From contig JBKJTP010000084.1 in NCBI GenBank assembly GCA_046590195.1, positions 1 through 56,169 of the forward strand: DNA of 56,169 bases, in the 5' to 3' direction. Both the position numbers and the translations under genes were made by a program. The notes under the pieces were generated by a model that searched no databases, was not told where the DNA came from, and saw only the letters and a list, made by a program, of their open reading frames with translations. The DNA is from Candidatus Kapaibacterium sp. GTDB taxonomy: Bacteria; Bacteroidota; Ignavibacteria; Palsa-1295. Below are positions 1 to 56,169 of this stretch, piece after piece. Position 1 is the first letter of the stretch. Each line of letters opens with the position of its first letter.

Positions 1-1
1 C

Positions 2-1285
2 ACAGTCTGGCACAATGATGCTACTAATCTCTGGTACATTTGGGATGGTTCGGATTTCGTTCTTGCCGAGCCAATGTATTACCACGAAGACCCTTATCCG
101 TCACCACGTCTTGCCGGCTTTTACTGGTACGACATCACAACCAGTCTACTCAAGCGTTGGAGTGGTACCGCATGGGTGACCACGGCGCACACCACAACTG
201 TGGTTGGTAATGTAATCGGTTCGTTCTGGTTCAATAGTGTTGACGATGAGTTATTTTCGTGGTCTGGTACTGCATGGGTGGCCTCTATTGGCCTTGCGTC
301 GATTGTGATGGTACCACCGACCCTCAGCACGGGTAGAAGCTACTTGTCGTTCTACACTCGCGATATTGGCTGTTCCTCTAGCATTGAGGTTGTATCCGGT
401 TCAACGCTCCTGTTGGCGCTCCTAACGCAGCCTGTCATCTTCACTGATCCTGTTAGTGGTGAAGACGGCAAGGTTGGTGGAACGCTAGCTAAGCAGCTTG
501 GTGTCGGTGATGACGGTAGTCCAGACGAACGCCGCACACTGCATAATGATATCCGTTCCATGCTTGGTCATCCTGTGATTCAGGTCGAATTGACAAAGGA
601 ACAATTGGACATTTGTGTTGACTTGGCGCTACGTGAACTCCGCAAGTATTCGTCATTCTCCTACAAGCGTGTGGTGTTCTTCCTCGACCTCAAGCCGAAC
701 CAGCAGACGTACCTAATGACCAATCGTTGTGTTGGCTTCAACAAGATTACCGGTATCAACTCCATCCATCGTTCTCGTGGCTTGGCGATGAGTTCCGCTT
801 CGATTGATGGTGACATGTTTACTTACGCTGCAATCCAGCGCCTGTACACCATGGGCACCTTCGACATGTTGACATACTATCTTGTTTCTGCCTACATGGA
901 AGAACTGGAAACGCTATTCGCTAATCGAATTATGTTCAACTGGAATGAGTTGGACCGTGAGCTTGGTATCTTCCAGAAGGTCGGTAGAAACGAGCGTGTG
1001 CTTATAGACGCCTTCATCGAGCGTACCGAACAGGACTTGATGATTGACCGCCAGACGGGCTTGTGGCTTCAGCGGTGGGCTCTGGCTGAGGCCAAGCGCA
1101 TCCTGTCGCAGAGCCGTGGCAAGTTCCAGACTCTGCCGGGTCCGAACGGCTCCACGACTCTCAATGCGCAAGACCTACAGCAGCAGGCTCAGGACGAGAT
1201 GGAAAAGCTACGTGAACAACTTGAAGACGGAAGCATGCAGAATTATACTGGTCTTGGCTTAAGAGCGCATCTGATTATGGGGTAA
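2..1285 (+). CDS. neck protein, T4 gp13-like; 5' end runs off the window; N-terminal Trp-rich repeat extension
   Basis: The frame is open from nt 2, with no stop before the listed ATG at 74. The C-terminal ~270 aa match remembered T4 gp13 blocks: LGHPVIQVELTKEQLDICVDLALRELRKY vs T4 [29 protein letters not shown], plus the C-terminal WLQRWALAEAKRIL...EKLREQLE block. The N-terminus has 3 copies of a [FL]W[YF]x(10-14)Wx(2-4)W[VI] motif. Confidence 0.65.
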   Translation, partial: TVWHNDATNLWYIWDGSDFVLAEPMYYHEDPYPSPRLAGFYWYDITTSLLKRWSGTAWVTTAHTTTVVGNVIGSFWFNSVDDELFSWSGTAWVASIGLASIVMVPPTLSTGRSYLSFYTRDIGCSSSIEVVSGSTLLLALLTQPVIFTDPVSGEDGKVGGTLAKQLGVGDDGSPDERRTLHNDIRSMLGHPVIQVELTKEQLDICVDLALRELRKYSSFSYKRVVFFLDLKPNQQTYLMTNRCVGFNKITGINSIHRSRGLAMSSASIDGDMFTYAAIQRLYTMGTFDMLTYYLVSAYMEELETLFANRIMFNWNELDRELGIFQKVGRNERVLIDAFIERTEQDLMIDRQTGLWLQRWALAEAKRILSQSRGKFQTLPGPNGSTTLNAQDLQQQAQDEMEKLREQLEDGSMQNYTGLGLRAHLIMG

Positions 1286-1304
1286 TGCGCACATTTTGCA
1301 CGTA

Positions 1305-1338
1305 GGTTCTCCTAGACCATAAATAGTCTAGGAGAACC
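1305..1338 (+). promoter_or_regulatory. 13-bp perfect hairpin with CATAAATA in the loop; the 3' arm contains the SD of the downstream endonuclease gene; may also terminate the neck gene
   Basis: GGTTCTCCTAGAC (1305-1317), loop CATAAATA (1318-1325), GTCTAGGAGAACC (1326-1338), then TTT and ATG at 1342. AGGAGA lies within the 3' arm. Confidence 0.6.
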
Positions 1339-1341
1339 TTT

Positions 1342-2160
1342 ATGCCAGTACGAAAAACCACAGAAGCCTTTATCATAGAGTCTAGGATGGTTCATGGTAG
1401 TAAATACGATTATTCCCGTGTTGTATATAAGAACAATAGCTCCAAGATCGAAATAGGATGCCCGTCGCATGGATACTATTTCGCTATTGCTAAACGGCAT
1501 TCTCATCATGAGCAAGGATGTCCGATTTGTGGAATAGGAGCGTTGAATCATAAGAACCACTCGCTTAATAACAGAAAAACGCAGGAGCAATTCTTACTGG
1601 ATGCCGAAAGAGTCCATGGTGATAAATTCGATTACAGCTTATGTCGTTACGAGGGCGGTAAGAAAAAGATGCCGATTATCTGTAGAACTCATGGCATTTT
1701 TTATCAGCACAGTGAGAACCATATTAATGCCGGGACCGGATGTCTAAAGTGTTACCGTGAGAGTAGAATAGGAAAGAAAGCGGTAAGCGGATATTGTGCT
1801 GCGTATTTTGCATCTTATCCAGAAAGACGAGGAATCCCGGCTTTGGTATACGTGGCAAGGATGCAACATCTAAACGATGACTTCATTAAGATTGGAATAA
1901 CCACTAAAAACTCAGTTAAGCAACGATTTTATTATCATGCCAAACATGGTACTGTGATTACGCCCTTGATAGAAAAACAAGAAACTCTATATGACGCCTT
2001 TGTGGTGGAAACTGAAATATTATTGGCGCTCGCATCTCATCGTTATTATCCGAATAGGAAATTCGCAGGCTACACTGAATGTGTCAAGATAAACGCTGAG
2101 TCACTATCCCTGTTGTCCGGCTACTTCGGTATAAATATACAAGAACTGATAGTGAACTGA
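1342..2160 (+). CDS. free-standing homing-endonuclease-like protein: two Zn-ribbon DNA-binding repeats plus a T5orf172 / GIY-YIG-superfamily-like C-terminal domain
   Basis: Two repeats VHGxK[YF]DYS...C..HG...GC..C. The C-terminus ALVYVARM..FIKIGIT...VKQRF....E..LL.....R....F.GYTEC resembles the T5orf172 pattern. Visibly AT-richer than its flanks. Sits between gp13-like and gp14-like genes that are adjacent in T4. Confidence 0.55.
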   Translation: MPVRKTTEAFIIESRMVHGSKYDYSRVVYKNNSSKIEIGCPSHGYYFAIAKRHSHHEQGCPICGIGALNHKNHSLNNRKTQEQFLLDAERVHGDKFDYSLCRYEGGKKKMPIICRTHGIFYQHSENHINAGTGCLKCYRESRIGKKAVSGYCAAYFASYPERRGIPALVYVARMQHLNDDFIKIGITTKNSVKQRFYYHAKHGTVITPLIEKQETLYDAFVVETEILLALASHRYYPNRKFAGYTECVKINAESLSLLSGYFGINIQELIVN

Positions 2161-2165
2161 GATAA

Positions 2166-3794
2166 ATGGATACCACAACCCCTAATTGCATCTCTTGCGG
2201 ACCTGAAGACGAAAATCCGCTCAACATCTCCAACTGCCCACCAGAAGTGACGGTTGAGACGCCCGAGACCGCCTGCGATTTCTGGGAACTGGTCAACAGT
2301 CCGGAAGCCTGCATCATTGGCGGGTTCATAGACGAATCGCTGACCATAGGTGGCGCTCCCCTGAATGTCTATAAGCTACTCGGTGTCCACGAACAGGATT
2401 TGTTACAGGACGTGTCCGGGCTTGGAGCGCCTATTTCGGGTGGCGACCACCCGAGCTTCCCGGCTAGCAACGCCTTCGATACCTACATTACGGAATGGCA
2501 CTCTCGTCAGACCGGTGTCGAGGTTACGACTTCGGCTTACATCGGCTACGACTTCGGTCCGATTAAGCTGAACAACGGTCGTCTTCGTTACGGAATCGAC
2601 ACCTTCATCAAGCATGACATCGCTGCCTTCCGTATCAAGCAGGGCTGCGAACCAGAAAATCGTGTCACCAAGGTTCGCGTGGAACGTTCCGCTGATGGTG
2701 TGAAGTGGTATGGTGTCACCATCCTAGACTTACAGGATTGTGATGGCCTCATCACTGTCTACTTCAACAAAAGTGTTCCGTCCCGCTACTGGCGTCTCCG
2801 TCCGACCGCATTCAATGGCGGCACGAATGACTTCTGGGCCGTACAGGCATTCCAGCTAATGGAATATGAAGCCACCAACATCAGTAACATTCAGGACAAG
2901 ATTTTCATGGAGAATCGCGACCGCGATTACAATGAATTTCCAATCCGGATGAAGTGTGCGTACACCCCACAGGATGTGGTCGCCAACCAGATGAAGTTCG
3001 GCTTCATGGGTGAGGAACAATACATTCTCGAAGTCTCCTTTGCACAGGCCGTTGCTAAGCTAGGACGCCCGTTTGTCATCGGTGACATTATACAGCTACC
3101 AAGCGAAACCCAGTACACACCGCTACTCAAGGCCAAGAACAAGTACCTTGAGGTCATGGACGTGGGTTGGAGTACGAACGGGTTCACCCCGACGTGGGTA
3201 CCGACCATGCAGCGTCTGATTGCTAAGCCGGCGTTTGCCTCGCAAGAAACACAGAAGGTCATGGGTAAGCTGACAGGTTCAGTGGACACCAGCGGCCTGT
3301 TTGATGTAGACGACGGAAACGCCGCTAAATATCAGGATTATTCGGACGTATCGCAGGCTATCAAGGCTGAGGCAAACACCAAGGTACCGCAAGACGGTGC
3401 CGACTACGCGAACATTCCCGTTCTTTCTGATGCGCTAATCAATTATGGCGCAGAAAGAAATCTAGACCTAACCAAACTGTCACGTCGTCGCCATCCACAT
3501 GGTGTTGACGCTATGCCACCAAACGGGTTACCCTTCACCGAGGGTGATGTTCTTCCGGATAGCCCAAAGGACCAAGCATACCATCGCCTCACCTACACAT
3601 CTGTTGGTAAGGGAATTCCAGCGCGTCTATATCGTTACTCTGCGGCCAAGCGACTGTGGATTTTCCTAGAGACCGACCAACGCTACCGTATGAAGAATAC
3701 GCGTTCGCAACTGGAAGAATTCAAGAATGGTAACCATACCGGTCGTGCGGTGCCGGCAGATAACGTTGACGACGAACTGGCGAAGGACGTATAA
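2166..3794 (+). CDS. neck protein, T4 gp14-like core with an N-terminal discoidin (F5/8 type C)-like domain
   Basis: WHSRQTG..AYIGYDFG...FRIKQG...KVRVERSADGVKWYGV...SRYWRLRP..WAVQAFQL fits a galactose-binding-like/discoidin pattern. Downstream, RPFVIGDIIQLPSE...YLEVMDVGW resembles the T4 gp14 block GDLIYFPMDNSLFEINWVE. Position follows the gp13-like gene. Confidence 0.45.
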   Translation: MDTTTPNCISCGPEDENPLNISNCPPEVTVETPETACDFWELVNSPEACIIGGFIDESLTIGGAPLNVYKLLGVHEQDLLQDVSGLGAPISGGDHPSFPASNAFDTYITEWHSRQTGVEVTTSAYIGYDFGPIKLNNGRLRYGIDTFIKHDIAAFRIKQGCEPENRVTKVRVERSADGVKWYGVTILDLQDCDGLITVYFNKSVPSRYWRLRPTAFNGGTNDFWAVQAFQLMEYEATNISNIQDKIFMENRDRDYNEFPIRMKCAYTPQDVVANQMKFGFMGEEQYILEVSFAQAVAKLGRPFVIGDIIQLPSETQYTPLLKAKNKYLEVMDVGWSTNGFTPTWVPTMQRLIAKPAFASQETQKVMGKLTGSVDTSGLFDVDDGNAAKYQDYSDVSQAIKAEANTKVPQDGADYANIPVLSDALINYGAERNLDLTKLSRRRHPHGVDAMPPNGLPFTEGDVLPDSPKDQAYHRLTYTSVGKGIPARLYRYSAAKRLWIFLETDQRYRMKNTRSQLEEFKNGNHTGRAVPADNVDDELAKDV

Positions 3795-3815
3795 TCTTCG
3801 CCACGCGGAGATTGT

Positions 3816-5477
3816 ATGAATTCAAACGAACAAAAACTCATCATTGATAATCTATTGTCATCGGCCGAGCTTTATGCCCGATGCGCCGGCATTGTCGAGG
3901 GTGAGTATTTCGATCCGGAATACCAGAATGTAATTAATTACATTAAGACGTATACCGACAAGTATGGCGCAACGCCAGACTTCGACCGCGTGAACGCCAA
4001 GTTCGATCTTGGCTTCAAGAAGCGCGCTGTAACTTTACCTGAAATCAAGGAAAACTGCGACTCGATAGAGCTATTCTGTCAGCAGCAGGCTCTATCTGCG
4101 GCTGTTCTAGCCGCTCTGGAAGACATCGAATCGGGCAACCTAGGGGCGATGAAGGCCCGTATCGACAAGGCATCCCTTATATCCCTTGAAAAGGATATGG
4201 GTGTCGAGATGTTCGAGAACCCGGAAGCCTATCTAATCAGTCTTCTAGAAAACGACATTTACTACTCCACCGGAATCAAGGGTCTCGACGACTATCTTGA
4301 CGGTGGTCTTGCTCGTAAGCAGCTTACACTTTTCTCCGCCAACTCCGGCGGTGGTAAGTCTGTAATGCTATCAAATCTCGGCGTCAACTACGCCCTGATT
4401 CATGGTATGAACGTGCTGTACATCTCGCTGGAACTTCCAGAGACGATGATTTACAAGCGCAATGCTTTCATTATGTCGGGCGTAAGCGCGAAGGAGTGGA
4501 AGGAAAAGCTCATCTCCATCGCGGCCAAGATCAACTCCATCAAGGCGGATGGTGCAGGCAGCTACCGAGTCAAGCGTCTACCGACCGGCTCTAACACCAA
4601 CGATATCCGTTCTTACCTGAAACAGTACGAACTGACGTATGGTTTCTGCCCCGATGTAATCATCGTCGATTACCTCGATGTTATGAGCCCGAACGAGGGC
4701 ACCAAGAATCTATCAGTATCCGAGCAGGACAAGCAAAAGGCTGAACAGCTTACACAGCTTCTGCATGACTACAATGCTATCGGCCTGTCCGCTTCACAGC
4801 AGAACCGCGAAGCCATAACAATGTCAGACCCTAATCAGGGCGTCATTGCCGGCGGTTTGACCAAGGTCAATGCAGTAGACAATTACGTCTCATTGTACAT
4901 GTCCCCAGAGCTTAGAGCCAAGGGTCAGTTTCTGATTTTCTTTCTCAAGACGCGATCATCAGATGGTGTAGGTAAGAAAACCATGCTCTCATTCGATAAC
5001 TCATGCCTGAGAATGGGTGACTTCGACGGGGGTGGCATGAGTTCTATTGCTGAATCCGCAAAGAAGCGAAAAAAGAAGGCAGACCTTGATAAGGCATTAG
5101 GTGTTTCCTTAACTGAACAAATTGAAGGATTACCCGGTGCCGAACCTGCTACTACACCCACACCAAGGCTGGACAAATTCGAGGAAAAGCTGGACAATAG
5201 CGTCACTGTAACTCGAACTGCAACAAAGCGAGATAATGTTGCGGACGTAGGTAAGCTACTCAAGGATTCCAAGAAGACGATCAAGCAGAAAACTGCTCTC
5301 GACCATATGGATGAAGAAGAGCAGATTACCAGCTACGGTAAGGGTACGATTCCACAACAGCAAGCAGTAACTAATCCGGAAACTGGAAAGGTACTTGACG
5401 ATGAGACGGTTGAGTTCATTGAAAAGAACGAACTGGATAAGGGCGCAGTAGAATTCATAATGAGTTTCATGGAGTAA
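3816..5477 (+). CDS. DnaB-family replicative DNA helicase (T4 gp41-like) with a ~150-aa charged C-terminal extension
   Basis: Walker A SANSGGGKSVML, Walker B VIIVDYLDVM, SASQQNREA motif. Confidence 0.85.
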   Translation: MNSNEQKLIIDNLLSSAELYARCAGIVEGEYFDPEYQNVINYIKTYTDKYGATPDFDRVNAKFDLGFKKRAVTLPEIKENCDSIELFCQQQALSAAVLAALEDIESGNLGAMKARIDKASLISLEKDMGVEMFENPEAYLISLLENDIYYSTGIKGLDDYLDGGLARKQLTLFSANSGGGKSVMLSNLGVNYALIHGMNVLYISLELPETMIYKRNAFIMSGVSAKEWKEKLISIAAKINSIKADGAGSYRVKRLPTGSNTNDIRSYLKQYELTYGFCPDVIIVDYLDVMSPNEGTKNLSVSEQDKQKAEQLTQLLHDYNAIGLSASQQNREAITMSDPNQGVIAGGLTKVNAVDNYVSLYMSPELRAKGQFLIFFLKTRSSDGVGKKTMLSFDNSCLRMGDFDGGGMSSIAESAKKRKKKADLDKALGVSLTEQIEGLPGAEPATTPTPRLDKFEEKLDNSVTVTRTATKRDNVADVGKLLKDSKKTIKQKTALDHMDEEEQITSYGKGTIPQQQAVTNPETGKVLDDETVEFIEKNELDKGAVEFIMSFME

Positions 5478-5478
5478 T

Positions 5479-5718
5479 ATGACAGTAAATAAGACAGTTA
5501 CATTCAAGGTCGGTGAGAAAACAGTAGTCATCTCCGAGCTAGCTGCTGAGCTTCGAGAGCGTTTCGCAACGCTGGATACATTTCGTCAACGCCAGTCTGA
5601 TGCGATGGCCGACCTAGAAATGGCAACCATGGCCGTGGCGGTTCTAACCAACCAGTTACAGAAGGCTATTCAAACTAAATTCACTAAGCCAGAGACCGGT
5701 AAGAACGAAAATGAGTAA
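5479..5718 (+). CDS. hypothetical protein
   Basis: ORF tightly coupled to the helicase stop (TAATATG). No motif recognised. Confidence 0.5.
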   Translation: MTVNKTVTFKVGEKTVVISELAAELRERFATLDTFRQRQSDAMADLEMATMAVAVLTNQLQKAIQTKFTKPETGKNENE

Positions 5719-5974
5719 TGAAATCAAGGAGTTGCTGGATACTTACGAAGAGTACACCAAGCTATTCGCTACGCAGGTTTTCAGTCCTGTTGTATGGAAT
5801 GAACAAACCGGCTGTGAGATAGAAGAATACTTTGGATATGTAGCTTGTTGTGAAGTCCGGCTATACGATTTTTCAACGTGGTATGAACATACTCACAGTA
5901 AAGAGTATCCGAAGGGAATCGACTGGGACTTCTATAAGACCCACAAGTTCTCGCTCTTGTCCTACCACTCATAA
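5711..5974 (+). CDS. hypothetical protein
   Basis: ORF overlapping the previous stop by 8 nt. No motif recognised. Confidence 0.5.
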   Translation: MSNEIKELLDTYEEYTKLFATQVFSPVVWNEQTGCEIEEYFGYVACCEVRLYDFSTWYEHTHSKEYPKGIDWDFYKTHKFSLLSYHS

Positions 5975-5993
5975 ATACCGTATTACTCGGTAT
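5970..5993 (+). promoter_or_regulatory. late-promoter-like CATAAATA followed by a 6-bp hairpin upstream of the ATG at 5999
   Basis: CATAAATA at 5970-5977 embeds the TAA stop. ATACCG (5975-5980) pairs with CGGTAT (5988-5993). Confidence 0.4.
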
Positions 5994-5998
5994 TCACC

Positions 5999-6442
5999 AT
6001 GAAAAAGGCTATCGTAACCATACAGAAGAAAATTGCACATCCGCTTGAAGATGTCTTTGACATCGAGCCCGAGACTACTGAAGTCATTCGTCATGAGCAG
6101 AAGACCGAACTAGCAGTCGTTGCTGAGTACGATGAGAAAGACCAAGAAATCGAAGAGGCGATGCAGGAAGTGTACGATAAAGCTATGTCTGGCTACGAGC
6201 GTATACAAGACGAGTGTGAGGATATCGAAGGTCGGTATCTTCCTCGTATGATGGAAGTCGGTGTCCAACATCTGAAAATGGCGCTGGACGCCGCCGAAGC
6301 CAAGGCTAAGATTAAGGAATTGAAAGACAAACTCAGCGGAAAGGCAAAGGCCGGACCGCAGACTGTCAACAATAACTTGGTCATCAGTCGAGAAGAACTG
6401 CTTCGAACAATGTTCGAGAACGGAGATGATGAAAACAAGTAA
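5999..6442 (+). CDS. hypothetical acidic coiled-coil protein
   Basis: E/K/D-rich helical-looking ORF. No catalytic motif. Confidence 0.55.
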   Translation: MKKAIVTIQKKIAHPLEDVFDIEPETTEVIRHEQKTELAVVAEYDEKDQEIEEAMQEVYDKAMSGYERIQDECEDIEGRYLPRMMEVGVQHLKMALDAAEAKAKIKELKDKLSGKAKAGPQTVNNNLVISREELLRTMFENGDDENK

Positions 6443-7013
6443 CAAGTATTCTTGTCGCTTGAAACTGTCCGACGCTGGAAATGACTTCGGATATGCGGAG
6501 CATTGTTCCTATCTGGTGGCCGTGTTCAAGGTTAATCCTCCGCCATCAATGGCAGAAGATTACAGCTTAATCGCAGACGATTTAGGTGTTCCCACACATC
6601 ATAGTGTCAGGTCGGCGGTAAACTATCTCTACTCGTATTTCGCGTATCAACTCAATCAACGTTTCGCAGACGACGGTAGTCCCGAACACCTCTTCATATT
6701 CATCACTAATTTTGTAAATGGTCTCACTGATTTTTGTAAGAATGAGACCACGGAACGACTAGATATAGAGTCGATCAACTATCAGCAACTATTCGAAGAC
6801 TTGAAATTATTCAAGCTCCGTGCTATTGTTGGTGGTAGTAAAGAGCCGCATATTCGCATTGTTGACACTACTACAAAGCGGTTCATTTTCCAGATACGAA
6901 TAACAAAAACAAAAAGCTGGACTGCACTAACCAAAGTTGACCATAACTTCGAGCTTCATCTGGAAGTCGGCATAACGTTGGAAACAGTTCTGAATCCAAC
7001 GGAGCCGCAATAG
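6426..7013 (+). CDS. hypothetical protein
   Basis: ORF overlapping the previous gene by 17 nt. No motif recognised. Confidence 0.5.
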   Translation: MMKTSNKYSCRLKLSDAGNDFGYAEHCSYLVAVFKVNPPPSMAEDYSLIADDLGVPTHHSVRSAVNYLYSYFAYQLNQRFADDGSPEHLFIFITNFVNGLTDFCKNETTERLDIESINYQQLFEDLKLFKLRAIVGGSKEPHIRIVDTTTKRFIFQIRITKTKSWTALTKVDHNFELHLEVGITLETVLNPTEPQ

Positions 7014-7014
7014 C

Positions 7015-8793
7015 ATGTACGAACATTTGGAACTTCTGAATAGTAAGAAAACATCAACCGAAGAATTCATTGCACAGTACAAGGCTGCACACAAAGCCAA
7101 GCTGTCCAAGGAGCAGTTCTCCAAGCTTCTAGGCATCATGCCCGAGTCCATGCGTCGTCGTCGCTGGGCTGTCAGTAAGTCCAGCAGTGTTATGCTGCCG
7201 GAGTTGAAGTCCAGTGCCGATCAGGCTGAGCCGGACCACATTCCGCAGGATAAGCTTGAGAGCTACTACACCAATTTACAGGAACTAACCAAGAACGCCG
7301 CTGGCCGTTCCGAGATGAAGAACATCTCCGGCTTTAACCGTTATGTCATTACATCGGCGCAGAACAACACCCCGGTGCATGAGAAGTTCCTGTACACTCT
7401 GAACAACTACTGTGAGGTCAATGACGCTTGTCTGGTGGTCATTCCCTACCGCTACAAGAACCCGACCTCCGTCTTCACTCCGACGCAGGAATCCGAAGAA
7501 ATCTGGAATCCTCGCCTGACGCCATACATCATCGACGAGATGACTCGCCTGTCGAATAACTTGGTGCTTCTAGCCAATGTTAAAATCCAACCTACGGCCA
7601 TTCAGCCGCTATCCGGGTTCGACGGCTACACCGGTCTCGATTCCGCCATTCTAGGACACCCGAAGATTCAGCTTGTTACCGTCCCGACCCCAAGCCAGCA
7701 TCTTCCGAAGATTCTAGCCACCACGGGCTCCGTAACGCTGCCTAACTATACGGACAGCAAGGCCGGCTGGAAGGGTGAGTTCCATCATAGTCTCGCTGCA
7801 ATAGTCGTTGAAATCGACGCAGACGGTGACACGCACATCCGTCACATTCACGCTGACGATGTTACCGGGCACTTCTACGACCTCGACAAGTGCTACACCC
7901 CGACCGAAGTTACAGACGGCCACCGTGCCGCTGCACTGGTCACGGGCGACACCCATGCCGAGTTCATGGACGATAAGGTTAAGGCCGCGACGTATACGAA
8001 TGTAGACTCCATGTGCAGCCTACTACGTCCGGAGGTTATCGTCCGTCATGACGTGGAAGACTTCTACGCTCGTAACCATCATCACCGTGGCAATGACCTC
8101 ATTGCATTCGGCAAGCATCACTTCGGTCGTGACAATGTAGAAGAATCGCTACAGATTACAGCGAACTTCATTGACGAAACTACCTACCCGGAGAGCGTCA
8201 ACATCATCGTCAAGTCTAATCATGATGAGGCGTTGGACCGTTGGCTTCGTGAGGCCGAGCCAAAGTACGACCAAGAAAATGCCGTACTGTATTACTACAT
8301 GAAGTTCCATCAGATGCGTAATGTTCGCATGACGGAAACGGGATTTAGCAGCATCGACCCGTTCGAGTTCTGGTGTCATAATCCATTAGACCAGAAGGGT
8401 CTACGTAACAAGGCGCAGACCAAGTTCCTGAAGCGCGATGAGTCGTTCCGCGTCTCTGACGTGGAGTTAGGTTTCCATGGCGACATCGGTCCGAACGGAG
8501 CGCGGGGCAGCATCAAGTCCTTCGCCAAGATAGGTCCGAAGACCATCATCGGTCATAGCCATTCTCCGGGTATCCACGAGGGTTGCTATCAGGTCGGCGT
8601 CAGTGCCAAGCTCAACCTCGAATACGCTTCAGGTCCAAGCTCGTGGTCGCACACGCACTGCATTGTCTATCCGGATGGCTCGCGTACACTGGTCCACGTA
8701 ATCAATGGCAAGTGGCGCACCGCTGGCACGGTACCGCAGGATGACAAGGGTAAGGTCCGAGTAAAGTTCATCGACGCTATTGACGCAGAATAA
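7015..8793 (+). CDS. calcineurin-like metallophosphoesterase-domain protein with a ~300-aa unknown N-terminal region
   Basis: The ordered metallophosphoesterase motif set is visible: TGDTH (DxH), HDVEDF (GDxxD-like), KSNHDE (GNHD/E), GFHGD, GHSHSPG (GHxH). Confidence 0.55.
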   Translation: MYEHLELLNSKKTSTEEFIAQYKAAHKAKLSKEQFSKLLGIMPESMRRRRWAVSKSSSVMLPELKSSADQAEPDHIPQDKLESYYTNLQELTKNAAGRSEMKNISGFNRYVITSAQNNTPVHEKFLYTLNNYCEVNDACLVVIPYRYKNPTSVFTPTQESEEIWNPRLTPYIIDEMTRLSNNLVLLANVKIQPTAIQPLSGFDGYTGLDSAILGHPKIQLVTVPTPSQHLPKILATTGSVTLPNYTDSKAGWKGEFHHSLAAIVVEIDADGDTHIRHIHADDVTGHFYDLDKCYTPTEVTDGHRAAALVTGDTHAEFMDDKVKAATYTNVDSMCSLLRPEVIVRHDVEDFYARNHHHRGNDLIAFGKHHFGRDNVEESLQITANFIDETTYPESVNIIVKSNHDEALDRWLREAEPKYDQENAVLYYYMKFHQMRNVRMTETGFSSIDPFEFWCHNPLDQKGLRNKAQTKFLKRDESFRVSDVELGFHGDIGPNGARGSIKSFAKIGPKTIIGHSHSPGIHEGCYQVGVSAKLNLEYASGPSSWSHTHCIVYPDGSRTLVHVINGKWRTAGTVPQDDKGKVRVKFIDAIDAE

Positions 8794-9275
8794 TGACTAC
8801 GAAATTCACTGACACGCAGAAGGAAATGCTTGCCCATTTCAAGGCTTGCAAGGGTCGCGGAGTTTATAACCAGACCGACCGCCGTGCCGGTTGTACTACA
8901 TTTCTAGCTATTCAGGCAATCGCCGAGGTGCTTCGCACCGGTCAGGACGTAGCATTTGTAACAGACTTACCCAAGGAGTTTTTCACCGACATCATTGTTA
9001 AGTCCGCTGAGAAATGGTTCATGATGAAGGCAACAAGGTCGCCACATCAGTATGTGCAAATTGGAGACCGCCGCATAGACCTTCTGCATGTCGGATTTGA
9101 TATAGACCGTATCATGGGGAAGACTTACGGTGCAGCGTTTGCTGAGATTTGGACAAACGCTAATCATGATAGTCCTCTCAGATGGAAACGTTTACATGCG
9201 TTCGAGGCGATACAGAGTTCTCTCTATGGATTGAACTTTGAAGATAAGGTCTTCTATAGACTATTCGGTCACTAA
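8793..9275 (+). CDS. hypothetical protein, possibly a degenerate P-loop
   Basis: DRRAGCTTFLAIQAI loosely resembles the ARQTGKTE..AFLL Walker A region of TerL. Weak. Confidence 0.45.
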   Translation: MTTKFTDTQKEMLAHFKACKGRGVYNQTDRRAGCTTFLAIQAIAEVLRTGQDVAFVTDLPKEFFTDIIVKSAEKWFMMKATRSPHQYVQIGDRRIDLLHVGFDIDRIMGKTYGAAFAEIWTNANHDSPLRWKRLHAFEAIQSSLYGLNFEDKVFYRLFGH

Positions 9276-9296
9276 GCGACACTCGAAAAAAGCCTT

Positions 9297-9330
9297 CATA
9301 AATAATGCCTTAGACAACTAGGGCATTATT
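9297..9330 (+). promoter_or_regulatory. CATAAATA box overlapping a 9-bp hairpin plus T-run, immediately upstream of the ATG at 9334
   Basis: CATAAATA at 9297-9304. AATAATGCC (9301-9309) pairs with GGCATTATT (9322-9330), followed by TTT and ATG. Confidence 0.5.
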
Positions 9331-9333
9331 TTT

Positions 9334-10101
9334 ATGGCTGATTATACTCAAGAGATTATTGAAGAGTGTCACGCTTGCGAGCGCAACCCGCTGTATTTCA
9401 TAGACAAATACGTTAAAATTCAAAGCAGTCGCGGTCAGATACCACTTACGCTATATCCAGCGCAGGCCAATTGCGTTGAGTCATTCGGCAGAGAGCCGCG
9501 AGTCGTCATCGCTACCCAACGCCAGCTTGGGATGACTTCTGTATTCACGGCCTATCTGCTGTGGTACTTGATATTCAATAAGGACAAGACTGCCGGTCTT
9601 GTCCTTCCTCGACTGCAAATGGTGCATGAATACATTCGCATATTCTATGAGATGTATGAATTATTGCCGGACTGGATGCGTCCGGGGATTGAAGAGCGTA
9701 CCAAGTCCTCTATTCGACTGAGCAACAACGCTCGTCTTATCACCTCTACGGCCGGGTCGAATACATTCAAAGGTAGGACTATTAACCTCTTGGTATGGGA
9801 CTTGGTTGGCTTTGGTCGGTATACCGATGAAGAATGCTTCCTCAACGAAATCTATCCTTGCATGTCCATCCCGGCTGGACAAATCATTATGTGTGGGAGT
9901 GGTCGCCCAGACGATACGCCAAACTTCTTAACGCAGGTTTACCTATCCGGACTGGTCGGTGGAACTTTCTATCCTATTCAATTGCGTTGGTGGGATAACC
10001 CATCGCTGACCCGCAAGTGGAAAGCAAAGCAGATAGAAGTTATCGGTGAAGAGCAATTCAAGTGGGAATACGAGTCTATTATCCTACCGTCTCGCCACTA
10101 A
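9334..10101 (+). CDS. terminase large-subunit ATPase-domain paralogue with degenerate Walker A and B motifs
   Basis: Collinear with TerL residues ~30-266. NPLYFIDKYV/DPAYFARNYV; LYPAQ/LYPYQ; ATQRQLGMTS vs SARQTGKTE (Lys lost); ELLPDWMRPGI/EELPNWLKPGI; LLVWDLVGF vs LLYCDEFAF (Glu lost); ends at WEYESI, aligned to QEYE|C, which is the intein insertion point. Confidence 0.6.
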   Translation: MADYTQEIIEECHACERNPLYFIDKYVKIQSSRGQIPLTLYPAQANCVESFGREPRVVIATQRQLGMTSVFTAYLLWYLIFNKDKTAGLVLPRLQMVHEYIRIFYEMYELLPDWMRPGIEERTKSSIRLSNNARLITSTAGSNTFKGRTINLLVWDLVGFGRYTDEECFLNEIYPCMSIPAGQIIMCGSGRPDDTPNFLTQVYLSGLVGGTFYPIQLRWWDNPSLTRKWKAKQIEVIGEEQFKWEYESIILPSRH

Positions 10102-10110
10102 GAGTGCCTC

Positions 10111-11112
10111 ATGGCTAAGAAAAACCCACGCCTAAAGAAATCCGGGACTGTAGAAGAATACACCCCGGAAATGATTGCTGAAATCCGCAAGTGCAAACTT
10201 GACCCGGCGTATTTCGCACGCAATTACGTCATGATTAAGCATGCCAAGCGAGGCAAGATTAAGTTCGCTCTCTATCCGTATCAGGAAGAGATGCTTCAGA
10301 TGTACAAGGACAATCGCTACAACATCATCTTGTCCGCTCGCCAGACCGGTAAGACCGAAACCACCTGTGCCTTCCTACTGTGGTTCGCTATCTTCCATTC
10401 CGACAAGACCATCCTTGTCGTATCCAACAAGTCCTCCAACGCCAAGGAAATGATTGGTAAGATTCAGTATGCCTACGAAGAGCTACCGAACTGGCTGAAG
10501 CCGGGTATCGACGCCGATAGCTGGAACAAGCACGAGTGCAAGTTCGAAAACAAGTCCCGCATCATCGCTCAGGGTACATCTACAGACTCTGGTCGTGGTC
10601 TATCCATCTCTCTACTATACTGCGACGAATTCGCATTCGTCCGGCCGCACATTCAGGCCGAGTTCTGGGACTCCATCTCTCCTACACTGGCGACCGGTGG
10701 TGCGTGTATCATTTCCTCTACGCCGAACGGTGACAGTAACCTGTTCGCTGAACTATGGCGTAAGGCAACGCTGGGCGGGCTGTCTGAAGATGATGCGCCG
10801 TTCAAGTCCAAGCACGTTCCATGGGATGCTCCGCCGGGCCGTGACGAGAAGTTCAAGCGTCAGCAGATTGCCATCCTTGGTGAGCGTAAGTGGCGTCAGG
10901 AGTACGAGTGTGTAACCGGTGACACTATCGTCACGGTTAGGAACAAGGAAACTGGTGAAATAGAGAATCTTGCTATCGCTGAACTTAAGATGCGAATTCT
11001 TATAAATAATCTCCATGAATCGGAGAATATAGTATGTCATGTGTCTACAAACTCACCAGAGCAGATGGTCTTGAATATATCGGGATTACGGTCAATCTGT
11101 CGAAAAGATTGA
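10111..11112 (+). CDS. terL: terminase large subunit, N-terminal ATPase fragment (N-extein, 266 aa) fused to a short N-intein and a read-through tail
   Basis: Walker A SARQTGKTE, Walker B LLYCDEFAF, coupling motif SSTPNG. At Cys267 (nt 10909) the sequence switches to the intein block A pattern CVTGDTIVTV. Confidence 0.85.
   Translation: MAKKNPRLKKSGTVEEYTPEMIAEIRKCKLDPAYFARNYVMIKHAKRGKIKFALYPYQEEMLQMYKDNRYNIILSARQTGKTETTCAFLLWFAIFHSDKTILVVSNKSSNAKEMIGKIQYAYEELPNWLKPGIDADSWNKHECKFENKSRIIAQGTSTDSGRGLSISLLYCDEFAFVRPHIQAEFWDSISPTLATGGACIISSTPNGDSNLFAELWRKATLGGLSEDDAPFKSKHVPWDAPPGRDEKFKRQQIAILGERKWRQEYECVTGDTIVTVRNKETGEIENLAIAELKMRILINNLHESENIVCHVSTNSPEQMVLNISGLRSICRKD
10909..10989 (+). other. 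N-intein fragment (~27 aa, block A only)
   Basis: CVTGDTIVTVRNKETGEIENLAIAELK. Block B (TxxH) is absent here and appears in the downstream ORF. Confidence 0.6.
11001..11008 (+). promoter_or_regulatory. exact T4 late-promoter consensus TATAAATA upstream of the GIY-YIG gene
   Basis: TATAAATA at 11001-11008, followed by the short hairpin TCTCC/GGAGA that contains the SD, then ATG at 11034. Confidence 0.5.
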
Positions 11113-11675
11113 GTGGGCATCGGCGATCAAGACGATTCGCCGATTACCAAATTACTAATGTTGAAATACTATTCACCGGGACGTATGACGAGTGTGATGC
11201 ACTAGAAGAAGGCTACATTACGCAATACGACACCTTTTACAAGGGGTTGAATATGACCAACCGTGGGAAGGGTCGTAATCTTTCGAGCAAGTTCAATACC
11301 TTCGGATACAAATTTAGTGAGAGTAGTCGCAAGAAAATGTCCGAGAAGTCAAAAGCTAGAACAGATCGAAAGACGGGACACAAACATAGTGATGAGGTCA
11401 AGAGACATTGGAGTGATATCAGGCGCGGGAAGGTCTGGGGTCCAATTAAGGTAGACGTTCAGACCCTACTATCTCAATGGGGTGAGTTCGCCCCATCGTT
11501 AGCTGATATGGAGTCCATGGTGGTCTACCGAGATGATAAGGTGTGGTTTAAGAATGGTAGGGAGTTTTCTTATCCAAAGGGTAAACTATCACTGTTCAAA
11601 AGGTTGAAAAGTGTGGAATACGGTGTAACTCCGGAAGCCATCAAAAGGATAATTGTAGATGAACAGCTTGTATGA
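11034..11675 (+). CDS. GIY-YIG homing endonuclease with NUMOD3-like repeats, lying between the two TerL/intein halves
   Basis: CVYKLTRADGLEYIGIT..LSKRLSGHR, E..YI, NMTNRGKG, then G[YH]K[FH]S[ED]..[KR]K.. repeats. A different frame from both TerL fragments; overlaps their ends by 79 and 17 nt. Confidence 0.85.
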   Translation: MSCVYKLTRADGLEYIGITVNLSKRLSGHRRSRRFADYQITNVEILFTGTYDECDALEEGYITQYDTFYKGLNMTNRGKGRNLSSKFNTFGYKFSESSRKKMSEKSKARTDRKTGHKHSDEVKRHWSDIRRGKVWGPIKVDVQTLLSQWGEFAPSLADMESMVVYRDDKVWFKNGREFSYPKGKLSLFKRLKSVEYGVTPEAIKRIIVDEQLV

Positions 11676-11970
11676 AATTCTGACCGAAAATGGTTTTAGA
11701 GACTTTATGACCGTCACTTCAAAGATGACGCCGGGCTACTGTGTCATCACTCTTACCGATGGTGTTGTGGTTAAGTGTACCCAGAGTCACCGATTCAAAG
11801 TAGGGGAGGAATTCGTCGAAGCCCGCGACCTCAAGCTTTCAGACAAGCTGGCACCGACCGGGGTTGGCGTATCGGCCATTGAATACGTTACGGATGAAGT
11901 TGAAGTTTTTGATGTAGTTAATGTAGATGATGGTAATCATTATATCACCAACGGTATAACATCACATAAT
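11659..11970 (+). other. C-intein fragment (104 aa, blocks B, F, G)
   Basis: See the TerL C fragment above. The terminal His-Asn occupies residues 103-104 and Cys is at +1. Confidence 0.7.
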
Positions 11971-12747
11971 TGTGACTTCCTGTCCTCTGACGGTGGCCTC
12001 ATGGATTCTTACGTCATGGGTAGCATCCAAAAGGAAGTCGAGATTATGACTCCTACATTCGTCATTGAGGATGAGGGCGAATTGTACAAATTCTACGCCA
12101 AGATTAATCCGCTATCTACCTACATCATCGGCATAGACCCGGCGACCGGTTCCGGTGTGGATTACAGTGTAATACAATGCTTTGAATTCCCGTCGATGAA
12201 TCAGGTCTTCGAGTATCGTAGTAACGTAATGCGACCGGAAAGTATCTACAAGGTCGTAAAAAAACTAATAGCCTTCATTTCCCAGACCGGTGCGGTGGTA
12301 TACTTCTCGGCTGAGAACAACGGTGTCGGCCAGTCCATTATTTCATTGTACCTGTCCGACGAAACGCCAGCCCCGGCAACCTTCGTATCCGAGGACGGTA
12401 AGGACAAGTACGGCTTCTTCACCAGTCCTCGAAGCAAGATTCGATGCTGTGTCAAGATGAAGAACATGATTGAGAACCGGACCATTAAGCTATCCTCCGA
12501 AACCATGGTCAAGGAGCTAAAGAGCTATGTCCGTAAGGCCGGCTCGTATTGCGCTCAGATTGGTGCTACCGACGACTGCATTGCGGCCTTCCTAATTGTT
12601 ATACGCATCATCGAAGAGATTGCGACGTATGACGAAAAGGCGTACCATATGATGTATCAGTTCGAAGAGCCGGGAGCATGGAAGGATGAGGGTCATCCGG
12701 AGCCGGATTACGGCTACACTATTCCAGTTGAAGCGATGCGCGGATAA
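11659..12747 (+). CDS. terL: terminase large subunit, C-terminal nuclease fragment (C-extein, 258 aa) preceded by a 104-aa C-intein
   Basis: Intein block B LTDGVVVKCTQSHRF, block F VEVFDVVNVDDGNHYITNG, block G ITSHN followed by the +1 Cys (TGT at 11971). The extein then continues CDFLSSDGG... with the RNaseH-like nuclease pattern IIGIDPATGSG. Confidence 0.85.
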   Translation: MNSLYEILTENGFRDFMTVTSKMTPGYCVITLTDGVVVKCTQSHRFKVGEEFVEARDLKLSDKLAPTGVGVSAIEYVTDEVEVFDVVNVDDGNHYITNGITSHNCDFLSSDGGLMDSYVMGSIQKEVEIMTPTFVIEDEGELYKFYAKINPLSTYIIGIDPATGSGVDYSVIQCFEFPSMNQVFEYRSNVMRPESIYKVVKKLIAFISQTGAVVYFSAENNGVGQSIISLYLSDETPAPATFVSEDGKDKYGFFTSPRSKIRCCVKMKNMIENRTIKLSSETMVKELKSYVRKAGSYCAQIGATDDCIAAFLIVIRIIEEIATYDEKAYHMMYQFEEPGAWKDEGHPEPDYGYTIPVEAMRG

Positions 12748-12755
12748 ATAGAAAC

Positions 12756-13298
12756 ATGACTAAGAAAATGCTATCCGTTGACATCGAAGACCTCCTAACC
12801 GAGTCCTCAACCGTTCATCAGTTGAAGTCCAATACCAAGGTTTTCTTTGGTCCCGAGCGTGAACGCAAAGCTGGACAGGTCCAGCTTACGAACGTCGAGT
12901 ACGTTCCGGCCGTTGCTAACGGAATGCTGATAGTAAAGTCCAAGACGCGTAGCTCTGACAAGACCTACGAGACAACCATCCAATTCTCCAAGGTTAAGTT
13001 CGTCAAGCCGGATACGCAGTATGCAGTGCCGGTTGCTACAGGTCAGGAAGAGATGCATATCATGCCGCTGAAGGCTCGTGAGAACGACGTACAGGTGCAT
13101 TGCACTTGCATGGACTTCTACTGGCGCTTCGCTATGCACAATGACCAGAACGATAGCCTCATCGGTAAGCCACCGGCACCCTACGTCAAGAAGACGGACC
13201 GCCCACCTCTGAATCCTGACCGGGTGCCGGGCGCTTGTAAGCACATAGACAAATTAACACAATATCTGTCCATGGAAAGGATATTGAAGCAGGCTTGA
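12756..13298 (+). CDS. SWIM-type zinc-finger protein (function unknown)
   Basis: HCTCMDFYWRF...(long spacer)...GACKHI fits CxC...CxH. GATAAATA at 12743-12750 precedes it. Confidence 0.4.
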   Translation: MTKKMLSVDIEDLLTESSTVHQLKSNTKVFFGPERERKAGQVQLTNVEYVPAVANGMLIVKSKTRSSDKTYETTIQFSKVKFVKPDTQYAVPVATGQEEMHIMPLKARENDVQVHCTCMDFYWRFAMHNDQNDSLIGKPPAPYVKKTDRPPLNPDRVPGACKHIDKLTQYLSMERILKQA

Positions 13299-13324
13299 CA
13301 TCTGTAATGTTACCCGCGTATTAT
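13295..13324 (+). promoter_or_regulatory. sigma70-type (early) promoter
   Basis: TTGACA (13295-13300, embedding the TGA stop of the previous gene), 18-nt spacer, TATTAT (13319-13324). Confidence 0.55.
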
Positions 13325-13346
13325 GGCTCACGTGTTTAGATATGTA

Positions 13347-13353
13347 CTAAATA
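13347..13353 (+). promoter_or_regulatory. late-promoter-like CTAAATA in the gene-32-like leader
   Basis: gtACTAAATAct, inside the longest intergenic region of the window. Confidence 0.35.
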
Positions 13354-13399
13354 CTCTTGTCGGAAGCAATTTCTTCTGACGCCATAGCTGCAAACCTAA

Positions 13400-13439
13400 G
13401 CGTCACCAACTAAGAAATAACAAATGCGTCACCAACTAA
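13400..13439 (+). repeat. two 14-nt direct repeats GCGTCACCAACTAA in the SSB mRNA leader
   Basis: Copies at 13400-13413 and 13426-13439, embedded in an A-rich, structure-poor tract that ends in the SD AAAGAGGAA before the ATG at 13464. Confidence 0.7.
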
Positions 13440-13463
13440 AACAATAACTAAAGAGGAATCAAC

Positions 13464-14546
13464 ATGTCTAAGAAGCCATCTCTGGCCGATATCCGCGCCA
13501 AGTACAAGCAGAAAATCGAAGGAAAGAAGAAAGATTTCGGTAACACCAACAACGATGTATATCCACACTGGAACATCGAAGAAAATGCAACTGCAACGGT
13601 TCGCATTCTACCGGACAAGAACGAAGACAATGAAGACAACTTCTTCATTGAGAAGCTAGAACACAAACTCTCCATCAATGGTAAGGATCGTAAGATTCCT
13701 TGCATCAAGATGTGGGGAGAGAAGTGCCCAATCTGCGAACTTAGCGCCAAGTACTACAAGGCCGACAAGGCTGCTGGCAACAAGGATTCCGTACAGGGTA
13801 AGTACTACTACTTCAAGCGCACCAGCCTGATGAAGGCTCTCATCACCAAAGACCCAATCTCTTACGAGGGCGGCGGTGAATCTGCTGTCGGTCAGGTCAA
13901 GACCCTACAGTTCACCTATCAGCTAATGAATCTCATCAATGCCGCGCTAGCGGAAGAAGATGAAGAGAAGGCGCTGACGGCACTGCCATGGGACTTGGAC
14001 GAGGGTTACAACTTCGTCATCAAGAAGACCAAGCAGGGCGAGTACGATAACTACTCCACCGGTTCGGGTTTCTCGAACAAGGTAACCGGCATTCCGGAGC
14101 AATACCGTGAAGCTGTCGAAGCGGGTATGGTTGACCTGTCCACGCTACTCCCGGCCAATCCCGGTCTGGAAGCGGTCCAGAAGCTACTCGAAGCTCACCT
14201 GAGCGGCGATGATGTCGAGGACGAGGAAGAGGATGACAAGCCGGTCAAGCGGAAGGTAGTGGAAACCGTAGAAGACGATGATGATGTACCTGTAAAGCGT
14301 CGTAAGCCAGTGGTCGAAGAAGAAGCCGAGGAAGAAGCCCCAGTCGCCAAGAAGCGCAAGCCTGTTGTCGAGGAAGAGGAAGAAGAAGCCCCGGTTGTCA
14401 AGAAAAAGAAGCCAGTGGTAGAGGAAGAAGAGGAAGAAGTAGCACCAGTTGTCAAGAAGAAGGTTACGCCAGCACCGGTAGCCGACGATGATGAGGATGA
14501 GGATGCTGCTCTGATTGCCAAGATTCGCGCTCGAAAGAACGCCTAA
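13464..14546 (+). CDS. ssDNA-binding protein, T4 gp32-like, with an expanded Lys/Glu repeat tail
   Basis: Blocks matching remembered gp32: VRILPDKNED (T4 IRFLPSKNDE), Zn site CPICE (T4 CPVCQ), FKRTS, ITKDP, LPWDLDEGYNFVIKK (T4 CPWEGANFVLKVK), NYS.S.F. Acidic C-terminus. Confidence 0.85.
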   Translation: MSKKPSLADIRAKYKQKIEGKKKDFGNTNNDVYPHWNIEENATATVRILPDKNEDNEDNFFIEKLEHKLSINGKDRKIPCIKMWGEKCPICELSAKYYKADKAAGNKDSVQGKYYYFKRTSLMKALITKDPISYEGGGESAVGQVKTLQFTYQLMNLINAALAEEDEEKALTALPWDLDEGYNFVIKKTKQGEYDNYSTGSGFSNKVTGIPEQYREAVEAGMVDLSTLLPANPGLEAVQKLLEAHLSGDDVEDEEEDDKPVKRKVVETVEDDDDVPVKRRKPVVEEEAEEEAPVAKKRKPVVEEEEEEAPVVKKKKPVVEEEEEEVAPVVKKKVTPAPVADDDEDEDAALIAKIRARKNA

Positions 14547-14561
14547 GCAATCGGCCTCAAC

Positions 14562-14589
14562 GAAATGGGGGCAGTGATGCCCCCATTTC
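14562..14589 (+). terminator. intrinsic terminator hairpin
   Basis: GAAATGGGGGCA, loop GTGA, TGCCCCCATTTC: a 12-bp stem followed by T-rich sequence. Confidence 0.75.
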
Positions 14590-14614
14590 TATTACAACCT
14601 ACAGGTAACTAATT

Positions 14615-15763
14615 ATGACTTTTAACATTAAGGCGAAGTTCAAGAAGAACAACGCGAATAGTAGAACTATTTCTACTGATGATCCAACGCCGGATTTTTA
14701 TCTCAATACCGGTAACAAGCTACTAAACAAGATTATCTCTGGTCAATATGACAGAGGTTGGGCTCAGGGGCGCATCGGTGGTATAGCCGGTCTGTCCGGA
14801 GCGGGTAAGTCATTCCTACTCGGTAGTGCCATGGTACAGGCTCAGAAGCAAGGATACTTCATCCTAGTAATCGACGCTGAAAACGCTCTCGATAGTGATT
14901 ACTTGAACGCAATCGGCGTGGACACGGAAAGCGATATGTACTTGCACGTGTCAGTGTCCACATTGAGTGCATGTACCGATTCCGTTCGACAGGTTACAGA
15001 AGATTATCATACGGCTCGGACTAACAAGAAGCTGGACGAAATGCCACGCATTCTAATCCTTATCGACTCTCTGGACTTCCTGTTTACAGATTCTATGATG
15101 AAGCGGTTCGAGGAAGAGAACGAGCTTGGTAGTGACCAAGGTCTTCAGGCTAACAAGACCAAGCAGATGCTGAAGTCTTTCGTTGCTGACCTCAAATTCT
15201 TGCCCGCTGTTATGATTTGCACCAAGCAGGTTTACATTGACCAAGCCCCGAACGCGCAGCCACCGGTCAAGATGTCGGAAGCTGCCAAGTTCGCTTTCAC
15301 ACAGCTACTTCTGGTATCTCGTCTGATGAAAAAGGATGAGAAGTCGAAGGAGAAGTACGTAACCTATAACGGTATCGAGCTTCGAGCATTCGCGTGGAAG
15401 ACGCGTGGATGTAAGCCATTCCAACGCTGCGATCTAGTAATTCCTTACGATGAGGGCATGGACGAATACGAAGGTATGCTTCAGGTAGCTGTCAAGCATG
15501 GTATTGTTGAAGCCGCCGGTTCATGGTACACCTTCGGCGAAACTAAGTGGCAAGGCGCGGACAAGTGGCGCTCGCTTGCCACCACGGTGAAGGAAGAAAT
15601 CTTCCAGCAGATCGTCGAGAAGGACATCAAGACCATCAATGTTACGGAAGGCGAAGATGAGGTTGACGTGGAACTGGGCGGTGTTACCGGACCAAAGAAA
15701 GGCAAGGCGACAAGCGCAGTAGCCAAGCTGAAGGAACGTCTCGCTGATGTTGATGGTGAGTAA
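14615..15763 (+). CDS. uvsX: RecA-family recombinase (UvsX-like)
   Basis: Walker A GLSGAGKSF, Walker B ILILIDSLD. Overall collinear with the remembered T4 UvsX layout. Sits next to the SSB gene. Confidence 0.7.
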   Translation: MTFNIKAKFKKNNANSRTISTDDPTPDFYLNTGNKLLNKIISGQYDRGWAQGRIGGIAGLSGAGKSFLLGSAMVQAQKQGYFILVIDAENALDSDYLNAIGVDTESDMYLHVSVSTLSACTDSVRQVTEDYHTARTNKKLDEMPRILILIDSLDFLFTDSMMKRFEEENELGSDQGLQANKTKQMLKSFVADLKFLPAVMICTKQVYIDQAPNAQPPVKMSEAAKFAFTQLLLVSRLMKKDEKSKEKYVTYNGIELRAFAWKTRGCKPFQRCDLVIPYDEGMDEYEGMLQVAVKHGIVEAAGSWYTFGETKWQGADKWRSLATTVKEEIFQQIVEKDIKTINVTEGEDEVDVELGGVTGPKKGKATSAVAKLKERLADVDGE

Positions 15764-15773
15764 GTTAAACCCC

Positions 15774-15797
15774 GAAGGGCCGGTACGCCGGCCCTTC
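15774..15797 (+). terminator. intrinsic terminator hairpin
   Basis: GAAGGGCCGG, loop TACG, CCGGCCCTTC: a 10-bp GC-rich stem. Confidence 0.7.
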
Positions 15798-15815
15798 AAC
15801 TCTTAGTGTAAATCA

Positions 15816-16394
15816 ATGGACATATCCCTAGAACTGCTACTAAGTAAACGTGACTACGATAACATCGCATTCACAAGACAGATTATCGCGCTTTTCGGTG
15901 AGAACCTGAGCAAAGCGGTGTGCTTAATATTCAAGATGGATCGTCGCATTCAGTGGAAGACGGTGAACCGTTACAACCCGCTTCCGGGTTACGTGACCAT
16001 CACCGGGGACATTCAAACCGATGTTGGTGATTTGATCCGTACTTTGAATGGTGAAGTCCTCATAACAGAAGACAACATCAACGATTACACCAACACTTTG
16101 CGTTATGTGCTGAAATCGAGTATCATTCAGCACGGTACGATAGAAGATATCTACCAACACATTACCTTCGTAGCGGCGATGTCAAATGCCCTAGAAGAGA
16201 AAGAATTGATGGATTTGCTTCGTTCCGGGGCCGTTTGCCATACCAGTGCAATCGAGAACCCGACAACCGAAGCCATTTTAGACAAAATAACAAGACCGAC
16301 CGTCTTTGAGTCGTTCCGAACTGAATCCCTCTCCGAGGACCAATTCACTTCACTACGACTGAATGCACAAGCGGGAAAGAACAGAGTACAGTAA
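15816..16394 (+). CDS. hypothetical protein
   Basis: ORF with no motif recognised. Confidence 0.5.
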   Translation: MDISLELLLSKRDYDNIAFTRQIIALFGENLSKAVCLIFKMDRRIQWKTVNRYNPLPGYVTITGDIQTDVGDLIRTLNGEVLITEDNINDYTNTLRYVLKSSIIQHGTIEDIYQHITFVAAMSNALEEKELMDLLRSGAVCHTSAIENPTTEAILDKITRPTVFESFRTESLSEDQFTSLRLNAQAGKNRVQ

Positions 16395-16864
16395 TGGCAG
16401 TTGTTGACCTAATCAAAGACGACCTATCCAACCTGCAAGAGGTGGTGAGGTATTATGACGCCGAGTTCAAGGCGCATGTAAAAGAACTCGCCTTGGATAT
16501 GAAGACGTATTCAAGAGCCAACTCAGAACAAGCCGGACTACTGGGCTTCTATGACCAGCTTCGCTGTGAATTGGAAGTCATGCTGGACGACATGAAGATG
16601 CGTTACGACGTAGCACGTTATCTGGCGCTGAGAGAGCTACAAAAAAACGAGTCGAAGACCCACCCGGAACGTACCTTGAACATGCTAATCGACGGCAACA
16701 AGGATGTTATCCTACACCACAAAGCCAAGAACGAAATAGACGAAAGGCTCAAGAAGGCCAAGTCCATCGTAGGCGCGTTCGTTCAGCGTGGACATTCGCT
16801 ACATAATCTCGTGAAAGCACGAACCGGCGAATTCCAGAACGAACCCATCTACGTGAATGAGTAA
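16394..16864 (+). CDS. possible UvsY-like recombination mediator
   Basis: Size (156 aa), helical character and the C-terminal FVQRGHSLHNLVKAR (T4 UvsY IKSRGFAIKHIQDMR as remembered). Located between the UvsX-like and UvsW-like genes. Confidence 0.4.
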   Translation: MAVVDLIKDDLSNLQEVVRYYDAEFKAHVKELALDMKTYSRANSEQAGLLGFYDQLRCELEVMLDDMKMRYDVARYLALRELQKNESKTHPERTLNMLIDGNKDVILHHKAKNEIDERLKKAKSIVGAFVQRGHSLHNLVKARTGEFQNEPIYVNE

Positions 16865-18347
16865 GAAAACAGCTACAATAAAAATACTCGATGAAACAAA
16901 CATCGTAGTTATAGGTCTGACCCAGTCCGAGTACAAGGTGCTGTCTGGCATATTCTCGGTGTTTGCCAAGGCGTACATGTTCCACCCGCTCTACAAGCTG
17001 AAGAAGTGGGACGGCCGGATACGTTTCTTCTCGCAGGCCGGCGCATCTTACATTACCTTGTTGCAGGATATCGTCCCGCACATCAAGAAGATGGGCTACG
17101 CCATTAAGTACATCGACCGCCGCCGCTATGTCGATGTCGAAATCCCGCAGATCGACAAGGACTATCTGTCCGACTACGGCTGGGAGCTTGGCGAGCATCA
17201 GGTTAACGCTATTAACGCTATTGCCGAACATGGTAATGGTATGCTCATCGCCGGTACCGGTGCGGGTAAGACCCTTATCACGGCGGTCCTATGCGACCTC
17301 TACGAGCGTATTTGTCGCCTTAAGATTGTCGTCATTGTCCCGAACATCGACCTTATCGACCAGACGGCGTTAGAACTTAGAGCCTTCGACCTCAATGTCG
17401 GTACCTATTCCGGCGCGGGAAAGTCTCTAGAAGAGAACATCATTGTTTCGACGTGGCAGTCTATCCAGAACAACCCTCGTATTATGTCCAACTTTCAAGC
17501 CGTCATTGTAGACGAATGCCACGGCACCACGGGTAAGGTACTTCAGGAAATCCTGAACGAGCATGGCGCTCACATTCCTGTCCGTATCGGTATGACTGGT
17601 ACCCTCCCGAAGGAACCCGCAGACCTCATGGCCGTGTCCGTAACATTGGGCAAGGTGCTTTACGAGGTCAAGGCCCATACGCTAATCGCTAAGGGTTGGC
17701 TGGCTAACCTCTTCATTAAGATGTACTGCCTGATGGAAGATTTCTCCGAACGATGGGCTGCCTTCCAGAAGAAACATCCGGAAGATGCCGCCGAAATGAC
17801 CGAGAAGGATTTCATCGAGCATCTGTTTCCAGATTATGAAGCCGAAACGACCTATCTACAGAAGCGCAAGCTCCGAACGGTATTCATGGCAGACTTCATT
17901 GAGAATATCCGTGGTCAAGCCAAGGGTAATACATTCGTTCTGGTGAAGTCGATTGCTGTCGGTAAGGCACTAGCCAAGCTCATCGAGGGTGCGTTGTTTA
18001 TCTACGGTCAGGACAAGACCGCAGTGCGTAAGCAAATCTACAAGATGTTCGAGGAACACGATAACCTCGTTGTCATCTCTACCTTCCAGCTTGCTTCCAC
18101 CGGACTGAACATCAAGCGCATCTTCAACCTCGTCTTCATCGACGCCGGTAAGTCCTTCACCAAGATTGTGCAGGCTATCGGTCGTGGTCTTCGTAAGGCC
18201 AAGGATAAAGATTTCGTCAACGTCTATGATTTCCACTCCAATCTAAAATTCTCGAAGCGGCATGCCGGACAGCGCAAGTCGTTCTACAAGGAACAGAAGT
18301 ACAATTATGTCGTTAAGAAGGTCGATTACGAGTCATACTACAAGTGA
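16857..18347 (+). CDS. uvsW: SF2 DNA helicase (UvsW-like)
   Basis: Motif I AGTGAGKT, motif II DECH, motif III TGT, motif VI QAIGRGLR. Confidence 0.75.
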   Translation: MSKKTATIKILDETNIVVIGLTQSEYKVLSGIFSVFAKAYMFHPLYKLKKWDGRIRFFSQAGASYITLLQDIVPHIKKMGYAIKYIDRRRYVDVEIPQIDKDYLSDYGWELGEHQVNAINAIAEHGNGMLIAGTGAGKTLITAVLCDLYERICRLKIVVIVPNIDLIDQTALELRAFDLNVGTYSGAGKSLEENIIVSTWQSIQNNPRIMSNFQAVIVDECHGTTGKVLQEILNEHGAHIPVRIGMTGTLPKEPADLMAVSVTLGKVLYEVKAHTLIAKGWLANLFIKMYCLMEDFSERWAAFQKKHPEDAAEMTEKDFIEHLFPDYEAETTYLQKRKLRTVFMADFIENIRGQAKGNTFVLVKSIAVGKALAKLIEGALFIYGQDKTAVRKQIYKMFEEHDNLVVISTFQLASTGLNIKRIFNLVFIDAGKSFTKIVQAIGRGLRKAKDKDFVNVYDFHSNLKFSKRHAGQRKSFYKEQKYNYVVKKVDYESYYK

Positions 18348-18354
18348 TGTTTCG

Positions 18355-18383
18355 TTGACACTGCCGCGCTAATCCCGTAGAAT
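18355..18383 (+). promoter_or_regulatory. sigma70-type (early) promoter
   Basis: TTGACA (18355-18360), 17-nt spacer, TAGAAT (18378-18383). Confidence 0.6.
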
Positions 18384-18413
18384 ACTAGAAATATTCGAGG
18401 AAACCATTGTCAT

Positions 18414-18902
18414 ATGATTATTTCAGACGAAAACAGCTATCCTGTAATGGTGGACAGCGTTGAAACTCCACTGAGTACGGAATGGTTCTGGGTTCTGGAT
18501 TTGGTTAACAAGGACTTCATACTGACGCCATTGATGATGAACGAGGAATTACACACGCCGACGTTCGAGCTTTTAATCAACAACTACGTTATCGAAGTCC
18601 CGACCAACTGGAACATTCTATTGTACTCGGAAGAGACTTCTCAGCTTGACGTTGCCGAAGTGTCGGAATTGACTAGGGGTAACTTCACGGCTCTTGGCTT
18701 CCAACATAAGAAAGACCGTATCGTTCCCGGTGAAGTGAAGGTAATCAACTACAACCCGTTCGCAAGAGTGCATACGCCATCCTTACACAAGACGCACATG
18801 CTCTGTCATGCCCTTGGTCCGGATGTGTGGCTGTGTATCTCACCGAGCGACAATTACAACAAATACCTCAAGAACATGATGATCGGCGACATACTCCCGT
18901 AA
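18414..18902 (+). CDS. hypothetical protein
   Basis: ORF downstream of a strong early-type promoter. No motif recognised. Confidence 0.5.
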   Translation: MIISDENSYPVMVDSVETPLSTEWFWVLDLVNKDFILTPLMMNEELHTPTFELLINNYVIEVPTNWNILLYSEETSQLDVAEVSELTRGNFTALGFQHKKDRIVPGEVKVINYNPFARVHTPSLHKTHMLCHALGPDVWLCISPSDNYNKYLKNMMIGDILP

Positions 18903-18979
18903 AAAGTTGATAACTATAAGGTATACAATCAAAGTGGAGGCCGTTAGGCGAACCACAATTCACCTAGCAGGACAATGCA

Positions 18980-19402
18980 ATGGCTAAGATAGCTAAGAAG
19001 AACTCAAAAAGTATTAGCGCCAAGGAAATCAAGGCGTGGCTACGAGGCATACAAGAGTTTCAGCCGGAAGGTTGGACTCCAAGTAAAGCTCAGTGGGATG
19101 CGATCCGTGACCGTATTTTCTCACTTGACGAGGATGTAGTGGAACATTCACAGTTTGAAGTCTCGCGTTCGACACGCGTAGTCGATTTCGTCCCGGCCCC
19201 GCAGTTTGCGCCACCGGCCCATGGGTTTCCACAGATATCGAATAACGAAACCTATGTAGCTGCTACTCCAATGGGTCCGTCTATACTGGCCGATACAGCT
19301 AACGCGACAGCTAAAAACGTTAAGTTGAAGCCGGCAGGCGATGGCGGTGTGTCTGTAATTGCAGACCCGACTGCCGAAGGCGAGTACAAGTCTCCATTCT
19401 AA
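18980..19402 (+). CDS. hypothetical protein
   Basis: ORF with an ATGA-type junction to the next gene. Confidence 0.5.
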   Translation: MAKIAKKNSKSISAKEIKAWLRGIQEFQPEGWTPSKAQWDAIRDRIFSLDEDVVEHSQFEVSRSTRVVDFVPAPQFAPPAHGFPQISNNETYVAATPMGPSILADTANATAKNVKLKPAGDGGVSVIADPTAEGEYKSPF

Positions 19403-19941
19403 TGCAGACTGTGTTGAAAGACAGAATACTCTGGTTCGATGGTGATTCCACTATCGAACCAGATGTTCTTGCGGATATCGTCCTAAAAGGATTAAAACTC
19501 AAGAAGGGTATCTTCGTGAGTGAGGTCACAGACGAGATTGAGCAGTTCAATCGGATTTCCACTTATCAGCTTGAAGAAAAGACCGAGAACCGCCCGTTAT
19601 CATTTGACTGGAATATCCCGGAGAAGTATATAGAGATGAATCTCCGGACGTTCTTTCTAGGCAAGCTGGCCGAAGAAGCCGAATGGAATATAAAGCTTTC
19701 GCAATCAGACTTGGAAGAACGAATCAAGAGAATCGACGTTGAACTGGACGCGTATTACCAGTCAAATGTCAACATGTTGCTCCGTTCGACCCTGTTCATC
19801 ATAGATACCTTTAAGGAGAAAAACGTGGTATGGGGGGTAGGCCGAGGCAGCGCCTGTAGCTCATATATACTGTATCTTGCTGGCGTTCATGATATAGACA
19901 GCGTAGCCTACGAATTGGATATCAGTGATTTCCTTCGCTAA
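19402..19941 (+). CDS. DnaE (Pol III alpha)-like fragment 1: palm segment up to the ERFL helix; no PHP domain
   Basis: VWGVGRGSACSSYILYLAGVHDIDSVAYELDISDFLR* aligns to E. coli DnaE [39 protein letters not shown]. Upstream, EERIKRIDVELDAY... aligns to YDERLETELQVI.... The ORF stops exactly where DnaE continues into PDFDVDF. Confidence 0.65.
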   Translation: MQTVLKDRILWFDGDSTIEPDVLADIVLKGLKLKKGIFVSEVTDEIEQFNRISTYQLEEKTENRPLSFDWNIPEKYIEMNLRTFFLGKLAEEAEWNIKLSQSDLEERIKRIDVELDAYYQSNVNMLLRSTLFIIDTFKEKNVVWGVGRGSACSSYILYLAGVHDIDSVAYELDISDFLR

Positions 19942-19983
19942 GGCTGAGTATAAATAGAGTTTGCCCAACAGAGGATTTTTCAA

Positions 19984-20268
19984 ATGGCTAGAAAAGCAAC
20001 CAGTATGCGTGGCGAGACCGTCGATTTTGACCTATTCGCTATCAAGGAACAAATCAACGGCGCACCGGTTACGGAGACTATCCAGAATCGTGAGCGTTTC
20101 ATCGACCTACGTCGTAAGCGTGGCACGCGTCGTAAACTACAGGACATGCTCGCCGAACAGGAAGCATCCAAGAAATCCGTAACTGAAGCCATCAAGGCGG
20201 ACGCGACGGCTGATCCTGCCGGCGCTGCCCCGAAAAAGCGTACCATCCAGAAGAAAAAGGAAGTCTAA
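19984..20268 (+). CDS. hypothetical charged protein
   Basis: ORF only. Confidence 0.45.
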   Translation: MARKATSMRGETVDFDLFAIKEQINGAPVTETIQNRERFIDLRRKRGTRRKLQDMLAEQEASKKSVTEAIKADATADPAGAAPKKRTIQKKKEV

Positions 20269-20585
20269 TGTCAGCATCAAATCTGCGTTGCCCTAAGAGC
20301 CGAATCCTATTCCAGTTTTACGAGGGGGTTAGTGGTGGTTCGTTCGACAACAAAACGGATTGGGGGTTTAACATCAAGAAGCCAACCCAAGACATCCTTT
20401 CCCCACGTTGGGCTACGGTGAAGGTTGTAGGTAAGGACGTGAAGTATGTTGTACCGGGGCAATACATCTTGATTGAACCGTCCATGTGGACAATTGGATT
20501 CACCTACAATGATGAGAAGTATTGGGCTACTGCCGAAGAAAAACTCATCGCTGTGTCAGACGAAGCCCCAAGGGGCATGGTCTAA
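20268..20585 (+). CDS. possible GroES/gp31-like co-chaperonin
   Basis: About 100 aa with the pattern RILFQF...(loop)...ATVKVVGKDVKYVVPGQYILIEP......EEKLIAVSDE, resembling the GroES layout. Weak. Confidence 0.3.
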   Translation: MSASNLRCPKSRILFQFYEGVSGGSFDNKTDWGFNIKKPTQDILSPRWATVKVVGKDVKYVVPGQYILIEPSMWTIGFTYNDEKYWATAEEKLIAVSDEAPRGMV

Positions 20586-20600
20586 GTAATATCAATATAG

Positions 20601-20636
20601 CGGAGACGGTGTGCATTCCCGTCTCCGTTGTCGTTT
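20601..20636 (+). terminator. intrinsic terminator hairpin
   Basis: CGGAGACGG (20601-20609) pairs with CCGTCTCCG (20619-20627), followed by TTGTCGTTT. Confidence 0.7.
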
Positions 20637-20644
20637 GTAACGTC

Positions 20645-20673
20645 TTGATAAATCCCCTGCTTGCGTGTACACT
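20645..20673 (+). promoter_or_regulatory. sigma70-type promoter
   Basis: TTGATA, 17-nt spacer, TACACT. Confidence 0.45.
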
Positions 20674-20702
20674 TGTCGCATAACAAGTAGAAGGATTGTA
20701 TT

Positions 20703-21653
20703 ATGCTACAAACTCCGTGGGCGCTGAAGCATCGCCCCGCCAATCTCAAGGAATTCATCTTTCAGGACCAGCAGACCAAGGATTTGGTTGCGCGATATAT
20801 CGAAGATAAGAGCTTTCCGAATCTACTCCTGATAGGGCATCGCGGTACTGGTAAGACCTCTCTTGCATTGCTGCTCAAGCAGCAGCTTGGCATTGACGAC
20901 ATGGACTTTTTGGCTCTCAATGCTTCGGACGATAACTCCGTCGATGTTATCCGGACCAAGGTCAAGAGCTTCATTGGCACCTTCGCGCTGTCGGAATTCA
21001 AGATTGTTCTTCTAGACGAAGCTGATTACCTGACGCCTTCGGCTCAAGCTGCACTGCGCGGCATGATGGAAGATGAGGAATTCTCTACCAATGCTCGGTT
21101 CATCTTGACCGGTAACAAGGCACACAAGATTATCCCGGAGCTACGCGACTCGCGTCTCACGGAGATAGTATTCAAAGCCCCCGACCGCGATGCAATGCTA
21201 TTACGTGCTGTCAAGATTTTGAAGAAGGAGGGGGTTACCATTGATGATGATTCATTGGGGCTCTTGGAGAAATACCTTGATGAATCCTATCCTGACTTCC
21301 GCAAGCTGTTGGTCAGACTGGAACGCCATACCGTCAATGGTAAGCTGACAGACTCGGAGACAGGGAAGTCCACCGGTAATGAATTCCTCGTTGACCTGAT
21401 GGATATGATGGAGAGTAACAAGTGGGGTAGCATTCGCGGCTACATGGCCGAGAATACTCCGGATGACCAATGGGAAGAAGTATATCGCTTCCTATATGAT
21501 TACATCGGTGAAGTTGTTAGCTTCAAGTCCGCCGATAAACAGGATCAAGCAATCGTTGTAATTGCTGACCACCTGTACAAACACGCCTTTGTGGCCGATC
21601 CCGAGATAAACTTCGCGGCCTGTATCATCAAACTATCAAAAATCAGCAAGTAA
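20703..21653 (+). CDS. clamp-loader AAA+ ATPase subunit (T4 gp44 / RFC small-subunit-like)
   Basis: Walker A GHRGTGKTS, Walker B/DEAD LLDEADYL, sensor-1 FILTGN, SRLTE (SRC-like). Confidence 0.8.
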   Translation: MLQTPWALKHRPANLKEFIFQDQQTKDLVARYIEDKSFPNLLLIGHRGTGKTSLALLLKQQLGIDDMDFLALNASDDNSVDVIRTKVKSFIGTFALSEFKIVLLDEADYLTPSAQAALRGMMEDEEFSTNARFILTGNKAHKIIPELRDSRLTEIVFKAPDRDAMLLRAVKILKKEGVTIDDDSLGLLEKYLDESYPDFRKLLVRLERHTVNGKLTDSETGKSTGNEFLVDLMDMMESNKWGSIRGYMAENTPDDQWEEVYRFLYDYIGEVVSFKSADKQDQAIVVIADHLYKHAFVADPEINFAACIIKLSKISK

Positions 21654-21662
21654 GAGGACATC

Positions 21663-22073
21663 ATGCAAAATACAGACCCATATAACCAGTCACCGAACCT
21701 AGACCTGTTTCAGGAACCTATTACACAGGAACTTGCTAACAAGCATATCGCTGCCGTCGCCGCGCATCATGGCAAGAATGAGAAGCTCGCGTGGAAGCGT
21801 AAGGTCAAGAAGATGATGGGCTACATCGAAGAGGTCGGTAAGTTCGAAGAGCAGATAATGGAACTCACCAAGGCCAAGCAGCCAATTCTAGACGCGATTG
21901 CATTCCTGCGTAGCGAGATGACAAAGGAGTGCATTCATCCGAAGGACCACCTCGCGCACCTGAATACATACCTAATCTGTAAGTTCTGCGATAACAAAAT
22001 CAGCATTCCTCGCATCCTGAAGGCCGAAGAGCCTGACACTGATGAGGAAGAGGCTGACGATGGCGGAGAGTAA
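21663..22073 (+). CDS. hypothetical Zn-ribbon protein with an acidic tail
   Basis: CIHP...H......CKFC and the C-terminal EEPDTDEEEADDGGE. Confidence 0.5.
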   Translation: MQNTDPYNQSPNLDLFQEPITQELANKHIAAVAAHHGKNEKLAWKRKVKKMMGYIEEVGKFEEQIMELTKAKQPILDAIAFLRSEMTKECIHPKDHLAHLNTYLICKFCDNKISIPRILKAEEPDTDEEEADDGGE

Positions 22074-22515
22074 GCTCGACATTTGGGAATTGCTGCGAGC
22101 TATCGACGATAATAAGCGGGCATTCTTAAAACAGCTTCCGGAAGCACAACGAAAGGGTTTTGCCCCTATCGTTGTGCTTCGCTGGCTGTCGGGTTCCGGA
22201 GACCAAGCGCAGCTTCATAATCTGAATGAGCTAGTCAATTCCACGGTATTCAACCTCTACAAGCATCCGGACCTACTTTACCGGCTCATGACGGCGGCTA
22301 CTCCGGCCTGTCGCAAACAGTATCAATGGATCAAGCCGCACAAGAAGGCAAAGCTCTCTAAGCGCATTGATGTTATCAAGCGATATCTCAGCGTGCCCAA
22401 TCGGCAGGCATTTGAATTCACCGAGTTGTATACCGACGATGACATACTGGAAATGAGTGACGCTCTCGGGGATGACAAGGACTTCACCAAGCTACTCAAG
22501 GCAGAAATGAAATGA
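22060..22515 (+). CDS. possible clamp-loader small subunit (T4 gp62-like)
   Basis: LLYRLMTAATPACRKQYQWIKP....IDVIKRYLSVPNRQAFEF resembles remembered gp62 [21 protein letters not shown]...LLAKRYQVNTNDAINY. I prefer the start at ATG 22060 (SD GAGGAAGAGG) over 22042. Confidence 0.45.
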   Translation: MAESKLDIWELLRAIDDNKRAFLKQLPEAQRKGFAPIVVLRWLSGSGDQAQLHNLNELVNSTVFNLYKHPDLLYRLMTAATPACRKQYQWIKPHKKAKLSKRIDVIKRYLSVPNRQAFEFTELYTDDDILEMSDALGDDKDFTKLLKAEMK

Positions 22516-23195
22516 ATAAGTTCGGCTTCTATGAATGTGAATACTGTTCCAAGCGATACCTAAAAGAAGCTCCATTCAAGAAGCACACTTGCGAAGCCGG
22601 CGTGCGACAAAAGTTTACCCGTACCACTAAGCGCGGGCGTTTCTGCTACAACGTCTACAAGTCATGGTTGAAGTATCGCGGATTCCACGAGTCGGATATT
22701 GACGCTTTTGTCGAATCTCGTTACTACAATCCTATTATCAAGTTCGTTGAATTCTACTACACCACGATGCTTCCGGACATGGACGACTATATCAAGTCCA
22801 TGGTCGAGCAGAAGATGCTACCGCAGATGTGGACCAATGGTACGGTTTACGAACAGTACATTTCAAACTACGACGAAAGTGTAACCCCGGTAAGACAAGC
22901 CGAGATATCCATTCGGCATCTTAATACCTTGGCAAAGACACTGGAATGTGAGCCAGTAGAGGTATTCGATTACTTGTATGTCCCCGATTTGGTGAAGCTC
23001 ATTCAATGCCGCCGATTCTCACCGTGGATTCTATTGGCCTCTAAGCGTTTTCAGCGATACATGGCAGAGACAGATTTAGCTGAAAGGCCGGCTCTGGAAA
23101 TGATGGTCAATCTCGATGTGTGGCTGCCGCGCTTCCGAGAATGGCCGAAGGAGCGGGAAATCATCGCAAACCTCACAAAGCAGTTAGGAATCTAG
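22512..23195 (+). CDS. hypothetical protein with an N-terminal C2HC-like zinc finger
   Basis: CEYCSKRY...H.C. Any gp59-like helicase-loader resemblance is too weak to call. Confidence 0.45.
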   Translation: MNKFGFYECEYCSKRYLKEAPFKKHTCEAGVRQKFTRTTKRGRFCYNVYKSWLKYRGFHESDIDAFVESRYYNPIIKFVEFYYTTMLPDMDDYIKSMVEQKMLPQMWTNGTVYEQYISNYDESVTPVRQAEISIRHLNTLAKTLECEPVEVFDYLYVPDLVKLIQCRRFSPWILLASKRFQRYMAETDLAERPALEMMVNLDVWLPRFREWPKEREIIANLTKQLGI

Positions 23196-23203
23196 CCAGT
23201 GTG

Positions 23204-23211
23204 TATAAATA
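23204..23211 (+). promoter_or_regulatory. T4-type late promoter TATAAATA upstream of the fibre gene cluster
   Basis: Exact TATAAATA, 27 nt before the ATG at 23238. Confidence 0.5.
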
Positions 23212-23237
23212 CATTGAGTATTAAAACGGGATGAGAC

Positions 23238-24527
23238 ATGGCTAACTGCGCTGAAAATGTATATGTAATCAAATACACCGATATCGCCAAGGGTACGATT
23301 ACGATCACCAAGTCTTCCTTGGTTACGAATCTGATCGACATCGCGCTGGTCGGTAAGTCGCGTCTTGATTACGGCGAACTATTCGACGAGAACCTACTCC
23401 ATCTTCTAGAGAACTTTGCTTGCCCGGAAGACTCCGGTACGCCGGGTACTCCTGATCTGTCCGAAGCCTATGGCACCCTTCTAAGCAATCCTATTCAGGG
23501 TCAGAAGTGGTACAACTCAACCAATGGTTATCTGTATATCTTCAGCAACGATGAGTGGATTTGTCAGGGGCGTCAAGGCGACGTTGCTGGTAACTCCGGC
23601 GTCATTGCCCATGGCGCGTATCTTCCGCAGCCTGTTAACTCCCTCGGTTACGTGTTCCCGTATGCAGAGTGTAGCTTCGTTGTAAGTCCTCATTCCTATT
23701 TGGCTACTGATATTACCGGCCTCCCGGCTGATATAGAAGTTGATTTCATGACGTGTAATGTCGATGCAAATGGGCTAGTAACAATGCAGTTCCGTTATCG
23801 CGGTGAGTCTTCTCTACGAGACGGTTACGTCAATTATCAGATTATTGGTATCCGTGGTGAAACCAACGGTGCGGTCATGGTGGTAACACCATACCCTGTC
23901 CCATCTCCGACTCCGGGTGTGAGCCCGACAATTACACCAACGATGACGCCTACGAAGACGGTCACACCGACCCCAACGAAGACCCCGACACCGACCCCGA
24001 ACTTGTCTGTCTCGGTAACACCGACGAAGACGGTAACCCCAACACCGACGATTACTGTCACCCGTACAGTAACTCCAACACCGACACCGACGAAGACGGT
24101 AACCCCAACTCCATCGCCGTCTACTGCGGCAGCACTGGACCTGAGTCGTTTCTCCGGGCTTATTGGTACCACCAGTCTCCACAATCCGGCAGCAGTGGTT
24201 GTCACATTCGATGTTGATGGTACATGGGCTATTGATAGAATTCCGGGTACGGATGAGACCGGAACTTTCCTTGCTTCCGGTGATACATCAGAATATGAGT
24301 TTGAATTCTCCTATACTGGTGATGACGACCCATCCGGTGGCGCTTATGTCCCAAGTACATGGTATCCTGTAGCAGACGGTATTTACTTGTCTATTTCTGA
24401 TGCTGTTGTTGGCTCAGGTTTTAATTCCTCATTGTGTGTGTTGACCATGCGTAAGATTAGTAATAATGCCATTTCCGAGACCGCATCATTCACAATGCGT
24501 GCAGACGGTAATACATACGACGGATAA
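23238..24527 (+). CDS. fibre-like structural protein, paralogue A (conserved N-domain, PT linker, unique C-domain)
   Basis: Its N-terminal ~215 aa are shared with the ORFs at 24583 and 27054 (blocks listed in the findings). Followed by an 80-aa Pro/Thr linker. Confidence 0.7.
   Translation: MANCAENVYVIKYTDIAKGTITITKSSLVTNLIDIALVGKSRLDYGELFDENLLHLLENFACPEDSGTPGTPDLSEAYGTLLSNPIQGQKWYNSTNGYLYIFSNDEWICQGRQGDVAGNSGVIAHGAYLPQPVNSLGYVFPYAECSFVVSPHSYLATDITGLPADIEVDFMTCNVDANGLVTMQFRYRGESSLRDGYVNYQIIGIRGETNGAVMVVTPYPVPSPTPGVSPTITPTMTPTKTVTPTPTKTPTPTPNLSVSVTPTKTVTPTPTITVTRTVTPTPTPTKTVTPTPSPSTAAALDLSRFSGLIGTTSLHNPAAVVVTFDVDGTWAIDRIPGTDETGTFLASGDTSEYEFEFSYTGDDDPSGGAYVPSTWYPVADGIYLSISDAVVGSGFNSSLCVLTMRKISNNAISETASFTMRADGNTYDG
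23886..24125 (+). repeat. Pro/Thr-rich linker-coding low-complexity repeat (paralogue A)
   Basis: TPYPVPSPTPGVSPTITPTMTPTKTVTPTPTKTPTPTP...TVTPTPSPS. Reiterated ACN-CCN codons create spurious antisense ORFs. Confidence 0.85.
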
Positions 24528-24582
24528 TCGTCTGGTGATAGATATAGAGATGTAAAGCGGTACCAAATCATAAGGTAATAGA

Positions 24583-26883
24583 ATGTCGGATTACAACGTA
24601 AAGTTTACAGACACCAACAAAACTCCCATTCTCGTCGAACAGGATGCTCAGAAGTCAACCGAAACGGACCTCGTTCTGTTCGGTCGAAGCTTCTTGGAGT
24701 ATGGTGAACAACTGAATGAGAATCTGGTAAAGATACTAGAGAACTTTGCATGTTCCGAAATGGCAGCACCACCGGAAGCTGGCGATTGGCCCGACACCGA
24801 TCTTACCGTCAATGAGACACTTACCGAGCCACTCGAAGGTCAGTTGTGGTATAACACCACGAAGCAGGCCCTGTACAATTACAACGGTACCATGTGGATT
24901 CCGCTGGTGACGGGTTCGGACTATGCTGCCAATTGGGGACAAGTCACAGACGGTACACTATTACCGCGTCCGGTTGCACAAAATGGATATGTTTTCCCTT
25001 ACTCGGAGTGTATCTGGATAGTCTCTCCGGCCGGACATGGCGGTCGATTCGATTATATGGCTTGCACTACAGACGAAGACGCGCAGGTACTGATGCGTTA
25101 TCGTTTACTCGGTGACGACACGCTGACTAGCGGTACCGCAAATTATCTCATTATTGGTATTCGTGGTAACACTAACAACGGTACCATCGTTGTGGACCCG
25201 CCGATTTATGTCGAGCCGAGCCCAACACCGGGTGCATCCCCGACACCGGCACCGTCAAGTACGCGTCCGCCGACTCCAACTCCAACGAACACACGCACTG
25301 CAACGCCGACGATTTCGTTGACGCGTACACCGGTACCGTCCGCCTCACGTACTCCACCACCAACACCATCACCACGTCCGGCTCTCGCCATGAACATCGT
25401 TGACAGTGCCCGTGGTGGTGACTACGTGGACTCCATCAGCCTATGCAACATGGGTGACTACATCTCGACCTTGGACGTTGGTAATCAGGGTTGCACGGTA
25501 ACTATCGGTAACTGCACCTCCGGTGCATGCGCTCCGGAACCGGGTGATTTCTCCACGGGTGACGTAGCAATCGGTGCGGCTATGGGTATCACTGTAACCG
25601 GTGGCACTGCACCGTACACCGTCAGATTCAAGACCTTCACCGCTACGAGCGGCGCGGCAGCATTTGCAGCTAGTGGCGACTGTCTGTTCATCGGCGGTAG
25701 TTCTGGTTTCAGCACACTACCAAGCGGAACAGTCTATTCTTTCATCATCCCGACCGATGGTGGTAGTCAGGATGGCATCACAATCAACGCTTCATGCGGT
25801 GACGATGTTTACACGCTGACTGGTAACTTCACAGTTGAGGTAACGGATTCCGTTGGTACCATCATATCGGAAACATTCCCTTACACCGTAGAACGTAAGA
25901 ACGAAGCAGCTTGCTATGACATCACCGATTTCCGCTCCGGATTTATGCTATCTGATAGTAATGGTGGGTCTTCAAGTTGTGATGGTAGCGCCATGGCGTC
26001 CTCCGGTACACCTACTAACTGGCTAGCGAAGACGGCCAGCGTAAACTACACATCGTTCAATTCGAACGTCGGAGCGCCAAGCAAGGTAATCATGTCCGGT
26101 ATTCCGAAGTGGTGGCCGCGTCCGGCGGCGCGTGTGACATTAACCATTACACACCCACTAGCCGGCTCTGCTCCGGTAACAGTAACGGCGTTCCGTGATA
26201 CTGGTAGAGCTAGCGCGGCTAATGGTGTATCGACCGGAACCGGTTCAGTTACTATTGGCGCGCATACCTATACCGTGACACTGTCGATAACAGTAGGATA
26301 CACCGGTAAGGACCAAATTGATGGTGTGTGTAATGATATTTACTACTACAATATCAGTCCGTCCTTCACAATTTCTCCGGCTATTACTTCTTGTTCAGCA
26401 CTGACACCGCCGGGTGGCGCACTCTATGACGGTGGTGGTGGTGGTGGTTGTGTTACGACCGAATCCATGATTTACGGTAGTGGCCTAGCTTCCGGCGTCA
26501 TGGTCGGTGCGACCATGACGGTCATCGACCCATCCAGTCTAGAGTTGGGTACGGGTATTGTTTCTCTGGCCGACATCAAGCTACAGCCTTGCGTGCGAAT
26601 CACTTCCGAGTCAGGCGTTGTGCTGGAATGCTCGACAACCGCTCCAATCGCTAACAGCGACGGTGTGCAGGTTCTAGCTCCTGACCTGTTGGGTGTCGAA
26701 GTGCTTGTCTACGACAATGGTGTGGTGCGTTCTGAGAAGGTTGTGAGTGTTGAAGACATCGGTGACAAGGAAGTCGTCCACATCACGGTAGAGAACAACT
26801 ACTTCTTGGCCGGTGCCGAAGACGGTCGTTACTTCTTCCACCATAATATCAAAAACTTCATTGGCGGGTTACAGCCTTACTAA
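24583..26883 (+). CDS. fibre-like structural protein, paralogue B, with a C-terminal Hint (intein-like) domain
   Basis: Shared N-domain, PT linker (25195-25380), a ~350-aa G/S/T-rich region, a Gly6 run, then the Hint domain. Confidence 0.75.
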   Translation: MSDYNVKFTDTNKTPILVEQDAQKSTETDLVLFGRSFLEYGEQLNENLVKILENFACSEMAAPPEAGDWPDTDLTVNETLTEPLEGQLWYNTTKQALYNYNGTMWIPLVTGSDYAANWGQVTDGTLLPRPVAQNGYVFPYSECIWIVSPAGHGGRFDYMACTTDEDAQVLMRYRLLGDDTLTSGTANYLIIGIRGNTNNGTIVVDPPIYVEPSPTPGASPTPAPSSTRPPTPTPTNTRTATPTISLTRTPVPSASRTPPPTPSPRPALAMNIVDSARGGDYVDSISLCNMGDYISTLDVGNQGCTVTIGNCTSGACAPEPGDFSTGDVAIGAAMGITVTGGTAPYTVRFKTFTATSGAAAFAASGDCLFIGGSSGFSTLPSGTVYSFIIPTDGGSQDGITINASCGDDVYTLTGNFTVEVTDSVGTIISETFPYTVERKNEAACYDITDFRSGFMLSDSNGGSSSCDGSAMASSGTPTNWLAKTASVNYTSFNSNVGAPSKVIMSGIPKWWPRPAARVTLTITHPLAGSAPVTVTAFRDTGRASAANGVSTGTGSVTIGAHTYTVTLSITVGYTGKDQIDGVCNDIYYYNISPSFTISPAITSCSALTPPGGALYDGGGGGGCVTTESMIYGSGLASGVMVGATMTVIDPSSLELGTGIVSLADIKLQPCVRITSESGVVLECSTTAPIANSDGVQVLAPDLLGVEVLVYDNGVVRSEKVVSVEDIGDKEVVHITVENNYFLAGAEDGRYFFHHNIKNFIGGLQPY
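25195..25380 (+). repeat. Pro/Thr/Ser-rich linker-coding repeat (paralogue B)
   Basis: DPPIYVEPSPTPGASPTPAPSSTRPPTPTPTNTRTATPTISLTRTPVPSASRTPPPTPSPRP. Confidence 0.85.
26449..26847 (+). other. Hint / bacterial-intein-like autoprocessing domain at the fibre C-terminus
   Basis: Begins with Cys after GGGGGG (CVTTESMIYG, block A-like). Block F-like VVHITVENNYFLAG. Ends FFHHN (block G His-Asn). The +1 residue is Ile, followed by only 11 aa (IKNFIGGLQPY). Confidence 0.6.
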
Positions 26884-27053
26884 TGTATATCATCGTCCGA
26901 CACAAAGATAATGTAATCGTAGGCAACGCTCTTCGTCCGGTTGACGAAGTTCAGTTGTCCAAAAATGGCTATAAGGTATTCGAGATAGATGACTCCGAGT
27001 TCTCTATCTCAATGCTGGGCTCCAAACTGGACGGGTTTCAAGAGGTTAAGTAA
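26883..27053 (+). CDS. small hypothetical ORF (56 aa), below the ORF-track cutoff, between fibre paralogues B and C
   Basis: ATG overlaps the upstream stop (TAATG) and its own stop abuts the next start (TAAATG). Translation: MYIIVRHKDNVIVGNALRPVDEVQLSKNGYKVFEIDDSEFSISMLGSKLDGFQEVK. Confidence 0.4.
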   Translation: MYIIVRHKDNVIVGNALRPVDEVQLSKNGYKVFEIDDSEFSISMLGSKLDGFQEVK

Positions 27054-28259
27054 ATGACAGTCTACAAGGTAAAGTACACCCTAGCGGACAAGACTCCAAT
27101 TTCCATTCCGGAATCGGAAGTCGATAGCTCGACGGCCGTAAAGTTATTCGGTCGTAAGAAGCTCGCTTACGGTAAGGACTTGAACGAGAACCTACTACGC
27201 CTTCTGGAATCATTCTCCTGCCCGGAACTCGCTGCTACGCTTCCGGTCACCCCGGACGCGGACTCGCTGGCAGACGCTACCGTATTTGCAAACCCGGTCG
27301 AGGGTCAGTTGTGGTTTAATTCAACTAGAGAAACCCTCTATGTCTGGGACGCGACAGAGTGGATTGAGCATAAGAAATTTGGTGACATTGCCGCGAATTG
27401 GGGTATAATTGCATCTGGCGGTCAGATTCCACTACCCGTCTCGTCCAACGGTACAACTTACACATACGCAGAGTGTTCATGGATTGTTAGCCCGTGGGGT
27501 TATCCAAACGCTATAGATTTCATGCGGTGTTTTACTGATGACGACGCCAACGTGACGATGGAGTATTCTCTGGAAGCCTCCGGTAGTAACGTCGCAGGCT
27601 TCGCAAATTACATCATCATCGGCATTCCGGGTAACGTCAATCTTGGTGTTACACTGCCACCTGTTTCCATGACACCGACACCGACAGTCACGCCGACAAT
27701 TTCCATAACGCCGACCATGACACCGACACCAACGCCGACAACTTCGGTAACGCCAACGTTACCAACGTCACCAACCCCAACCCCGACAATTACGGTCACG
27801 CCGACAATTACGGTCACGCCGACACCGACAATTTCCATAACGCCTACACTTTCCCTGACACCAACGCCGACAGTTTCCAGCGGCGCGTTGATTTCAATGC
27901 CAGCGGAAGGTACGGAAATCTCGTCGTTGGAATCCGCAGCAGCACCGGCCACGGCGGACTTTGCACTTCAGTCGGATGGTGATTATGCTTACTTCGAATT
28001 TGCCACACTTCCACCACGGTGGTTGGTCAGTGGTACTCCGAGTGACTACGAATGTCGTGTTATTCAAACGAGCGGCTCGTTCGACGCCGGTTCTGCTACG
28101 AATACATGGCTAAACCTCGGAACGACTCGTTCGTGGCATAATACCTCCACACTACCACAGACCATAAACTTCACGCTTGAAATCCGTAATGCTGGTACGC
28201 TGGTTAGCTTTGGTGTAGTTAACATGGTAATGTACACTGAAGGTAACATTGGCGCATAA
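27054..28259 (+). CDS. fibre-like structural protein, paralogue C
   Basis: Shared N-domain, PT linker (27654-27875), unique ~125-aa C-domain. Confidence 0.7.
   Translation: MTVYKVKYTLADKTPISIPESEVDSSTAVKLFGRKKLAYGKDLNENLLRLLESFSCPELAATLPVTPDADSLADATVFANPVEGQLWFNSTRETLYVWDATEWIEHKKFGDIAANWGIIASGGQIPLPVSSNGTTYTYAECSWIVSPWGYPNAIDFMRCFTDDDANVTMEYSLEASGSNVAGFANYIIIGIPGNVNLGVTLPPVSMTPTPTVTPTISITPTMTPTPTPTTSVTPTLPTSPTPTPTITVTPTITVTPTPTISITPTLSLTPTPTVSSGALISMPAEGTEISSLESAAAPATADFALQSDGDYAYFEFATLPPRWLVSGTPSDYECRVIQTSGSFDAGSATNTWLNLGTTRSWHNTSTLPQTINFTLEIRNAGTLVSFGVVNMVMYTEGNIGA
27654..27875 (+). repeat. Pro/Thr-rich linker-coding repeat (paralogue C)
   Basis: LPPVSMTPTPTVTPTISITPTMTPTPTPTTSVTPTLPTSPTPTPTITVTPTITVTPTPTISITPTLSLTPTPT. 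Confidence 0.85.
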
Positions 28260-28267
28260 CCATAACC

Positions 28268-28921
28268 ATGCCCCTTAAAATAAAGAACATAACAACTTCG
28301 AAGACCGTAGAGCAGGGAAGATTGGAGTGGGCGGAAACCCTCTCCCATCGTAATAAACTGCTCACCTCTTCGGATTGGACCCAGCTTCCGGACTCCGGTC
28401 TTACGTCTGAGTGTGTTGAGAACTGGCGTATCTGGCGAGGCATCGTCCGGCAGCTTCGCAAGGACAATCATCCTGACCGTAATCTTGTTACGGAGCAAAT
28501 CAATCGTCTTACTCGTGCCAAGCCCGTCAACCGATGGGCCGACGAGCCTGAGATTGCGTTGCCTCTTCTCGATAACTCATTCGCTAGCCATCAAAAGCGC
28601 GTCATGGATTACATGGACGTGATGTTCAACGATGCCGCCACTGTCAAGTCATTCCTCGAACATCCTCTCCTGATAGATGCCGGCCTCCGGAAGGCAGAAA
28701 AGGAGCTTGGTATATTGGGTAAAATTGGAATCCTATCCAGAAAAATATGGTCCGATAAACTATTCGAATTGAATCACCGAAGGAATGTTAGTGTAGCCCG
28801 TATTTTCAAGCTACAGAGCAAGTACTTGGAGTTTTCCGAGCTTGTCAAGAACGCCACGGCTACTGTAGAATTGCAGACACTACAGGTAGAAATAAAGCAA
28901 TGGATATCGACATTGACTTAA
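28268..28921 (+). CDS. possible tail-fibre assembly/chaperone-like protein
   Basis: The N-terminal RNKLLTSSDWTQLPDSGLTSECVENWRIWRGIVRQLR matches the remembered tail-fibre-assembly signature (LL..SDW..lpD......W..YRq.LR). Lies directly after the fibre paralogues. Confidence 0.35.
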   Translation: MPLKIKNITTSKTVEQGRLEWAETLSHRNKLLTSSDWTQLPDSGLTSECVENWRIWRGIVRQLRKDNHPDRNLVTEQINRLTRAKPVNRWADEPEIALPLLDNSFASHQKRVMDYMDVMFNDAATVKSFLEHPLLIDAGLRKAEKELGILGKIGILSRKIWSDKLFELNHRRNVSVARIFKLQSKYLEFSELVKNATATVELQTLQVEIKQWISTLT

Positions 28922-29469
28922 GGTCGGACTTCAAGGTGGAGCGGGTGTTCAAGCATGTAACGCCCGCTTCTATGGTAGAGAAGGATGAACTTAAGCGACA
29001 TAACGTTGGCGCGTACTTCCAGAAGATTCCGCGTGACCCCATCTCCAATCTCGCCGCAATCCCCTATGGGGAGGCGGAGGAATTGGGCTATCTGAAAATA
29101 GACTTCCTTTCACTAAATTTACTGTCCAGTTTCGAGACTAAGGCCGAAGTTTTACACTTCGCCCGCAAGGAACCAAACTGGAAGAGATTGAACGATGAAC
29201 AGTTCGTAGAGAAGCTATTCCACATTTCCAAACACTATGACATGGTTCAAAAGGTCAACCCACGTTCCGTACTGGAACTGGCTGACATTCTGGCTCTGAT
29301 TCGACCGGGTAAAACCATTCTTCTGGATAAATACCTGAAGAACAAGAAACTGACGAGGAAGGAACTGTACACCAAGCGGCAGGTATCGGACCTACGAAAG
29401 TCCCATGCCATAGCTTATGCAGTCAACATCGTCATTAATATGAATCTGGTTGAGGCCGGAATACTATGA
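28900..29469 (+). CDS. DnaE (Pol III alpha)-like fragment 2: catalytic palm aspartates plus an abbreviated fingers region
   Basis: MDIDIDL (DnaE PDFDVDF), RHNVGAYF (HAGGVVI), GYLKIDFLSLNLLS (GLVKFDFLGLRTLT, third catalytic Asp), LADILALIRPGK (MIALVALFRPGP), LRKSHAIAYAV (FNKSHSAAYAL). The thumb is almost entirely missing. Confidence 0.7.
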   Translation: MDIDIDLRSDFKVERVFKHVTPASMVEKDELKRHNVGAYFQKIPRDPISNLAAIPYGEAEELGYLKIDFLSLNLLSSFETKAEVLHFARKEPNWKRLNDEQFVEKLFHISKHYDMVQKVNPRSVLELADILALIRPGKTILLDKYLKNKKLTRKELYTKRQVSDLRKSHAIAYAVNIVINMNLVEAGIL

Positions 29470-29807
29470 GTTACAATCCCAATTCGGTAATGCTGACGGT
29501 AACCCAGAAGGCTATCCTTGCCGTCCTCCACAACGCACCGACTCCTGAAGCCGCCTTTGAGACCATCAATGGTTCCACGGCTCTGGTTACCGCTCGTAAT
29601 TTGTTAGAGCGCCTAGGACTCATCTACGTGGCCGACAACAAGGCAGCCCTGTCAGATGCCGGTCGCCATGCGGTCGCAGCCAATAACATTGCAGACGAAT
29701 CAGGGCAGCTAACCGATGAAGGTGCCGCCCTGATTGATGGATTGAACAACGCTCGCGCTGCCGAGGTTACTATCGAGTCGTTCTCGCTGTTAGCCAGCCT
29801 GCTTTAA
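29466..29807 (+). CDS. hypothetical protein (113 aa)
   Basis: ORF only. The hydrophobic C-terminal tail ...IESFSLLASLL is faintly reminiscent of the clamp-binding tail of T4 gp33 (...LDFLL). Speculative. Confidence 0.45.
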   Translation: MSYNPNSVMLTVTQKAILAVLHNAPTPEAAFETINGSTALVTARNLLERLGLIYVADNKAALSDAGRHAVAANNIADESGQLTDEGAALIDGLNNARAAEVTIESFSLLASLL

Positions 29808-30265
29808 TAATGCACGCGGTCGATGAACTCTACACCTTTCGGGACCGGCTTGCGCTTGCGCTTCTTGGTCTTGAACGGACCACCCATCTCGTAGCGCGGT
29901 AGTGGACCGATAACCCGAGTAACATAATCCACCGTAAAGCGTCGTAGAATTTTGGATGCTTCTACACTCACACCCCGGCGGGAGAACTCAATCGAGATTG
30001 GATAGTCCGGCTTTGGTGAGGTGTACCACTCATAGGCAATCTCAATAAGAGCATGTTCTCTAAGTTCAGGCTTGTAGTCAAATTCCTTCGGGCAGAAATC
30101 TAGGACGTAGGATACAATTTCGTTGTTGATTACGTTATCGACAATATTAATGTAATCAACATCATTGAAACGAATGAGAGTTAGAAACGCAGGACCGCTA
30201 TAAGTCTCTGGATGCGGTTCATTGATTAGTGGAAATGCTTGGTTGATCTTTTTCATGTCATTCAA
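29804..30265 (-). CDS. hypothetical protein; the only minus-strand gene in the window that is not endonuclease-like
   Basis: 153-aa ORF with a basic patch KTKKRKRKP. Its stop overlaps the convergent + gene stop (TTAA). CATAAATA lies upstream on the minus strand. Confidence 0.55.
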   Translation of the reverse strand: MNDMKKINQAFPLINEPHPETYSGPAFLTLIRFNDVDYINIVDNVINNEIVSYVLDFCPKEFDYKPELREHALIEIAYEWYTSPKPDYPISIEFSRRGVSVEASKILRRFTVDYVTRVIGPLPRYEMGGPFKTKKRKRKPVPKGVEFIDRVHY

Positions 30266-30283
30266 TACCTTAGAGACTTCCGG

Positions 30284-30291
30284 TATTTATG
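30284..30291 (-). promoter_or_regulatory. late-promoter-like CATAAATA (minus strand) for the gene at 29804-30265
   Basis: The + strand reads TATTTATG. On the minus strand, CATAAATA is followed by the SD TAAGG and an ATG. Confidence 0.4.
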
Positions 30292-30322
30292 TCAGGGAAA
30301 TTGGTGTTGATAATTCCCCCGT

Positions 30323-30330
30323 AATAAATA
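30323..30330 (+). promoter_or_regulatory. late-promoter-like AATAAATA for the acidic protein gene
   Basis: gtAATAAATAct, 22 nt before the ATG at 30352. Divergent from the minus-strand box. Confidence 0.35.
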
Positions 30331-30351
30331 CTAGGAGAAAATGGAGTCCTC

Positions 30352-30957
30352 ATGAAAAAGTTAACTGAAGTAGCCGGCATCAAGAACATGAACACTGACG
30401 AGACCACCATCATCGACGATGAGGGTAACATCAATGAATTGGAGCCGGGCGAGGAAAGTCCATTCGATTTTTTCGCTGGAATTGAAGACGAATTCGGCGG
30501 TGAAGAGGACGGCGGCTGGAATCTAGATAATCCGTTCGGTGATGCCGAAGGTGGTGATATGGAAGGTCTCGACTTCGAAGGTGAAGGTGACCCAGCCCTA
30601 GATGCACCACTAGAAGGTGGGGAAGAGGAAGGTCTCGGTGACGAGATGAATCCTGATGACGAACTCGGACTAGGCGAAGAAGAAACCGATGAAGACCCGA
30701 ACTTTCAGGGTGTAATCCGTACTGTAACCGGTGCCTGCCTAGTGTATAAGCGCAAGGGCGAGGAAGGCACTTACGAAGAGCTATGGGTTTACGGCATCGG
30801 TAAGAACATGCGTAACGAAGCCAAGATTCGCCGTGCTATCCTAGCCGGTACGGACATTGGTATTCAGGACGTTTCCTCCGAGGATGGCACGCAGGAATGC
30901 GTTACAACCAACATCGGAAATGTGCAGTACCTGAAGATTATGGGCCTGCCAAACTAA
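30352..30957 (+). CDS. highly acidic protein (N-terminal ~120 aa rich in D/E/G) with a folded C-terminal domain
   Basis: A run of EEDGGW..DAEGGDMEGLDFEGEGDP..EGGEEEGLGDEMNPDDELGLGEEETDED. N-terminus MKKLTEVAGI. Confidence 0.6.
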   Translation: MKKLTEVAGIKNMNTDETTIIDDEGNINELEPGEESPFDFFAGIEDEFGGEEDGGWNLDNPFGDAEGGDMEGLDFEGEGDPALDAPLEGGEEEGLGDEMNPDDELGLGEEETDEDPNFQGVIRTVTGACLVYKRKGEEGTYEELWVYGIGKNMRNEAKIRRAILAGTDIGIQDVSSEDGTQECVTTNIGNVQYLKIMGLPN

Positions 30958-30986
30958 TTGACATCGACCCGGTATTTCTGTAACAT
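30958..30986 (+). promoter_or_regulatory. sigma70-type (early) promoter
   Basis: TTGACA (30958-30963), 17-nt spacer, TAACAT (30981-30986). Confidence 0.55.
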
Positions 30987-31015
30987 AGTTTACCAACTAT
31001 TACAGGAGTACCGGG

Positions 31016-31450
31016 ATGGATTTCAACCCGCAGGTTTACAAGGGCGAACCGGCCGCAGAGCCAGTCGAAGCCACCTACGAAGACAATGTTGAAGGCAAGC
31101 TTCAGCATATGACCGATCTTTCATTGTACTACGGTGCGATGAAGAAAGAAGCAAAAACGCAGTTCAAGCGTGACTTCTACCAGAAGAAGCTGGTCAATAA
31201 CAATCGCAAACTGTACCGCCTTCTGGTACGCACCCCCAACGCTTTCAATCCCCTCATGGAACTCCTGAAGGGTAATGATACTGTGACTGTGAACATGGAA
31301 TCTAATCCGTTACCAGAAGATGGTGTATTATCTCCATTTTGTCAGGTAGTGGGTGACGAGAATGCCGAACCGGAACTGGTAGAATACACCATCACTGCTA
31401 CCGGTGACACCGAGCAGGTATGGATTGACATGAAGAAGGACGCCGAGTAA
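31016..31450 (+). CDS. hypothetical protein
   Basis: ORF only. Confidence 0.5.
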   Translation: MDFNPQVYKGEPAAEPVEATYEDNVEGKLQHMTDLSLYYGAMKKEAKTQFKRDFYQKKLVNNNRKLYRLLVRTPNAFNPLMELLKGNDTVTVNMESNPLPEDGVLSPFCQVVGDENAEPELVEYTITATGDTEQVWIDMKKDAE

Positions 31451-32086
31451 ATGCCTATCTCGACCGTCTCCGGCTCTCAGGGGCAGGGTAAATCCACTGT
31501 CCTGAATACCCTCTCGTCAATGTGCTATAGTGTTGTCGAGCGTAAGACTTCGCGCTCCATCCTCAGCGAATGGGGCTTTACATTGAACGAAGTAAACAAG
31601 TACCCACCACTCACCGCCCGCTTCCAAGATGAAGTGCTACGTCGTCATCTGGAAAGCATGCGTCCGCTTATTGACGATGACAACTTCCATTTCATGGAGC
31701 GTTCGTTCTCGGATATCTTCACCTACGCGGTCATGGCGATTGGCTCGTTCAACGAGTACAACGACTGGATGGAAGACTATTATCACAAGTGCATCGAAGC
31801 TCAGTCCTACTTCCACAAGGTATTCCACCTCACCGGCCGTACATTCGTTCCTGAAGAGGATGGTGTCCGTTCCACAAGTCGCTTCTTCGGTCCTGTTGTT
31901 GACCGTGAGATTGCTGATTGCTTGAAGCGTATGGATGTTGCCGTTGGTAAGGGTCAACTTATCACTATCGGCGTCCCGGACAATGAGGAACGTGTGCAAG
32001 CTATCCTGCGCCACAGTGTCGGCACTGAACGCGTAGTGGGATGTCACCCTGATATTGTTCTTCCGGCGTGGGACAATGGCTGTTAA
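31451..32086 (+). CDS. P-loop kinase, AAA_28 / NadR ribosylnicotinamide-kinase-like (tentative)
   Basis: Walker A GSQGQGKST. VERKTSR after the P-loop, FMERSFSDIFTYA (NadR FIDTDFVTTQAF) and PEEDGVRS (NadR WVADGLRS) parallel the remembered NadR kinase domain. Confidence 0.35.
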   Translation: MPISTVSGSQGQGKSTVLNTLSSMCYSVVERKTSRSILSEWGFTLNEVNKYPPLTARFQDEVLRRHLESMRPLIDDDNFHFMERSFSDIFTYAVMAIGSFNEYNDWMEDYYHKCIEAQSYFHKVFHLTGRTFVPEEDGVRSTSRFFGPVVDREIADCLKRMDVAVGKGQLITIGVPDNEERVQAILRHSVGTERVVGCHPDIVLPAWDNGC

Positions 32087-32672
32087 GCCGCAGGGTTGGT
32101 ACAACAAGTTCTTGGTCATTGATGCTGAGACTTCCGGTCTCAACTTTGACCAGAACAGCCATGACATTACACTGGGCTATCAGTCGGTAGCATGGGGCTT
32201 CATCGTTTCCGATATGAAGACGATGAAGCCTATCGACGAACTCTACTTGGAAATCAAGTGGGACGGTGAATCACTGTGGCATTGGAAGGCCGAGAAGACC
32301 CATGGTCTGTCTAAGGCAAAGCTTGAGAAGACTGGTATGACGGCTTCTGATGCGGCCGATGCCATTGTAATGTTTCTAGCCGAGCATTTCGAGGTTGAAG
32401 AGACCATCATCTGCATGGGTATCAACGTTGCCCGGTTCGACATTCCCTTTCTTAAGAAGCTGCTCATAGCTCACGGCTACCCTGTAAGCTTCTCCCATCG
32501 TTGTCTTGATGTGTCGGCCCTTGCTGCTATGACCATCGGCACCTATACCAGTCAGCAAATGTTTGATGAGCTAGGTATTGATCGCGGCTCCGTACATAAT
32601 GCATTAGAAGACTGTCGTGCTACCCTGAAGGCTGCTCGTATTATCAGGTCACTGTTTCGCGCTAGTGCATAA
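32076..32672 (+). CDS. DEDDh 3'-5' exonuclease (DnaQ/RNase T-like)
   Basis: ExoI VIDAETSGL, ExoIII HNALEDCRAT. I prefer the start at ATG 32076, which overlaps the upstream stop region. Confidence 0.75.
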   Translation: MAVKPQGWYNKFLVIDAETSGLNFDQNSHDITLGYQSVAWGFIVSDMKTMKPIDELYLEIKWDGESLWHWKAEKTHGLSKAKLEKTGMTASDAADAIVMFLAEHFEVEETIICMGINVARFDIPFLKKLLIAHGYPVSFSHRCLDVSALAAMTIGTYTSQQMFDELGIDRGSVHNALEDCRATLKAARIIRSLFRASA

Positions 32673-32679
32673 ATAGGCG

Positions 32680-32937
32680 ATGGAACAGAAGAAACTGACA
32701 CGGGACCAAGCTCTAATCAAACTTCTCCGCGAAAGTGTGGAGAAGGATGCGAAGATTAGGAAGCTTGAGAAGGAAAAGAAAGGCCACGACCAGCGCATCA
32801 GAAAGCTGGAAGAGGAATACAAAAGACTCCTTCGCCTCATCTTGGAAGGTGATAAGACCGTCCGTGTCCTCAAGGAAAAATCGTCAAACCACGAGAATGA
32901 CTTAACCAGCGTAAAGCGTACCCTGAGCAGGAAATAA
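32680..32937 (+). CDS. hypothetical coiled-coil protein
   Basis: K/E/L heptad-like sequence. Confidence 0.5.
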   Translation: MEQKKLTRDQALIKLLRESVEKDAKIRKLEKEKKGHDQRIRKLEEEYKRLLRLILEGDKTVRVLKEKSSNHENDLTSVKRTLSRK

Positions 32938-32938
32938 C

Positions 32939-33355
32939 ATGGAAACCCCTAGTGAGATATCCCTACCCTCGGTGGTAGGCAAGCTGTCCAACTGGAAGAC
33001 GTATGTAATCTACGCACTTCTGGCTACGGTCGCGTTACAGACTGTCTGGATTCTATGGCAGCGCGGCAATGTTTCCAAGCAGGAAACCGAGATAGTAGAA
33101 TTGAAGATAGCGCGGGACGTTGCCAAGGGTAACGAAGATCGTTGCCGTCTCGCCTTCGACGACCAGAGTAAGCGAATTGTAGATGCCGGAGCCGAATTCG
33201 AGCAATCCCAGAAGAAGGTCAATGACCTGAATAAGTGGATTCGTGAAAACATCGCTAACGGTACCATCCATAGTAAGTCTGATGGTATCCGTAACCAGAA
33301 CACACCAGAGAATTGCCAAGAGGCATTGGAATTCATGCAGAGGAACATTCCATGA
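32939..33355 (+). CDS. i-spanin (Rz-like)
   Basis: N-terminal TM helix YVIYALLATVALQTVWILW followed by a charged coiled-coil periplasmic domain. Confidence 0.55.
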   Translation: METPSEISLPSVVGKLSNWKTYVIYALLATVALQTVWILWQRGNVSKQETEIVELKIARDVAKGNEDRCRLAFDDQSKRIVDAGAEFEQSQKKVNDLNKWIRENIANGTIHSKSDGIRNQNTPENCQEALEFMQRNIP

Positions 33356-33696
33356 AAATGAACTTCCTAATCATAGCACTATCCCTATCCCTGACAGCTT
33401 GCGCTACTAAGCCGCTCATCGAAACTCATTATGTTGACAAGCCATACCCGGTGAATGCAGTCCCGCATACGGACATGCCAGCGAAGCCCGTCCTAGAGAC
33501 CACTAAGCTTACTCCGGTCCAGCGTAATGATATCGGTGCATTCTCCAAGGCAGTGACCGTCGAGAACACACAGTTGAAAGAATACATCGGAGTACTTGAG
33601 CTAATCATAAATACATACAATGATTTGGCAAAGAAGTCCGTAGTCACCTCTACCCTAGTGGTTCCGGGACTGAAGACGGATAAGCCGAATCCGTAA
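33352..33696 (+). CDS. o-spanin (Rz1-like outer-membrane lipoprotein)
   Basis: MKMNFLIIALSLSLTAC: a signal peptide with lipobox L-T-A-C. Pro-rich mature part. ATGA overlap with the i-spanin stop. Confidence 0.55.
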   Translation: MKMNFLIIALSLSLTACATKPLIETHYVDKPYPVNAVPHTDMPAKPVLETTKLTPVQRNDIGAFSKAVTVENTQLKEYIGVLELIINTYNDLAKKSVVTSTLVVPGLKTDKPNP

Positions 33697-33711
33697 CTAT
33701 GAGGCTTGTAA

Positions 33712-34038
33712 ATGCGTCATCTAAAGGAAATTCTGGCCGAGGCCAAGAAGGAAAAAGAGAAAAAGGTCGTCTTCGTTGAGACTGACCCGCGTGAAGCGTT
33801 TCCGAACGACACGTTCTCGGCCCTGAAGAAGGACATTCACAAGAAAGCCAAGGATTTGACGGCACACTGGGATTCATCCATTGCACTCGTCGATGCTGTA
33901 TTCGAAGACCTAGAGGTTCCGAAGCCGGCCGCACATCAATCCGAACGATGGGAACAGTACAAGGAACTCCTTGGTATTGCCATCAAAGCACTATATGAAG
34001 CCCGAGGATTCAAGGGCGGCTGGACGAAGACCATCTAA
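33712..34038 (+). CDS. hypothetical protein
   Basis: ORF only. Confidence 0.5.
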   Translation: MRHLKEILAEAKKEKEKKVVFVETDPREAFPNDTFSALKKDIHKKAKDLTAHWDSSIALVDAVFEDLEVPKPAAHQSERWEQYKELLGIAIKALYEARGFKGGWTKTI

Positions 34039-34048
34039 GGAGAATGAA

Positions 34049-34999
34049 ATGGATTTTGAACGTATGAAGAAACTGGCTGGTCTTAACTATATTACGACCG
34101 AGCCAAAAGTACTGGTAGAAGCGGAAGCTCCGAAGGATGAGTACGATTTCGGTCTTATCTCTGTAGACGAACAATCGGAAGAATTGACCGAGAAGCTAGG
34201 TTCCGCCGACCAGAACGAAGACGCCGAGGATGAAGATTCCAAGGAAAATCAGGCTAAGCGACTGAAGGAACGTTATCGTCGTGCCGGTATTTCTCATCGT
34301 GAACATGGTGGTAATGCTGAAGTGAGTCGTAAGGAACAGGATGATGCATTTCATGCTTTATCCTCTCTGCTTGGTGGACCACACCATGCCGCGCATCATC
34401 TAATGCATGAATCTGTATCGGTGGTCGAATCCGTATCGGTAGACGAGCTAAACGCGGGCGATTCCACTCCACCACCGCAGGCTAGTCCACACTCTAGAGT
34501 CAAGGTTCCGAGTGATGTTACTTCGGCTGCTAAACAGCGTATTGCCGAACTCAAGAAAGCCATTATAGACTTCGACGAGAAGGGTGTAAATGATGGCGGT
34601 ATCAAGCAAAATGCTATCGACGCATTGGAACAGATTCTATCTGATTTCGGTAAGCCGGACGGTCATCATGTTGCAGCATTGTTCTATGGTAGCCTGATGA
34701 GCCCTATTCAGGACTTGCTCCCACCGAAGCTTATCAAGTTCATTCACGCTAGTGGCCCGGCCAAGCCAGTTAAGGAAGCTTTCCAGAGCCAACGTTGGTA
34801 CGAGTTGCTTTATTATTTTCCCGCTGGAACTGAACATATTCCGGGCGATTGGGATGCAGCCGATGTGCAGTCTGATGGTCGCGTTCTAGCACGATGGGAT
34901 GTTCCTATGGAAATCTTCAATAATCCTTCTAAATTTGCTCTTCTTTGTAAGGAACGTGGAGTTCCAAAAGATTTCGAATTAGGGAGCGAGGTTAAATGA
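34049..34999 (+). CDS. hypothetical acidic protein
   Basis: I prefer the start at ATG 34049 (SD AAGGAG, 6 nt upstream) over the listed 33971. N-terminus MDFERMKKLAGL. Confidence 0.55.
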   Translation: MDFERMKKLAGLNYITTEPKVLVEAEAPKDEYDFGLISVDEQSEELTEKLGSADQNEDAEDEDSKENQAKRLKERYRRAGISHREHGGNAEVSRKEQDDAFHALSSLLGGPHHAAHHLMHESVSVVESVSVDELNAGDSTPPPQASPHSRVKVPSDVTSAAKQRIAELKKAIIDFDEKGVNDGGIKQNAIDALEQILSDFGKPDGHHVAALFYGSLMSPIQDLLPPKLIKFIHASGPAKPVKEAFQSQRWYELLYYFPAGTEHIPGDWDAADVQSDGRVLARWDVPMEIFNNPSKFALLCKERGVPKDFELGSEVK

Positions 35000-35445
35000 A
35001 ACTGGAATTACTAAAGAAATTACTAGCGGAATCTGATGATTCTATCTACGCGGATAGTCCGGGATGGGCTGAAGCGGAAGAGCGTCGCCGCCAGCAGGCA
35101 CTTCCTAAGCAGGTAACACCAGAGCAGGCAGAACGTCGCCGGCAGGAGATGGAACAGAGTGAAGTTCGTGGCCGGGAGAATGCGGAAATCGAAGCTTTTG
35201 GTAAGGATTTGAATATAATCTATCAGGCCGTGTTGGCTCACAATAGAAAAGCCGGACAAGCTAAACTGGACTTCAATGCATTGACCCGTGGTATCTACAT
35301 GGACGTGCATGATTCGAGTGACCCGTATAGCTACGCCAAGCAGTTCGTAGTGTTTCCGGAGAAGTCCGGTGGTGTTGAAGCGGTCCGTGCTAAGATTGAA
35401 GCACTAAAAAATGACCCGGTACTTTCTAACTACATTCGGCGATAA
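34996..35445 (+). CDS. hypothetical protein
   Basis: ORF with an ATGA overlap with the previous gene. Confidence 0.5.
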   Translation: MKLELLKKLLAESDDSIYADSPGWAEAEERRRQQALPKQVTPEQAERRRQEMEQSEVRGRENAEIEAFGKDLNIIYQAVLAHNRKAGQAKLDFNALTRGIYMDVHDSSDPYSYAKQFVVFPEKSGGVEAVRAKIEALKNDPVLSNYIRR

Positions 35446-35460
35446 TGCGAACGATTACCA

Positions 35461-35490
35461 TTGACATGTAAAGCGCCGGGGGCCTACAAT
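35461..35490 (+). promoter_or_regulatory. sigma70-type (early) promoter
   Basis: TTGACA (35461-35466), 18-nt spacer, TACAAT (35485-35490). Confidence 0.55.
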
Positions 35491-35512
35491 GTCCCCTTCT
35501 CTGTGGAGGCGT

Positions 35513-35695
35513 ATGGAAGACGTGTATATTTGTTTATGTAATGCAGTGCGACAGTCAGATATTGAACGCGCTATTGACAAAGGGGTGACAACTCTTGCAG
35601 GATTAGAAGAAGTCCTCGAAGTGAACATCAACTGTGGCTGCTGTGAACAGGAAGTCATCCAAATCCTCAAAATCAAGACGCAAGGTGATGTCTAG
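35513..35695 (+). CDS. BFD-like [2Fe-2S]-binding domain protein (bacterioferritin-associated ferredoxin-like)
   Basis: MEDVYICLCNAV....I..AI..G.TTL..L......NCGCC matches the Bfd pattern MYVCLCNGV....I.......l......G..CGKC. The start is moved to ATG 35513 because 35489 lies inside the -10 element. Confidence 0.65.
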   Translation: MEDVYICLCNAVRQSDIERAIDKGVTTLAGLEEVLEVNINCGCCEQEVIQILKIKTQGDV

Positions 35696-35965
35696 TCCAT
35701 CATACGAAGGTCACGAGTACACTTTACAGAGCCAATCGGACAAGCTGCGTCGATTGGCGGTGTACCATGCCTACTGGCGACCCAAGAGAACAAGAAGATT
35801 CCGGGTTGGACCTATGATGTGTCGTTTCACTGGGAAGCTGCCACTGATCTGCTCGCGATGGCTAACCTGCACGATAGTCGTAATGAGTTCATCCCGGAAC
35901 TGGTCAAGAAATACTTGCGACTCTTGAAAGCGTCACCGCTAAATAGAGATATGGAGAAGGCTTGA
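35688..35965 (+). pseudogene. disrupted small ORF: the N-part is in one frame (ATG 35688) and the C-part in the frame that continues from the Bfd TAG stop
   Basis: Frame from 35688: MSSPSYEGHEYTLQSQSDKLRRLAVYHAYWRP looks protein-like, then degrades into R/C/W-rich text. Frame ending at TGA 35963-35965: QENKKIPGWTYDVSFHWEAATDLLAMANLHDSRNEFIPELVKKYLRLLKASPLNRDMEKA looks protein-like. Adding one C to the CCC run at 35781-35783 joins them. Confidence 0.35.
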
Positions 35966-35990
35966 CAGGGGTTCCCTAAAGTCGTATCCT
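35962..35990 (+). promoter_or_regulatory. sigma70-type (early) promoter for the NAD salvage genes
   Basis: TTGACA (35962-35967), 17-nt spacer, TATCCT (35985-35990). SD TAAGGAG precedes the ATG at 36018. Confidence 0.5.
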
Positions 35991-36017
35991 ACTAACGTCA
36001 CTAAGGAGCTTAGGACT

Positions 36018-37088
36018 ATGAAGAACACAGTTACCGTCTATATTGGGCGCTTCCAGCCTCCGCATCGCGGCCACATTCTCACGGCCAGCCATGCCCTCGA
36101 CCATGCCAATCGTGTCATCGTTGTCATCGGGTCGCATAACTCCCCTCGCACCATCGTTAACCCGTGGACCGCTGCTGAACGCGAAGACATGTTCCGTGCC
36201 GCTTTGTCGCCGGAGCATAACCAGCGCATCGAATTCGTCTATGCCGAGAATCGGCTCTACAGCAATGCCATGTGGGCTCGCAACGTAGAGCGTCAGGTCA
36301 ACGAGGTCATTGCTAGCTTCAACTTCATCAAGCCAACCATTTCCATCATTGGCAACGGTAAGGGTGACCCTGACACGGACAGCTACATCAACATGTTCAA
36401 GCAGTGGAAGCGCCTCCCGGCCAAATGTATTCGCATCAGCGACACCCCGCTCAATGCTACTAAGCTCCGAGAACTCATGTTCACCGGATATACCGGGCTG
36501 CTTGAGGGTCCGATTTCTGGCGGAGCGTTCAATCTTATCAAGGTGTTTACCCAGACACCTGAATTTGCCGCATTGAAGACCGAATACGACGATGGTATTG
36601 CATACGAAAAAATGTATGCCAACGTTCCGTACAACAACATGAACTTTTACACGGTGGACTCGGTTGTCATCCAATCGGGTCATGTGCTGTTGGTGCAGCG
36701 CGGTCATACGCCGGGTAAAGGGTTGTGGGCATTACCGGGTGGTCATGTTAACCAGAACGAGACATCGGCACAGGCGTCGATTCGTGAGCTTTATGAGGAA
36801 ACCGGCATCAAAGTTCCCCGTAAGGTGTTGGAAGGTAGCCTATTCTGTGAGAAGTTGTTTGACCATCCAGACCGCTCGCTTCGCGCCCGTATCACCAAGA
36901 AGAATGCCCGCACCGTAACTGTTGTATTCGGGTACAAGCTTGATGATGCCGCAGAACTCCCGAAGGTTGTCGGTAGTGATGATGCCACAAAAGCATATTT
37001 CTTCACCTTTAATGAAATTTTGAATATGAGAGATTCCATGTTCGAGGACCATTTTGATATTTTGGAATATTTTATCACCAGAGTATAA
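36018..37088 (+). CDS. natV: bifunctional NMN adenylyltransferase / Nudix hydrolase (NatV/NadM-like)
   Basis: Nucleotidyltransferase motif GRFQPPHRGH. C-terminal Nudix box GGHVNQNETSAQASIRELYEETGI (Gx5Ex7REUxEExGU). Confidence 0.85.
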   Translation: MKNTVTVYIGRFQPPHRGHILTASHALDHANRVIVVIGSHNSPRTIVNPWTAAEREDMFRAALSPEHNQRIEFVYAENRLYSNAMWARNVERQVNEVIASFNFIKPTISIIGNGKGDPDTDSYINMFKQWKRLPAKCIRISDTPLNATKLRELMFTGYTGLLEGPISGGAFNLIKVFTQTPEFAALKTEYDDGIAYEKMYANVPYNNMNFYTVDSVVIQSGHVLLVQRGHTPGKGLWALPGGHVNQNETSAQASIRELYEETGIKVPRKVLEGSLFCEKLFDHPDRSLRARITKKNARTVTVVFGYKLDDAAELPKVVGSDDATKAYFFTFNEILNMRDSMFEDHFDILEYFITRV

Positions 37089-37125
37089 ATACCTACAATC
37101 AAAGTCGTGATGACGGAGTGTAGGT
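37084..37125 (+). promoter_or_regulatory. TATAAATA late-promoter consensus abutting a 7-bp hairpin that spans the SD-to-start region of the endonuclease gene
   Basis: TATAAATA at 37084-37091. ACCTACA (37091-37097) pairs with TGTAGGT (37119-37125). GGAG at 37115-37118, ATG at 37127. Confidence 0.5.
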
Positions 37126-37126
37126 A

Positions 37127-38044
37127 ATGCGAAATAAATGGACTACCGAACTAATGCTAATAGAGATTAGAAAGAGATTAGGCGATAGTATACGAGTTCC
37201 GAAAGACTTTAAGTATGAAGGAATTGATACTTTAGCAACATTTATATGTGAAGTACATGGGGAATTCCAAAAATCCTGTTATAGTTTACTTAAAAGCAAA
37301 ACTCCATGCCACTGGTGTGCCCCCAACCACAAAAGGACTTGGGCGGAGATTGAAGAGAAGATGGAGCTTATACACGGTAAAAAATACGATTATTCCTTAT
37401 GTCAGAAAACGTACATGCCTAAGTATAAGCTTAGCATTATATGCCCGGAACATGGAGTGTTCAAACAATCCGCTGCCGAGCATCTAACGGGCGCTGGTTG
37501 TAGAGTGTGTTACGAGGACAAGAATAGATTATCAATCAATACATTTCTAAAAAATAGTATTGAATTACATGGTGAAAATTACGATTATCAAAAAGTTTTT
37601 GAAACGTTTAGAAATGGTAGGTCGAAGGTAGAAATAATTTGTAAGAGACATGGAGTATTTACACAAAAGGCCACCGACCACTGTAGGGGTGTAGGATGTC
37701 CGTCTTGTCGTTCATCTAAAGGGGAACAACAAATTGAAAGATTTTTGAAAGCTACTCTTATTGATTTCATAAAACAGAAGACGTTCCCAGATTTAAGGTC
37801 ACTACGAGGGGGTTATCTAAAGTATGATTTCTTTATACCATCTCTTAATTGCTTAATAGAGTACGATGGTGTCCAGCATTTTAATGAAATAGGCCATTTT
37901 GACCACCAAAGAACAAAGGAATCTGATTTACTGAAAGATGAATATGCTAAGCTGAATAAAATCTTACTAATAAGAATACGTTATAACGAAGATGTGAACC
38001 AAAAATTAGAAGCTCTTATTTCATCATTGACAACTACACCGTAA
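37127..38044 (+). CDS. free-standing homing-endonuclease-like protein: three Zn-ribbon DNA-binding repeats plus a Vsr/PD-(D/E)xK (EDxHD-type) nuclease domain
   Basis: Repeats [IL]HGx[KN]YDY....C..HG.F.Q.....H..G.GC..C. C-terminus YDFFIPSLNCLIEYDGVQHF...HFD. Strongly AT-rich relative to the flanking natV and nadV. Confidence 0.65.
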   Translation: MRNKWTTELMLIEIRKRLGDSIRVPKDFKYEGIDTLATFICEVHGEFQKSCYSLLKSKTPCHWCAPNHKRTWAEIEEKMELIHGKKYDYSLCQKTYMPKYKLSIICPEHGVFKQSAAEHLTGAGCRVCYEDKNRLSINTFLKNSIELHGENYDYQKVFETFRNGRSKVEIICKRHGVFTQKATDHCRGVGCPSCRSSKGEQQIERFLKATLIDFIKQKTFPDLRSLRGGYLKYDFFIPSLNCLIEYDGVQHFNEIGHFDHQRTKESDLLKDEYAKLNKILLIRIRYNEDVNQKLEALISSLTTTP

Positions 38045-38078
38045 AGATATACAATAATAACAACATCAACAACGACAC

Positions 38079-39521
38079 ATGGGAGACATGGTCATGAATA
38101 ACCAGAATATCAGAAGCAAAGACCTACTTAAGAACGTCTGCATTAATTCAGATTCCTACAAGCAGGGGCACTTCAAGTTCATGAAGGCTGGCACCACGTC
38201 CGTATTCATCTACGGCGGACCTCGTACAGGCGCAAAATTCAAGGATGTCGTGCCCTTCGGACTTCAAATTTACACCAAGAACTTCCTTCGTCGCCGGGTG
38301 ACCCGGAAGATGATTGAACAAGCGGCAGTCTTCATGACATGCCACGGCTTACCCTTCAATCGCGAAGGCTGGGAGTACATTCTCGAAAAGCACAACGGCT
38401 ATCTCCCGCTCCGCATCAAGGCAGTTGAAGAAGGCACCATCGTGCCAGAAGGCAACGTTCTGTTTACAGTCGAGAACACTGACGCAAACTGTGCATGGGC
38501 CACCAACTTCATCGAAACGCAAATTCTTCGAGCCGCATGGTACGGAACCACAGTCGCCACCCTGAGCCGCGAGTTCAAGCGAATCATCAAGAAGTACCTT
38601 GACCTGTCTGGTGACGCTTCCGGCCAGAGCTTCAAGCTGGTGGACTTCGGTGCCCGTGGCGTTTCGTCCTTCGAGAGTGCCTACATCGGCGGTGCAGCCC
38701 ATCTGGTCAACTTCATGACCACGGACAACCTCGTCGGTATCGCTGCGTCCATGGAATACTACGGCGTGAAGTACATCACTCCGGAGACCATCACTGGTGT
38801 GAGCATCCCGGCCTCGGAACATGCCGTGACCACTGAGCGTGGTCGTGACGGTGAACTTGAGTTCTTCTCGGACTCCATTGACACCTTCTTGACCGGCCCC
38901 GGTACGATGGTGTCGTTGGTCAGCGACACTTATTCGCTTCGCAACGCTATCAAGCTGTTTGGTGTGGACCTGAAGGATAAAATTATCGCTTCGGGTGGAA
39001 CGGTTGTAGTTCGTCCGGACTCTGGCGACCCGGTCGAGCAGGTACTGTTCACGGTATCCGAGCTTGACAACTACTTTGGTGTCACGGTCAACGAGAAGGG
39101 TTACAAGGTGCTGCATCCATCCGTCCGCGTGATTCAGGGTGATGGTATCAGCATCGACACCATCGAACCCATTCTTGAGGCCCTGACGAACGCAGGGTAC
39201 AGTGCCGACAACCTGACTTTCGGGAGTGGCGGTGGATTGCTGCAAAGCGTAACCCGTGACACCGAACGCTTCGCTCAGAAGGCTTCGCATGTAGTTGTGG
39301 ATGGGGTCGGTAAGAACATCCGCAAGGAATGTGAGACTGACCCAACTAAGGCTTCGCTTGCTGGTCGTCTGGAACTGGTTCGCCGTAACGGTCAGGTGCT
39401 GACCGTCACCGAAGAGGAAGTTCTGGCGACTGACAACAAGCTGTTGAAGGTCATCTATGAGAACGGCAAGCTCAAGAACCCGGTCAAGTTCGAGAAAGTA
39501 CGAGCCAACGCCAGTTTATAA
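38079..39521 (+). CDS. nadV: nicotinamide phosphoribosyltransferase (Nampt/NadV)
   Basis: Length and blocks NSDSYKQGH, DFGARG, PDSGDP, IQGDGI, FGSGGGLLQ are typical of Nampt. The exact start (38079/38088/38094) is uncertain. Confidence 0.85.
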   Translation: MGDMVMNNQNIRSKDLLKNVCINSDSYKQGHFKFMKAGTTSVFIYGGPRTGAKFKDVVPFGLQIYTKNFLRRRVTRKMIEQAAVFMTCHGLPFNREGWEYILEKHNGYLPLRIKAVEEGTIVPEGNVLFTVENTDANCAWATNFIETQILRAAWYGTTVATLSREFKRIIKKYLDLSGDASGQSFKLVDFGARGVSSFESAYIGGAAHLVNFMTTDNLVGIAASMEYYGVKYITPETITGVSIPASEHAVTTERGRDGELEFFSDSIDTFLTGPGTMVSLVSDTYSLRNAIKLFGVDLKDKIIASGGTVVVRPDSGDPVEQVLFTVSELDNYFGVTVNEKGYKVLHPSVRVIQGDGISIDTIEPILEALTNAGYSADNLTFGSGGGLLQSVTRDTERFAQKASHVVVDGVGKNIRKECETDPTKASLAGRLELVRRNGQVLTVTEEEVLATDNKLLKVIYENGKLKNPVKFEKVRANASL

Positions 39522-39524
39522 CCG

Positions 39525-39548
39525 AAAGGGCCGCTCAAGCGGCCCTTT
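39525..39548. terminator. bidirectional terminator hairpin between nadV and the convergent endonuclease remnant
   Basis: AAAGGGCCGC, loop TCAA, GCGGCCCTTT: a 10-bp stem with A/T runs on both sides. Confidence 0.7.
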
Positions 39549-40101
39549 CCTTATGTGATATAGACCAACCTACGGTTTGTGGTAGAAGTGATGAGTGCTT
39601 CGACTTCCTCACGTTCGTAATAGTGTGTGGAATTGGTCCCTTATTGACGTACTTCAGAAGAGAGTAGTAATGTAGCCCCATCTGCTCGCAGAAGTTCTTG
39701 ATGTCATCTTTAAGTATTTCAAATACTATACCTGCTGGCCCACTCACTTCGTATGTTTTGGTCTTGGCCTTGCTCAGCATGCGACGATGTTCTATCGTTT
39801 TTGCTACCCCACGTAGACCAGCACTTATTTTATCGCGATTATCTTGACGCTTGGCGGGGTTCGCATCTCCATATAAAGCAGACTCTCGACACTTCTGTTT
39901 AATCTTTTCAATTGTAGTGTCTGAATGGCGCTTGCCATAGAAATGATTAATGTCACCAACTCTTCGACTCATTCTTTTCGATTGTGCTTTCTTGTTTTCC
40001 TCAGTGTGCTTCTTTCCATAGAAACTATTCTTGTTTCCGCTCACATCGTCACTATGAAATCCGAAGCCCCCAAGTTTTATATTATAAGTATCGTCACGCA
40101 T
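39535..40101 (-). CDS. homing-endonuclease-derived protein retaining NUMOD3-type DNA-binding repeats but lacking the GIY-YIG catalytic N-terminus
   Basis: Starts at ...YNIKLGGFG, which corresponds to the end of a GIY-YIG domain (compare NMTSGGDG in the ORF at 53051-53764). Then NSFYGKKHTEENKK and NHFYGKRHSDTTIEKIK repeats. No GIY or YIG motifs. AT-rich. Confidence 0.55.
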   Translation of the reverse strand: MRDDTYNIKLGGFGFHSDDVSGNKNSFYGKKHTEENKKAQSKRMSRRVGDINHFYGKRHSDTTIEKIKQKCRESALYGDANPAKRQDNRDKISAGLRGVAKTIEHRRMLSKAKTKTYEVSGPAGIVFEILKDDIKNFCEQMGLHYYSLLKYVNKGPIPHTITNVRKSKHSSLLPQTVGWSISHKERAA

Positions 40102-40104
40102 CAA

Positions 40105-40322
40105 CCAGTCGGCGACAACTCCAAGGCGTCCAAGCGTGGCCGTCTGACGCTGGTCCGTGATGCCAAGACTGACAAGTTGGAGACCATGCGTCTGGATGAG
40201 ACGAGTGTGGTAGCAACAAGGAATACGTGGACATGATGGTAACGGTATACGATAATGGCCCGGTCGAAAGTGCTTACGTTACCTTCGACCAAGTGCGTGC
40301 TGAGAGCAACAAGTACTTGTAA
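40105..40322 (+). pseudogene. orphan, frameshifted duplicate of the nadV 3' end
   Basis: DNSKASKRGRLTLVRDAKTDKLETMRLDE.. then, after a 1-nt frame change, SNKEYVDMMVTVYDNGPVESAYVTFDQVRAESNKYL*. This aligns with the nadV end DPTKASLAGRLELVRRNGQVLTVTEEE..TDNKLLKVIYENGKLKNPVKFEKVRANASL*. Confidence 0.6.
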
Positions 40323-40349
40323 CCAACACGTCAATTCTGTAAACTGAAT

Positions 40350-40380
40350 GCCCCGAGTGTAATGCTCGGGGTATTTCTTT
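40350..40380 (+). terminator. intrinsic terminator, presumably the ancestral nadV terminator
   Basis: CCCCGAG (40351-40357), loop TGTAATG, CTCGGGG (40365-40371), then TATTTCTTT. Confidence 0.7.
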
Positions 40381-40414
40381 GTGGCTTAGCCAAGCTCGCT
40401 CCCATTTCTCATAA

Positions 40415-40421
40415 CTAAATA
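40415..40421 (+). promoter_or_regulatory. late-promoter-like CTAAATA upstream of the capsid gene
   Basis: taACTAAATAac, 20 nt before the ATG at 40442. Confidence 0.4.
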
Positions 40422-40441
40422 ACAAAAACAAGGTGAAAATT

Positions 40442-41647
40442 ATGTCTATAATCAAGAAGTTAAAAGAAAAACTCAATCAATGGAAGCTTCAACTCAATGG
40501 TAAGCTAGCCGATCTAGAAACGCTGGTGATGGGAAAGCTGTGGGTAATCGCGAAGTTAGAGAAGCTGTATGGTGCGATTCGAACCCTGCTAGACAAGCAC
40601 GCGCATGCTAGACGCGTTCGTCTTATTGACGAATTGATAGCCTCATCGAATCTGTATAATGCTCATCCCGTAGCTGTCAAGACTATAGCTATGAATGTTC
40701 TAGTAGACCAGCCTTCCGATCCCTCTAGCAGCGTTAAGACTGAACTACTAATTGCGATTACCATTCGTACCGCAATTACAGTGTTGAATGAAGTCGGGGC
40801 CATAGCCGGCGTCCAGCCGATGCAGTCACCAATCGGTAAGGTCTATTCGATGGAATATCTTGATGCGGCTACACGAGAGACACTTTCGGATGCCGAACTC
40901 TGTCCTGAACCGTTGGACTTGAATTCTCCTAATCCGCTTCCGCGTAAGTTTTCACTAGCAATCATCTCTAAGGCCATAGAATCTCATACCAAAAGGCTAC
41001 AGGTGTCGTGGACATTTGGACTGCGCGACCTGAAAGCTTTCCACGGCTTAGATATTGAAGCCGAAATTGCTAAAGCAATTGTCTCCGAAATCTCATATGA
41101 AATACTAAGCAATGTGCTTCATGAAATAGTGGCTACCTCGCCTCATGTTGAATTGTCTTTCGCATTGGAAAGTCCCCTCCCCGCTAGTCAGAGATTGTCT
41201 ATCAATTTGACAATGCTAGCCAGTGATATAGCACGCACTACGCGACGCGGTTCTGGTAATTTCATCGTTTGCTCTCCCCTTGTCGTCTCTCTTCTACAGG
41301 CATGCCCTGAGTCTGTATTCTCGCCGGCAATCGAGGGTTCCTTCAAGGGTCCGAACAACTTTACTTATGCTGGCATATTGAACGGAGTCATTAGGGTTTA
41401 CTGCTATATCTGGGAAGGAAATAATGGTGCCGGCACTGATAGAATTCTAATGGGTTATAAGGGTGGAAACGGTGAAACTGACGCCGGATACATTTTTGCC
41501 CCGTATGTATTGATATCCCCTTCCGGTGTCGTCGTCAACCCGGTCACGTTCCAGCCGCAACAGCAACTCATGACACGCTCCGGAAGTCTATTCCACGGTA
41601 AGAACTACTACCGCGTTCTGGACCTAAAAGACTTGGAATTCTGTTAA
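40442..41647 (+). CDS. T4 gp23/gp24-family capsid protein (major capsid or vertex protein; lacks the gp23 insertion domain)
   Basis: Blocks vs remembered T4 gp23: LNQWKLQLNG/LNKWKPLLEG; IAGVQPMQSPIGKVYSM/ICGVQPMNSPTGQVFAL; LRDLKAFHGLDIEAEI/AQDLRAVHGMDADAEL; RRGSGNFIVCSP/GRGEGNFIIASR; GYKGGNGETDAGYIFAPYV...FQPQQQLMTRSG/GYKGPNEMDAGIYYAPYV...FQPVMGFKTRYG. I prefer the ATG at 40442 to the GTG at 40433. Confidence 0.85.
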   Translation: MSIIKKLKEKLNQWKLQLNGKLADLETLVMGKLWVIAKLEKLYGAIRTLLDKHAHARRVRLIDELIASSNLYNAHPVAVKTIAMNVLVDQPSDPSSSVKTELLIAITIRTAITVLNEVGAIAGVQPMQSPIGKVYSMEYLDAATRETLSDAELCPEPLDLNSPNPLPRKFSLAIISKAIESHTKRLQVSWTFGLRDLKAFHGLDIEAEIAKAIVSEISYEILSNVLHEIVATSPHVELSFALESPLPASQRLSINLTMLASDIARTTRRGSGNFIVCSPLVVSLLQACPESVFSPAIEGSFKGPNNFTYAGILNGVIRVYCYIWEGNNGAGTDRILMGYKGGNGETDAGYIFAPYVLISPSGVVVNPVTFQPQQQLMTRSGSLFHGKNYYRVLDLKDLEFC

Positions 41648-41650
41648 TGG

Positions 41651-41672
41651 GAGGGAGCGAAAGCTCCCTTTC
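41651..41672 (+). terminator. terminator hairpin after the capsid gene
   Basis: GGGAGC, loop GAAA, GCTCCC, then TTTC. Confidence 0.6.
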
Positions 41673-41713
41673 ATCTATGCTAAACCGCTAAATAGATGTA
41701 CGAATCGAGGTTC

Positions 41714-41962
41714 ATGATGAAAACACTATCCCTACTCTCTTCACTCACGGTTGATAAGCCGAAGCCAATTGTAACCGAATCCACAGAAACTGCCACTCGG
41801 CAGTATCAAGTGTATCTCTTGGACACCAAGGAAGGCCGTGCTAAGATTGCCGTTCCTGTCGAAATGGTTGAAGCTTTCGACCTCTATGTGGAAGGTAATC
41901 CGGACAAGTTAGCTTCCATCAACGAACATCTGGCTACCTTTGAAGCCGTTATAGTAGAGTAA
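41714..41962 (+). CDS. hypothetical small protein
   Basis: GCTAAATA at 41687-41694 abuts the first ATG (41696), so I prefer the start at ATG 41714 (SD GAGG). Confidence 0.45.
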   Translation: MMKTLSLLSSLTVDKPKPIVTESTETATRQYQVYLLDTKEGRAKIAVPVEMVEAFDLYVEGNPDKLASINEHLATFEAVIVE

Positions 41963-41965
41963 TAA

Positions 41966-42706
41966 ATGGCAACCTATACCATAACAACGGCTGCCAACAA
42001 AAAGCATCTTCATAAGAGAATGTGCGTATATCTCATTCGACACAAGATATCAAACAAGATTTATGTAGGACAAACTATCCAGCAGTTGGGTCGGCGTTGG
42101 CGGGCACACTTGAGTGTGGCAAGTGGAGCAGGACGTAGTGCAATAAAAGCAGCCATTGCAAAATATGGCGCAGACGCGTTCGAGTTCCAATTTCTTTGTC
42201 AGGTAGAAACTCAAAACCAGTTAGACGCGAAAGAAATTCATTGGATTGCCAAGTTAGATACACTGTCACCCAACGGTTACAATCTCAATACCGGTGGAGG
42301 GGGAGGTAAGAAACATTCCGAACTAACTATCAAGCGAATGAAGTGCGCTGCTAAAGCACGATTTGACAGAGAAGGTAGAACAGTAATACCCGAAACAGAA
42401 GCTCAGTTGGCGATACGCCGAGTCAAGTGGGCAGAGGCTAGCAGAAAACGTGCTTTAGGTAACACCTACAGAAGAGGTCAGAAATCTTCTGAGGAAACGT
42501 GTAGAAAAATCACCAAGGCAAAAACAGGTGTGCTGATTCCTGCTAGATGGAAGCCTATCGTGTCATCTGACGGTAAGGTATACAAAAGCGTAGGTCATGC
42601 GGCAACTGCCATAGGATGTAATAAATCAACTTTGATGCGACATCTAAACGGCAGCTTAAAATCTGTGTATAAAAAAACCTATTCCTATTACAGAAGTGTT
42701 GACTGA
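41966..42706 (+). CDS. GIY-YIG homing endonuclease (Seg/I-TevI-like) with NUMOD3-type repeats
   Basis: CVYLIRHKISNKIYVGQT..LGRRWRAH, E..WI, NGYNLNTGGGGG, KKHSELTIKRMK, C-terminal HTH-like GCNKSTLMRHLNG. Confidence 0.85.
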   Translation: MATYTITTAANKKHLHKRMCVYLIRHKISNKIYVGQTIQQLGRRWRAHLSVASGAGRSAIKAAIAKYGADAFEFQFLCQVETQNQLDAKEIHWIAKLDTLSPNGYNLNTGGGGGKKHSELTIKRMKCAAKARFDREGRTVIPETEAQLAIRRVKWAEASRKRALGNTYRRGQKSSEETCRKITKAKTGVLIPARWKPIVSSDGKVYKSVGHAATAIGCNKSTLMRHLNGSLKSVYKKTYSYYRSVD

Positions 42707-45700
42707 TGGCTACGTTCACTATCACGGTTGCGCAAAATATCGACGCCCTAGCCTCTAAGGTCGGCTCCGATACCTACAATATTAACGGTGGGTATCTTAC
42801 TGTTGACCAGCACACTCGTTATGGTACCAACCAGAATACCAGCGCCGGCATGGGTAACATTACTATGTCTGCGTCGTTGGGTGGTACGATAGAATTTAAC
42901 AGTACCTTGGTCAGGGCGATTGCATACGACACGGGTACCGGTAACGTTCCGGCCCTTGGTACTACGATTTCCAAAGGTAGCGCAAGCGGTATTCTACTCG
43001 GGGTTTATTCGGCCCTCAACGTGGCTCCAACCACGGCTGGCTCGGCCATGCCAGCCTCTGGCTACATTCTAATCCGTCAGTGGAACGAAGTTGCATACTC
43101 CACAGGTGCTTTGACTGGCATCACCGCTTCCGCGACTGCGGCCGACCGCGCCGGTTGGTTGGAAATTGTAGGGGTTGATGCGCTAACTGCTACCGTGAAC
43201 CGATTGAACCTGTTCAAAGTTCGTGGAGCCTATTACGATTTCCAAGGTGTCACTACAGACGGTACGCGAGCAACTACCTACCAGCTTCCAACAAATGGTG
43301 CATTGGTCTATCTTCCCGGTGTCGAAGTTGAAACCGGAACGGGTACAGGTGTATACGAAGCCTACCCATGTGCCGGCTCACTCACCGCCCTCGCTGCCAA
43401 CATCGCCACCGACGCGGTACGTGGTAAGGTATGTTGGATTAGCACGGCAGGATTGGTCCGTTTCGGACACGATGGCACGAACAGCACTGGTGGCTACGTA
43501 CCACCGTCCGGCCGCAAGATTCGTGTCCCTAACATCTTCTTCAATTGCTGTACTGCCGCCGCATTGACAGTCAATGTTATTCCGAACGCAACACCTGCGA
43601 CTCGCTATGAATTTGCTACTACGGGTGGTGGTGTAATTGATTTTGACAAGGCCAGCGTCAACTGGTACCTGAATATCAATCAGCCTTTCTCAGTAGCTTT
43701 AACCGATACAGGTGTGATGGGAACTGTCACGATGACAGAATGCGCTTCCCCTATAGCGTGGTCTAACGTATATGTTGGACAGGAAGCAGCAACCACCTTA
43801 ACGCCATTTCTAATGAGCTTAAACTTTGCGGGCGGCACAATGACCAATTGTGTTTGGTCCCGCGCCAGCACAGGTGTTTCTGGTGCCTACATCGGCAACT
43901 GGACCGACTGTTCCGGGTTTACGATAACAGGCGAACGGTCATTCTCACTCGTTAAGGGAGCCAATGCCACGACCGGCACGATGTCATTGGTTCGCGTGTC
44001 CAATTGCTCTTGGACAAACACTACGCTCGGTGCTGGACGCGTTTTGCAAACTACTTGCACAAACGTAACCATGACCAACTCAATTTATTACGATCACCCG
44101 GCAACCACCACCCCAACGGCAATTCCGATGTTTGCATTTGATATTGCTTCGGGCTGCTCGAACTCGATTTTTGATGGGCTAACATTTGGTGGTTTGACAA
44201 TGGTCCAGCCGTACTCTGGCATCTTGAACATCGGTGCTGCCGGTTGTACAAATATCAAACTTAGAAATCTAGGAACAGCGGCCTCTCCACTTGATATGGG
44301 CAATGCATACGTTGATGCTACTTGGGCACGTACTACTACAACCATGACAGTAACAAAAACGGCACATGGATTGAAGACCAATGACCTGATTGCGGTCAAT
44401 ATCGTATCCGACGTTGCGCCTAAAGCTGTCACCACGACTACTGCGACACTATGGACAGTTGCCTCAGCGCCGACTGCTGATACCTTTACCGTTACTGTCA
44501 CCAGTGCCGGTGCCACGTCCGGCACTATGTCGTATTACCCAACCATGGCCGGCACTTTGGTGGCTCTCGCTGCCTCTGCCGCTGCGAACAGCGTTAAGGT
44601 ACAACGTTGCTACACCCCCCACTTGCGTACCGGTGTGATGTCGGGCGATAACTCGTCAAAGAACATTACACTCGAAAGCGTATGGGGTACCGAATGGGGC
44701 GTCCAGCTTATGCCAGAACTGAACGCGATAATGCGCGGCATCCAATCAACTCCCGCATTAACCGCTCAGACATCCGTTTACGGCACCCACTATTTCGACT
44801 ATTACACGACTGGCGTTCCTGCCAATCTAGCTGCGGTAGCATGGGCACGTTCAACAACAACGGCGACCATTACAAGTACGGGGCATGGACTGCGAACCGG
44901 TGATTTGATTAATGTGACGGTAACATCTGACGCAGCGGCCATCGTCAAGGGACAGAAGACCATTACCGCTACCACAAGCAATGCTTTTACGTTCACGTGT
45001 TTGAACGCGGGCGGTACTTCAGGTACTTTGACATTTGCACCATTGAACGGCCGAATTGCCATTCAAATGAATGAGACGACTTCGGAAACTACTGCACAGA
45101 TTACATTGTCTAGTTCTAACTTCACATCGGCTGGCGGGTTGTACATGCCAGACGTAAACGACCAAGTTGACTTCACGTTTCCGACAAACGTTTGTGGACA
45201 TAGTAGTTTTCCGATTTCGGAAGCAGTCATGGCCGGCGGCACGATTGCTAATTACGACATTACCTACTCGGTGGATGGTGGCGTTACATACAAAAACCTT
45301 GCCTATACAAGAGCCGGCGGTGGCGGTTCCAACGCCTCTACGAACGTAACAATGACCGCCACTACGGGCGTCGCTACGGGCGACTACGTGTTCGGTACGA
45401 ATATCGCGCCGAATGCCAAAGTAACTAACATTACAAACGGAACCACGGTTGTGGTTGACATCGCCAATATCGGTGCGGTGTCTGGTGTTCTTCGGTTTAA
45501 CCAGATGCCAAATGAAGTCGTGTCCGACCCAACGGTTGGCATCCCTTTCAGAGTTAGAATTAAGACTACGACCGCGAACGCACTGTCCATCACATCACTC
45601 TATGCATTCACCGTTAGCACCACGGCGGCTCGCGCTGCCACTTACCCGATGGATACGGTCGCGGCGTCGCTATACTTGTATGGAATGGAAGTAGGCACTG

Positions 45701-45933
45701 AAGTACGAGTCTATCAAACGTCCAATGACGCGGCCGTCGCCGGAATAGAGTCAACAGCAAGTACCACTTTCACCTATAACTATACGTGGTCCGGAACTGA
45801 TACTAACGTTTATATTGTAGTGTTCAGCATGACCGCTCAGCCGATTCGTTATACCAATCAGGTTTTGGGTCAGGCCGGCTTAACAATTCCAGTCCTGCCC
45901 GTAATCGACAGGCAATACAGCAACCCGGCCTAA
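42706..45933 (+). CDS. large T/A/G-rich virion structural protein (1075 aa) with beta-helix-like centre and internal ~65-aa repeats
   Basis: Repeats WARTTTTMTVTKTAHGLKTNDLIAVNIVSD...TFTVTVTSAGATSGTMSYYP and WARSTTTATITSTGHGLRTGDLINVTVTSD...AFTFTCLNAGGTSGTLTFAP. C-terminal DRQYSNPA. Confidence 0.65.
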   Translation: MATFTITVAQNIDALASKVGSDTYNINGGYLTVDQHTRYGTNQNTSAGMGNITMSASLGGTIEFNSTLVRAIAYDTGTGNVPALGTTISKGSASGILLGVYSALNVAPTTAGSAMPASGYILIRQWNEVAYSTGALTGITASATAADRAGWLEIVGVDALTATVNRLNLFKVRGAYYDFQGVTTDGTRATTYQLPTNGALVYLPGVEVETGTGTGVYEAYPCAGSLTALAANIATDAVRGKVCWISTAGLVRFGHDGTNSTGGYVPPSGRKIRVPNIFFNCCTAAALTVNVIPNATPATRYEFATTGGGVIDFDKASVNWYLNINQPFSVALTDTGVMGTVTMTECASPIAWSNVYVGQEAATTLTPFLMSLNFAGGTMTNCVWSRASTGVSGAYIGNWTDCSGFTITGERSFSLVKGANATTGTMSLVRVSNCSWTNTTLGAGRVLQTTCTNVTMTNSIYYDHPATTTPTAIPMFAFDIASGCSNSIFDGLTFGGLTMVQPYSGILNIGAAGCTNIKLRNLGTAASPLDMGNAYVDATWARTTTTMTVTKTAHGLKTNDLIAVNIVSDVAPKAVTTTTATLWTVASAPTADTFTVTVTSAGATSGTMSYYPTMAGTLVALAASAAANSVKVQRCYTPHLRTGVMSGDNSSKNITLESVWGTEWGVQLMPELNAIMRGIQSTPALTAQTSVYGTHYFDYYTTGVPANLAAVAWARSTTTATITSTGHGLRTGDLINVTVTSDAAAIVKGQKTITATTSNAFTFTCLNAGGTSGTLTFAPLNGRIAIQMNETTSETTAQITLSSSNFTSAGGLYMPDVNDQVDFTFPTNVCGHSSFPISEAVMAGGTIANYDITYSVDGGVTYKNLAYTRAGGGGSNASTNVTMTATTGVATGDYVFGTNIAPNAKVTNITNGTTVVVDIANIGAVSGVLRFNQMPNEVVSDPTVGIPFRVRIKTTTANALSITSLYAFTVSTTAARAATYPMDTVAASLYLYGMEVGTEVRVYQTSNDAAVAGIESTASTTFTYNYTWSGTDTNVYIVVFSMTAQPIRYTNQVLGQAGLTIPVLPVIDRQYSNPA

Positions 45934-45957
45934 TTTTCGGTACTGTTGGACGTGAGT

Positions 45958-45965
45958 CATAAATA
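45958..45965 (+). promoter_or_regulatory. late-promoter-like CATAAATA
   Basis: gtCATAAATAgt, 26 nt before the ATG at 45992. Confidence 0.45.
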
Positions 45966-45991
45966 GTGTATACTTTTAGAGGATTCAAATA

Positions 45992-48022
45992 ATGATTACT
46001 GTCGGCGGTTTAATTACAGACCCGGATTCCCTGTCATACGAAATCGTATCGACCGGAACCACGGAAGTGTTTATCGACAACACGACTCTGAAGATTCGCC
46101 TAGTTCGTACTGGTAACCTGACGGCTGACGGTGTGACTCTGAAATGCCTATACTCGAAGCTTAAAGAAGTCTGGAAGGCTGATGCCACCCTGATTAAGTA
46201 CGCATTCCCGATGACTCCAATTACCGACGAGCAGTTTGAGTTCTCTAACGGTTGGGATTTGGATAAAACTGTAGTGGCTTCTACATCCATCGTGCATGGC
46301 GGTACCAACTCCGGCACCAATGCGACTTTCGTCATAACGACAACTGGTAACTTCAACACTTCGAACGTTGTTCCCGGCATGTATGTCTCCGGAACCAACG
46401 TTGGCACGGGTGCCCGCGTAGTCACCGTAAACTCTAACACCTCTATCACTGTCAGCGTCGCCAACTCAGGTGCCGTTTCAGGCTCCTTGACCTTCTGGAC
46501 AGACAACGATTACACATATAATCTGATTCGTACCGGTGGTTGGGCTCTCAAAAGCACAGCCGGTGTGACGCAGGAAGAGTGGATTGGCGTCATCTCTCTA
46601 GGTAATCTAGGCGCTGAATTGACTAACAAGACGCTGGCGCTAACGGCTGTAACTACTGCGTCCACAACGTTGACCGTGGCTTCTACGACGGGTCTACAGG
46701 CCGGTTCGTTTGTAACTGGCAAGGGTATCCCATCCGGCACGACCATCGCATCCGTAACCAACTCTACCACCTTTGTGATTTCCAAAACAGTAACCATCGC
46801 CAGCGGCGCGTTGGTTACTGTGCGTCCCAAGGACCAATTGTATTATCAGATTGGTACAGGAACGTCCGCACCAATCAACTTCGGTCTAACAGGTGCCGTT
46901 AACCAAGCTATTAAGACTTACGGTGACGCTTCCAACGGTAACTTCGATTATCGCGGTACCGGCTCCGTTCTAAAGCTATACGTCCGCGAACAGGGCTATA
47001 CCTACGGTAAGCAGAAGAAGGAAGACATCGGTATCAACGCCACGATGACTTACCAGACGTACCGTTTCCCGGTAACCAACGCTTCTGACGCCATCAAAAT
47101 TACCCATACCGACGTACAGATCGACGCCGATAGTAACAACGTCGCAGATGTTGCGCCGTATACCAACATGAACATCAAGTGGTATGCTACTCCACAGTCG
47201 CGCACCATTGGTGGCGTTTCTCGTAACTTCAATATCATCATAGATGCCGATACTACATTAGCTTCCGGGCTTTCTGGTTCTGCCACCGCCGAACAGATTT
47301 ACGAGTTCGTTCAGTGGTCACTACGGCGCGGCGTAGGTACCGACATTGACGCTGATGGTACGACCACCGCAGTCGGCTCGATTACTCGTGACCTCGTACA
47401 GTTCGTCGGTGATACACTATTCACACTATACGATTCGAATGATGGTCACGGTATCTACATTGATAACTTCAGTTCGTCGGATACCAACCGAATCACCTTC
47501 GCCGACAATACCGGCACGAACCGTACATTCCCATATACGGCTGCTGGCACATTGGCTTTCAACAGCAACCTTGTCGCTGACGGTGCAAATGGTATTTACC
47601 GCTTGTTCTTCAACAAGCTATACAATGCCGCATTTGGTACGGCCAATGCCGTCATAGTACTGAAGGCAGACAACTCTACAGCAATCTCGGGAACCATCTC
47701 AGGAGCTAGCATCTCTTTCGATTTCGACTATGACGGCAACACACAGGCAGCATGGGCGGCATCAAGAACGTATGTTATCAACGATGAGTATCGTAATAGC
47801 ACCACTTGGTATCGTGTGACTACTGGCTACACTTCCGGTGGCACATTCGGCGCTACTGACACGACCAATACGACGGTCATCGCCGGTCCATCGGTAAAAC
47901 TGGTTGCCATCGGCCTGTCCAACTCTCAGTACGTGCTTTCCGATGGTACGATTGCTCGGTCGATTGCTAATTCGTTAAGTGCCACGGCCAGCCTTGAGCG
48001 TAATTACAGCAATCCAGTATAA
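45992..48022 (+). CDS. T/A/G-rich virion structural protein (676 aa) related to the preceding gene
   Basis: Carries the same module type (…GMYVSGTNVGTGARVVTVNSNTSITVSVANSGAVSGSLTFW; GSFVTGKGIPSGTTIASVTNSTTFVISKTVTIASGALVTVRP). C-terminal ERNYSNPV parallels DRQYSNPA. Confidence 0.65.
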   Translation: MITVGGLITDPDSLSYEIVSTGTTEVFIDNTTLKIRLVRTGNLTADGVTLKCLYSKLKEVWKADATLIKYAFPMTPITDEQFEFSNGWDLDKTVVASTSIVHGGTNSGTNATFVITTTGNFNTSNVVPGMYVSGTNVGTGARVVTVNSNTSITVSVANSGAVSGSLTFWTDNDYTYNLIRTGGWALKSTAGVTQEEWIGVISLGNLGAELTNKTLALTAVTTASTTLTVASTTGLQAGSFVTGKGIPSGTTIASVTNSTTFVISKTVTIASGALVTVRPKDQLYYQIGTGTSAPINFGLTGAVNQAIKTYGDASNGNFDYRGTGSVLKLYVREQGYTYGKQKKEDIGINATMTYQTYRFPVTNASDAIKITHTDVQIDADSNNVADVAPYTNMNIKWYATPQSRTIGGVSRNFNIIIDADTTLASGLSGSATAEQIYEFVQWSLRRGVGTDIDADGTTTAVGSITRDLVQFVGDTLFTLYDSNDGHGIYIDNFSSSDTNRITFADNTGTNRTFPYTAAGTLAFNSNLVADGANGIYRLFFNKLYNAAFGTANAVIVLKADNSTAISGTISGASISFDFDYDGNTQAAWAASRTYVINDEYRNSTTWYRVTTGYTSGGTFGATDTTNTTVIAGPSVKLVAIGLSNSQYVLSDGTIARSIANSLSATASLERNYSNPV

Positions 48023-48063
48023 GATATTACAGCCGTAACCCTGCGACACGTAAAAAGTTTCAG

Positions 48064-48094
48064 ACTAAATACTCCTACACAACTAGGAGTATTT
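48064..48094 (+). promoter_or_regulatory. ACTAAATA box overlapping an 11-bp hairpin whose 3' arm holds the SD of the LAGLIDADG gene; also terminator-like
   Basis: ACTAAATA at 48064-48071. AAATACTCCTA (48067-48077), loop CACAAC, TAGGAGTATTT (48084-48094), then TTT and ATG at 48098. Confidence 0.6.
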
Positions 48095-48097
48095 TTT

Positions 48098-48766
48098 ATG
48101 GACGACACAATTTTGGATGCATATTTTGCTGGACTGTTCGATGGTGAAGGGTCAGTTGGTATCTACTGCGTCAGCAATGGTAAGGGTAGCAATGAAAAAA
48201 AGTTCTATGCTATCAAGTTAGCAATTGTGGGTACTCATCGTCCTATGATAACAAAAGCATTTAACAACTATGGGGTAGGTAATATATCTACACAGAAGAG
48301 ACAGACATTATCAGTTACTCCGAAGGGAAATTATAGAGTCGAAGATGCTACCGATAATATCAAAATATGCAAACAGGGTTGGGTGTGGTTCGTGACATCC
48401 AAAAGCGAGGTAAAGTCTGTACTGTTAAGATTACTACCATATCTAAATGAAAAGAAATTGCAGGCAGAGATATGTCTCAAATTTGTAACCGGTGAGTTGG
48501 ACGGAGAGACGGCAAGCAATTTATGTAAGGAAGCCAAGAAGTTTAATTTTCCGAACGAGGGCTTTGTTCAAGGTCCGAGACGTTCTGGTGGGCTGCTCGG
48601 TGAAGATAATCCAACTGCCAAGCTCACTATTGCTTCAGCCACTAGTATCAGGCAAGAACACGTTGCTGGGGCTAAGGTAAAAGACCTAGCAGATAAGTGG
48701 GAGGTGTCGCGAGATACGATTTATAGAGTAATACGAAATGAGAGATATTTCGCCAGCACACAATAA
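48098..48766 (+). CDS. LAGLIDADG homing endonuclease (single-motif type) with a C-terminal HTH
   Basis: LDAYFAGLFDGEGSVGIY is a canonical LAGLIDADG motif. C-terminal VKDLADKWEVSRDTIYRVIRNE is HTH-like. AT-rich. Confidence 0.8.
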   Translation: MDDTILDAYFAGLFDGEGSVGIYCVSNGKGSNEKKFYAIKLAIVGTHRPMITKAFNNYGVGNISTQKRQTLSVTPKGNYRVEDATDNIKICKQGWVWFVTSKSEVKSVLLRLLPYLNEKKLQAEICLKFVTGELDGETASNLCKEAKKFNFPNEGFVQGPRRSGGLLGEDNPTAKLTIASATSIRQEHVAGAKVKDLADKWEVSRDTIYRVIRNERYFASTQ

Positions 48767-48787
48767 ACAACTCCTTTCACGCTTGAC

Positions 48788-48795
48788 GATAAATA
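48788..48795 (+). promoter_or_regulatory. late-promoter-like GATAAATA
   Basis: cGATAAATAgt upstream of the SD AAGGAAG and the ATG at 48823. Confidence 0.4.
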
Positions 48796-48822
48796 GTCCT
48801 ATCACTCATTAAGGAAGAAATC

Positions 48823-49092
48823 ATGGCGGACCTTACCACCCTGACCCGTACCGAAATAAGATATGCATTATATCGCTGCCGCTCTGGCGGACCAGACAAG
48901 AAGCACAAGGACGTGCTGGCATTCTTCGCCGCCGACCTCAAGACCTTCGGTATGACCATCTCCACGTTTCCGGATACATGGGACGTTGGTATAAATAACC
49001 CATTAGAGCTTGTCTCCGGGCACATGTTGATTCCGTTGAAAGCGAAAATTACCGACTCCCTATTCAATGATGACGGTACGATAAGAGAATAA
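48823..49092 (+). CDS. hypothetical protein
   Basis: ORF with a good SD. Confidence 0.5.
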   Translation: MADLTTLTRTEIRYALYRCRSGGPDKKHKDVLAFFAADLKTFGMTISTFPDTWDVGINNPLELVSGHMLIPLKAKITDSLFNDDGTIRE

Positions 49093-49098
49093 CCTATA

Positions 49099-49127
49099 TT
49101 GACGGTGATCGGGATTTATTGTACGAT
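49099..49127 (+). promoter_or_regulatory. possible sigma70-type promoter
   Basis: TTGACG, 17-nt spacer, TACGAT. Confidence 0.35.
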
Positions 49128-49155
49128 GTCACGATAAGTAGAAAAGGGCCATACC

Positions 49156-49863
49156 GTGAAGGTAACGTTTAACGGAATACAAAAATTAATCATAATTGAT
49201 ACCGGGGTGACTGAAATTGATGTCAAGGTTGACTTGTATTCCGATTGGAAGGAATGGGTCATATTGAGTGATAACACCAAGTATCCAATTGCATTATCAG
49301 CCATCGGCGGCGACCCTCTTCCCGGCGGTAAATTTCTAGGTTCTACTTTCTTCCTTGAAAATGGGTGGAAGATTAGACCGTATGAAGGGGACCACACACT
49401 AACGCTATCAGGTAATTTATACAGCCGTGATGGTAGTGATGTTACCGTACATACGTTGGGTTCATATAACGTAGCAATCAATCTATCCACTTCTAATCTA
49501 GTGGACACAATCAGCACCAGCGGCTCTACGATTACCGCGAATGAGGTGGCTGAAGCGGTTTGGGACAGAATGGCCGTTTCTAGTACCGATACTGGTAGTT
49601 TCGGTGAATTCATTAACATGATTAAGGCTACTGTTGATTTGAACTTCACTAAATTAGTTGAGGCCAATTCCAAGCTGGATACTGCTACCACGCTCATCCA
49701 GACTTTGATGAAGTACGAGTCCAACAGAACCAAAATCGACCAGACCGCAAAGACTCTGACCGTCTTCGATGATGATGGTATTACGCCATTGAAGGTGTTT
49801 AATCTGAGAGACTTTGCCGGTAATAGTTCTATTACCGAGGTCGCAGAAAAAGTACCAGTCTGA
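49156..49863 (+). CDS. hypothetical structural-type protein (GTG start)
   Basis: The + frame has natural composition (KVTFNGIQKLIIIDTGVTEIDVKVDLYSDWKEWV...). The competing antisense ORF at 49116-49733 looks like off-frame text. Confidence 0.5.
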   Translation: MKVTFNGIQKLIIIDTGVTEIDVKVDLYSDWKEWVILSDNTKYPIALSAIGGDPLPGGKFLGSTFFLENGWKIRPYEGDHTLTLSGNLYSRDGSDVTVHTLGSYNVAINLSTSNLVDTISTSGSTITANEVAEAVWDRMAVSSTDTGSFGEFINMIKATVDLNFTKLVEANSKLDTATTLIQTLMKYESNRTKIDQTAKTLTVFDDDGITPLKVFNLRDFAGNSSITEVAEKVPV

Positions 49864-50216
49864 TGGATAGTTTAGGCGGCATCCTAATCAAGGGGTTGCT
49901 TGGTAATCCAATCCTTGCACAGTTCAGGTTATTTCTCGATGTCACCATTGAAGAAGTAGTAACTGATGACTGGACCGGTGGTCGAAGCCGAGTCTTTATA
50001 AGGGGGGATGAACAGCGTTCAAAGACCGTTAAGATTACTATCCGATACAAAAACATGGAATATGCGAAAGTCTATACATTAACTGAAAGAATGTTGAAGG
50101 TTACGATAAATACTATCAATTACTTGAATACGGTTAAGGATAGGATTCTCGGCCTTTCTGTAAAATTAAAAGAGAAAAAAGTTGTATCTGTGAAGGTTAA
50201 GCGAAATGATGATTGA
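49863..50216 (+). CDS. hypothetical protein
   Basis: ORF with an ATGA-type coupling. Confidence 0.45.
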   Translation: MDSLGGILIKGLLGNPILAQFRLFLDVTIEEVVTDDWTGGRSRVFIRGDEQRSKTVKITIRYKNMEYAKVYTLTERMLKVTINTINYLNTVKDRILGLSVKLKEKKVVSVKVKRNDD

Positions 50217-50628
50217 ACTCGACATTGATAAGGAAAGCTCCTTCACCCTCGAAATGAAAATTGACGGTGATGTGGGAACAAGCCGGCTTCCGTCTATGAG
50301 ATTCTCCATTGTTTCAGAAGACTTCACCTTTTCCATCCCAGCTACCCGCGTTGAAAATGGCATCTATGAAGTCGCCTGCCCGAAGTTAAAGGGTATCCTG
50401 AAGCCGGGTGAGTATGAGGTTATGGTTGAAGTGTTCATTGACGAGAAGCATTTCGTTCCGATGACTGACACCATCCGCATCAAGGAAGAAGTCAAGCCTG
50501 TCGTAACGATGGTTGACAAGAAGAAGCCGGCCAAGGTTACCGAGGTGAGTGTCGCTGTCACGAAAATAGACGCTACTCCCCTCTTCGAAAACAAACTAAC
50601 TAAGACCACCGAAATCATCACTCGTTAA
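50206..50628 (+). CDS. hypothetical protein (beta-rich, Ig-like feel)
   Basis: ORF only. Confidence 0.45.
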   Translation: MMIELDIDKESSFTLEMKIDGDVGTSRLPSMRFSIVSEDFTFSIPATRVENGIYEVACPKLKGILKPGEYEVMVEVFIDEKHFVPMTDTIRIKEEVKPVVTMVDKKKPAKVTEVSVAVTKIDATPLFENKLTKTTEIITR

Positions 50629-50642
50629 CAGGCGTCAAATCA

Positions 50643-51374
50643 ATGGATACCCGCCTGTTAACGGTCAGAAACTTAATCAACTTCTTCACCAAGGGCGATT
50701 CCTCTACTCTGGTCGGCGAATACAACGATCTTTTCTGTCTGATGCTAAGTCAGATGGTATACTTCTCTGACACCTTCATCCGTAAGTACCTCAAGAAGAT
50801 GGGCTGCCAGAGTGTACGCGTTCTGGACTATGATGGCCCCACGGCTGTTTGTGTTCACTTCAACGGCACGAATTACTTCTCCGTCAAGGGTATGACTGGT
50901 CGTCACCGGAAGGACTGGATTCGCGTCCTCCATATCGTCCCGCGTCAGTTCATGGGTATCACGGCCCACGCCGGCTTCGCTCATGCCGCCGAACATTCGC
51001 TCCCACACCTACAAGAATTCCTAGCTAAGCATGAAGGTCCGGTAATACTTACTGGACATTCCATGGGCGGAGCCATTGCTACACTGACCAGTCTGGCCGT
51101 GGATAGTGTCAAAGTGGTAACCTTCGGAGCGCCGAAGAGTGTCCTGTCTGATACGGCCTTTACAGACAAAAACATCAACAACTATCGCATCAACACCGAT
51201 CCCGTTCCATTCCTACCGCCTCTTTTCTATAAGCGTCCGGGAAGCCAGATGCTTCTCAAGCGTGCATGGGATTGGAATCCGTGGATGGGTCATAAGCTTT
51301 TCATCTACAGCACCTTCATCATGCCGCTGATTATGGAAGCCGCCGGTCGCCCATCGGGCTTGTGTCACAGCTAA
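50643..51374 (+). CDS. class-3 lipase / alpha-beta hydrolase
   Basis: Nucleophile elbow LTGHSMGGAIA (GxSxG), preceded by the HAGF pattern typical of the Lipase_3 family. Confidence 0.6.
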   Translation: MDTRLLTVRNLINFFTKGDSSTLVGEYNDLFCLMLSQMVYFSDTFIRKYLKKMGCQSVRVLDYDGPTAVCVHFNGTNYFSVKGMTGRHRKDWIRVLHIVPRQFMGITAHAGFAHAAEHSLPHLQEFLAKHEGPVILTGHSMGGAIATLTSLAVDSVKVVTFGAPKSVLSDTAFTDKNINNYRINTDPVPFLPPLFYKRPGSQMLLKRAWDWNPWMGHKLFIYSTFIMPLIMEAAGRPSGLCHS

Positions 51375-51388
51375 GGACTTGCTATAAT
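51359..51388 (+). promoter_or_regulatory. sigma70-type promoter with an extended -10
   Basis: TTGTGT, 18-nt spacer ending in TGC, TATAAT (51383-51388). Confidence 0.45.
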
Positions 51389-51417
51389 CCTCTGATCGTA
51401 TTACATTAGGAGATTGT

Positions 51418-51900
51418 ATGTCCGGTTTACCATGGTTGACAGAGGAAGAAACTTGGGATGAATACTTTTACAGAGATACCGAAAAGGTAGCTCGTAAGGC
51501 GAAAGACCCGAGTCGAAAAACCGGAGCCATTGCTGTCCGGGATAATATTCCATTGATGACGGGGTTCTGCGGCTTTCCTCGCCGAGTTAATGATCGTATC
51601 CCAGAACGCTACGAGCGAAGTGTAAAGAATCTCTATACCGTCCACGCTGAAGCCAACATTGTGGCATTGGCGGCGCATGAAGGTGTTAGATTGAAGGGTG
51701 CAACGCTTTACAGTAACTTGCATCCATGTATTGTATGTGCTAATCTAATAATCCAAGCTGGGTTTGTACGGGTGGTCTGCAAAAAGCTTCCCGAGAACCC
51801 GATCCGAAATGAAATTTACCGCTTCGACTTAGCCAGAGAGGTGATGTTAGAGGCAGGCATAGAGATTACTGAGGTTGCAGATGAAGATGAACCAGCTTAG
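51418..51900 (+). CDS. dCMP deaminase
   Basis: Zinc-binding motifs HAEANIV and PCIVCANLI (HAE...PCxxC). Confidence 0.85.
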   Translation: MSGLPWLTEEETWDEYFYRDTEKVARKAKDPSRKTGAIAVRDNIPLMTGFCGFPRRVNDRIPERYERSVKNLYTVHAEANIVALAAHEGVRLKGATLYSNLHPCIVCANLIIQAGFVRVVCKKLPENPIRNEIYRFDLAREVMLEAGIEITEVADEDEPA

Positions 51901-52396
51901 AATTGACGAGAGTAATCGTCCGGAACTCATTGTTTTGGTTGGAGTTCCTGCCAGCGGTAAGTCAACGTGGACGAAGCATTTCACCGCCTCTTCCACTAAG
52001 CAGTATAACGTGGTATCCTCGGATGCCGTTATCGAACAGGTGGCTGCGGAGCGTGGTATCACGTACTCCCAAGCTTTCTCGGATGCTATCGGTTTCGCGA
52101 CCGCCAAGACCAAGCAGAATCTGCGTCAGGCGTTCGAATCCGGCGACAACATCATCTACGACCGTACCAACGTGTCGAAGAAGTCACGTCGGGGTCTGTT
52201 GGACCGTGCGAAGCAGTATGGCTACCGAGCCATCGCTGTTGAGTTCAAGACGGAGGATAAAGTAGTGGAACAGCGGCTGAAAACACGTTTCGAAGAGACA
52301 GGCAAAGGTATCCCTCCGGAGGTAATGAAGGATATGTACGCCAAGTGGGAAGCACCGTCGCGGGAAGAGGGCTTTGACGAGATAATCAAAGCATAG
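51875..52396 (+). CDS. P-loop polynucleotide 5'-kinase-like protein (T4 Pnk kinase-domain-like, no phosphatase domain)
   Basis: GVPASGKSTW (T4 GCPGSGKSTW), IIYDRTNVSKKSRR (T4 VIISDTNLNPERR), YGYRAIAVEF, EQRLKTR...IPPEVMKDMY parallel remembered T4 Pnk residues 1-150. Confidence 0.55.
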   Translation: MQMKMNQLRIDESNRPELIVLVGVPASGKSTWTKHFTASSTKQYNVVSSDAVIEQVAAERGITYSQAFSDAIGFATAKTKQNLRQAFESGDNIIYDRTNVSKKSRRGLLDRAKQYGYRAIAVEFKTEDKVVEQRLKTRFEETGKGIPPEVMKDMYAKWEAPSREEGFDEIIKA

Positions 52397-52427
52397 CTCT
52401 CTTCCCTAAATAAGGGAAACAAGAGAG
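52397..52427 (+). promoter_or_regulatory. bulged hairpin with CTAAATA at the loop, upstream of the HNH gene
   Basis: CTCTCTTCCC (52397-52406), T-AAATA-A, GGGAA-ACAA-GAGAG (52414-52427). The AGAGAG SD-like sequence is in the 3' arm. ATG at 52435. Confidence 0.45.
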
Positions 52428-52434
52428 TTGTGCC

Positions 52435-53067
52435 ATGCTAATCAACAAAGAGAACCCATCCGAAATCACCCAAGGCTTCCCGCCAATCCTCGCACTCAAT
52501 GCGGCTGGTGAGGCTGTCGAATGGCTGACTTACGAAGACGCTGCCTGCTACCACGCCAAGGGTAAGATTCTTTGGTCGGTCGGCTCGCACGAGATGAACA
52601 TCCGTGGCGGTACGAATGCTAAGACGGGTCTGCCGACTGTCGTTCGTATCGAGACCATTGTTGCCATCGCCAACGACAAGAGCCCGACACGCTACCACGC
52701 TCGCGACCCGCGTCTGTCCAACAAGACGCTGTTCGAGCGCGACCGTAACCTGTGCGCCTACTGCGGTGAGACGTTCAAGCACAAGGCACTGACGCGCGAC
52801 CACGTTCTGCCGACCTCTAAGGGCGGTAAGGACTCGTGGGCAAACGTGGTCACGGCTTGCGCCGGATGCAACCAGTGGAAGTCCGACCGTACCCCGGAAC
52901 AGGCAGAGATGCCGCTCCTGTACGTTCCGTACACGCCGTCGTACAACGAGAAGCTCATTCTCGACAACCGTAGGATACTTTTTGACCAAATGGAGTTCCT
53001 TATCAAGGGTGTCTCGCCACACAGTCGTGTGTACAAAGAATACATGCGTACTAAGGAAGCGGCCTAG
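52435..53067 (+). CDS. HNH endonuclease
   Basis: CAYCGE......DHVLPTSKGGKDSWANVVTACAGCNQWKSD (CxxC...H..N...CxxC..N..K). Confidence 0.8.
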   Translation: MLINKENPSEITQGFPPILALNAAGEAVEWLTYEDAACYHAKGKILWSVGSHEMNIRGGTNAKTGLPTVVRIETIVAIANDKSPTRYHARDPRLSNKTLFERDRNLCAYCGETFKHKALTRDHVLPTSKGGKDSWANVVTACAGCNQWKSDRTPEQAEMPLLYVPYTPSYNEKLILDNRRILFDQMEFLIKGVSPHSRVYKEYMRTKEAA

Positions 53068-53764
53068 GTAGTAATTGGAAACCCTTATTACTACCAGATG
53101 ATATCGGCTTCTTCCTAATAAAGCTCCCGTACAGTGAATGGTACGGGAGCTTTTCTTTTTCGCAGAACGCCTTTAGATGGTCGATGTCTGCTGTACTCCC
53201 GTCAGGATATACGACCGTCCATTTGTGACCTCTGAAATCAGAGCCGCCCGGCCCCCGAACTGCTCGCATTCTCTCCTTGGTCGAGTCGGAATGCTTGAGC
53301 TTCTTACTGTTCTCACTTAATCGTCGCTTGACCTCATCAGAATGGGTCTTCCCATACATCGGATTCTTTTCTCCCGGAAGGCCGGAGCGTTTTCTTAGTT
53401 CATCGCATATGGTGTATCCGTCACCCCCGGATGTCATGTTACAAAGAGGCCCGCGCTTAAGTTCGGGAATGCACCATTTCGTGCCTATCCGTTCGATCCA
53501 TTCCTTTTCCAATACCATTGCGGCTTCTTCGTCCATATTACTCTCTAGGAAGACGATTTTAGGCACGAACCCCGCATCTACGATTCTTTGTATTTTACCC
53601 TTCTTCAATGAATTATTAGTTCGATGATTTGGGTCTAAATGGCACCACGCCCGCCTTCCCTTACCCTTTCCAATATAGAATGGTTGATGGTCTAGCCTAT
53701 GCCCGTCTTCGGTGGTATACTCTTCTCTTCTCGGGTCGAGATATGCGTACACGTAATATTCCAT
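53051..53764 (-). CDS. GIY-YIG homing endonuclease with NUMOD3-like repeats
   Basis: YVYAYLDP....PFYIGKGKGRR..H, E.EWI, NMTSGGDG, NPMYGKTHSDEVKRRLSE. I prefer the start at ATG 53764 (SD GGAG) over the listed TTG at 53779. Converges on and overlaps the HNH gene by 17 nt. Confidence 0.8.
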   Translation of the reverse strand: MEYYVYAYLDPRREEYTTEDGHRLDHQPFYIGKGKGRRAWCHLDPNHRTNNSLKKGKIQRIVDAGFVPKIVFLESNMDEEAAMVLEKEWIERIGTKWCIPELKRGPLCNMTSGGDGYTICDELRKRSGLPGEKNPMYGKTHSDEVKRRLSENSKKLKHSDSTKERMRAVRGPGGSDFRGHKWTVVYPDGSTADIDHLKAFCEKEKLPYHSLYGSFIRKKPISSGSNKGFQLLPRPLP

Positions 53765-53778
53765 TGAAAACTCCATCA

Positions 53779-53802
53779 AGTCGATACTGTATTTATTCGA
53801 CT
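53779..53802 (-). promoter_or_regulatory. 6-bp hairpin with ATAAATA in the loop (minus strand) upstream of the GIY-YIG gene
   Basis: The minus strand reads AGTCGA-ATAAATACAGTA-TCGACT, immediately before the start region. Confidence 0.4.
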
Positions 53803-53838
53803 AGATGAATTTTCCTAAAGAACGAAAGGTAATCTATT

Positions 53839-54615
53839 ATGAGCGTCAAGATTTACAACGGATTCAGGCTCAAGGGCATCAAGTCGCTAGACAAAGCTTT
53901 CGTAGAGATGCAGACGCTTCGTCCGATCATCCAGCAGGCTGCACAGGTTGAGACATCGAAGATGCTGGCCGGCTTAGCCACTAAATTCTACGATGACGTG
54001 TCGTTATACGAGAAGCCTCTAGGGGATTCCGCCCTGATGTCAGCACTGGATAATGTCACCGCCGCCCTCAAGGAAAGCGCGGCTGAGCGCGCCGCCAGCC
54101 CTTACGACTTGTCCTTCTCCCTTACACTCGGGGTGACCTCAGACAGGCACGTCATCGGTATTCTGTTCTGCACGAACCGTCCGCTTTGCAAGTTGTTTAG
54201 GTCGCTTCCGCTCTATGAAGAGTACGGCTACTGGAACAACACCGACCGTCCGGAAGGTGTAACACTACGTCGTTGGAATAAGCGTAGCGACGACTGGGAG
54301 GAAGTGTTACCAACTGGAATTCCTTCGGAAAGCATGTTCAGTATCGAATTCGTTCCCGAATACTCTGTAGGATTCCCACAGCGGGAGCTAGTACAACAAC
54401 ATATACCAACGTTTGAATATCGCTTGCAACGTGCATTGGAAGCGTATACCATGTCAAACGTCGTGGCGGAGTTCGGTTTCACTACTGCCAGCGAAATGGC
54501 GAAATTCAGAAGCACCGGGGACCGCTATCAAAATAGGCTCGAACTATACCGACCCTTCGTTACCGAGCGTTTGAAGCAAGACCTAACAGCAGAAATATTA
54601 CTAGAGAAAATATAA
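53839..54615 (+). CDS. hypothetical protein
   Basis: 258-aa ORF. No motif recognised. Confidence 0.5.
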   Translation: MSVKIYNGFRLKGIKSLDKAFVEMQTLRPIIQQAAQVETSKMLAGLATKFYDDVSLYEKPLGDSALMSALDNVTAALKESAAERAASPYDLSFSLTLGVTSDRHVIGILFCTNRPLCKLFRSLPLYEEYGYWNNTDRPEGVTLRRWNKRSDDWEEVLPTGIPSESMFSIEFVPEYSVGFPQRELVQQHIPTFEYRLQRALEAYTMSNVVAEFGFTTASEMAKFRSTGDRYQNRLELYRPFVTERLKQDLTAEILLEKI

Positions 54616-55499
54616 TGGAACTCAAAGAATTTCAGGGCCTTGCCCTACGCACCGAATCTCGCATTGATGGAATCGGTCTCAATCGTGCCAACCTCGTTAC
54701 CCTTCTGAAGATTGTCGTTGCCGTTTCCGAGATTCTAGACGGCATCAAGAAGGCTGCCTTTTACAACAAGACTGCCAAACTGGAAGGTAACTTCGGTCCG
54801 CTTCTAGACACCATCGAACACTTGGCGCATGACCTGTACCTAGAGAATGAATTCAACGGGACAGTCAACGCCGTTCTCGACCCCAACGAGAGCATTCCCA
54901 ACATTGACCCTCGCGTCTTCCACGGTATCCTCGGAATTATTACAGAGTCCGGTGAGCTTGCGGCTGCACTTCTCAAGTCCGTTGCCGATCCCAAGCATCC
55001 AATCGACGCTGTGAATATCCAAGAAGAGATGTCAGATATCGCTTGGTACAAGGCGATTCTACACGACACCCTAGGGCTGGACTGGAATCAGGGTCTTGCC
55101 AATGTCATCGAGAAGCTGCGTATCCGTTATCCGGAGAAGTATAGCGACTACAATGCCGACAATCGTAATCTGGATGCCGAGCGTGCTGCTCTGGAAGTCG
55201 GGGTAACTGATGGCGGGAACAGTCGGGACGTTGCAGTAGATATGAAAAATGCTCTTGTAGAGAAGATATACAATCCACTTAGTCGATTTGAGGATTTCTT
55301 CTTTTCGACTTATGCACCTGTAGAAACTGATACTGGCACATACCGAAACGCGGACCAGCCGATACCATTCGGCGACTCGGCCATTCCAATCAAGTCCTCG
55401 CATACTACCAGCGATGAAGTGAAGACGCTTCTAGGTATTACCTTGGAAGAAACTTGCGCCTGCGGTAAGAACCCCGCCTGCGAGTGCAAGGAAAACTAA
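54615..55499 (+). CDS. MazG-like nucleoside triphosphate pyrophosphohydrolase with a Cys-rich C-terminal extension
   Basis: ITESGELAAAL and EEMSDIAWY (ExxE...EExxD metal-binding helices), VIEKLRIRYPEKY. Tail CACGKNPACEC. Confidence 0.6.
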   Translation: MELKEFQGLALRTESRIDGIGLNRANLVTLLKIVVAVSEILDGIKKAAFYNKTAKLEGNFGPLLDTIEHLAHDLYLENEFNGTVNAVLDPNESIPNIDPRVFHGILGIITESGELAAALLKSVADPKHPIDAVNIQEEMSDIAWYKAILHDTLGLDWNQGLANVIEKLRIRYPEKYSDYNADNRNLDAERAALEVGVTDGGNSRDVAVDMKNALVEKIYNPLSRFEDFFFSTYAPVETDTGTYRNADQPIPFGDSAIPIKSSHTTSDEVKTLLGITLEETCACGKNPACECKEN

Positions 55500-56089
55500 T
55501 GTATTACCTGCAAGGGTATAATGCTATTCTCGACTTGGATGATTGCATCGCAAGTATGAGAGAGCCATTGCACAAGATTCTCAATGAAGAGTCCGGCATG
55601 GACTTGCATTGGAGTCAGTGGAGTACCGTACTCGCCGATTCGCTCTACGGTGTATCCGGGCCTCGATTCTTTGAACTCGCTCTGAGTCACCGGCTGATCG
55701 AACGCATGGAACCGCATCCAGAGGCCCGTGGCTTCATGCAGCGACTCAAGGACGCAGGAATCCATACAACCATCTTAACGGCGCGAGGATGGCACCCACG
55801 CGGTCAGACGGTCACTGAAGGTTGGTTTCGATATTGGGAGATACCGTTCGACAAGGTGACCATCTGTCAAGTAACAGATTCAAAGGTAGACTATATACAA
55901 GACATGAAGAAACTCTTGTTCACAGTAGATGATTCACCAAAGCATTGTAATATGTACGCTCGTTCCGGGGTACCGCAACATGTGTTCGCATACGAGATGC
56001 CATGGACTACTGGTAAATTGAATGAGAATGAAGGTATAATCACCGTCAACGCATTAGACGAAATAGGCAATCATATCGAAGGACTCTAA
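55499..56089 (+). CDS. HAD-family 5'(3')-deoxyribonucleotidase-like protein
   Basis: N-terminal ILDLDDCIA (DxD nucleophile motif), TILTAR (Ser/Thr motif II-like), VDDSPKH (motif IV-like). I prefer the start at the TAATG overlap (55499). Confidence 0.5.
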   Translation: MYYLQGYNAILDLDDCIASMREPLHKILNEESGMDLHWSQWSTVLADSLYGVSGPRFFELALSHRLIERMEPHPEARGFMQRLKDAGIHTTILTARGWHPRGQTVTEGWFRYWEIPFDKVTICQVTDSKVDYIQDMKKLLFTVDDSPKHCNMYARSGVPQHVFAYEMPWTTGKLNENEGIITVNALDEIGNHIEGL

Positions 56090-56103
56090 TAACATAGTCC
56101 TTC
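56078..56103 (+). terminator. possible terminator hairpin
   Basis: GAAGGACT, 10-nt loop, AGTCCTTC. No strong T-run follows. Confidence 0.35.
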
Positions 56104-56121
56104 GAATCAAGGAGGAAATGT

Positions 56122-56169
56122 TATGAAGAGGATTGGTAAGAGTCAGGCGCTTGATCTGGTACAGCGCGG
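56122..56169 (+). CDS. 5' end of an ORF that runs off the window
   Basis: SD AAGGAGG then the ATG at 56122. Translation: MKRIGKSQALDLVQR... Confidence 0.35.

Follow-up and report, generated by a model that had tools for sequence, protein, structure and literature searches.

Six of the eight endonuclease-like genes in the window (the whole 56,169-nt stretch of DNA analysed here) possess their own copy of a late-type NTAAATA box, placed in the loop or the 5' arm of a hairpin whose 3' arm holds the Shine-Dalgarno sequence and sometimes the AUG too. We consider it probable that this gp55-type late box and the hairpin work together, that the endonuclease is translated only from its own promoter and that the module travels in the endonuclease cassette. 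Transcripts entering from upstream would contain both arms and fold, hiding the ribosome-binding site, and the endonuclease would remain untranslated from polycistronic read-through RNA, be it early or late. Those initiated at the internal box would start ~6 nt past its last A, in or beyond the 5' arm, and without the hairpin they would be translatable. The net outcome would be a low and late expression of the endonuclease, driven by its own promoter alone, while hairpin and box would move with the endonuclease gene in the cassette, along with a promoter for the displaced downstream host gene. A sequence-only reading of this DNA had proposed such a T4-style control, in which a hairpin occludes the ribosome-binding site and a late promoter lies inside or next to it. 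The six arrangements of hairpin and box that it described are all present at the coordinates it gave, and in-window statistics, site geometry and orthologous cassettes support the mechanism. What is seen directly are the sequences, the folds and their statistics, the enrichment and placement of the motif, the cassette boundaries and the structural conservation in orthologues; the promoter activity of the box, the point where transcription starts and the consequence for translation are inferred.

The DNA of the window belongs to a phage that is distantly T4-like. It encodes gp23, gp32, UvsX, UvsW and the clamp loader gp44, the latter together with a gp62-like gene. No near-identical phage was found among 50,697 GenBank phage records; the sole tblastn match, MW202577, is an unrelated small siphovirus with a fibre-like protein in common. 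Homologues of gp55, gp33 and gp45 were detected neither by Pfam or PHROGs in the 56-kb window, which is part of the genome, nor among the precomputed Pfam matches of L212 (20.6 kb), the one relative locus examined for them. Searches of IMG/VR loci with single proteins (endonuclease 1 and the LAGLIDADG protein) gave no matches, and alignment-based searches were needed to gather relatives of both genes. Rfam and tRNA scans of the window returned no matches, which indicates that none of the endonuclease genes lies within a group I intron. The nuclease families proposed for these genes were recovered as GIY-YIG (11034 and 53764), HNH (52435), LAGLIDADG (48098) and T5orf172 (1342), and 37127 is endonuclease-like according to PHROGs.

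The positions of the six modules are collected in Table 1. Five of the six hairpins showed z-scores from -3.3 to -8.2, with none of 200 shuffled sequences as stable, the exception being that of 11034 (z = -1.2). Before endonuclease 1 (-27.8 kcal/mol, z = -8.2, 0/200 shuffles), the perfect 13-bp stem noted earlier is the core of a 14-bp stem that has GGAGA in its 3' arm. The median minimum free energy was -16.2 kcal/mol for endonuclease leaders versus -8.3 kcal/mol for the 61 other genes (p = 0.003), and Shine-Dalgarno pairing was 0.74 versus 0.45 (p = 4e-4). The pairing probability of this site ranged from 0.73 to 1.0 in the five strong hairpins and was 0.54 in 11034. When the late start was predicted by the T4 spacing rule (6 nt beyond the final A of the box), it fell within or past the 5' arm in each of the six cases, and leaders truncated to this point folded with 0 to -3 kcal/mol, their Shine-Dalgarno pairing going down to 0.11-0.47. 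The predicted late transcript of 1342 would have an 11-nt leader only, beginning at the Shine-Dalgarno site. The six ORFs behind the hairpins are all endonuclease-like; both box and hairpin are missing from another two endonuclease-like ORFs, 41966-42706 and 39535-40104 (minus strand), which argues against the module being general, as had been suggested.

Table 1. Positions of the hairpins, boxes and genes of the endonuclease modules in the window
Feature	Position	Strand	Remarks
Endonuclease 1 hairpin	5' arm 1304-1317; loop CATAAATA 1318-1325 (late-type box); 3' arm 1326-1339	+	predicted start ~1331
Endonuclease 1	1342..2160	+	DUF723 zinc-finger repeats and T5orf172 nuclease domain
TATAAATA box in 3' end of endonuclease 1	2130..2137	+	first base 36 nt upstream of structural gene 2166
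11034 leader	11001..11030; TATAAATA 11001-11008; 5-bp TCTCC/GGAGA stem 11010-11014 / 11022-11026	+	
GIY-YIG + NUMOD3 endonuclease	11034..11675	+	between the two halves of the split-intein-fractured terL
37127 leader	37083..37130; TATAAATA 37084-37091; 8-bp stem 37090-37097 / 37119-37126	+	predicted start ~37097
Endonuclease 37127	37127..38044	+	DUF723-like zinc-finger repeats and C-terminal IEYDGVQH (Vsr/DUF559-like) nuclease motif
48098 leader	ACTAAATA box 48064-48071; 11-bp stem 48067-48077 / 48084-48094	+	predicted start ~48077
LAGLIDADG-type endonuclease with C-terminal helix-turn-helix domain	48098..48766	+	invariant A-G-x-F-D-G-E-G in family alignment
52435 hairpin, bulged	52391-52407 / 52413-52433; CTAAATA 52406-52412 at stem tip and loop	+	predicted start ~52418
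HNH endonuclease	52435..53067	+	HNH score 62.6 bits
53764 hairpin, two-tier	53766..53814; inner stem 53797-53802 / 53779-53784	-	predicted start ~53784
GIY-YIG + NUMOD3 endonuclease	53051..53764	-	antisense to all neighbours

NTAAATA looks like a general, genome-wide late-type promoter box of this phage, gp55-type in appearance. Half of the TAAATA copies in the window (16/32) lie at -45 to -18 from a start codon (p = 3e-20), a position taken by only 0-3 copies of the same-composition permutations, and exact TATAAATA copies number six, all on the plus strand, where 1.6 would be expected. Boxes are located upstream of the gp23 capsid gene (box 40416), of terS (box 5972, conserved in L001), of the fibre-like genes 2166, 23238 and 45992 (boxes at 2130, 23204 and 45960) and of the terL-like gene 9334, and in L003 and L070 the box stands ~28 nt upstream of many genes. 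NTAAATA fits the published T4-like late-promoter consensus sequences, (T/A/C)ATAAATA or the CTAAATA of Aeh1, which occupy -13 to -6 (PMC1524935). Hence, the view of the module as an endonuclease speciality had to be abandoned: the box is found at other genes besides those of endonucleases and seems to be of a phage-wide late type, and the non-endonuclease gene 9334 shares both hairpin (z = -6.1) and box. Placement of the box at -45 to -18 was observed at 6/8 endonuclease genes versus 10/61 others (Fisher p = 0.0014). The box could thereby provide a late-promoter map for the annotation of this clade, in which the hairpins would flag endonuclease insertions.

Endonuclease 1 has been inserted between the gene of the head-tail adaptor and gene 2166. 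In L001 and L002, both devoid of it, the flanking genes abut (..GGCTAATCATGA..), which identifies hairpin, box and gene as a single inserted cassette and upholds, for this gene, the portability of the module claimed previously. The box at 2130 is conserved in L003 and L070 and absent from L001 and L002, and might act as a promoter for the downstream host gene 2166 carried by the cassette. Orthologues in L003, L007, L009 and L069 also present the box in the loop and the Shine-Dalgarno sequence in the 3' arm (z = -4.1 to -10.4), with stems of unrelated sequence and shifted register; the orthologous proteins are ~60% identical, yet the arms are unrelated. In five of ten orthologues the hairpin is degenerate or absent. 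RNAalifold revealed no consensus structure for five orthologue leaders; since the stem registers differ relative to the box, pair-by-pair covariation is unscorable and per-sequence z-scores were used instead. Distant DUF723 homologues of unrelated phages contain no consistent box or hairpin, which links the module to the clade and not to the protein family. The comparison of cassettes illustrates that hairpin and putative promoter move with the endonuclease gene, the structure being kept while the sequence turns over.

In the leader of the LAGLIDADG gene 48098, the box overlaps the 5' arm, TAGGAG lies in the 3' arm and a six-T run follows (z = -5.0). In the homologues from L210 and L153, the Shine-Dalgarno site is sequestered as well, by hairpins whose sequences are unrelated; the LAGLIDADG Pfam score of the 48098 protein is 17.6 bits, under the cut-off of 23.1. 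The stem before 37127, with 8 bp instead of the 7 bp noted earlier, abuts a TATAAATA whose TAA is the stop codon of NadR (z = -3.3). The AUG is paired by an outer helix, and the best Shine-Dalgarno candidate, GGAG (37115-37118), occupies the hairpin interior, outside the main stem. In PHROGs the 37127 protein matched endonuclease families (E = 4e-55), and no PDB sequence was retrieved with it. A weak sigma-70-like site, TTATCA-16-TACAAT (37072-37099), overlaps the hairpin region, and a sigma-70-like promoter for the downstream NAMPT gene is found at 38027-38055, in the 3' end of 37127.

The bulged hairpin of the HNH gene 52435 contains a weak Shine-Dalgarno sequence, GAGAG, in its 3' arm (z = -6.8). 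In many relatives an HNH gene also follows the kinase gene, but spacer, box and hairpin are lacking, and the closest HNH-gene relatives examined have no hairpin. The antisense gene 53764 has ATAAATA in the loop of a 6-bp inner stem, as described before (AATAAATA; z = -4.0), and in addition an outer helix, GAAAAUUCAUC / GAUGGAGUUUUC, overlooked by the sequence-only reading, that pairs the GGAG Shine-Dalgarno site. Its ORF (53051-53779, minus strand) and that of 11034 score above the Pfam cut-offs for GIY-YIG, and the likely start of the former is the ATG at 53764, with GGAG before it.

A different setting is that of gene 11034, the only site where ORFs with N- and C-terminal intein halves flank an endonuclease gene. 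Residues 3-267 of terL-N align to 4-265 of the intact terL of L003, after which the ORF reads CVTGDTIVTV...; the first ~104 residues of terL-C end in ...GITSHN|C, and the alignment continues beyond them to residues 265-522 of the L003 protein. The intein blocks were recognised by eye, and Pfam gave no intein match. Both box and stem belong to the stretch that encodes the N-terminal intein half, and a late start is predicted near 11014. The short TCTCC/GGAGA stem reported here does exist, but its fold is no better than chance, 26 of 200 shuffles being as stable.

As to the timing of expression, sigma-70-like promoters were found upstream at 35962 (for 37127) and near 51380 (for 52435), and it is plausible that both genes are embedded in earlier-class read-through transcription units. 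For these two, which follow sigma-70-driven metabolic genes, the notion of an 'express late only' module can be maintained. Genes 1342, 48098 and 11034 lie downstream of late genes for structure or packaging and 53764 has no same-orientation gene upstream, so the early-versus-late rationale fails in four of the six cases. 'Translated only from its own promoter's transcripts' is the better general statement.

It seems unlikely that the hairpins are intrinsic terminators or 3'-end stabilisers of the upstream gene which insulate the cassette and overlap the ribosome-binding site incidentally. Each of them lies directly past the stop codon of the upstream gene, and a six-T run follows those of 48098 and of the non-endonuclease gene 9334, the only two with a U-run such as an intrinsic terminator requires (a G+C-rich stem, then at least five U). 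The terminator role that had also been ascribed to the endonuclease stems can thus be kept for 48098 only. After the stems of 1342, 37127, 52435, 53764 and 11034 there are 0-3 T, and terminator scans reported none of them. In addition, 53764 has no upstream gene in its orientation to terminate, and the Shine-Dalgarno sequence sits in the 3' arm of every strong case, including orthologues with differing stems, a feature that a terminator does not need.

We would also give little credit to the inverted repeats being a palindromic DNA operator around the -10 region, bound by the endonuclease itself in autorepression or by another regulator. Such a reading has a precedent in I-TevI, whose autorepression at an operator overlapping its own late promoter is documented (PMC2988022), and perfect palindromes of 13-19 bp bracket the box in the window (1342), L007 and L069, sense and antisense strands folding with equal stability; these palindromes would suit an element acting in DNA just as well. 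However, the sense strand was more stable in 10 of 16 hairpins due to G-U pairs, which are strand-specific, and orthologues with ~60% protein identity have unrelated arms. What is kept is the Shine-Dalgarno sequence in the 3' arm, relevant to RNA only, and the same architecture occurs across endonuclease families with unrelated DNA-binding domains.

Alternatively, NTAAATA could be an RNA signal, either a processing or cleavage site by the stem, with processing freeing the ribosome-binding site, or a stop-restart context. RNase E prefers accessible single-stranded A/U-rich sites, and the box is often in the loop, where it would be of this kind; moreover, at 5972, 12745, 32670 and 37086 the upstream gene ends with the TAA of the box. 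We regard this possibility as very improbable, given that the box is also present at intergenic sites where it is not a stop codon, and that the motif, its distance of 27-36 nt to start codons and its occurrence at capsid, fibre and terminase genes agree with the gp55-type late promoters of other T4-like phages (PMC1524935). A chance co-occurrence in AT-rich intergenic spacers, with which the insignificant 11034 hairpin and the small AATAC/GTATT stems adjoining the box at several non-endonuclease genes would agree, is effectively refuted by the shuffles of the other five hairpins, the box placement, the endonuclease-versus-other contrasts (p = 4e-4 to 3e-3) and the recurrence of the structure in orthologues of different sequence.

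Hairpin control of endonuclease genes in T4 and Aeh1 was reportedly the subject of work by Gibb and Edgell in 2007, 2009 and 2010, and is reviewed in PMC2988022. The promoter-in-hairpin mechanism favoured here is not new and follows the T4/Aeh1 paradigm, of which these genes are a well-supported new example; the idea was already put forward by Edgell et al. 2010 (PMC2988022) and Dassa et al. 2009 (PMC2677866). Control by a hairpin and a late promoter is known for I-TevI, I-TevII, I-TevIII, segB and Aeh1 mobE (PMC2988022), and the likenesses comprise a TATAAATA-type box directly upstream of the endonuclease ORF, a stable hairpin with the Shine-Dalgarno site, a promoter so placed that transcripts would lose the 5' arm, candidate promoters of displaced host genes in the 3' end of the endonuclease gene (here 2130 and 38027), and the coexistence in the same genome of endonuclease genes that are promoterless cassettes. 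Unlike in those systems, the host phage is only distantly T4-like, with ~49% GC and, in the window, DnaE pieces in place of the gp43 of T4, the families, known here from their sequence, reach DUF723/T5orf172, LAGLIDADG and Vsr-like proteins, and several of the genes follow late genes or run antisense and are not within early/middle units. With these findings, a regulatory scheme known from textbooks on T4 would reach an uncultured and highly divergent T4-like lineage as well as those families, and they could serve as evidence for the ways in which selfish genes keep the burden on their host low.

In metagenomic endonuclease leaders, hairpins were present in 15/16 cases and TATAAATA in 10 of those 15 (Dassa et al. 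2009, PMC2677866). Those sequences resemble ours in that hairpins with TATAAATA precede free-standing endonuclease genes in environmental T4-like DNA, in the GIY-YIG and Vsr-like families and in the order of the fractured gene, which for terL is gene-N plus intein-N, GIY-YIG endonuclease, and intein-C plus gene-C. [quoted passage not shown] Translation of the T4 genes e (lysozyme), soc and 49 is blocked by hairpins when the RNA is an early read-through product, and their late promoters are situated within the 5' arm (PMC3014915). Gene 9334 would represent the same logic on a non-endonuclease gene, although the strongest cases here, unlike those of T4, are concentrated on endonuclease genes.

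Sigma-70-type promoter sequences were located in hairpins before early genes too, a variant not listed in the T4 reviews consulted. TTGACG-18-TATAAT (3766-3795) lies in a hairpin before the DnaB-like helicase gene (3816), shared solely with L001, the closest relative, and not found in L003, L006, L007 or L070; TTGACA-17-TAACAT (30958-30986) shows the same design before gene 31016. Placing a promoter within a hairpin that masks the ribosome-binding site might then be a clade-wide insulation rule, operating in both temporal directions and beyond a late endonuclease switch, a generalisation that we offer as a tentative and rather doubtful one. If it were true, the sigma-70 hairpins would prevent late read-through RNA from being translated into early gene products, the endonuclease cassettes would be portable 'translate me only from my own promoter' units, and each lineage would rebuild the stem around the same box. 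A weaker case of a sigma-70 promoter with a hairpin was observed at the dCMP deaminase gene 51418.

The sequence-only reading had proposed that six ORFs encode endonucleases, each preceded by a ribosome-binding-site-hiding hairpin and a late-promoter-like box (ATAAATA). All six are endonuclease-like on Pfam, PHROG and motif evidence. The hairpin upstream of endonuclease 1 (gene 1342) is real, with its arms GGTTCTCCTAGAC (1305-1317) and GTCTAGGAGAACC (1326-1338) being perfectly complementary around the loop CATAAATA and followed by TTT-ATG. RNAfold adds one A-U pair, the hairpin then spanning 1304-1339 at -27.8 kcal/mol, and none of 200 dinucleotide shuffles folded as well. The other five hairpin/box sites are likewise as described, the fold at gene 11034 alone not being significant. 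At gene 53764 an overlooked outer helix, GAAAAUUCAUC / GAUGGAGUUUUC, pairs the GGAG of the likely start.

Endonuclease-like genes and associated features of the window (z, leader hairpin against shuffles)
Feature	Coordinates	Strand	Hairpin z	Evidence
Endonuclease 1	1342-2160	+	-8.2	T5orf172 + DUF723
Endonuclease between terL-N and terL-C	11034-11675	+	-1.2 (26/200 shuffles fold as well; not significant)	GIY-YIG + NUMOD3
Endonuclease	start 37127	+	-3.3	PHROG endonuclease families, E = 4e-55; DUF723-like zinc-finger repeats; C-terminal IEYDGVQH motif
Endonuclease	start 48098	+	-5.0	LAGLIDADG, under Pfam cut-off; invariant A-G-x-F-D-G-E-G in family alignment
Endonuclease	52435-53067	+	-6.8	HNH
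Endonuclease (gene 53764)	53051-53779	minus	-4.0	GIY-YIG + NUMOD3
Further endonuclease-like ORF	41966-42706	+		GIY-YIG; start 3 nt past upstream gene
Further endonuclease-like ORF	39535-40104	minus		NUMOD3 fragment; adjoins capsid gene
terL-N	10111-11112			aligns with an intact relative's terL to residue 267, then intein block-A-like CVTGDTIVTV
terL-C	11659-12747			first ~104 residues end ..GITSHN|C; terL homology then resumes
gp23 capsid protein	40446-41647			

Two further endonuclease-like ORFs, previously unnoticed, have neither a box nor a hairpin over the ribosome-binding site and resemble those seg and mob cassettes of T4 that lack a promoter; the minus-strand one is probably an endonuclease gene cut short. 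When leaders (-50 to +6) of 69 genes were folded, the eight endonuclease-like ones showed a median minimum free energy of -16.2 versus -8.3 kcal/mol in the 61 others (Mann-Whitney p = 0.003) and a median Shine-Dalgarno pairing probability of 0.74 versus 0.45 (p = 4e-4; p = 5e-5 for the six named genes), while a box at -45 to -18 occurred in 6/8 versus 10/61 (Fisher p = 0.0014). All late starts predicted by the T4 spacing rule fall in or just past the 5' arm, and leaders trimmed to them fold at only 0 to -3 kcal/mol, leaving the Shine-Dalgarno site largely free. One non-endonuclease gene, 9334-10101, also carries the full module, its 14-bp hairpin beginning within a CATAAATA box and ending in a T-run (z = -6.1).

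The box itself is not endonuclease-specific. TATAAATA occurs six times, always on the plus strand (1.6 expected), and 16 of the 32 TAAATA copies stand between 18 and 45 nt ahead of a start codon (binomial p = 3e-20), a zone to which 1.7% of all strand positions belong; same-composition permutations not overlapping the box placed 0-3 copies there. Genes so preceded include the capsid gene, terS (where the box is kept in the relative L001) and three fibre-like or structural genes, among others, and in the relatives L003 and L070 the box stands ~28 nt upstream of many genes. It agrees with the published T4-like late-promoter consensus, in which TATAAATA occupies -13 to -6; the first base varies, and Aeh1 has CTAAATA (PMC1524935). 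Because of this placement before late genes and this match, the box is best read as the general late promoter of the phage. Neither gp55 nor gp33 was detected in a search covering the window and a single relative locus, L212. At 5972, 12745, 32670 and 37086 the TAA within TAAATA doubles as stop codon for the gene before it.

The T4 paradigm is the best explanation for the endonuclease leaders, and we hold this mechanism to be fairly probable. RNA entering from upstream would contain both arms and hide the ribosome-binding site, while RNA begun at the internal late box would lack the 5' arm and be translatable. Published cases of this design are I-TevI, I-TevII, I-TevIII, segB and Aeh1 mobE, and embedded promoters for downstream host genes have been described as well (PMC2988022); further cases in T4 are genes e, soc and 49 (PMC3014915). 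Of 16 metagenomic endonuclease leaders from GIY-YIG and Vsr-like families, 15 contained hairpins in the study of Dassa et al. 2009, ten of them with TATAAATA (PMC2677866). The module is hence a further example of an already known design. The proposed T4-style interpretation was largely right, but its temporal rationale was over-generalised. Sigma-70-like promoters (TTGACA-17/18-TAnAAT) at 3766, 13295, 18355, 30958, 35461, 35962, 38027 and 49099, those at 3766 and 49099 reading TTGACG, probably mark early units, and just two endonuclease genes have a clear position behind early genes, 37127 (downstream of NadR) and 52435 (downstream of the deaminase and kinase genes). Genes 1342, 48098 and 11034 are downstream of late structural or packaging genes, and 53764 is antisense to all its surroundings; in these four the role of the hairpin would be not to impose lateness but to uncouple the endonuclease gene from late polycistronic RNA, which is abundant. 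That the stems also terminate transcription proved mostly wrong, fitting 48098 only.

Sigma-70-type promoters also have their -10 element in a hairpin 5' arm or loop at 3766-3818, 30958-31018, 35461-35496 (TACAAT in the loop of GGGGGCC...GTCCCC) and, weakly, 51378-51420 (z = -1.5). The next gene's Shine-Dalgarno or AUG is part of the 3' arm in two of these cases, 3766 (z = -4.6; DnaB-like helicase gene) and 30958 (z = -6.4); the former arrangement is kept in L001, not in more distant relatives.

In L001 and L002 the adaptor gene directly joins the downstream gene (..GGCTAATCATGA..), and therefore 1286-2165 is one insertion, holding the hairpin, the box, endonuclease 1 and a second TATAAATA. 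The latter (2130-2137), in the 3' end of the endonuclease gene and kept in L003 and L070, is a predicted promoter for the displaced gene at 2166; likewise, TTGACA-17-TACAAT (38027-38055) in the 3' end of gene 37127 is predicted to serve NAMPT. Other relatives carry endonuclease 1 orthologues at the same site. Four (L003, L007, L009, L069) have strong hairpins (z = -4.1 to -10.4) that place the box at their loop and the Shine-Dalgarno in their 3' arm, in unrelated stem sequences and shifted registers, L069 also pairing the A and U of AUG; in five others the hairpin is degenerate or absent. RNAalifold gave no consensus structure for these leaders because stem registers differ. What the orthologues show is a structure that persists while its sequence turns over, not pair-by-pair covariation. 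Among LAGLIDADG homologues, L210 and L153 likewise sequester the Shine-Dalgarno in hairpins of unrelated sequence, and L207 has a weak hairpin only. The HNH gene, with hundreds of homologues (50-74% identity), comes after the AAA_33 kinase gene in those relatives that were examined (L212, 9502-10633; L073, L074, L079) and behaves like a conserved resident, not a recently mobile endonuclease gene. Its nearest relatives lack the spacer, box and hairpin, the 38-nt spacer with both being found in the window only, and the module at this site is therefore lineage-specific. Owing to G-U pairs, 10 of 16 hairpins fold better as the sense strand, an asymmetry favouring an RNA-level role; perfect palindromes are uninformative on RNA versus DNA level.

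The terL locus (10111-12747) is a 'fractured gene' as in Dassa et al. 2009 (PMC2677866). From their motifs, the terL-N terminus and terL-C start would be the N- and C-terminal intein halves, and the arrangement looks like a split intein in the terminase gene. Directly upstream lies a second terL ATPase-like copy, 9334-10101, which is divergent (28% identity to residues 17-263 of L003 terL) and, with its hairpin, may be a remnant of endonuclease-mediated exchange.

By Pfam and PHROGs the window is a distant T4-like phage encoding gp32, UvsX, UvsW, gp44 clamp loader and a gp62-like gene, as well as a DnaB-like helicase, terS, head-tail adaptor and NadR/NAMPT; GenBank phages offered no close relative. 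No family-B (gp43-type) polymerase lies within the window. Separate ORFs (19402-19941 and 28900-29469), ~9 kb apart with tail-fibre-like genes in between, correspond to distinct portions of DNA polymerase III alpha (DnaE). A 592-residue protein (7015-8793) matches the 'DNA transfer protein' family of PHROGs at E = 2e-165 and resembles T5 A1, an unusual find among replication and capsid genes of T4 type. An N-terminal domain is common to three paralogous fibre-like genes in a row (23238, 24583 and 27054, within 23238-28259), and in each a long Pro/Thr-rich linker (..TPTPT..) leads to a divergent C-terminal part.

What the first reader, a model, noticed from the sequence alone, without database searches (positions are those of the whole stretch)
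9334..10101. Walker-degenerate paralogue of the TerL ATPase domain immediately upstream of terL
**Evidence.**
- ORF 9334-10101 aligns block for block with the TerL N-extein: YF..YV, LYP.Q, ELP.W..PGI, and ending at WEYESI vs QEYE|C.
- The Walker A Lys is lost (QRQLGMTS vs ARQTGKTE).
- The Walker B Glu is lost (LLVWDLVGF vs LLYCDEFAF).
- The paralogue ends within a few residues of the position where the intein interrupts the real TerL.
- It has its own CATAAATA-plus-hairpin element at 9297-9330.

**Possible interpretations.**
- An inactive pseudo-ATPase that co-assembles with, or regulates, the trans-spliced TerL.
- A recruited small-terminase substitute, since no TerS was recognised.
- An old relic of the recombination event that fractured the gene.

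The preceding ORF (8793-9275) also has a faint P-loop-like DRRAGCTT.
Basis: partly seen in the sequence, partly recalled or inferred. Interest (0 to 1): 0.65.

Follow-up and report, generated by a model that had tools for sequence, protein, structure and literature searches.

The report
Catalytically dead TerL ATPase copy beside terL
Just upstream of its DNA-packaging motor gene (terL), this jumbo-phage fragment carries a separate, fast-evolving copy of the motor's ATPase domain that has lost its catalytic residues; the same arrangement recurs in many related uncultured phages, and no function is known for it.

Summary
ORF 9334-10101 (255 aa) is a true paralogue of the neighbouring TerL ATPase domain: 30% identity over 256 aa, E 2e-39. 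Its AlphaFold model (pLDDT 94.5) superposes on the T4 gp17 ATPase domain at TM 0.9. It lacks the Walker A Lys, the catalytic Glu, the coupling motif and the whole nuclease domain.

It is not tied to the intein. A relative has the same 255-aa gene in front of an uninterrupted terL. The paralogue's end matches the ATPase/nuclease domain boundary (T4 gp17 about residue 360).

It is not a TerS substitute. A gp16-type TerS candidate lies at 5999-6442.

It belongs to a large, essentially uncharacterised family. About 40 of the best 150 database representatives are 237-270 aa, and 30 of 40 examined lack the Lys. In 14 lineages the gene lies directly upstream of, or overlaps, terL. These include isolates Xoo-sp13 (annotated "small terminase") and XaC1.

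The family evolves very fast (28-54% identity where TerL is 84-96%) but under purifying selection (dN/dS about 0.23). It is lost or decayed in some relatives.

Best reading: a late-expressed, non-catalytic accessory partner or regulator of TerL. The mechanism is inferred, not shown.

The parts
9297..9304 (+). CATAAATA, a T4-type late-promoter-like motif (T4 consensus TATAAATA) 30 nt before the paralogue's ATG.
   Evidence: ATAAATA occurs 19 times against 6.2 expected, with 0/100 shuffles reaching 19. Ten + strand copies lie 23-42 nt upstream of ORF starts. The L001 orthologue has AATAAATA at the same place. Promoter function is inferred from the T4 consensus, not shown.
9300..9331 (+). 14-bp stem with a 4-nt loop, followed by a T-run that ends at the ATG. 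It overlaps the promoter-like motif.
   Evidence: RNA fold dG -23.5 kcal/mol, z -6.85, 0/200 shuffles as stable. The sequence is conserved in L001 (ATGCCTTAG-ACAA-CTAAGGCAT-TTTTT-ATG), although the flanking coding DNA is only about 64% identical. Its role is inferred: a terminator or translational mask for read-through transcripts, bypassed by late transcripts.
9334..10101 (+). Stand-alone TerL ATPase-domain paralogue (255 aa). It has no Walker A Lys (M67), no catalytic Glu (L157), a degenerate coupling motif and no nuclease domain.
   Evidence: sequence. (model pLDDT 94.5; T4 gp17 ATPase domain TM 0.89-0.90, rmsd 2.0 A). (dN/dS 0.23 against the L001 orthologue).
10102..10110 (+). 9-nt spacer between the paralogue's stop codon and the terL ATG. 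terL has no promoter-like motif of its own, so the two genes form one transcription unit.
   Evidence: L001 has the same 9-nt spacing. The gap is -14 to +49 nt in 11 other loci.
10111..10908 (+). TerL N-extein. This is the active ATPase domain, with GKT, DE and STPNG intact.
   Evidence: It is 96% identical to the L001 TerL.
10909..11112 (+). N-terminal intein fragment, ending in a stop codon (context only).
   Evidence: Colinearity with the uninterrupted L001 TerL: QEYE|C...|CDFLSS.
11034..11675 (+). Free-standing GIY-YIG/NUMOD3 homing-endonuclease-like ORF between the two TerL halves (context only).
   Evidence: Pfam GIY-YIG E 1.5e-5 and NUMOD3 E 7.6e-5. It is preceded by TATAAATA at 11001-11008.
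11659..12747 (+). C-terminal intein fragment (11659-11970) plus the TerL C-extein, i.e. the nuclease domain (11971-12747). Context only.
   Evidence: Terminase_6C E 6e-7. Alignment to the L001 TerL.
5999..6442 (+). gp16-type small terminase (TerS) candidate, about 3 kb upstream. It has its own CATAAATA motif at 5970-5977.
   Evidence: phrog_445 E 8.9e-14, full length. T4 gp16 also hits phrog_445. Syntenic homologues occur in L001, L042 and L031. It has no Pfam hit.

Best explanation
**Shown.**
- ORF 9334-10101 encodes a complete copy of the T4-type large-terminase ATPase domain, comprising both subdomains and ending at the ATPase/nuclease hinge.
- It is a separate gene. It has no nuclease/translocase domain.
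- It has lost the residues needed for ATP hydrolysis and for coupling: the Walker A Lys, the catalytic Glu and motif III.
- It is under purifying selection.
- It belongs to a large family of roughly 250-aa proteins. In at least 14 phage lineages the family gene sits immediately upstream of, and often overlaps, a full-length terL.

**Inferred.**
- It is transcribed late from its own TATAAATA-like promoter, on the same mRNA as terL.
- It acts as a non-catalytic accessory partner of TerL. It would use the same ATPase-domain surfaces by which TerL subunits contact each other, and possibly the portal or TerS.
- In that role it would modulate terminase assembly or ATPase firing, for example by holding TerL in check before docking, or by completing a neighbour's active site through its retained basic 'finger' residue.
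- Patchy distribution shows that the function is helpful but dispensable.
- Repeated independent loss of the Lys shows that the function does not need ATP hydrolysis.
For: **Homology and fold.**
- BLASTP E 2e-39 against the adjacent TerL.
- phrog_5989 'terminase large subunit' E 1e-41.
- T4 gp17 PDB chains E 3e-16.
- AF2 model pLDDT 94.5, pTM 0.92.
- Foldseek best hits are 2O0J/2O0H (T4 gp17 ATPase domain), TM 0.89-0.90 and rmsd 2.0 A over about 262 columns.

**Loss of catalysis.** In 30 Lys-less members the positions equivalent to T4 K166, E256, T287/P288/G290 and Q350 are unconstrained. Q143, R162, Q163, G165 and G246 stay 93-100% conserved.

**Finger residue.** The basic residue at T4 R245 is R or K in 25 of 30 members. 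An HMM alignment places it on the LRG of the P74-26 TerL.

**A functional gene.**
- The L001 orthologue is 54% identical and has the same length.
- dN 0.36, dS about 1.6, giving a ratio of about 0.23.

**Linkage to terL.**
- The gap is -14 to +49 nt in 14 lineages. These include Xoo-sp13, XaC1 and a 368-kb contig.
- For comparison, T4 genes 16 and 17 overlap in the same way.

**Expression signals.** The late-promoter-like motif and conserved hairpin are documented.

**Hydrolysis is dispensable.**
- Sister paralogues P0012 (GKS) and P0008 (GNT) are 42% identical and occupy the same synteny.
- Nine different residues replace the Lys across the family.
Against: - No direct evidence exists for expression, for binding to TerL, or for any packaging role.
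- The gene evolves about 15 times faster at non-synonymous sites than TerL-N (dN 0.356 against 0.023).
- Where TerL-N is 84-96% identical between phages, the paralogues are only 28-54% identical. This is unusual for an interface-constrained motor subunit.
- The gene is missing next to terL in XacN1, RAS14 and L030. It is reduced to a 93-aa fragment beside an IS607/TnpB insertion in L032. A distant upstream relative (weak family match) is frameshifted in L033/L034.
- Two family members are not next to terL.
- In this window the finger position holds Lys, not Arg.
- Equating that position with the P74-26 trans-acting finger rests on an HMM alignment plus recalled residue numbering.
Confidence: 0.5

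Rival explanations
1. It is an anti-defence or conflict decoy. The dead, nuclease-less TerL ATPase domain would be made to titrate or blind something that targets TerL. Candidates are host sensors that recognise TerL (Avs-type STAND NTPases bind the terminase fold), or satellites and competing phages that hijack TerL.
For: - The paralogue diverges extremely fast next to a nearly invariant TerL: 28-54% against 84-96% identity.
- Its dN/dS is the highest among the syntenic genes for which it could be computed.
- Presence and absence are patchy, with decay in close relatives.
- The TerL fold is retained with high confidence. An Avs3-terminase complex (8DGC) is among the structural neighbours.
- All these features are typical of accessory arms-race genes.
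Against: - No defence-related or anti-defence homology was found.
- Avs3 contacts both the ATPase and the nuclease active sites of TerL (recalled knowledge), and both are missing here.
- Tight translational linkage to terL and a late promoter fit a packaging partner better than an early-acting anti-defence factor.
- The decoy idea is purely inferential.
Confidence: 0.2
2. It has taken over all or part of the small-terminase role, i.e. DNA recognition or stimulation of the TerL ATPase. This would explain why it occupies the classical TerS position directly upstream of terL.
For: - Its position and overlap with terL mimic T4 genes 16/17.
- The Xoo-sp13 member is annotated 'terminase small subunit'.
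- The XaC1/XbC2 authors found two tandem large-terminase homologues and no TerS (PMC11273794).
- T4 gp16's main biochemical effect is stimulation of the gp17 ATPase (PMC9958956). A finger-donating paralogue could copy that effect.
Against: - A gp16-related TerS candidate is present in this window (5999-6442) and in relatives that also carry the paralogue.
- The predicted fold is a Rossmann-type ATPase domain. It is not the helix-turn-helix plus coiled-coil oligomerisation architecture of TerS.
- No DNA-binding motif was detected.
Confidence: 0.12
3. It is a non-functional relic, either of an old tandem duplication or, of the event that fractured terL.
For: - Catalytic motifs are lost.
- Divergence is fast.
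- Clear decay products exist in L032, and a frameshifted distant relative in L033/34.
Against: - The reading frame of 255 codons is intact in both this window and L001 at 46% amino-acid divergence.
- dN/dS is about 0.23.
- Dozens of 50%-identity clusters have the same length and the same structural core residues.
- The AF2 model is very confident.
- The promoter and hairpin are conserved.
- The gene occurs beside uninterrupted terL genes, so it is unrelated to the intein.
Confidence: 0.05

Closest known systems
T4-type large terminase (TerL, gp17) ATPase domain; Pfam Terminase_6N PF03237, PDB 2O0H/2O0J
   Same: - It is a homologue with the same fold (TM 0.9).
- It covers the same extent, namely the crystallised N360 ATPase domain.
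- It keeps the adenine-binding Gln, the P-loop Arg-Gln-x-Gly, the RG motif Gly, and the structural core.
   Different: - It is a separate gene with no nuclease/translocase domain.
- The Walker A Lys, the catalytic Glu and motif III are lost.
- Its Pfam score of 15.8 bits is below the 22-bit cut-off.
- It evolves about 15 times faster than the cognate TerL.
Tandem 'large terminase homologues' and mis-named 'small terminase' in Xanthomonas jumbo phages: XaC1_353/354, XbC2 ORF270/271 and Xoosp13_242
   Same: - These belong to the same family and show the same arrangement.
- XaC1_353 has FRQAGTTT and IVDN and overlaps terL by 11 nt.
- Xoosp13_242 has RESGTS and LLDVNGF and lies 19 nt upstream of terL.
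- The tandem pair is mentioned in one sentence of PMC11273794.
   Different: - They are only 23-25% identical to the window protein.
- The published records do not note the loss of catalytic residues, the absence of the nuclease domain or the existence of a family.
- No function has been tested.
Non-catalytic paralogous subunits of P-loop ATPase machines, such as the F1-ATPase alpha subunit and clamp-loader delta/delta-prime. This is an analogy from general knowledge.
   Same: - It is a paralogue of the catalytic subunit that has given up hydrolysis while keeping the fold.
- It mostly keeps a basic residue at the position that reaches into a neighbour's active site.
- It is encoded next to the catalytic subunit.
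   Different: - No evidence exists that it joins the TerL ring or any complex.
- Unlike those subunits, it is dispensable in close relatives and evolves fast.
Small terminase TerS (T4 gp16; phrog_735/phrog_445)
   Same: - It occupies the gene position immediately upstream of terL, overlapping it.
- It might regulate the TerL ATPase.
   Different: - It has no sequence or fold similarity to TerS.
- A gp16-like TerS candidate coexists with it in the same genome.

Membership tests
Large terminase TerL (functional packaging ATPase-nuclease) | Sequence homology to the TerL ATPase domain | tested here: met
   BLASTP E 2e-39 against the adjacent TerL. phrog_5989, phrog_36964 and phrog_2 'terminase large subunit' at E 1e-41 to 9e-17. 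T4 gp17 E 3e-16. Pfam Terminase_6N scores only 15.8 bits, below the 22-bit cut-off.
Large terminase TerL (functional packaging ATPase-nuclease) | ASCE/Rossmann ATPase-domain fold with subdomains I and II | tested here: met
   AF2 pLDDT 94.5. Foldseek 2O0J/2O0H TM 0.89-0.90, rmsd 2.0 A.
Large terminase TerL (functional packaging ATPase-nuclease) | Walker A G-K-[ST] with the essential Lys (T4 K166) | tested here: not met
   The motif is QRQLGMTS, with Met67 at the Lys position. The L001 orthologue has the same residue. The Lys is absent in 30 of 40 short family members.
Large terminase TerL (functional packaging ATPase-nuclease) | Walker B Asp followed by the catalytic Glu (T4 D255-E256) | tested here: not met
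   The motif is LLVWDLVGF. The Asp is kept and the Glu is replaced by Leu157. Across the Lys-less members this position is unconstrained (D 13, N 4, E 4 and others).
Large terminase TerL (functional packaging ATPase-nuclease) | Coupling motif III (T4 T285-T287; S-T-P-N-G in this clade) | tested here: not met
   The motif is CGSGRP against SSTPNG. The positions equivalent to T287, P288 and G290 are lost family-wide.
Large terminase TerL (functional packaging ATPase-nuclease) | C-terminal RNase H-like nuclease/translocation domain | tested here: not met
   The ORF stops 7 residues after the position aligned with the first C-extein residue, Cys267. This corresponds to about T4 gp17 residue 360. 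There is no Terminase_6C hit.
Small terminase TerS (gp16 type) | Homology to a TerS family, or a TerS-like fold (HTH plus oligomerisation coiled coil) | tested here: not met
   Only TerL families are hit. The model is an ATPase domain. A separate ORF, 5999-6442, carries the gp16-type signal.
Small terminase TerS (gp16 type) | Gene immediately upstream of, or overlapping, terL | tested here: met
   The gap is 9 nt here and -14 to +49 nt in relatives. T4 genes 16/17 overlap.
Stand-alone Walker-degenerate TerL-ATPase paralogue family (defined here) | About 240-270 aa, covering only the ATPase domain and ending at the E-[YF]-E-C-x-F boundary motif | tested here: met
   The window protein is 255 aa. 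Forty short members end within a few residues of the same column.
Stand-alone Walker-degenerate TerL-ATPase paralogue family (defined here) | Encoded directly upstream of a full-length terL on the same strand | tested here: met
   This holds for the window plus 13 other lineages. Exceptions are L045 and L046.
Non-catalytic subunit of a hetero-oligomeric ATPase (functional class) | Physical association with the catalytic paralogue | not testable with these tools
   No multimer prediction or experimental data were available. Only gene linkage supports association.
Non-catalytic subunit of a hetero-oligomeric ATPase (functional class) | Retention of a trans-acting basic finger while its own catalytic residues are lost | tested here: inconclusive
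   The position equivalent to T4 R245 is R in 14 and K in 11 of 30 members, and K146 in the window. It aligns with the LRG of P74-26 TerL. Equating it with the published R139 finger rests on recalled numbering.
Remnant of the intein/homing-endonuclease fracture of terL | Co-occurrence with the split terL | tested here: not met
   L001 and 12 other loci have the paralogue beside an uninterrupted terL.

The most novel reading that the evidence does not exclude
T4-like jumbo phages and some other myophages may have repeatedly evolved a dedicated, catalytically dead TerL-ATPase subunit. Two readings remain open.
- It is built into, or transiently caps, the packaging motor. The terminase would then be a hetero-oligomer of active and dead ATPase domains.
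- It serves as a fast-evolving molecular decoy that protects TerL from host sensors or from parasites that hijack the terminase.

Either reading would make this a new and widespread class of terminase component that current annotation hides as 'hypothetical', 'small terminase' or 'large terminase'.
Probability: 0.25. Interest if true: 0.85.

Novelty: new variant of a known kind. Interest (0 to 1): 0.62.

Why it matters
The terminase motor is one of the best-studied molecular machines. It is thought to consist of TerL, TerS and the portal only.

A conserved, co-expressed, hydrolysis-dead copy of the motor domain beside terL in many large phages suggests an unrecognised regulator or subunit, or alternatively a decoy.

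It also matters for annotation. These genes are being called 'small terminase', 'large terminase' or 'hypothetical'. They can mislead TerL-based phylogenies and viral marker counts.

Two cultured phages carry family members (Xoo-sp13 and XaC1), so the question can be tested directly.

Tried and rejected
- **Megablast to phage genomes.** Querying 8700-12800 against 50,697 phage records gave no match. The phage itself is new.
- **Word-indexed protein search.** It found only one orthologue. The family appeared only with the exhaustive HMM search.
- **IMG/VR scan with paralogue patterns.** It returned only genuine TerLs at 27-28% identity.
- **tblastn of three family members against isolate genomes.** Beyond the query's own record (XaC1), it returned only TerLs at about 26-35% identity. 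Hence few cultured phages carry it.
- **Literature searches.** Searches for an inactive or paralogous terminase found only a one-line mention of tandem terminase homologues.
- **ORF 8793-9275 as a second P-loop paralogue.** Rejected.
- **XacN1 ORF256, directly upstream of its terL.** It is unrelated. Weak HMM hits to XacN1 ORF261 and Xoosp13_247 (E 2e-4 and 3e-5, Walker-A region only) were not pursued.
- **A group I intron as the cause of the broken L033/34 copy.** Rfam gave no hit. The DNA alignment shows a 9-nt deletion and frameshift, followed by a divergent 3' half.
- **Read-through fusion of paralogue and TerL.** The two are in the same frame, 9 nt apart, in the window and in L001. In 11 other loci the two genes are in different frames, so this is a coincidence.
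- **Single or multiple duplications.** This could not be settled. A rough NJ tree and a score matrix suggest an old duplication in the XacN1-like clade, and possibly separate ones in the L044/L047 lineages.
- **Consensus terminator scan.** It did not flag the hairpin.
Full report
**1. The observation**

ORF 9334-10101 (+ strand, 255 aa) lies 9 nt upstream of the TerL N-terminal ORF at 10111-11112. BLASTP between the two gives 30% identity over 256 aligned positions, 127 bits, E 2e-39. The match is colinear from the N-terminus to the WEYES/QEYEC motif.

- Walker A: QRQLGMTS against ARQTGKTE.
- Walker B: LLVWDLVGF against LLYCDEFAF.
- Coupling motif: CGSGRP against SSTPNG.

Profile searches agree with TerL homology:
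- phrog_5989, phrog_36964 and phrog_2, all 'terminase large subunit', at E 1e-41 to 9e-17.
- T4 gp17 PDB chains at E 3e-16.
- Pfam Terminase_6N is only sub-threshold at 15.8 bits against a 22-bit cut-off.

An AlphaFold2 model built on a 64-sequence alignment is very confident (mean pLDDT 94.5, pTM 0.92). Its best structural matches are the crystallised T4 gp17 ATPase domain, 2O0J and 2O0H, with TM 0.89-0.90 normalised to the query and rmsd 2.0 A.

**2. Why the paralogue ends where the intein sits**

The window's terL is fractured into four parts:
- N-extein, 10111-10908.
- An intein N-fragment that runs into a stop codon.
- A GIY-YIG/NUMOD3 ORF at 11034-11675.
- An ORF at 11659-12747 that holds the intein C-fragment and the nuclease domain.

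The closest relative found is Logan contig L001. It carries a 255-aa orthologue of the paralogue (54% identity) directly in front of an uninterrupted 524-aa terL. The paralogue therefore has nothing to do with the fracture.

In T4 gp17 numbering the paralogue starts at about residue 101. The WEYES motif aligns with FRQEHTAAF 348-356, and the protein stops at about residue 360. That is the end of the crystallised ATPase domain and the hinge to the nuclease domain (PMC9958956). All 40 short family members end within a few residues of the same column. The intein and the paralogue's end coincide only because both mark the conserved motif that closes the ATPase domain.

**3. A family, not a one-off**

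An exhaustive HMM search with the two orthologues found 5,708 proteins at E 0.001 or better. About 40 of the best 150 representatives are only 237-270 aa long. Of the 40 short proteins I aligned, 30 lack the Walker A Lys. It is replaced by T, M, N, I, S, V, D, Q or G.

In those 30 Lys-less members:
- The positions equivalent to T4 K166, E256, T287, P288, G290 and Q350 are unconstrained.
- Q143 (adenine-binding), R162, Q163 and G165 (P-loop), G246 and the structural core stay 93-100% conserved.
- The position equivalent to T4 R245 is basic in 25 of 30 (R 14, K 11).
- An HMM alignment places that position on the LRG of Thermus phage P74-26 TerL. From memory, that is the published trans-acting arginine finger R139. 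I could not verify the numbering.

Genomic context was retrieved for 16 lineages. In 14 of them the gene is on the same strand directly upstream of a full or contig-truncated terL, with gaps of -14 to +49 nt. These are:
- the window, L001, L041, L049, L042/43 (a 368-kb contig), L050, L051, L052, L047/48, L044, L054 and L027-29;
- the isolate Xoo-sp13, gene 242, annotated 'terminase small subunit';
- the isolate XaC1, gene 353, annotated 'large terminase protein'.

Two members are not next to terL.

The only literature trace I found is one sentence. It says that XaC1 and XbC2 have 'two large terminase homologs in tandem' and no small terminase (PMC11273794).

By TerL similarity the window phage belongs with the Xanthomonas/Stenotrophomonas jumbo phages XacN1, Xoo-sp13, CM1 and RAS14 (53-57% identity).

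**4. Evolutionary behaviour**

Between the window and L001:

| Gene | dN | dS | dN/dS |
|---|---|---|---|
| Paralogue | 0.356 | about 1.6 (saturated) | about 0.23 |
| TerL-N | 0.023 | 0.69 | 0.034 |

Other syntenic genes for which the ratio could be computed fall at 0.03-0.18. The gene is therefore maintained by selection, but it is among the least constrained in the region.

The contrast widens with distance. The TerL-N domains of L041, L049, L050 and L051 are 84-90% identical to the window's, while their upstream paralogues are only 28-36% identical to the window's.

The Lys has been lost repeatedly. P0012 (GKS) and P0008 (GNT) are sister proteins at 42% identity in the same synteny. P0029, upstream of a TerL in a different phage type, keeps both GKT and DE.

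The gene is dispensable in some lineages:
- It is absent next to terL in XacN1, RAS14 and L030.
- It is a 93-aa fragment beside an IS607-type recombinase/TnpB insertion in L032.
- A highly diverged upstream ORF in L031 matches the family only weakly (E 1.4e-7, Walker-A region). The corresponding ORF in L033/34 is frameshifted. The supporting calls for this list are 25, 28, 33, 36, 57 and 86.

Whether there was one ancient duplication or several is unresolved. A rough NJ tree and a score matrix show no own-TerL preference for the window, L001, L049 or Xoo-sp13 paralogues. They show a mild one for L042, L044 and L047.

**5. Expression signals**

CATAAATA at 9297-9304 resembles the T4 late promoter TATAAATA (established knowledge). 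ATAAATA is three-fold enriched in the window (19 against 6.2 expected, 0 of 100 shuffles). Seventeen copies are on the coding strand, and ten of these lie 23-42 nt before ORF starts. These starts include the TerS-like gene, the paralogue and the GIY-YIG ORF.

terL itself has no such motif and starts 9 nt after the paralogue's stop. The two genes are therefore most likely one late transcription unit. In several relatives the two ORFs overlap, as T4 genes 16 and 17 do.

A 14-bp hairpin at 9300-9331 has dG -23.5 kcal/mol and z -6.85. It overlaps the promoter-like motif and ends in a T-run at the ATG. It is conserved nearly base for base in L001, although the surrounding coding DNA is about 64% identical.

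By analogy with T4 gene e (recalled knowledge), it could terminate or translationally mask read-through transcripts, while late transcripts that start inside its 5' arm stay open. This is inference only.

**6. What it is not**

*Not a TerS substitute in any simple sense.*
- ORF 5999-6442 matches phrog_445 'terminase small subunit' over its full length (E 9e-14).
- T4 gp16 matches the same family (E 5.5e-15).
- Syntenic copies exist in L001, L042 and L031.

*Not accompanied by a second P-loop paralogue.* ORF 8793-9275 is an ORFan. It is absent from L001 and has no homologue or profile hit.

*Not a pseudogene.* See section 4.

**7. Most likely mechanism**

Shown: a folded, selected, hydrolysis-incompetent, nuclease-less copy of the motor's ATPase domain, genetically coupled to terL.

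Inferred: it works through the surfaces an ATPase domain uses in the terminase, that is contacts with neighbouring TerL ATPase domains and possibly with the portal or TerS. It would act as a non-catalytic accessory or regulator of TerL assembly or ATPase firing. The pattern of keeping the P-loop scaffold, the adenine Gln and mostly a basic finger, while losing its own catalytic residues, is that of non-catalytic paralogous subunits in other P-loop machines (general knowledge). I put this at about 0.5.

The main rival, at about 0.2, is a decoy or conflict role. It is suggested by hyper-divergence beside an almost invariant TerL and by patchy presence. A partial take-over of TerS-like stimulation is at about 0.12. 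A functionless relic is at about 0.05.

**8. Novelty and verdict**

The protein is a homologue of a very well-known family. As a stand-alone, catalytically dead, terL-linked gene family it is essentially undescribed. Public records call members 'hypothetical', 'terminase small subunit' or 'large terminase protein', and one paper notes the tandem pair without analysis. I rate it a new variant of a known kind, with interest 0.62.

Its link to the split intein and its TerS premise are not.

**Caveats**
- dS is saturated.
- The family census rests on the best 150 representatives only.
- Tree inference is crude.
- No multimer modelling or experimental data were available.

Noticed in passing
window 10111-12747: terL is a 'fractured gene'. 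It consists of the N-extein plus an intein N-fragment ending in a stop (10111-11112), a free-standing GIY-YIG/NUMOD3 endonuclease ORF with its own TATAAATA motif (11034-11675), and then the intein C-fragment plus the nuclease domain (11659-12747). The relative L001 has the same terL uninterrupted (QEYE|CDFLSS). This resembles the split-intein and free-standing-endonuclease arrangement described from metagenomes (recalled knowledge, not checked).
   Followed up: partly
window 5999-6442: A gp16-type small terminase candidate (phrog_445 E 9e-14, no Pfam hit). It lies about 3 kb upstream of terL and is separated from it by an unknown 195-aa ORF, a T5 A1-like 'DNA transfer' phosphoesterase gene (7015-8793, phrog_1745 E 5e-166) and the ORFan 8793-9275.
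   Followed up: partly
window 8793-9275: A 160-aa ORFan that overlaps the stop of the A1-like gene. It has no homologue among 5.8 billion proteins, is absent from the syntenic relative L001, and has lower GC3 (0.50) than its neighbours (0.65).
   Followed up: yes
window 1319-50112 (19 sites): [T/C]ATAAATA late-promoter-like motifs are three-fold enriched and mostly lie 23-42 nt before ORF starts. Several are embedded in, or followed by, hairpins, for example 1310-1336, 5971-5995 and 9297-9331.
   Followed up: partly
window 74-2160: A gp13-like neck-protein gene (74-1285, running off the window start) is followed by an HNH endonuclease ORF (1342-2160, GC 0.41). That ORF is absent from L001, where gp13 is followed directly by the next structural gene.
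   Followed up: no
L032 815-8892 (IMGVR_UViG_3300037796_000302): This related phage contig has an intein inside the A1-like gene. It has a 93-aa remnant of the TerL paralogue (SRQIGTST) next to an IS607-type serine recombinase plus TnpB pair. It also has a large intein in terL at a different site (after PTIS).
   Followed up: partly
L033/L034 5992-8825: terL in these IMG/VR contigs is interrupted near residue 172-184, close to Walker B (LLYC|HHKDST...). This is another independent insertion site in the same gene.
   Followed up: no
L035 327-1112 (XacN1 ORF261) and L036 343-1083 (Xoosp13_247): The ORFs directly after the A1-like gene give weak hits to the paralogue HMM in the Walker-A region (E 2e-4 and 3e-5). 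XacN1 ORF261 also matches the N-terminal segment of the Gp23 major capsid profile (E 4e-8). They may be a further, more diverged relative or a chance match.
   Followed up: no
window 10111-10908 vs L001 10778-11575: TerL-N has a clearly lower synonymous divergence (dS 0.69) than all neighbouring genes (0.9 to above 3). This suggests either codon-level constraint or a more recent exchange of this segment between the two phages.
   Followed up: no

Follow-up and report, generated by a model that had tools for sequence, protein, structure and literature searches.

A phage terminase large subunit gene probably fractured by an atypical split intein, with a GIY-YIG endonuclease gene between the two halves

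A stretch of 56,169 nt of DNA (hereafter the window) has been analyzed, and the terminase large subunit (TerL) gene that it carries is best explained, with a probability of roughly 85%, as that of an uncultured phage related to XacN1, fractured by an atypical S2-split class-1 intein, with a GIY-YIG endonuclease gene lying in the split and the enzyme restored by protein trans-splicing. It draws directly on the anatomy of the locus, the homology of both intein pieces to a biochemically validated family, the conservation of their catalytic residues, the signs of purifying selection, and a host ORF that is restored exactly once the insert is taken out, and post-translational joining by the split intein is the most likely way in which the two TerL pieces come together. 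The arrangement is a clear further example of a type described since 2009 and not a new kind of system.

The locus consists of three ORFs on the plus strand. ORF1 (10111-11112, 333 aa) encodes the TerL ATPase domain, an intein N-piece (IntN) that begins at Cys267, and a read-through tail; ORF2 (11034-11675, 213 aa) encodes a GIY-YIG/NUMOD3 homing endonuclease; and ORF3 (11659-12747, 362 aa) encodes a 104-aa intein C-piece (IntC), the Cys+1 residue, and the TerL nuclease domain. The endonuclease gene overlaps both of its neighbors, ORF1 by 79 nt and ORF3 by 17 nt, and no plus-strand terminator was found between the three ORFs. The initial annotation of this DNA had placed the two TerL ORFs in different frames; however, their starts lie 1548 nt apart (11659-10111 = 3x516) and they therefore share a frame, interrupted by 10 in-frame stop codons, whereas the endonuclease gene alone occupies another. 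The coordinates that it gave for ORF1, with Cys267 at nt 10909 opening the motif CVTGDTIVTV, were re-read and agree, and this frame does run through a promoter-like box (11001-11008), the ribosome-binding site (11022-11026), and the 5' end of the endonuclease gene (11034). The insert as a whole (10909-11970) is 1062 nt long and codes coherently for IntN, endonuclease, and IntC; the part from IntN residue 34 to IntC residue 2 measures 651 nt, a multiple of three. The GC content of the cassette is lower (40-47% vs. 47-57%).

IntN (10909..11010, plus strand; CVTGDTIVTVRNKETGEIENLAIAELKMRILINN) comprises Cys1 and block A, strands beta1-beta2, and helix alpha1. Judged by homology to CatN, the N-terminal chain of the consensus intein Cat, and to contiguous homologs, about 30-34 aa belong to the intein (the CatN-equivalent part stops near residue 30), rather than the ~27 residues estimated at first. 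A profile built from 10 IntN pieces matched CatN (PDB 6DSL_A) with an E-value of 1.7e-7 over chain residues 6-32 of 33, and this 10-sequence profile was required to reach CatN, as a phmmer search of the PDB with the raw 77-aa C-terminus of ORF1 returned only spurious matches to uL24m. Cys1 is invariant in all 10 pieces, and IntN aligns with the contiguous inteins of three homologs (P0003, P0025, and P0034). Beyond the homologous part, ORF1 reads on across the endonuclease box, its Shine-Dalgarno sequence, and the first 79 nt of the endonuclease gene, ending in the read-through tail (11011..11112, plus strand; 33 aa and a stop codon), so that about 33-37 residues of the 67-aa ORF1 intein piece are non-homologous. 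The tail has no counterpart among the contiguous homologs and probably has no function of its own. It could slow or hinder splicing; the length of IntN plus tail varies from 28 to 67 aa between loci.

IntC (11659..11970, plus strand; 104 aa) contains blocks B (T41xxH44), F (D85), and G (H103-N104), which places the break between blocks A and B, as had been proposed. Its length of exactly 104 aa and its His103-Asn104 end, followed by Cys105 and CDFLSS, were also described correctly at the outset. IntC matched CatC (PDB 6DSL_B) with an E-value of 4.1e-12, and its AlphaFold model could be superposed on the same chain by Foldseek (TM 0.78, rmsd 2.0 A, E=2.2e-8), with 32% identity over the fold alignment. 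All of the 29 IntC-nuclease ORFs compared have H44, D85, H103, N104, and C105, and at least 90% of them have T41. IntC also exceeded the cut-off of TIGR01443 (intein_Cterm; 17 bits vs. 15.6), whereas the Pfam matches of ORF3 to Intein_splicing (E=0.014) and PT-HINT (0.065) both fell below threshold, and Pfam alone would therefore miss the intein. Judging from the E-values against CatN and CatC, the assignment of both halves to an intein is far beyond chance. No other intein pieces of the same family are present elsewhere in the window.

The N-extein (10111..10908, plus strand; 266 aa, ending ...RKWRQEYE) is the ATPase domain, with Walker A (ARQTGKTE) and Walker B (LLYCDEF) motifs and matches to Pfam Terminase_6N (5.7e-15) and phrog_5989 (1.8e-60), and is 96% identical at the amino acid level to the intein-less TerL of a relative, L002. 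The C-extein (11971..12747, plus strand; 258 aa and a stop codon, starting at Cys+1 with CDFLSS...) is the RNaseH-like nuclease domain, which matched Pfam Terminase_6C (6e-7), the RB49 gp17 nuclease (3C6A, 1.7e-8), and, by Foldseek, T4 gp17 (3CPE, 1.3e-11); residues D160, E219, and D306 are invariant in the 29 IntC-nuclease homologs. In silico excision of nt 10909-11970 yielded an ORF of 1575 nt whose alignment with the L002 TerL gene is free of gaps and shows 97% identity in a 60-nt span across the junction. The product foreseen initially, 266 + 258 = 524 aa with the junction QEYE|CDFLSS, corresponds to the intein-less homolog P0005, which reads ...QEYECDFLSS.... In a search for a co-conversion tract, identity peaked at the junction itself (97%) and fell to 63-67% some 50-130 nt downstream of it, a pattern that comes from one comparison (L002) and is at most suggestive.

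The classification of ORF2 as a GIY-YIG gene was borne out by two Pfam domains above their cut-offs, the N-terminal catalytic GIY-YIG (PF01541; residues 2-67, 25.7 bits vs. 22.6, 1.5e-5) and the DNA-binding motif NUMOD3 (PF07460; residues 115-133, 23 bits vs. 20.4, 7.6e-5), a layout of the I-TevI-like kind, as well as by phrog_314 (homing endonuclease, 8.5e-16); sequence comparison with solved structures gave no significant match, and no paralog of the gene was found elsewhere in the window. A T4-type late-promoter-like box, TATAAATA (11001-11008, plus strand), lies inside the IntN codons, 25 nt before the endonuclease ATG. Six copies of this box occur in the window (1.6 expected), all on the plus strand and five of them 25-40 nt before the ATG of an ORF; it is kept in L001 and lost in L007, a relative in which the endonuclease is a remnant, and it may act as a promoter in this locus. 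A Shine-Dalgarno sequence read from the DNA, GGAGA (11022-11026, plus strand), precedes the endonuclease ATG by 7 nt, and a Shine-Dalgarno-like motif, AAGGA (11645..11649, plus strand), is situated 9 nt ahead of the ATG that starts ORF3, within the 3' end of the endonuclease coding sequence. The region of this ATG and the 17-nt overlap are conserved in both L001 and L007. A hairpin (TCTCC...GGAGA) over the endonuclease Shine-Dalgarno sequence was also considered and dropped, because its fold z-score (-0.74) was not significant and its stem is not conserved in L001.

Relatives of the locus among viral contigs were found by an alignment-based scan; megablast of 9300-13300 against the phage collection gave no match, and a single-protein scan of the viral contigs with ORF3 gave no relative. 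L001, which comes from an independent JGI metagenome, carries all three genes as well (57-86% protein identity), including an IntN that is 65% identical and a full-length endonuclease ortholog at the same place that is 62% identical. Comparison of the window with L001 shows purifying selection on all three genes: the ratios (dN/dS or pN/pS), which are rough because synonymous sites are saturated, were 0.23 for IntN, 0.33 for IntC, 0.34 for the endonuclease (pN/pS), and 0.05 and 0.27 for the exteins, with the ORF1 tail being the most relaxed module (dN/dS 0.56). The three-gene architecture was also detected in P0002, P0004, P0006, and P0007. The relatives show each stage of the homing cycle, i.e., an empty site in L002 and L086 (GGTGAGCGTAAGTGGCGTCAGGAATATGAGTGTGACTTCCTGTCC...), an active-stage cassette in the window and L001, a 62-aa endonuclease remnant in L007, and a contiguous mini-intein in P0003, P0025, and P0034. 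The empty sites of L002 and L086 are candidate targets of the endonuclease. At other loci the same gap is filled by unrelated HNH or Vsr-like genes; three different endonuclease families are found at a common split point. This intein type is widespread, with 820 clusters and 80 records from isolated phages.

The resemblance to AceL-TerL and GOS-TerL, which had been proposed initially, is substantiated by the matches of both pieces to the chains of 6DSL, the crystal structure of Cat (CatN and CatC), an atypical split TerL intein that represents the consensus of that family. According to reviews, these inteins trans-splice, and their IntN/IntC lengths are 25/104 aa (AceL-TerL), 37/115 aa (GOS-TerL), and 30/104 aa (Cat), characterized natural IntN pieces being 15-37 aa long. 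The window intein shares with all three the S2 split after helix alpha1 and the TerL host, with AceL-TerL and Cat the 104-aa IntC and Cys1/Cys+1, and with the CatC chain a C-extein that begins with Cys and an acidic residue (CD in the window, CE in CatC). In this comparison with the consensus chain, Cys-Glu follows the terminal residue of CatC, and SHN|CEFL or SHN|CDFL is found in homologs, which would be consistent with a common insertion point in TerL (an allelic intein). The differences are the host, a relative of XacN1-type jumbo phages, and the 67 residues from Cys1 inclusive in ORF1 (25-37 in the other three), which are due to ORF1 reading into the endonuclease cassette.

The 'fractured gene' arrangement also corresponds to that described by Dassa et al. 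(2009; PMC2677866), who reported a gp17-like terminase from Lake Gatun 'fractured at an unusual point', in which the C-part of the intein holds all N-motifs but N1. In those loci and in the window alike, a split intein breaks a conserved enzyme gene, a free-standing endonuclease gene lies between the parts, original order is kept on one strand, and the endonuclease gene has a T4-late-promoter-like box upstream of it; of the two endonuclease types found there, one is GIY-YIG with a NUMOD motif (PMC2677866). At its 3' end, the endonuclease gene runs into the intein part that follows, by 17 nt in the window and by 6-69 bp in PMC2677866, while the terminase C-part there has 122 residues (104 in the window) and the 5'-UTR hairpin of those loci is unsupported in the window. 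Similarly, gp17 of the Yersinia phages TG1 and phiR1-RT and of Escherichia phage kaaroe is organized as TerL-N plus a short IntN, an endonuclease, and an IntC homologous to that of the window (37-42% identity) plus TerL-C. However, the insertion in these phages is at the Walker-B motif (...IYIDE|C...) instead of the ATPase/nuclease junction, their endonuclease is unrelated to GIY-YIG, and in kaaroe it shares a single 583-aa ORF with the IntN piece through an in-frame fusion. TG1 and kaaroe are viable T4-like phages that carry a homologous atypical split intein and endonuclease at another gp17 site. The records of these three phages go no further than 'terminase large subunit', 'endonuclease', or 'hypothetical protein' in their annotation of the genes.

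Several other explanations have been weighed. The two TerL halves might remain a non-covalent complex held by the intein pieces, or TerL might be decaying while another terminase is encoded outside the window. Intein-free split enzymes can indeed work: in Aeh1 nrdA (with an HNH gene) and Aeromonas phage 25 gp43 (with a GIY-YIG gene), both intein-less split genes described in PMC2677866, a free-standing endonuclease gene interrupts an essential phage gene and leaves two ORFs of the same orientation, as in the window, and the halves reassemble non-covalently. In addition, the IntN piece has an unusually long tail, and the window is only a fragment of a genome that probably exceeds 300 kb (310-385 kb in the nearest relatives), so that a second intact TerL gene could lie elsewhere. 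However, the halves in the window, unlike those of Aeh1 NrdA and the phage 25 protein, carry intein pieces in which all splicing residues (Cys1, TxxH, Asp, His-Asn, and Cys+1) are kept, none of which is needed for mere association, and every module is under purifying selection against L001. The conserved synteny block of the relatives has one TerL only, at this position, and the sole other TerL-like ORF that the window contains (9334-10101) has neither the Walker A lysine nor the Walker B glutamate, and no nuclease domain, all of which makes such a complex or decay quite unlikely.

Joining at the RNA or translation level, with the endonuclease gene in a self-splicing intron or the cassette passed by ribosomal bypass or read-through, would be compatible with the common frame of ORF1 and ORF3, the 651-nt length of the cassette, and the existence of contiguous homologs of the intein, and the endonuclease is similar to those of group I introns (TIGR01453, 4.9e-8, below cut-off). 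Nevertheless, an Rfam search of 10700-12000 at E<=10 turned up neither a group I nor a group II intron, the whole window gave nothing at the gathering threshold, there is no room for an intron core because the 642-nt endonuclease ORF nearly fills the 651-nt insert, ORF1 and ORF3 are separated by the in-frame stops noted above, and ORF3 has its own conserved ATG and Shine-Dalgarno motif. The occupation of the gap by unrelated HNH or Vsr-like genes at other loci also argues against it, and it is considered very improbable. A chimeric contig or an indel that falsely breaks a contiguous TerL gene is likewise very improbable: although the sequence is a metagenomic contig present in one record only, the insert is a stretch of coherent coding DNA and not an indel, and the same architecture recurs in the independent sample of L001 and in the four P-series loci named above.

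If TerL is completed by trans-splicing, three polypeptides would be made: the ATPase domain with IntN and tail, the endonuclease, and IntC with the nuclease domain. IntN would dock onto IntC to complete the HINT fold, an N-S acyl shift would occur at Cys1, the N-extein would move onto Cys+1, and cyclization of Asn104 would release the intein pieces; for this ORF1/ORF3 pair, we infer that the 524-aa TerL with the junction ...RQEYE-CDFLSS... would be the end product. In co-infecting relatives, the endonuclease may cleave TerL alleles that lack the intein, and the repair of the break would then copy the whole intein-plus-endonuclease cassette into the cut allele (homing).

Directly upstream of ORF1 lies a fast-evolving, catalytically dead paralog of the TerL ATPase domain, the above-mentioned ORF 9334-10101, whose end coincides exactly with the point of intein insertion. 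XacN1 ORF256, upstream of the XacN1 TerL, was considered as a homolog of this TerL-N paralog and is not homologous; a 160-aa ORF (8793-9275) was likewise considered as TerL-like and gave no significant result (hhalign probability 2.6%). It is possible, although unlikely, that the fracture is more than the footprint of a parasite and times the packaging motor. The late-promoter box in the IntN codons, together with translational coupling of the endonuclease gene and ORF3, could make the nuclease half strictly late; trans-splicing could then determine when an active packaging motor appears, the splicing rate would be tuned by the long 67-aa IntN piece, and the upstream paralog might be an exapted copy of the liberated N-extein that is now a partner or regulator of the motor.

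Current annotation labels such loci as a pair of 'terminase large subunit' genes or as hypothetical proteins and nothing more. The intein described here is a further natural atypical split intein (Cys1/Cys+1, a 104-aa IntC, and a short IntN), a type prized for semisynthetic protein labeling. The stages found side by side in close relatives provide good material on how free-standing endonucleases give rise to split inteins, keep them, and later abandon them. If the system is active, phage genome packaging, an essential step, would hinge on the post-translational ligation of two proteins.

The terminase large subunit (TerL) locus holds three overlapping ORFs in one orientation (+): ORF1 (10111-11112, 333 aa), ORF2 (11034-11675, 213 aa) and ORF3 (11659-12747, 362 aa). 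ORF1 matched Terminase_6N (5.7e-15) and phrog_5989 (1.8e-60), and ORF3 matched Terminase_6C (6e-7); ORF2, which the initial annotation had read as a GIY-YIG gene between the halves, indeed carries GIY-YIG and NUMOD3, each exceeding the Pfam cut-off, and matched the homing endonuclease family phrog_314 (8.5e-16). By script, CVTGDTIVTV begins at ORF1 Cys267 (nt 10909), as had been proposed, leaving an N-extein of 266 aa, and ORF3 opens with a C-terminal intein piece (IntC) of exactly 104 aa ending in His-Asn, followed from Cys105 by a C-extein of 258 aa; the predicted ligated TerL has 524 aa. Two earlier statements had to be corrected: ORF1 and ORF3 lie not in different frames but in a common one with 10 in-frame stops between them, and the intein-homologous part of ORF1 (IntN) comprises about 30-34 residues instead of ~27, the final 33-37 residues being read-through into the endonuclease cassette. 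The exteins are less AT-rich than the insert (10909-11970), whose GC content is 40-47%, compared with 47-57% in the exteins; its GC skew is positive, whereas that of the N-extein is negative. Both the low GC and the positive skew are consistent with a foreign origin of the insert.

Sequence comparison and structural modelling make it probable (roughly 0.85) that the atypically split intein at this locus is functional and joins the halves into the predicted 524-aa TerL by trans-splicing; some doubt remains because the IntN tail is unusually long and the genome is incomplete. A search of 5.8 billion proteins found relatives with an uninterrupted TerL, one of which (P0005, 524 aa, without intein) reads ...RKWRQEYECDFLSSDGG... 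at the junction. When nt 10909-11970 are removed, the remaining 1575 nt align with zero gaps to the 1575-nt TerL of its locus (L002), with 97% identity in the 60 nt across the junction, in agreement with the 266 + 258 aa product foreseen earlier. A second relative, L086, also has an intein-less TerL.

Although the Pfam Intein_splicing match was weak (E=0.014), evidence beyond Pfam that both flanking segments are intein halves is strong. The top solved-structure match of ORF3 residues 6-106 was 6DSL chain B, "Consensus engineered intein CatC" (E=4.1e-12), and the NCBIfam intein C-terminal model scored just over its cut-off. The ORF1 C-terminus alone as query gave no meaningful match to solved structures, whereas a profile from ten IntN segments gathered from relatives matched 6DSL chain A, "CatN" (E=1.7e-7), across nearly all 33 chain residues. 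In the AlphaFold model of ORF3 (mean pLDDT 81.6), confidence drops sharply exactly at residues 105-111; residues 1-104 superpose on 6DSL chain B (TM 0.78, rmsd 2.0 A, E=2.2e-8), and the remainder resembles the nuclease domains of T4 gp17, RB49 and G20c. All 29 aligned IntC-nuclease ORFs retain His44 (block B), Asp85 (block F), His103-Asn104 (block G) and Cys+1, at least 90% of them also have Thr41 (block B), and Cys1 is invariant throughout the ten IntN segments; the assignment of blocks B, F and G with a Cys+1 holds.

The same three genes occur at the identical site in L001, a 48.8-kb JGI contig, with tblastn protein identities to the window of 85% (N-extein), 65% (IntN), 62% (endonuclease, full length), 57% (IntC) and 66% (C-extein). 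Nei-Gojobori comparison of the two gave dN/dS of 0.05 for the N-extein and 0.23 for IntN, pN/pS of 0.33 for IntC, 0.34 for the endonuclease and 0.27 for the C-extein, and the most relaxed module was the ORF1 tail (dN/dS 0.56), all these ratios being rough because synonymous sites are saturated. This second occurrence and the selection ratios rule out an assembly artefact and argue against a decaying gene.

Translational read-through from ORF1 to ORF3 is excluded by the 10 in-frame stops. The halves could instead be joined at the RNA level, but Rfam revealed no group I or II intron around the cassette at E<=10 and gave no hit anywhere in the window at the gathering threshold; the 642-nt endonuclease ORF occupies nearly all of the ~651-nt insert, and ORF3 starts at an ATG of its own, which follows an AAGGA motif by 9 nt and lies in a region kept in L001 and in another relative, L007. 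A second TerL may also lie elsewhere in the genome, since the nearest cultured relatives are jumbo phages of 310-385 kb (Xanthomonas XacN1 (57%), Xoo-sp13 and Stenotrophomonas CM1/RAS14); however, the synteny block (DnaB-like helicase, ~560-aa protein, TerL-N paralog, TerL, 180-aa protein, gp32, RecA/UvsX, UvsW) is conserved with a single TerL.

A TATAAATA box lies at 11001-11008, 25 nt 5' of the endonuclease ATG; this copy is kept in L001 and gone in L007. Six such boxes are present in the window, on the + strand only (2130, 11001, 19949, 23204, 37084 and 48990), versus 1.6 expected, and five of them sit 25-40 nt before ORF starts (2166, 11034, 19984, 23238 and 37127), an arrangement suggesting that this relative of XacN1-type jumbo phages has late promoters of the T4 type. 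No terminator-like sites were found on the + strand between the three ORFs, and a small stem over the endonuclease Shine-Dalgarno was neither significant in fold nor conserved. One box precedes a 305-aa ORF (37127-38044, +) with a weak DUF5889 match (E=6.7e-4, below cut-off); judging by its Cys/His-rich N-terminus, this ORF might be a further mobile nuclease-like gene.

The real TerL is immediately preceded by a 255-aa paralog of its ATPase domain (9334-10101, +; 30% identity, BLASTP 2e-39; phrog_5989 1.2e-41), which ends (...KWEYES plus 7 aa) exactly at the intein insertion point, the ATPase/nuclease boundary. Copies are found in L002 (5224-5991), L001 (3277-4065), L021 (~1392-2130), L010 (1-660) and L086 (5125-5979), with or without an intein in TerL, and are missing from XacN1 and L007. 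In the window copy, the lysine of Walker A (GMT) and the glutamate of Walker B (WDL) are missing; the L021 copy retains both. The paralog evolves very fast, the window copy being 54% identical to that of L002, compared with 96% for their TerL N-domains, and 26-31% identical to the remaining copies. Between a 592-aa gene and this paralog is a 160-aa ORF (8793-9275, +) that has no counterpart at that position in L002 or L086 and no match in Pfam, PHROG or NCBIfam; hhalign aligned its P-loop-like DRRAGCTT to the TerL Walker A without significance (probability 2.6%).

Judged from their sequences, the relatives appear to display stages of a homing cycle: empty sites (L002, L086), intact GIY-YIG cassettes (window, L001), a 62-aa remnant in L007 with only the first ~35 GIY-YIG domain residues and the C-terminal end overlapping the IntC start, and contiguous mini-inteins at this TerL site (P0003, P0025, P0034; for example, QEYE|CVGGDTLVTVKNVHTGKIEKIAISELDMRLSINAN-SYQILTESGFKDF), which place the cassette insertion point after IntN residue ~34 and before IntC residue ~2. 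In other loci the same gap holds different genes, of the HNH_3 family (about 1e-12) in L008 and L073 and of a large DUF7487 / MTES_1575 / Vsr-like type in L009 and L010; therefore, at least three endonuclease families occur at the split point. The IntN piece plus tail spans 28 to 67 aa over these loci, that of the window being the longest. Further inteins interrupt relatives' TerL (L003 4626-7809, L061 2909-3913, L008 1451-3427, L009 1304-2509, L010 672-2357), either at the Walker-B site (...LLY|C..., IntC ...SHQ|CDEFAF), where a second intein is atypically split and accompanied by an HNH-like gene, or as large insertions directly after the Walker-A GK, and some TerL genes therefore carry two or three inteins. 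L001 appears to have a second fractured gene (11224-13089), its UvsW-like helicase being divided into a ResIII/DEAD portion that shows a weak intein match, an ORF of 160 aa and a Helicase_C portion; the UvsW homolog of the window (16857-18347, 496 aa) is unbroken.

Dassa et al. 2009 (PMC2677866) defined fractured genes as those interrupted by a split intein whose halves flank a free-standing endonuclease gene of GIY-YIG or Vsr-like type. They also described T4-late-promoter boxes, overlaps of 6-69 bp joining the endonuclease gene to the part that follows it, and a gp17-like terminase broken at an unusual position. According to reviews, AceL-TerL (25/104 aa, Cys1/Cys+1), GOS-TerL (37/115 aa, Ser1/Cys+1) and Cat (30/104 aa) are split at the S2 site, after helix alpha1, and natural IntN pieces have 15-37 aa. 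The window element shares all testable defining features of both groups, and the initial interpretation, including the resemblance to AceL-TerL and GOS-TerL, is supported. An exhaustive HMMER search of a representative library (clusters at 50% identity) with the IntC query found 820 clusters at E<=1e-3 and 124 at E<=1e-10; by our own count, 86 of the 150 best of the 820 were of the split type (match starting in the first 15 protein residues). Among isolated phages, 80 records annotated as TerL contain this IntC type, 42 of them from Campylobacter phages. In all three inspected (Yersinia TG1, coliphage kaaroe and a Campylobacter phage) the intein is at the Walker-B site, in contrast to the ATPase/nuclease junction in the window. 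In the cultured T4-like phages TG1 (L087, NC_028820 90964-93813) and Escherichia phage kaaroe (L088, MN850574), gp17 is fractured by a homologous atypical split intein and endonuclease; the records label these only as a pair of "terminase large subunit" CDSs with an "endonuclease", or as "hypothetical protein". A single 583-aa ORF of kaaroe encodes the N-extein, then IntN, with the endonuclease in frame behind it; because such phages are viable, IntN appears to tolerate long appendages. A split TerL intein with an endonuclease is an arrangement already described, and the window locus is a further example of it.

Follow-up and report, generated by a model that had tools for sequence, protein, structure and literature searches.

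A probable two-subunit, minimal C-family DNA polymerase encoded by two distant genes in an uncultured phage

A minimal DNA polymerase III alpha subunit (Pol III alpha) split into two proteins has been described as a hallmark of the group 2.2 jumbo phages, where it occurs alongside a family B polymerase (Iyer, Anantharaman, Krishnan, Burroughs & Aravind 2021, Viruses 13:63; PMC7824862). Here we analysed a pair of genes in a 56,169-nucleotide stretch of DNA from an uncultured phage (the window; GCA_046590195.1 JBKJTP010000084.1:1-56169) and found no architectural difference from that enzyme. Both comprise a standalone N-terminal NTP-binding protein and a standalone C-terminal Mg- and template-binding protein, both are encoded by distant genes in the replication background of a T4-like jumbo phage, and both fall in the same PHROG families, 11127 and 11778. 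The window encodes an N protein of about 180 aa and a C protein of about 190 aa from separated genes, together with an RFC-like clamp loader, gp32, a DnaB-type helicase and UvsW; the family B partner lies outside the view of its 56 kb. The initial annotation of this DNA implied that the arrangement was new. Since the split enzyme was described in 2021, and since both halves are already labelled DNA polymerase in PHROGs and in RefSeq records (e.g. 121Q), the window's pair is a further example and carries little weight as a discovery.

DnaE and PolC are the only significant structural neighbours of the split enzyme (E. coli 2HNH/5FKU, Taq 2HPI/3E0D, M. tuberculosis 5LEW/7PU7). All share a Pol-beta-like palm with a GS motif, a DxD motif and a third catalytic Asp, as well as the finger motifs RPG and KSHxxxYA. 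Whereas DnaE and PolC have 1,000-1,400 aa in one chain, the split enzyme has 368 aa in two, without PHP, thumb, clamp-binding, HhH, OB or tau-binding parts and with about one third of the fingers. The classic divided Pol III alpha is that of cyanobacteria, in which DnaE-N and DnaE-C are joined by protein trans-splicing. There too the two genes occupy distant loci, but the protein is divided at a different point and an intein half on each fragment ligates the chains, whereas the window's protein is miniaturised and devoid of intein sequence. In Aeromonas phages 25 and 44RR, a phage polymerase is made as two polypeptides, gp43A and gp43B, that assemble without splicing, and those of phage 25 co-purify and are active (reviewed in PMC2988022), showing that division of a polymerase gene is compatible with function. 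The gp43A/gp43B pieces are of family B and adjacent, their split being tied to a homing endonuclease or an untranslated spacer; by comparison, the split in the window is ancient and dispersed, with no mobile element at either end. In the literature searched, we found no report of the chains of the split enzyme binding each other, polymerising DNA or being required by a phage, and no biochemical, genetic or interaction data for any split mini-alpha member.

Two ORFs carrying complementary parts of a Pol III alpha core

The initial annotation had drawn attention to two ORFs with DnaE-like motifs; both are present with the sequences it quoted (Table 1).

Table 1. Coordinates of the two halves in the window
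Feature	Coordinates	Strand	Length	Basis
N-half of split minimal Pol III alpha	19402..19941	+	179 aa	ORF call, profiles
C-half of split minimal Pol III alpha	28900..29469	+	189 aa	ORF call, profiles, AlphaFold model

A small alpha/beta domain, conserved and bearing an LWFDGDS motif, occupies residues 1-90 of the N-half, and residues 90-179 form the N-terminal portion of a Pol-beta-like palm with the nucleotide-binding motif W-G-x-G-R-G-S. The translated ORF terminates in ...VGRGSACSSYILYLAGVHDIDSVAYELDISDFLR followed by a stop, an end point that corresponds to E. coli alpha ...ERFLN(393). The Pfam profile PF07733 matched the N-half above its curated cut-off (E 1.6e-8), PHROG 11127 covered its full length (E 8e-44), and its family profile aligned with E. 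coli Pol III alpha residues 286-393, including GRGSG (E 3e-5). Residues W144, G145, G147, R148, G149 and S150, among others, are invariant across 43 homologues; the equivalent of R390 (E. coli numbering) is not positionally conserved in the family-profile alignment. The N-terminal module has invariant residues of its own (L10, W11, D13, G14 and N50) and gave no match in a Pfam search. Only about 90 residues precede the palm, and no PHP profile matched either half. The start codon of the N-half overlaps the stop of the upstream ORF by one base (TAATG).

The C-half begins MDIDIDL and also contains HNVGAYF, LKIDFLSL, ALIRPGK and RKSHAIAYA. In its catalytic strand, MDIDID, the aspartates are the counterparts of E. 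coli D401, D403 and D405. A beta-hairpin with HxxGxYFQ occupies the position of the thumb, with 28 residues between the DxD strand and HxxG compared with about 106 in E. coli, and a reduced fingers module carries RPGK, LYTKR and DLRKSHxxxYA motifs. From motif and profile position, K66-I-D68 would be the equivalent of E. coli K553/D555; positions 544-664 of NCBIfam TIGR00594 matched residues 58-162 (E 0.0017), with K66 and D68 inside the match. PHROG 11778 covered the full length (E 7e-61), and PHROG 405, the full-length DnaE family, also matched (E 4e-9). The match to the Pfam fingers profile PF17657 is partial (profile positions 54-104 of 166) and, at 19.8 bits, slightly below the Pfam cut-off of 22. 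Residues D2, D4, D6, H34, G37, Y39, Q41, K66, D68, P136, K138, H169 and Y173 are invariant across 43 homologues, and the RPG and KSHxxxYA motifs, common to DnaE and the C-half, are nearly so. An AlphaFold model of the C-half reached pLDDT 93.1, and its best 14 Foldseek matches in the PDB were all Pol III alpha. The stop codon overlaps the start of the following ORF (ATGA).

The likeness to DnaE claimed at the outset far exceeds chance and is borne out by PF07733, PHROG, family-profile and Foldseek matches, with searches of each half and of the concatenation placing them in the Pol III alpha palm and fingers; NCBIfam scores for the halves, 12-30 bits, are far under the equivalog cut-offs of 434-1,806 bits. 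The parts listed as absent in the initial annotation are indeed missing. No OB or HhH profile matched the halves. The split enzyme lacks these two modules, the thumb and clamp-binding motif of Pol III alpha and two-thirds of its fingers, and DNA binding and processivity as in Pol III alpha are not to be presumed for it.

Break point, joined model and natural fusions

The split falls immediately before the DxD catalytic strand: the N-half stops right after a palm helix (...DFLR, then the stop) and the C-half opens with the catalytic strand. Over E. coli alpha residues 319-417, from GRGS through PDFDVDF, a single-chain homologue aligns with no interruption at the break point, in agreement with the earlier placement of the break between consecutive conserved elements. 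The GS motif lies in the N-half and the aspartates in the C-half, and neither half alone has a complete active site.

An AlphaFold model of the concatenated halves was confident (pLDDT 92.9, pTM 0.86) and resembled C-family polymerases only. Its best 16 Foldseek matches were all DnaE or PolC (top E 7.5e-9, TM 0.59 over the query), and a Foldseek search of a viral library agreed. This model is an artificial fusion built from an unpaired alignment, so that co-evolution between the halves contributed no signal; it may do no more than reproduce DnaE structures from AlphaFold's training. Natural single-chain fusions of 375-376 aa also exist. They are rare, come from metagenomes of three samples (P0323, P0390 and P0391), keep the order N-half then C-half and contain a 9-residue linker. 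The gene for a further fused form, P0366, lies directly downstream of an AEP-type 'Replicase' gene, and thus in a replication setting.

Neither half matched a Hint or intein profile, neither has an ...HN motif followed by a Cys, Ser or Thr nucleophile, and the N-terminal fragment ends inside the polymerase fold, all of which accords with the initial view that the junction is free of intein motifs. The window's terminase gene, by contrast, is interrupted by a true split intein (CVTGDTIV... and ...SHN/C), which provided a positive control for intein detection.

Selection, distribution and gene neighbourhood

Purifying selection acts on both halves as strongly as on neighbouring replication genes. 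Compared with a related contig, the N-half has pN 0.158 and pS 0.730 and the C-half pN 0.124 and pS 0.660, a pN/pS of about 0.2 for both, with synonymous sites saturated; dN/dS is about 0.07-0.09, the same as for UvsW, RecA and the clamp loader.

INPHARED has 103 records with the N-half and 96 with the C-half, and the genus counts of the two are nearly identical. The search for contiguous or split homologues proposed earlier returned both halves in about 100 isolated jumbo phages (e.g. XacN1, 121Q, PA5oct and Atu_ph07), which infect hosts from different bacterial classes, and the metagenomic fusions described above. Wherever both positions were listed for a genome, the halves are separate genes, 4 to 224 kb apart, and in some other phages their order is reversed. 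Without exception, the best 120 homologues found for either half are standalone; they are 154-201 aa long, with most at 180-190 aa, and lengths of about 180 and 190 aa are stable across hundreds of metagenomic homologues and the isolated phages. The closest isolates, XacN1 and Xoo-sp13, share 44% identity with the N-half and 58% with the C-half; no near-identical genome of the window's phage was found in INPHARED. The split is ancient and stable.

Between the N-half stop and the C-half start lie 8,958 bases with 11 plus-strand ORFs, not the twelve genes counted initially. The same layout is found in the related contig L003 and, judged by the positions of the halves, in XacN1. RecA/UvsX is encoded in the window along with the helicase, gp32, UvsW and clamp loader genes, and the micro-synteny of N-half, small ORFs and clamp loader is common to the window and the distant phage 121Q, in which one small ORF carries a chaperonin annotation. 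In the window's clade, the C-half follows fibre genes outside the replication block, and the two halves may therefore differ in expression timing. No family A or B polymerase occurs in the 56-kb window; the earlier statement to this effect is true but uninformative, because the window is a piece of a larger genome, whose complete size relatives suggest to exceed 300 kb. The closest isolate XacN1 does have the gp43-type family B polymerase for which a check had been proposed, 91 kb from its N-half (PF00136, E 4e-34). A DnaQ-like exonuclease is encoded 2.6 kb downstream in the XacN1 clade.

The proposed enzyme and rival functions

We think it likely that the two ORFs encode two subunits of one minimal C-family polymerase, probably auxiliary and predicted to assemble non-covalently. 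This two-subunit reading, in which assembly and activity are predictions, was one of those put forward in the initial annotation and is supported by profiles and fold, invariant residues, selection, distribution, fusions and the joined model; Iyer et al. arrived at this interpretation too. The data establish homology, fold, conservation, selection, the near-identical distribution of the halves and the occurrence of fused forms; as to physical assembly, catalysis, substrate and biological role, we infer the following scheme. The N-half would contribute the helical part of the palm and the GRGS triphosphate-binding motif, and the C-half the beta-strands bearing the putative metal-binding aspartates D2, D4 and D68 along with the reduced fingers. 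The separately made chains would associate without intein or splicing, rebuilding a single active site across a break located in the loop before the DxD strand. The complex would most likely be an auxiliary DNA-directed DNA polymerase beside the family B replicase, with primer extension, gap filling, repair and synthesis of one strand as candidate roles.

The chains might also assemble into a Pol-beta-fold nucleotidyltransferase that is not a templated DNA polymerase, possibly serving in template-independent 3'-end addition, in primer synthesis or extension on RNA, or in nucleotide or second-messenger chemistry during host conflict. The Pol-beta superfamily includes many non-polymerase enzymes, and such a function would suit a protein that retains only the palm and roughly one third of the fingers, has no thumb, clamp-binding or OB parts, carries its own invariant N-terminal module without a Pfam match and occurs in phages whose relatives encode a full family B replicase. 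We nevertheless regard it as unlikely: the structural neighbours are all C-family DNA polymerases, with no CCA-adding, cGAS-type or other nucleotidyltransferase among the significant matches, the DnaE finger motifs are kept, the surrounding genes are those of replication, and the fused P0366 is coupled to an AEP replicase/primase gene. That the halves act independently, for instance as accessory factors of the family B polymerase or the clamp loader, is very improbable, since neither contains a complete active site, their genus counts are near-identical and natural fusions unite them in native order, even though their genes are not co-located and clamp-loader synteny is kept by the N-half and not by the C-half.

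Next to no probability attaches to ordered decay, the other reading in the initial annotation, by which the ORFs would be functionless pseudogene remnants of a full-length dnaE. It could account for a combined length of one third of DnaE, for the unrelated genes between the halves and for a canonical polymerase elsewhere in relatives, but it is refuted by saturated synonymous sites with pN of 0.12-0.16 as in core replication genes, by invariant catalytic residues and by lengths that stay fixed in hundreds of homologues from metagenomes and in about 100 phage isolates, and the AlphaFold models are highly confident; on these grounds we rejected it. A canonical polymerase elsewhere had also been taken as a sign of pseudogenes. 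XacN1 has its family B polymerase in addition to both halves, and with a gp43-type enzyme present in these phages, such a finding is no valid refutation of function. Just as remote is the joining of the halves after translation by a split intein, or at the RNA level. Cyanobacterial DnaE offers a precedent and the window's phage does use a split intein in its terminase gene; however, the fragment ends sit within the polymerase fold and leave no space for intein pieces, the halves lack both the nucleophile after an HN motif and any intein profile match, the terminase pieces by contrast show intein motifs, and in other phages the halves are up to 224 kb apart or in reversed order.

With a full family B replicase already encoded by these phages, the split enzyme need not have a replicative role, and we consider it quite unlikely that the split mini-alpha is a true second replicase sharing the fork with the family B enzyme. 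Were it one, a C-family polymerase of two chains and about 42 kDa, without PHP, thumb or clamp-binding parts, might take over from the primase or make one strand, and in the XacN1 clade the DnaQ-like exonuclease might proofread in trans; no functional C-family polymerase would then be smaller, and the ancestral Pol III core that Iyer et al. proposed would have in it a living model. If the two halves are active, they would set the catalytic minimum for the bacterial replicase family and would explain why an entire giant-phage lineage has retained a second polymerase, of bacterial type, beside its T4-type one.

Two halves of a minimal Pol III alpha core

Two plus-strand genes of the window encode the N- and C-halves of a split minimal Pol III alpha (DnaE-like) protein, and their positions and sequences exactly match those quoted in the initial annotation. 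The N-half start codon and the stop of the preceding ORF have one base in common (TAATG); the C-half starts 22 nt within a preceding tail-fibre-assembly-like ORF, and its stop overlaps the start of the next ORF (ATGA). We counted 11 plus-strand ORFs between the halves, not the twelve first reported, among them those for the clamp loader and for three fibre-like proteins with abundant Thr/Pro linkers.

The N-half matches Pfam DNA_pol3_alpha (PF07733) above the curated cut-off (E 1.6e-8) and, along its full length, a PHROG family of 171 positions (E 8e-44), and its family profile of 43 homologues aligns to residues 286-393 of E. coli Pol III alpha (E 3e-5). The C-half matches PHROG 11778 over its entire length (E 7e-61), PHROG 405 of full-length DnaE (E 4e-9) and, weakly, positions 544-664 of TIGR00594 (E 0.0017). 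PDB sequence searches, whether with either half alone or with the C-half profile, gave marginal matches at best and nothing for the C-half, for which a fold search was required. Its AlphaFold model (pLDDT 93.1, pTM 0.80) has Pol III alpha as all 14 of its best PDB matches, the next match having an E of 0.7. This placement by profile and fold therefore bears out the motif equivalences first proposed: MDIDID is the counterpart of PDFDVDF (E. coli D401, D403 and D405), with a fused homologue aligning across the junction; K66-I-D68 corresponds, by motif and profile position, to the K553/D555 strand; and ALIRPGK corresponds to ALFRPGP of DnaE.

The core is reduced as originally described, with the PHP, thumb, clamp-binding and OB parts missing. 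Neither half has a Pfam match to a PHP domain, and no clamp-binding, HhH or OB parts were found in the halves. From the DxD strand to HxxG, 28 residues form a β-hairpin, compared with ~106 including the thumb in E. coli, and ~118 residues of the fingers are left, compared with ~350. Residues 1-90 of the N-half form a small conserved α/β module, with no Pfam match and with L10, W11, D13, G14 and N50 invariant.

Features of the window and of related metagenomic contigs
Feature	Coordinates	Strand	Details
DnaB-type helicase	3816-5477		T4-like replication set
255-aa ORF	9334-10101	+	just upstream of terminase
TerL N-part	10111-11112	+	TerL residues 1-267, then short N-intein CVTGDTIVTV...
GIY-YIG/NUMOD3 homing endonuclease	11034-11675	+	free-standing
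TerL C-part	11659-12747	+	~102-aa C-intein ending ...SHN/C (slash, end of intein), then TerL residues 265-525
gp32	13464-14546		T4-like replication set
RecA/UvsX	14615-15763		T4-like replication set
UvsW	16857-18347		T4-like replication set
162-aa ORF	18414-18902	+	between UvsW and N-half; one 140-aa ORF further before N-half
N-half of split minimal Pol III alpha	19402-19941	+	179 aa
Micro-synteny	19402-21653		compared with 121Q genes 56-60 (region L009)
105-aa ORF	20268-20585		no Pfam match of its own
Clamp loader	20703-21653		T4-like replication set
Three paralogous fibre-like genes	23238-28259	+	429, 766 and 401 aa
C-half of split minimal Pol III alpha	28900-29469	+	189 aa
DnaQ/epsilon-like 3'-5' exonuclease	32055-32672	+	PF00929 E 1.6e-5; TTG start; 2.6 kb downstream of C-half
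NAD salvage pair	36018-39521	+	
Fused minimal Pol III alpha genes	L002 1066-2193; L007 519-1649; L006 3171-4181		336-376 aa; short metagenomic contigs

Conservation, spread and natural fusions

Among 43 homologues of each half, the GS motif of the N-half (W144, G145, G147, R148, G149 and S150) is invariant, as are C-half residues D2, D4, D6, H34, G37, Y39, Q41, K66, D68, P136, K138, H169 and Y173. Selection was assessed against L003, a related 40-kb metagenomic contig with the same gene order and the halves 8.5 kb apart. Synonymous sites are saturated (pS 0.73 for the N-half and 0.66 for the C-half), and pN is 0.158 and 0.124, respectively. The resulting dN/dS is ~0.07-0.09 for the halves, comparable to the values for UvsW (0.09), RecA (0.085) and the clamp loader (0.05). 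Judged from these sequence comparisons, both halves are maintained, not decaying.

With tblastn, we recovered the N-half from 103 INPHARED records and the C-half from 96, with almost identical genus counts (N-half/C-half: Escherichia 34/34, Pseudomonas 11/11, Klebsiella 10/11, Salmonella 8/8, Erwinia 8/8, Xanthomonas 4/4). Wherever both positions were listed, separate genes encode the halves, lying 4 kb apart in RsoM2USA, 14-15 kb in XacN1, Xoo-sp13, CM1 and RAS14, ~31 kb in 121Q, where the C-half is upstream of the N-half, 182 kb in Atu_ph07 and 224 kb in Phosso. The best 120 relatives of each half in public protein collections are all standalone (N-half family, 154-201 aa; C-half family, 183-195 aa), and nearly all of the 394 representatives from an exhaustive C-half profile search are ~190 aa long. 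The split dates far back, is shared by the whole lineage and has remained stable. The phage itself is not among these isolates, since a megablast search with the region found nothing in INPHARED.

Both kinds of homologue envisaged at the outset exist, similarly split forms in ~100 phage records and contiguous forms in metagenomes. In the exhaustive C-half search, the match begins at residue 191 or 113 of two fused proteins, P0323 (375 aa) and P0366 (336 aa). In hhalign, the N-terminal part of P0323 aligns with the N-half family along its whole length (probability 99.4%), and fused proteins P0390 and P0391, from other samples, are 78-81% identical to it. The junction reads ...EFIKD-NKEGIYNIA-DFDID, and the fused chain aligns unbroken to residues 319-417 of E. 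coli alpha and to PF07733 positions 12-121. Since the fusions are most closely related to ordinary split halves (C-half, 65% identity; N-half, 51-55%), their sequences suggest that fusion is secondary to the split. By the classical comparative argument, the existence of natural fusions points to the halves forming one unit with a role in replication. The P0366 gene overlaps, immediately downstream, an AEP-type 'Replicase' gene (PF03090, E 2.5e-13); this overlap on L006 suggests that the two genes form a compact primase-polymerase module of a small element.

Joint model and alternative explanations

We modelled the two halves jointly with AlphaFold. With the N-half fused artificially to the C-half and an unpaired block alignment (16 + 16 homologues) that carries no co-evolution information between the halves, the model reached pLDDT 92.9 and pTM 0.86, without a low-confidence segment. 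Its best 16 PDB matches are only DnaE and PolC (top E 7.5e-9, TM 0.59 over the query), the top E being four to five orders of magnitude below that of the C-half alone, and its top matches among viral models are phage DnaE-type polymerases. Together, profiles, fold, selection, fusions and the joint model support the two-subunit minimal C-family enzyme put forward in the initial annotation. The two chains probably assemble non-covalently into one Pol-β-fold active site, in which one chain would contribute the GS motif and the other the three aspartates and the finger motifs, and the complex would serve as an auxiliary DNA polymerase.

The main rival is that the site belongs to a non-templated Pol-β-fold nucleotidyltransferase, not to a templated polymerase. 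We consider this unlikely, because the structural neighbours are only C-family polymerases, the finger motifs known from DnaE are kept and the genes lie in a replication context. Independent function of the halves, separately encoded as they are in the phage genomes, is a good deal less likely still; the natural fusions argue for one unit. Decay, the other reading first offered, deserves hardly any weight, as the low pN and saturated synonymous sites in the comparison with L003 rule it out.

Joining of the halves by trans-splicing is equally hard to credit. An intein at the polymerase junction was rejected: neither half has room for intein pieces, and neither matches them, in line with the earlier statement that intein motifs are absent there. 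The same window provides a positive control, a large terminase gene broken by an atypical split intein, which resembles the AceL-TerL and GOS-TerL atypical split inteins; the terminase of L003 is uninterrupted (525-aa TerL). The 255-aa ORF next to the terminase is a distant paralogue of its ATPase part, 31% identical to residues 14-272 of the L003 TerL (E 1e-35), with a weak Pfam Terminase_6N match.

Replication context and relation to the published family

No family A or B polymerase was found within the window, a 56-kb fragment, as had been noted. In XacN1, the closest isolate, a family B polymerase that carries an exonuclease domain (PF00136, E 4e-34) is encoded 91 kb away from the N-half. 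A micro-synteny is common to the window, XacN1 and the distant 121Q: the N-half is followed by one or two small ORFs, then by a small ORF called chaperonin (head morphogenesis) in 121Q and by a gp44-like clamp loader. In 121Q, the C-half lies between UvsW and exonuclease genes and primase and helicase genes.

Three neighbours were rejected as extra subunits: the 162-aa ORF, a 113-aa ORF overlapping the C-half stop and the DnaQ-like exonuclease are kept only in the XacN1 clade, too narrow a spread for general partners. PHROG 11279 (function unknown) is the match for the 162-aa ORF, which has no Pfam match and was found only in this clade, plus a weak match in Phosso; with 86% amino acid identity to L003 and dN/dS ~0.025, its conservation exceeds that of the polymerase halves. 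In XacN1, Xoo-sp13, CM1 and RAS14, the exonuclease is placed alike with respect to the C-half; in RsoM2USA it is distant, and tblastn finds none outside the clade; it is possibly a proofreading partner.

Elsewhere, the fibre-like proteins share a similar ~200-aa N-terminal region, long Thr/Pro-rich linkers (TPTPTPT...) and differing C-terminal parts, with no Pfam family match; a Hint-like stretch at the C-terminus of the 766-aa protein (GGGGGGC VTTES ... FFHHN) was dismissed for want of Pfam support. The NAD salvage pair comprises a protein matching a cytidyltransferase-annotated PHROG and Nudix hydrolase families and a nicotinamide/nicotinate phosphoribosyltransferase (PF04095 E 1e-40, NAMPT_N E 1e-19); the relatives RsoM2USA and Atu_ph07 carry similar NAD-related annotations.

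The novelty implied by the initial annotation does not hold, as the family is already published: Iyer et al. 2021 (PMC7824862) placed the split minimal Pol III alpha in group 2.2 jumbo phages, alongside a family B polymerase, and suggested a role in one-strand synthesis or repair. Alpha- and epsilon-like genes had been noted in Atu_ph07 and Rak2-like phages (Attai et al. 2018), and gp43A/gp43B of Aeromonas phage 25 (PMC2988022) are a precedent for a polymerase working from two polypeptides. We searched the literature for experiments on the split enzyme and found only Iyer et al. 2021 and genome notes. The feature adds one more member to this published family, and what our analysis contributes is limited to a selection analysis, natural fusions, one of them beside an AEP replicase gene, a confident joint model and the contrast with an intein in the same window.
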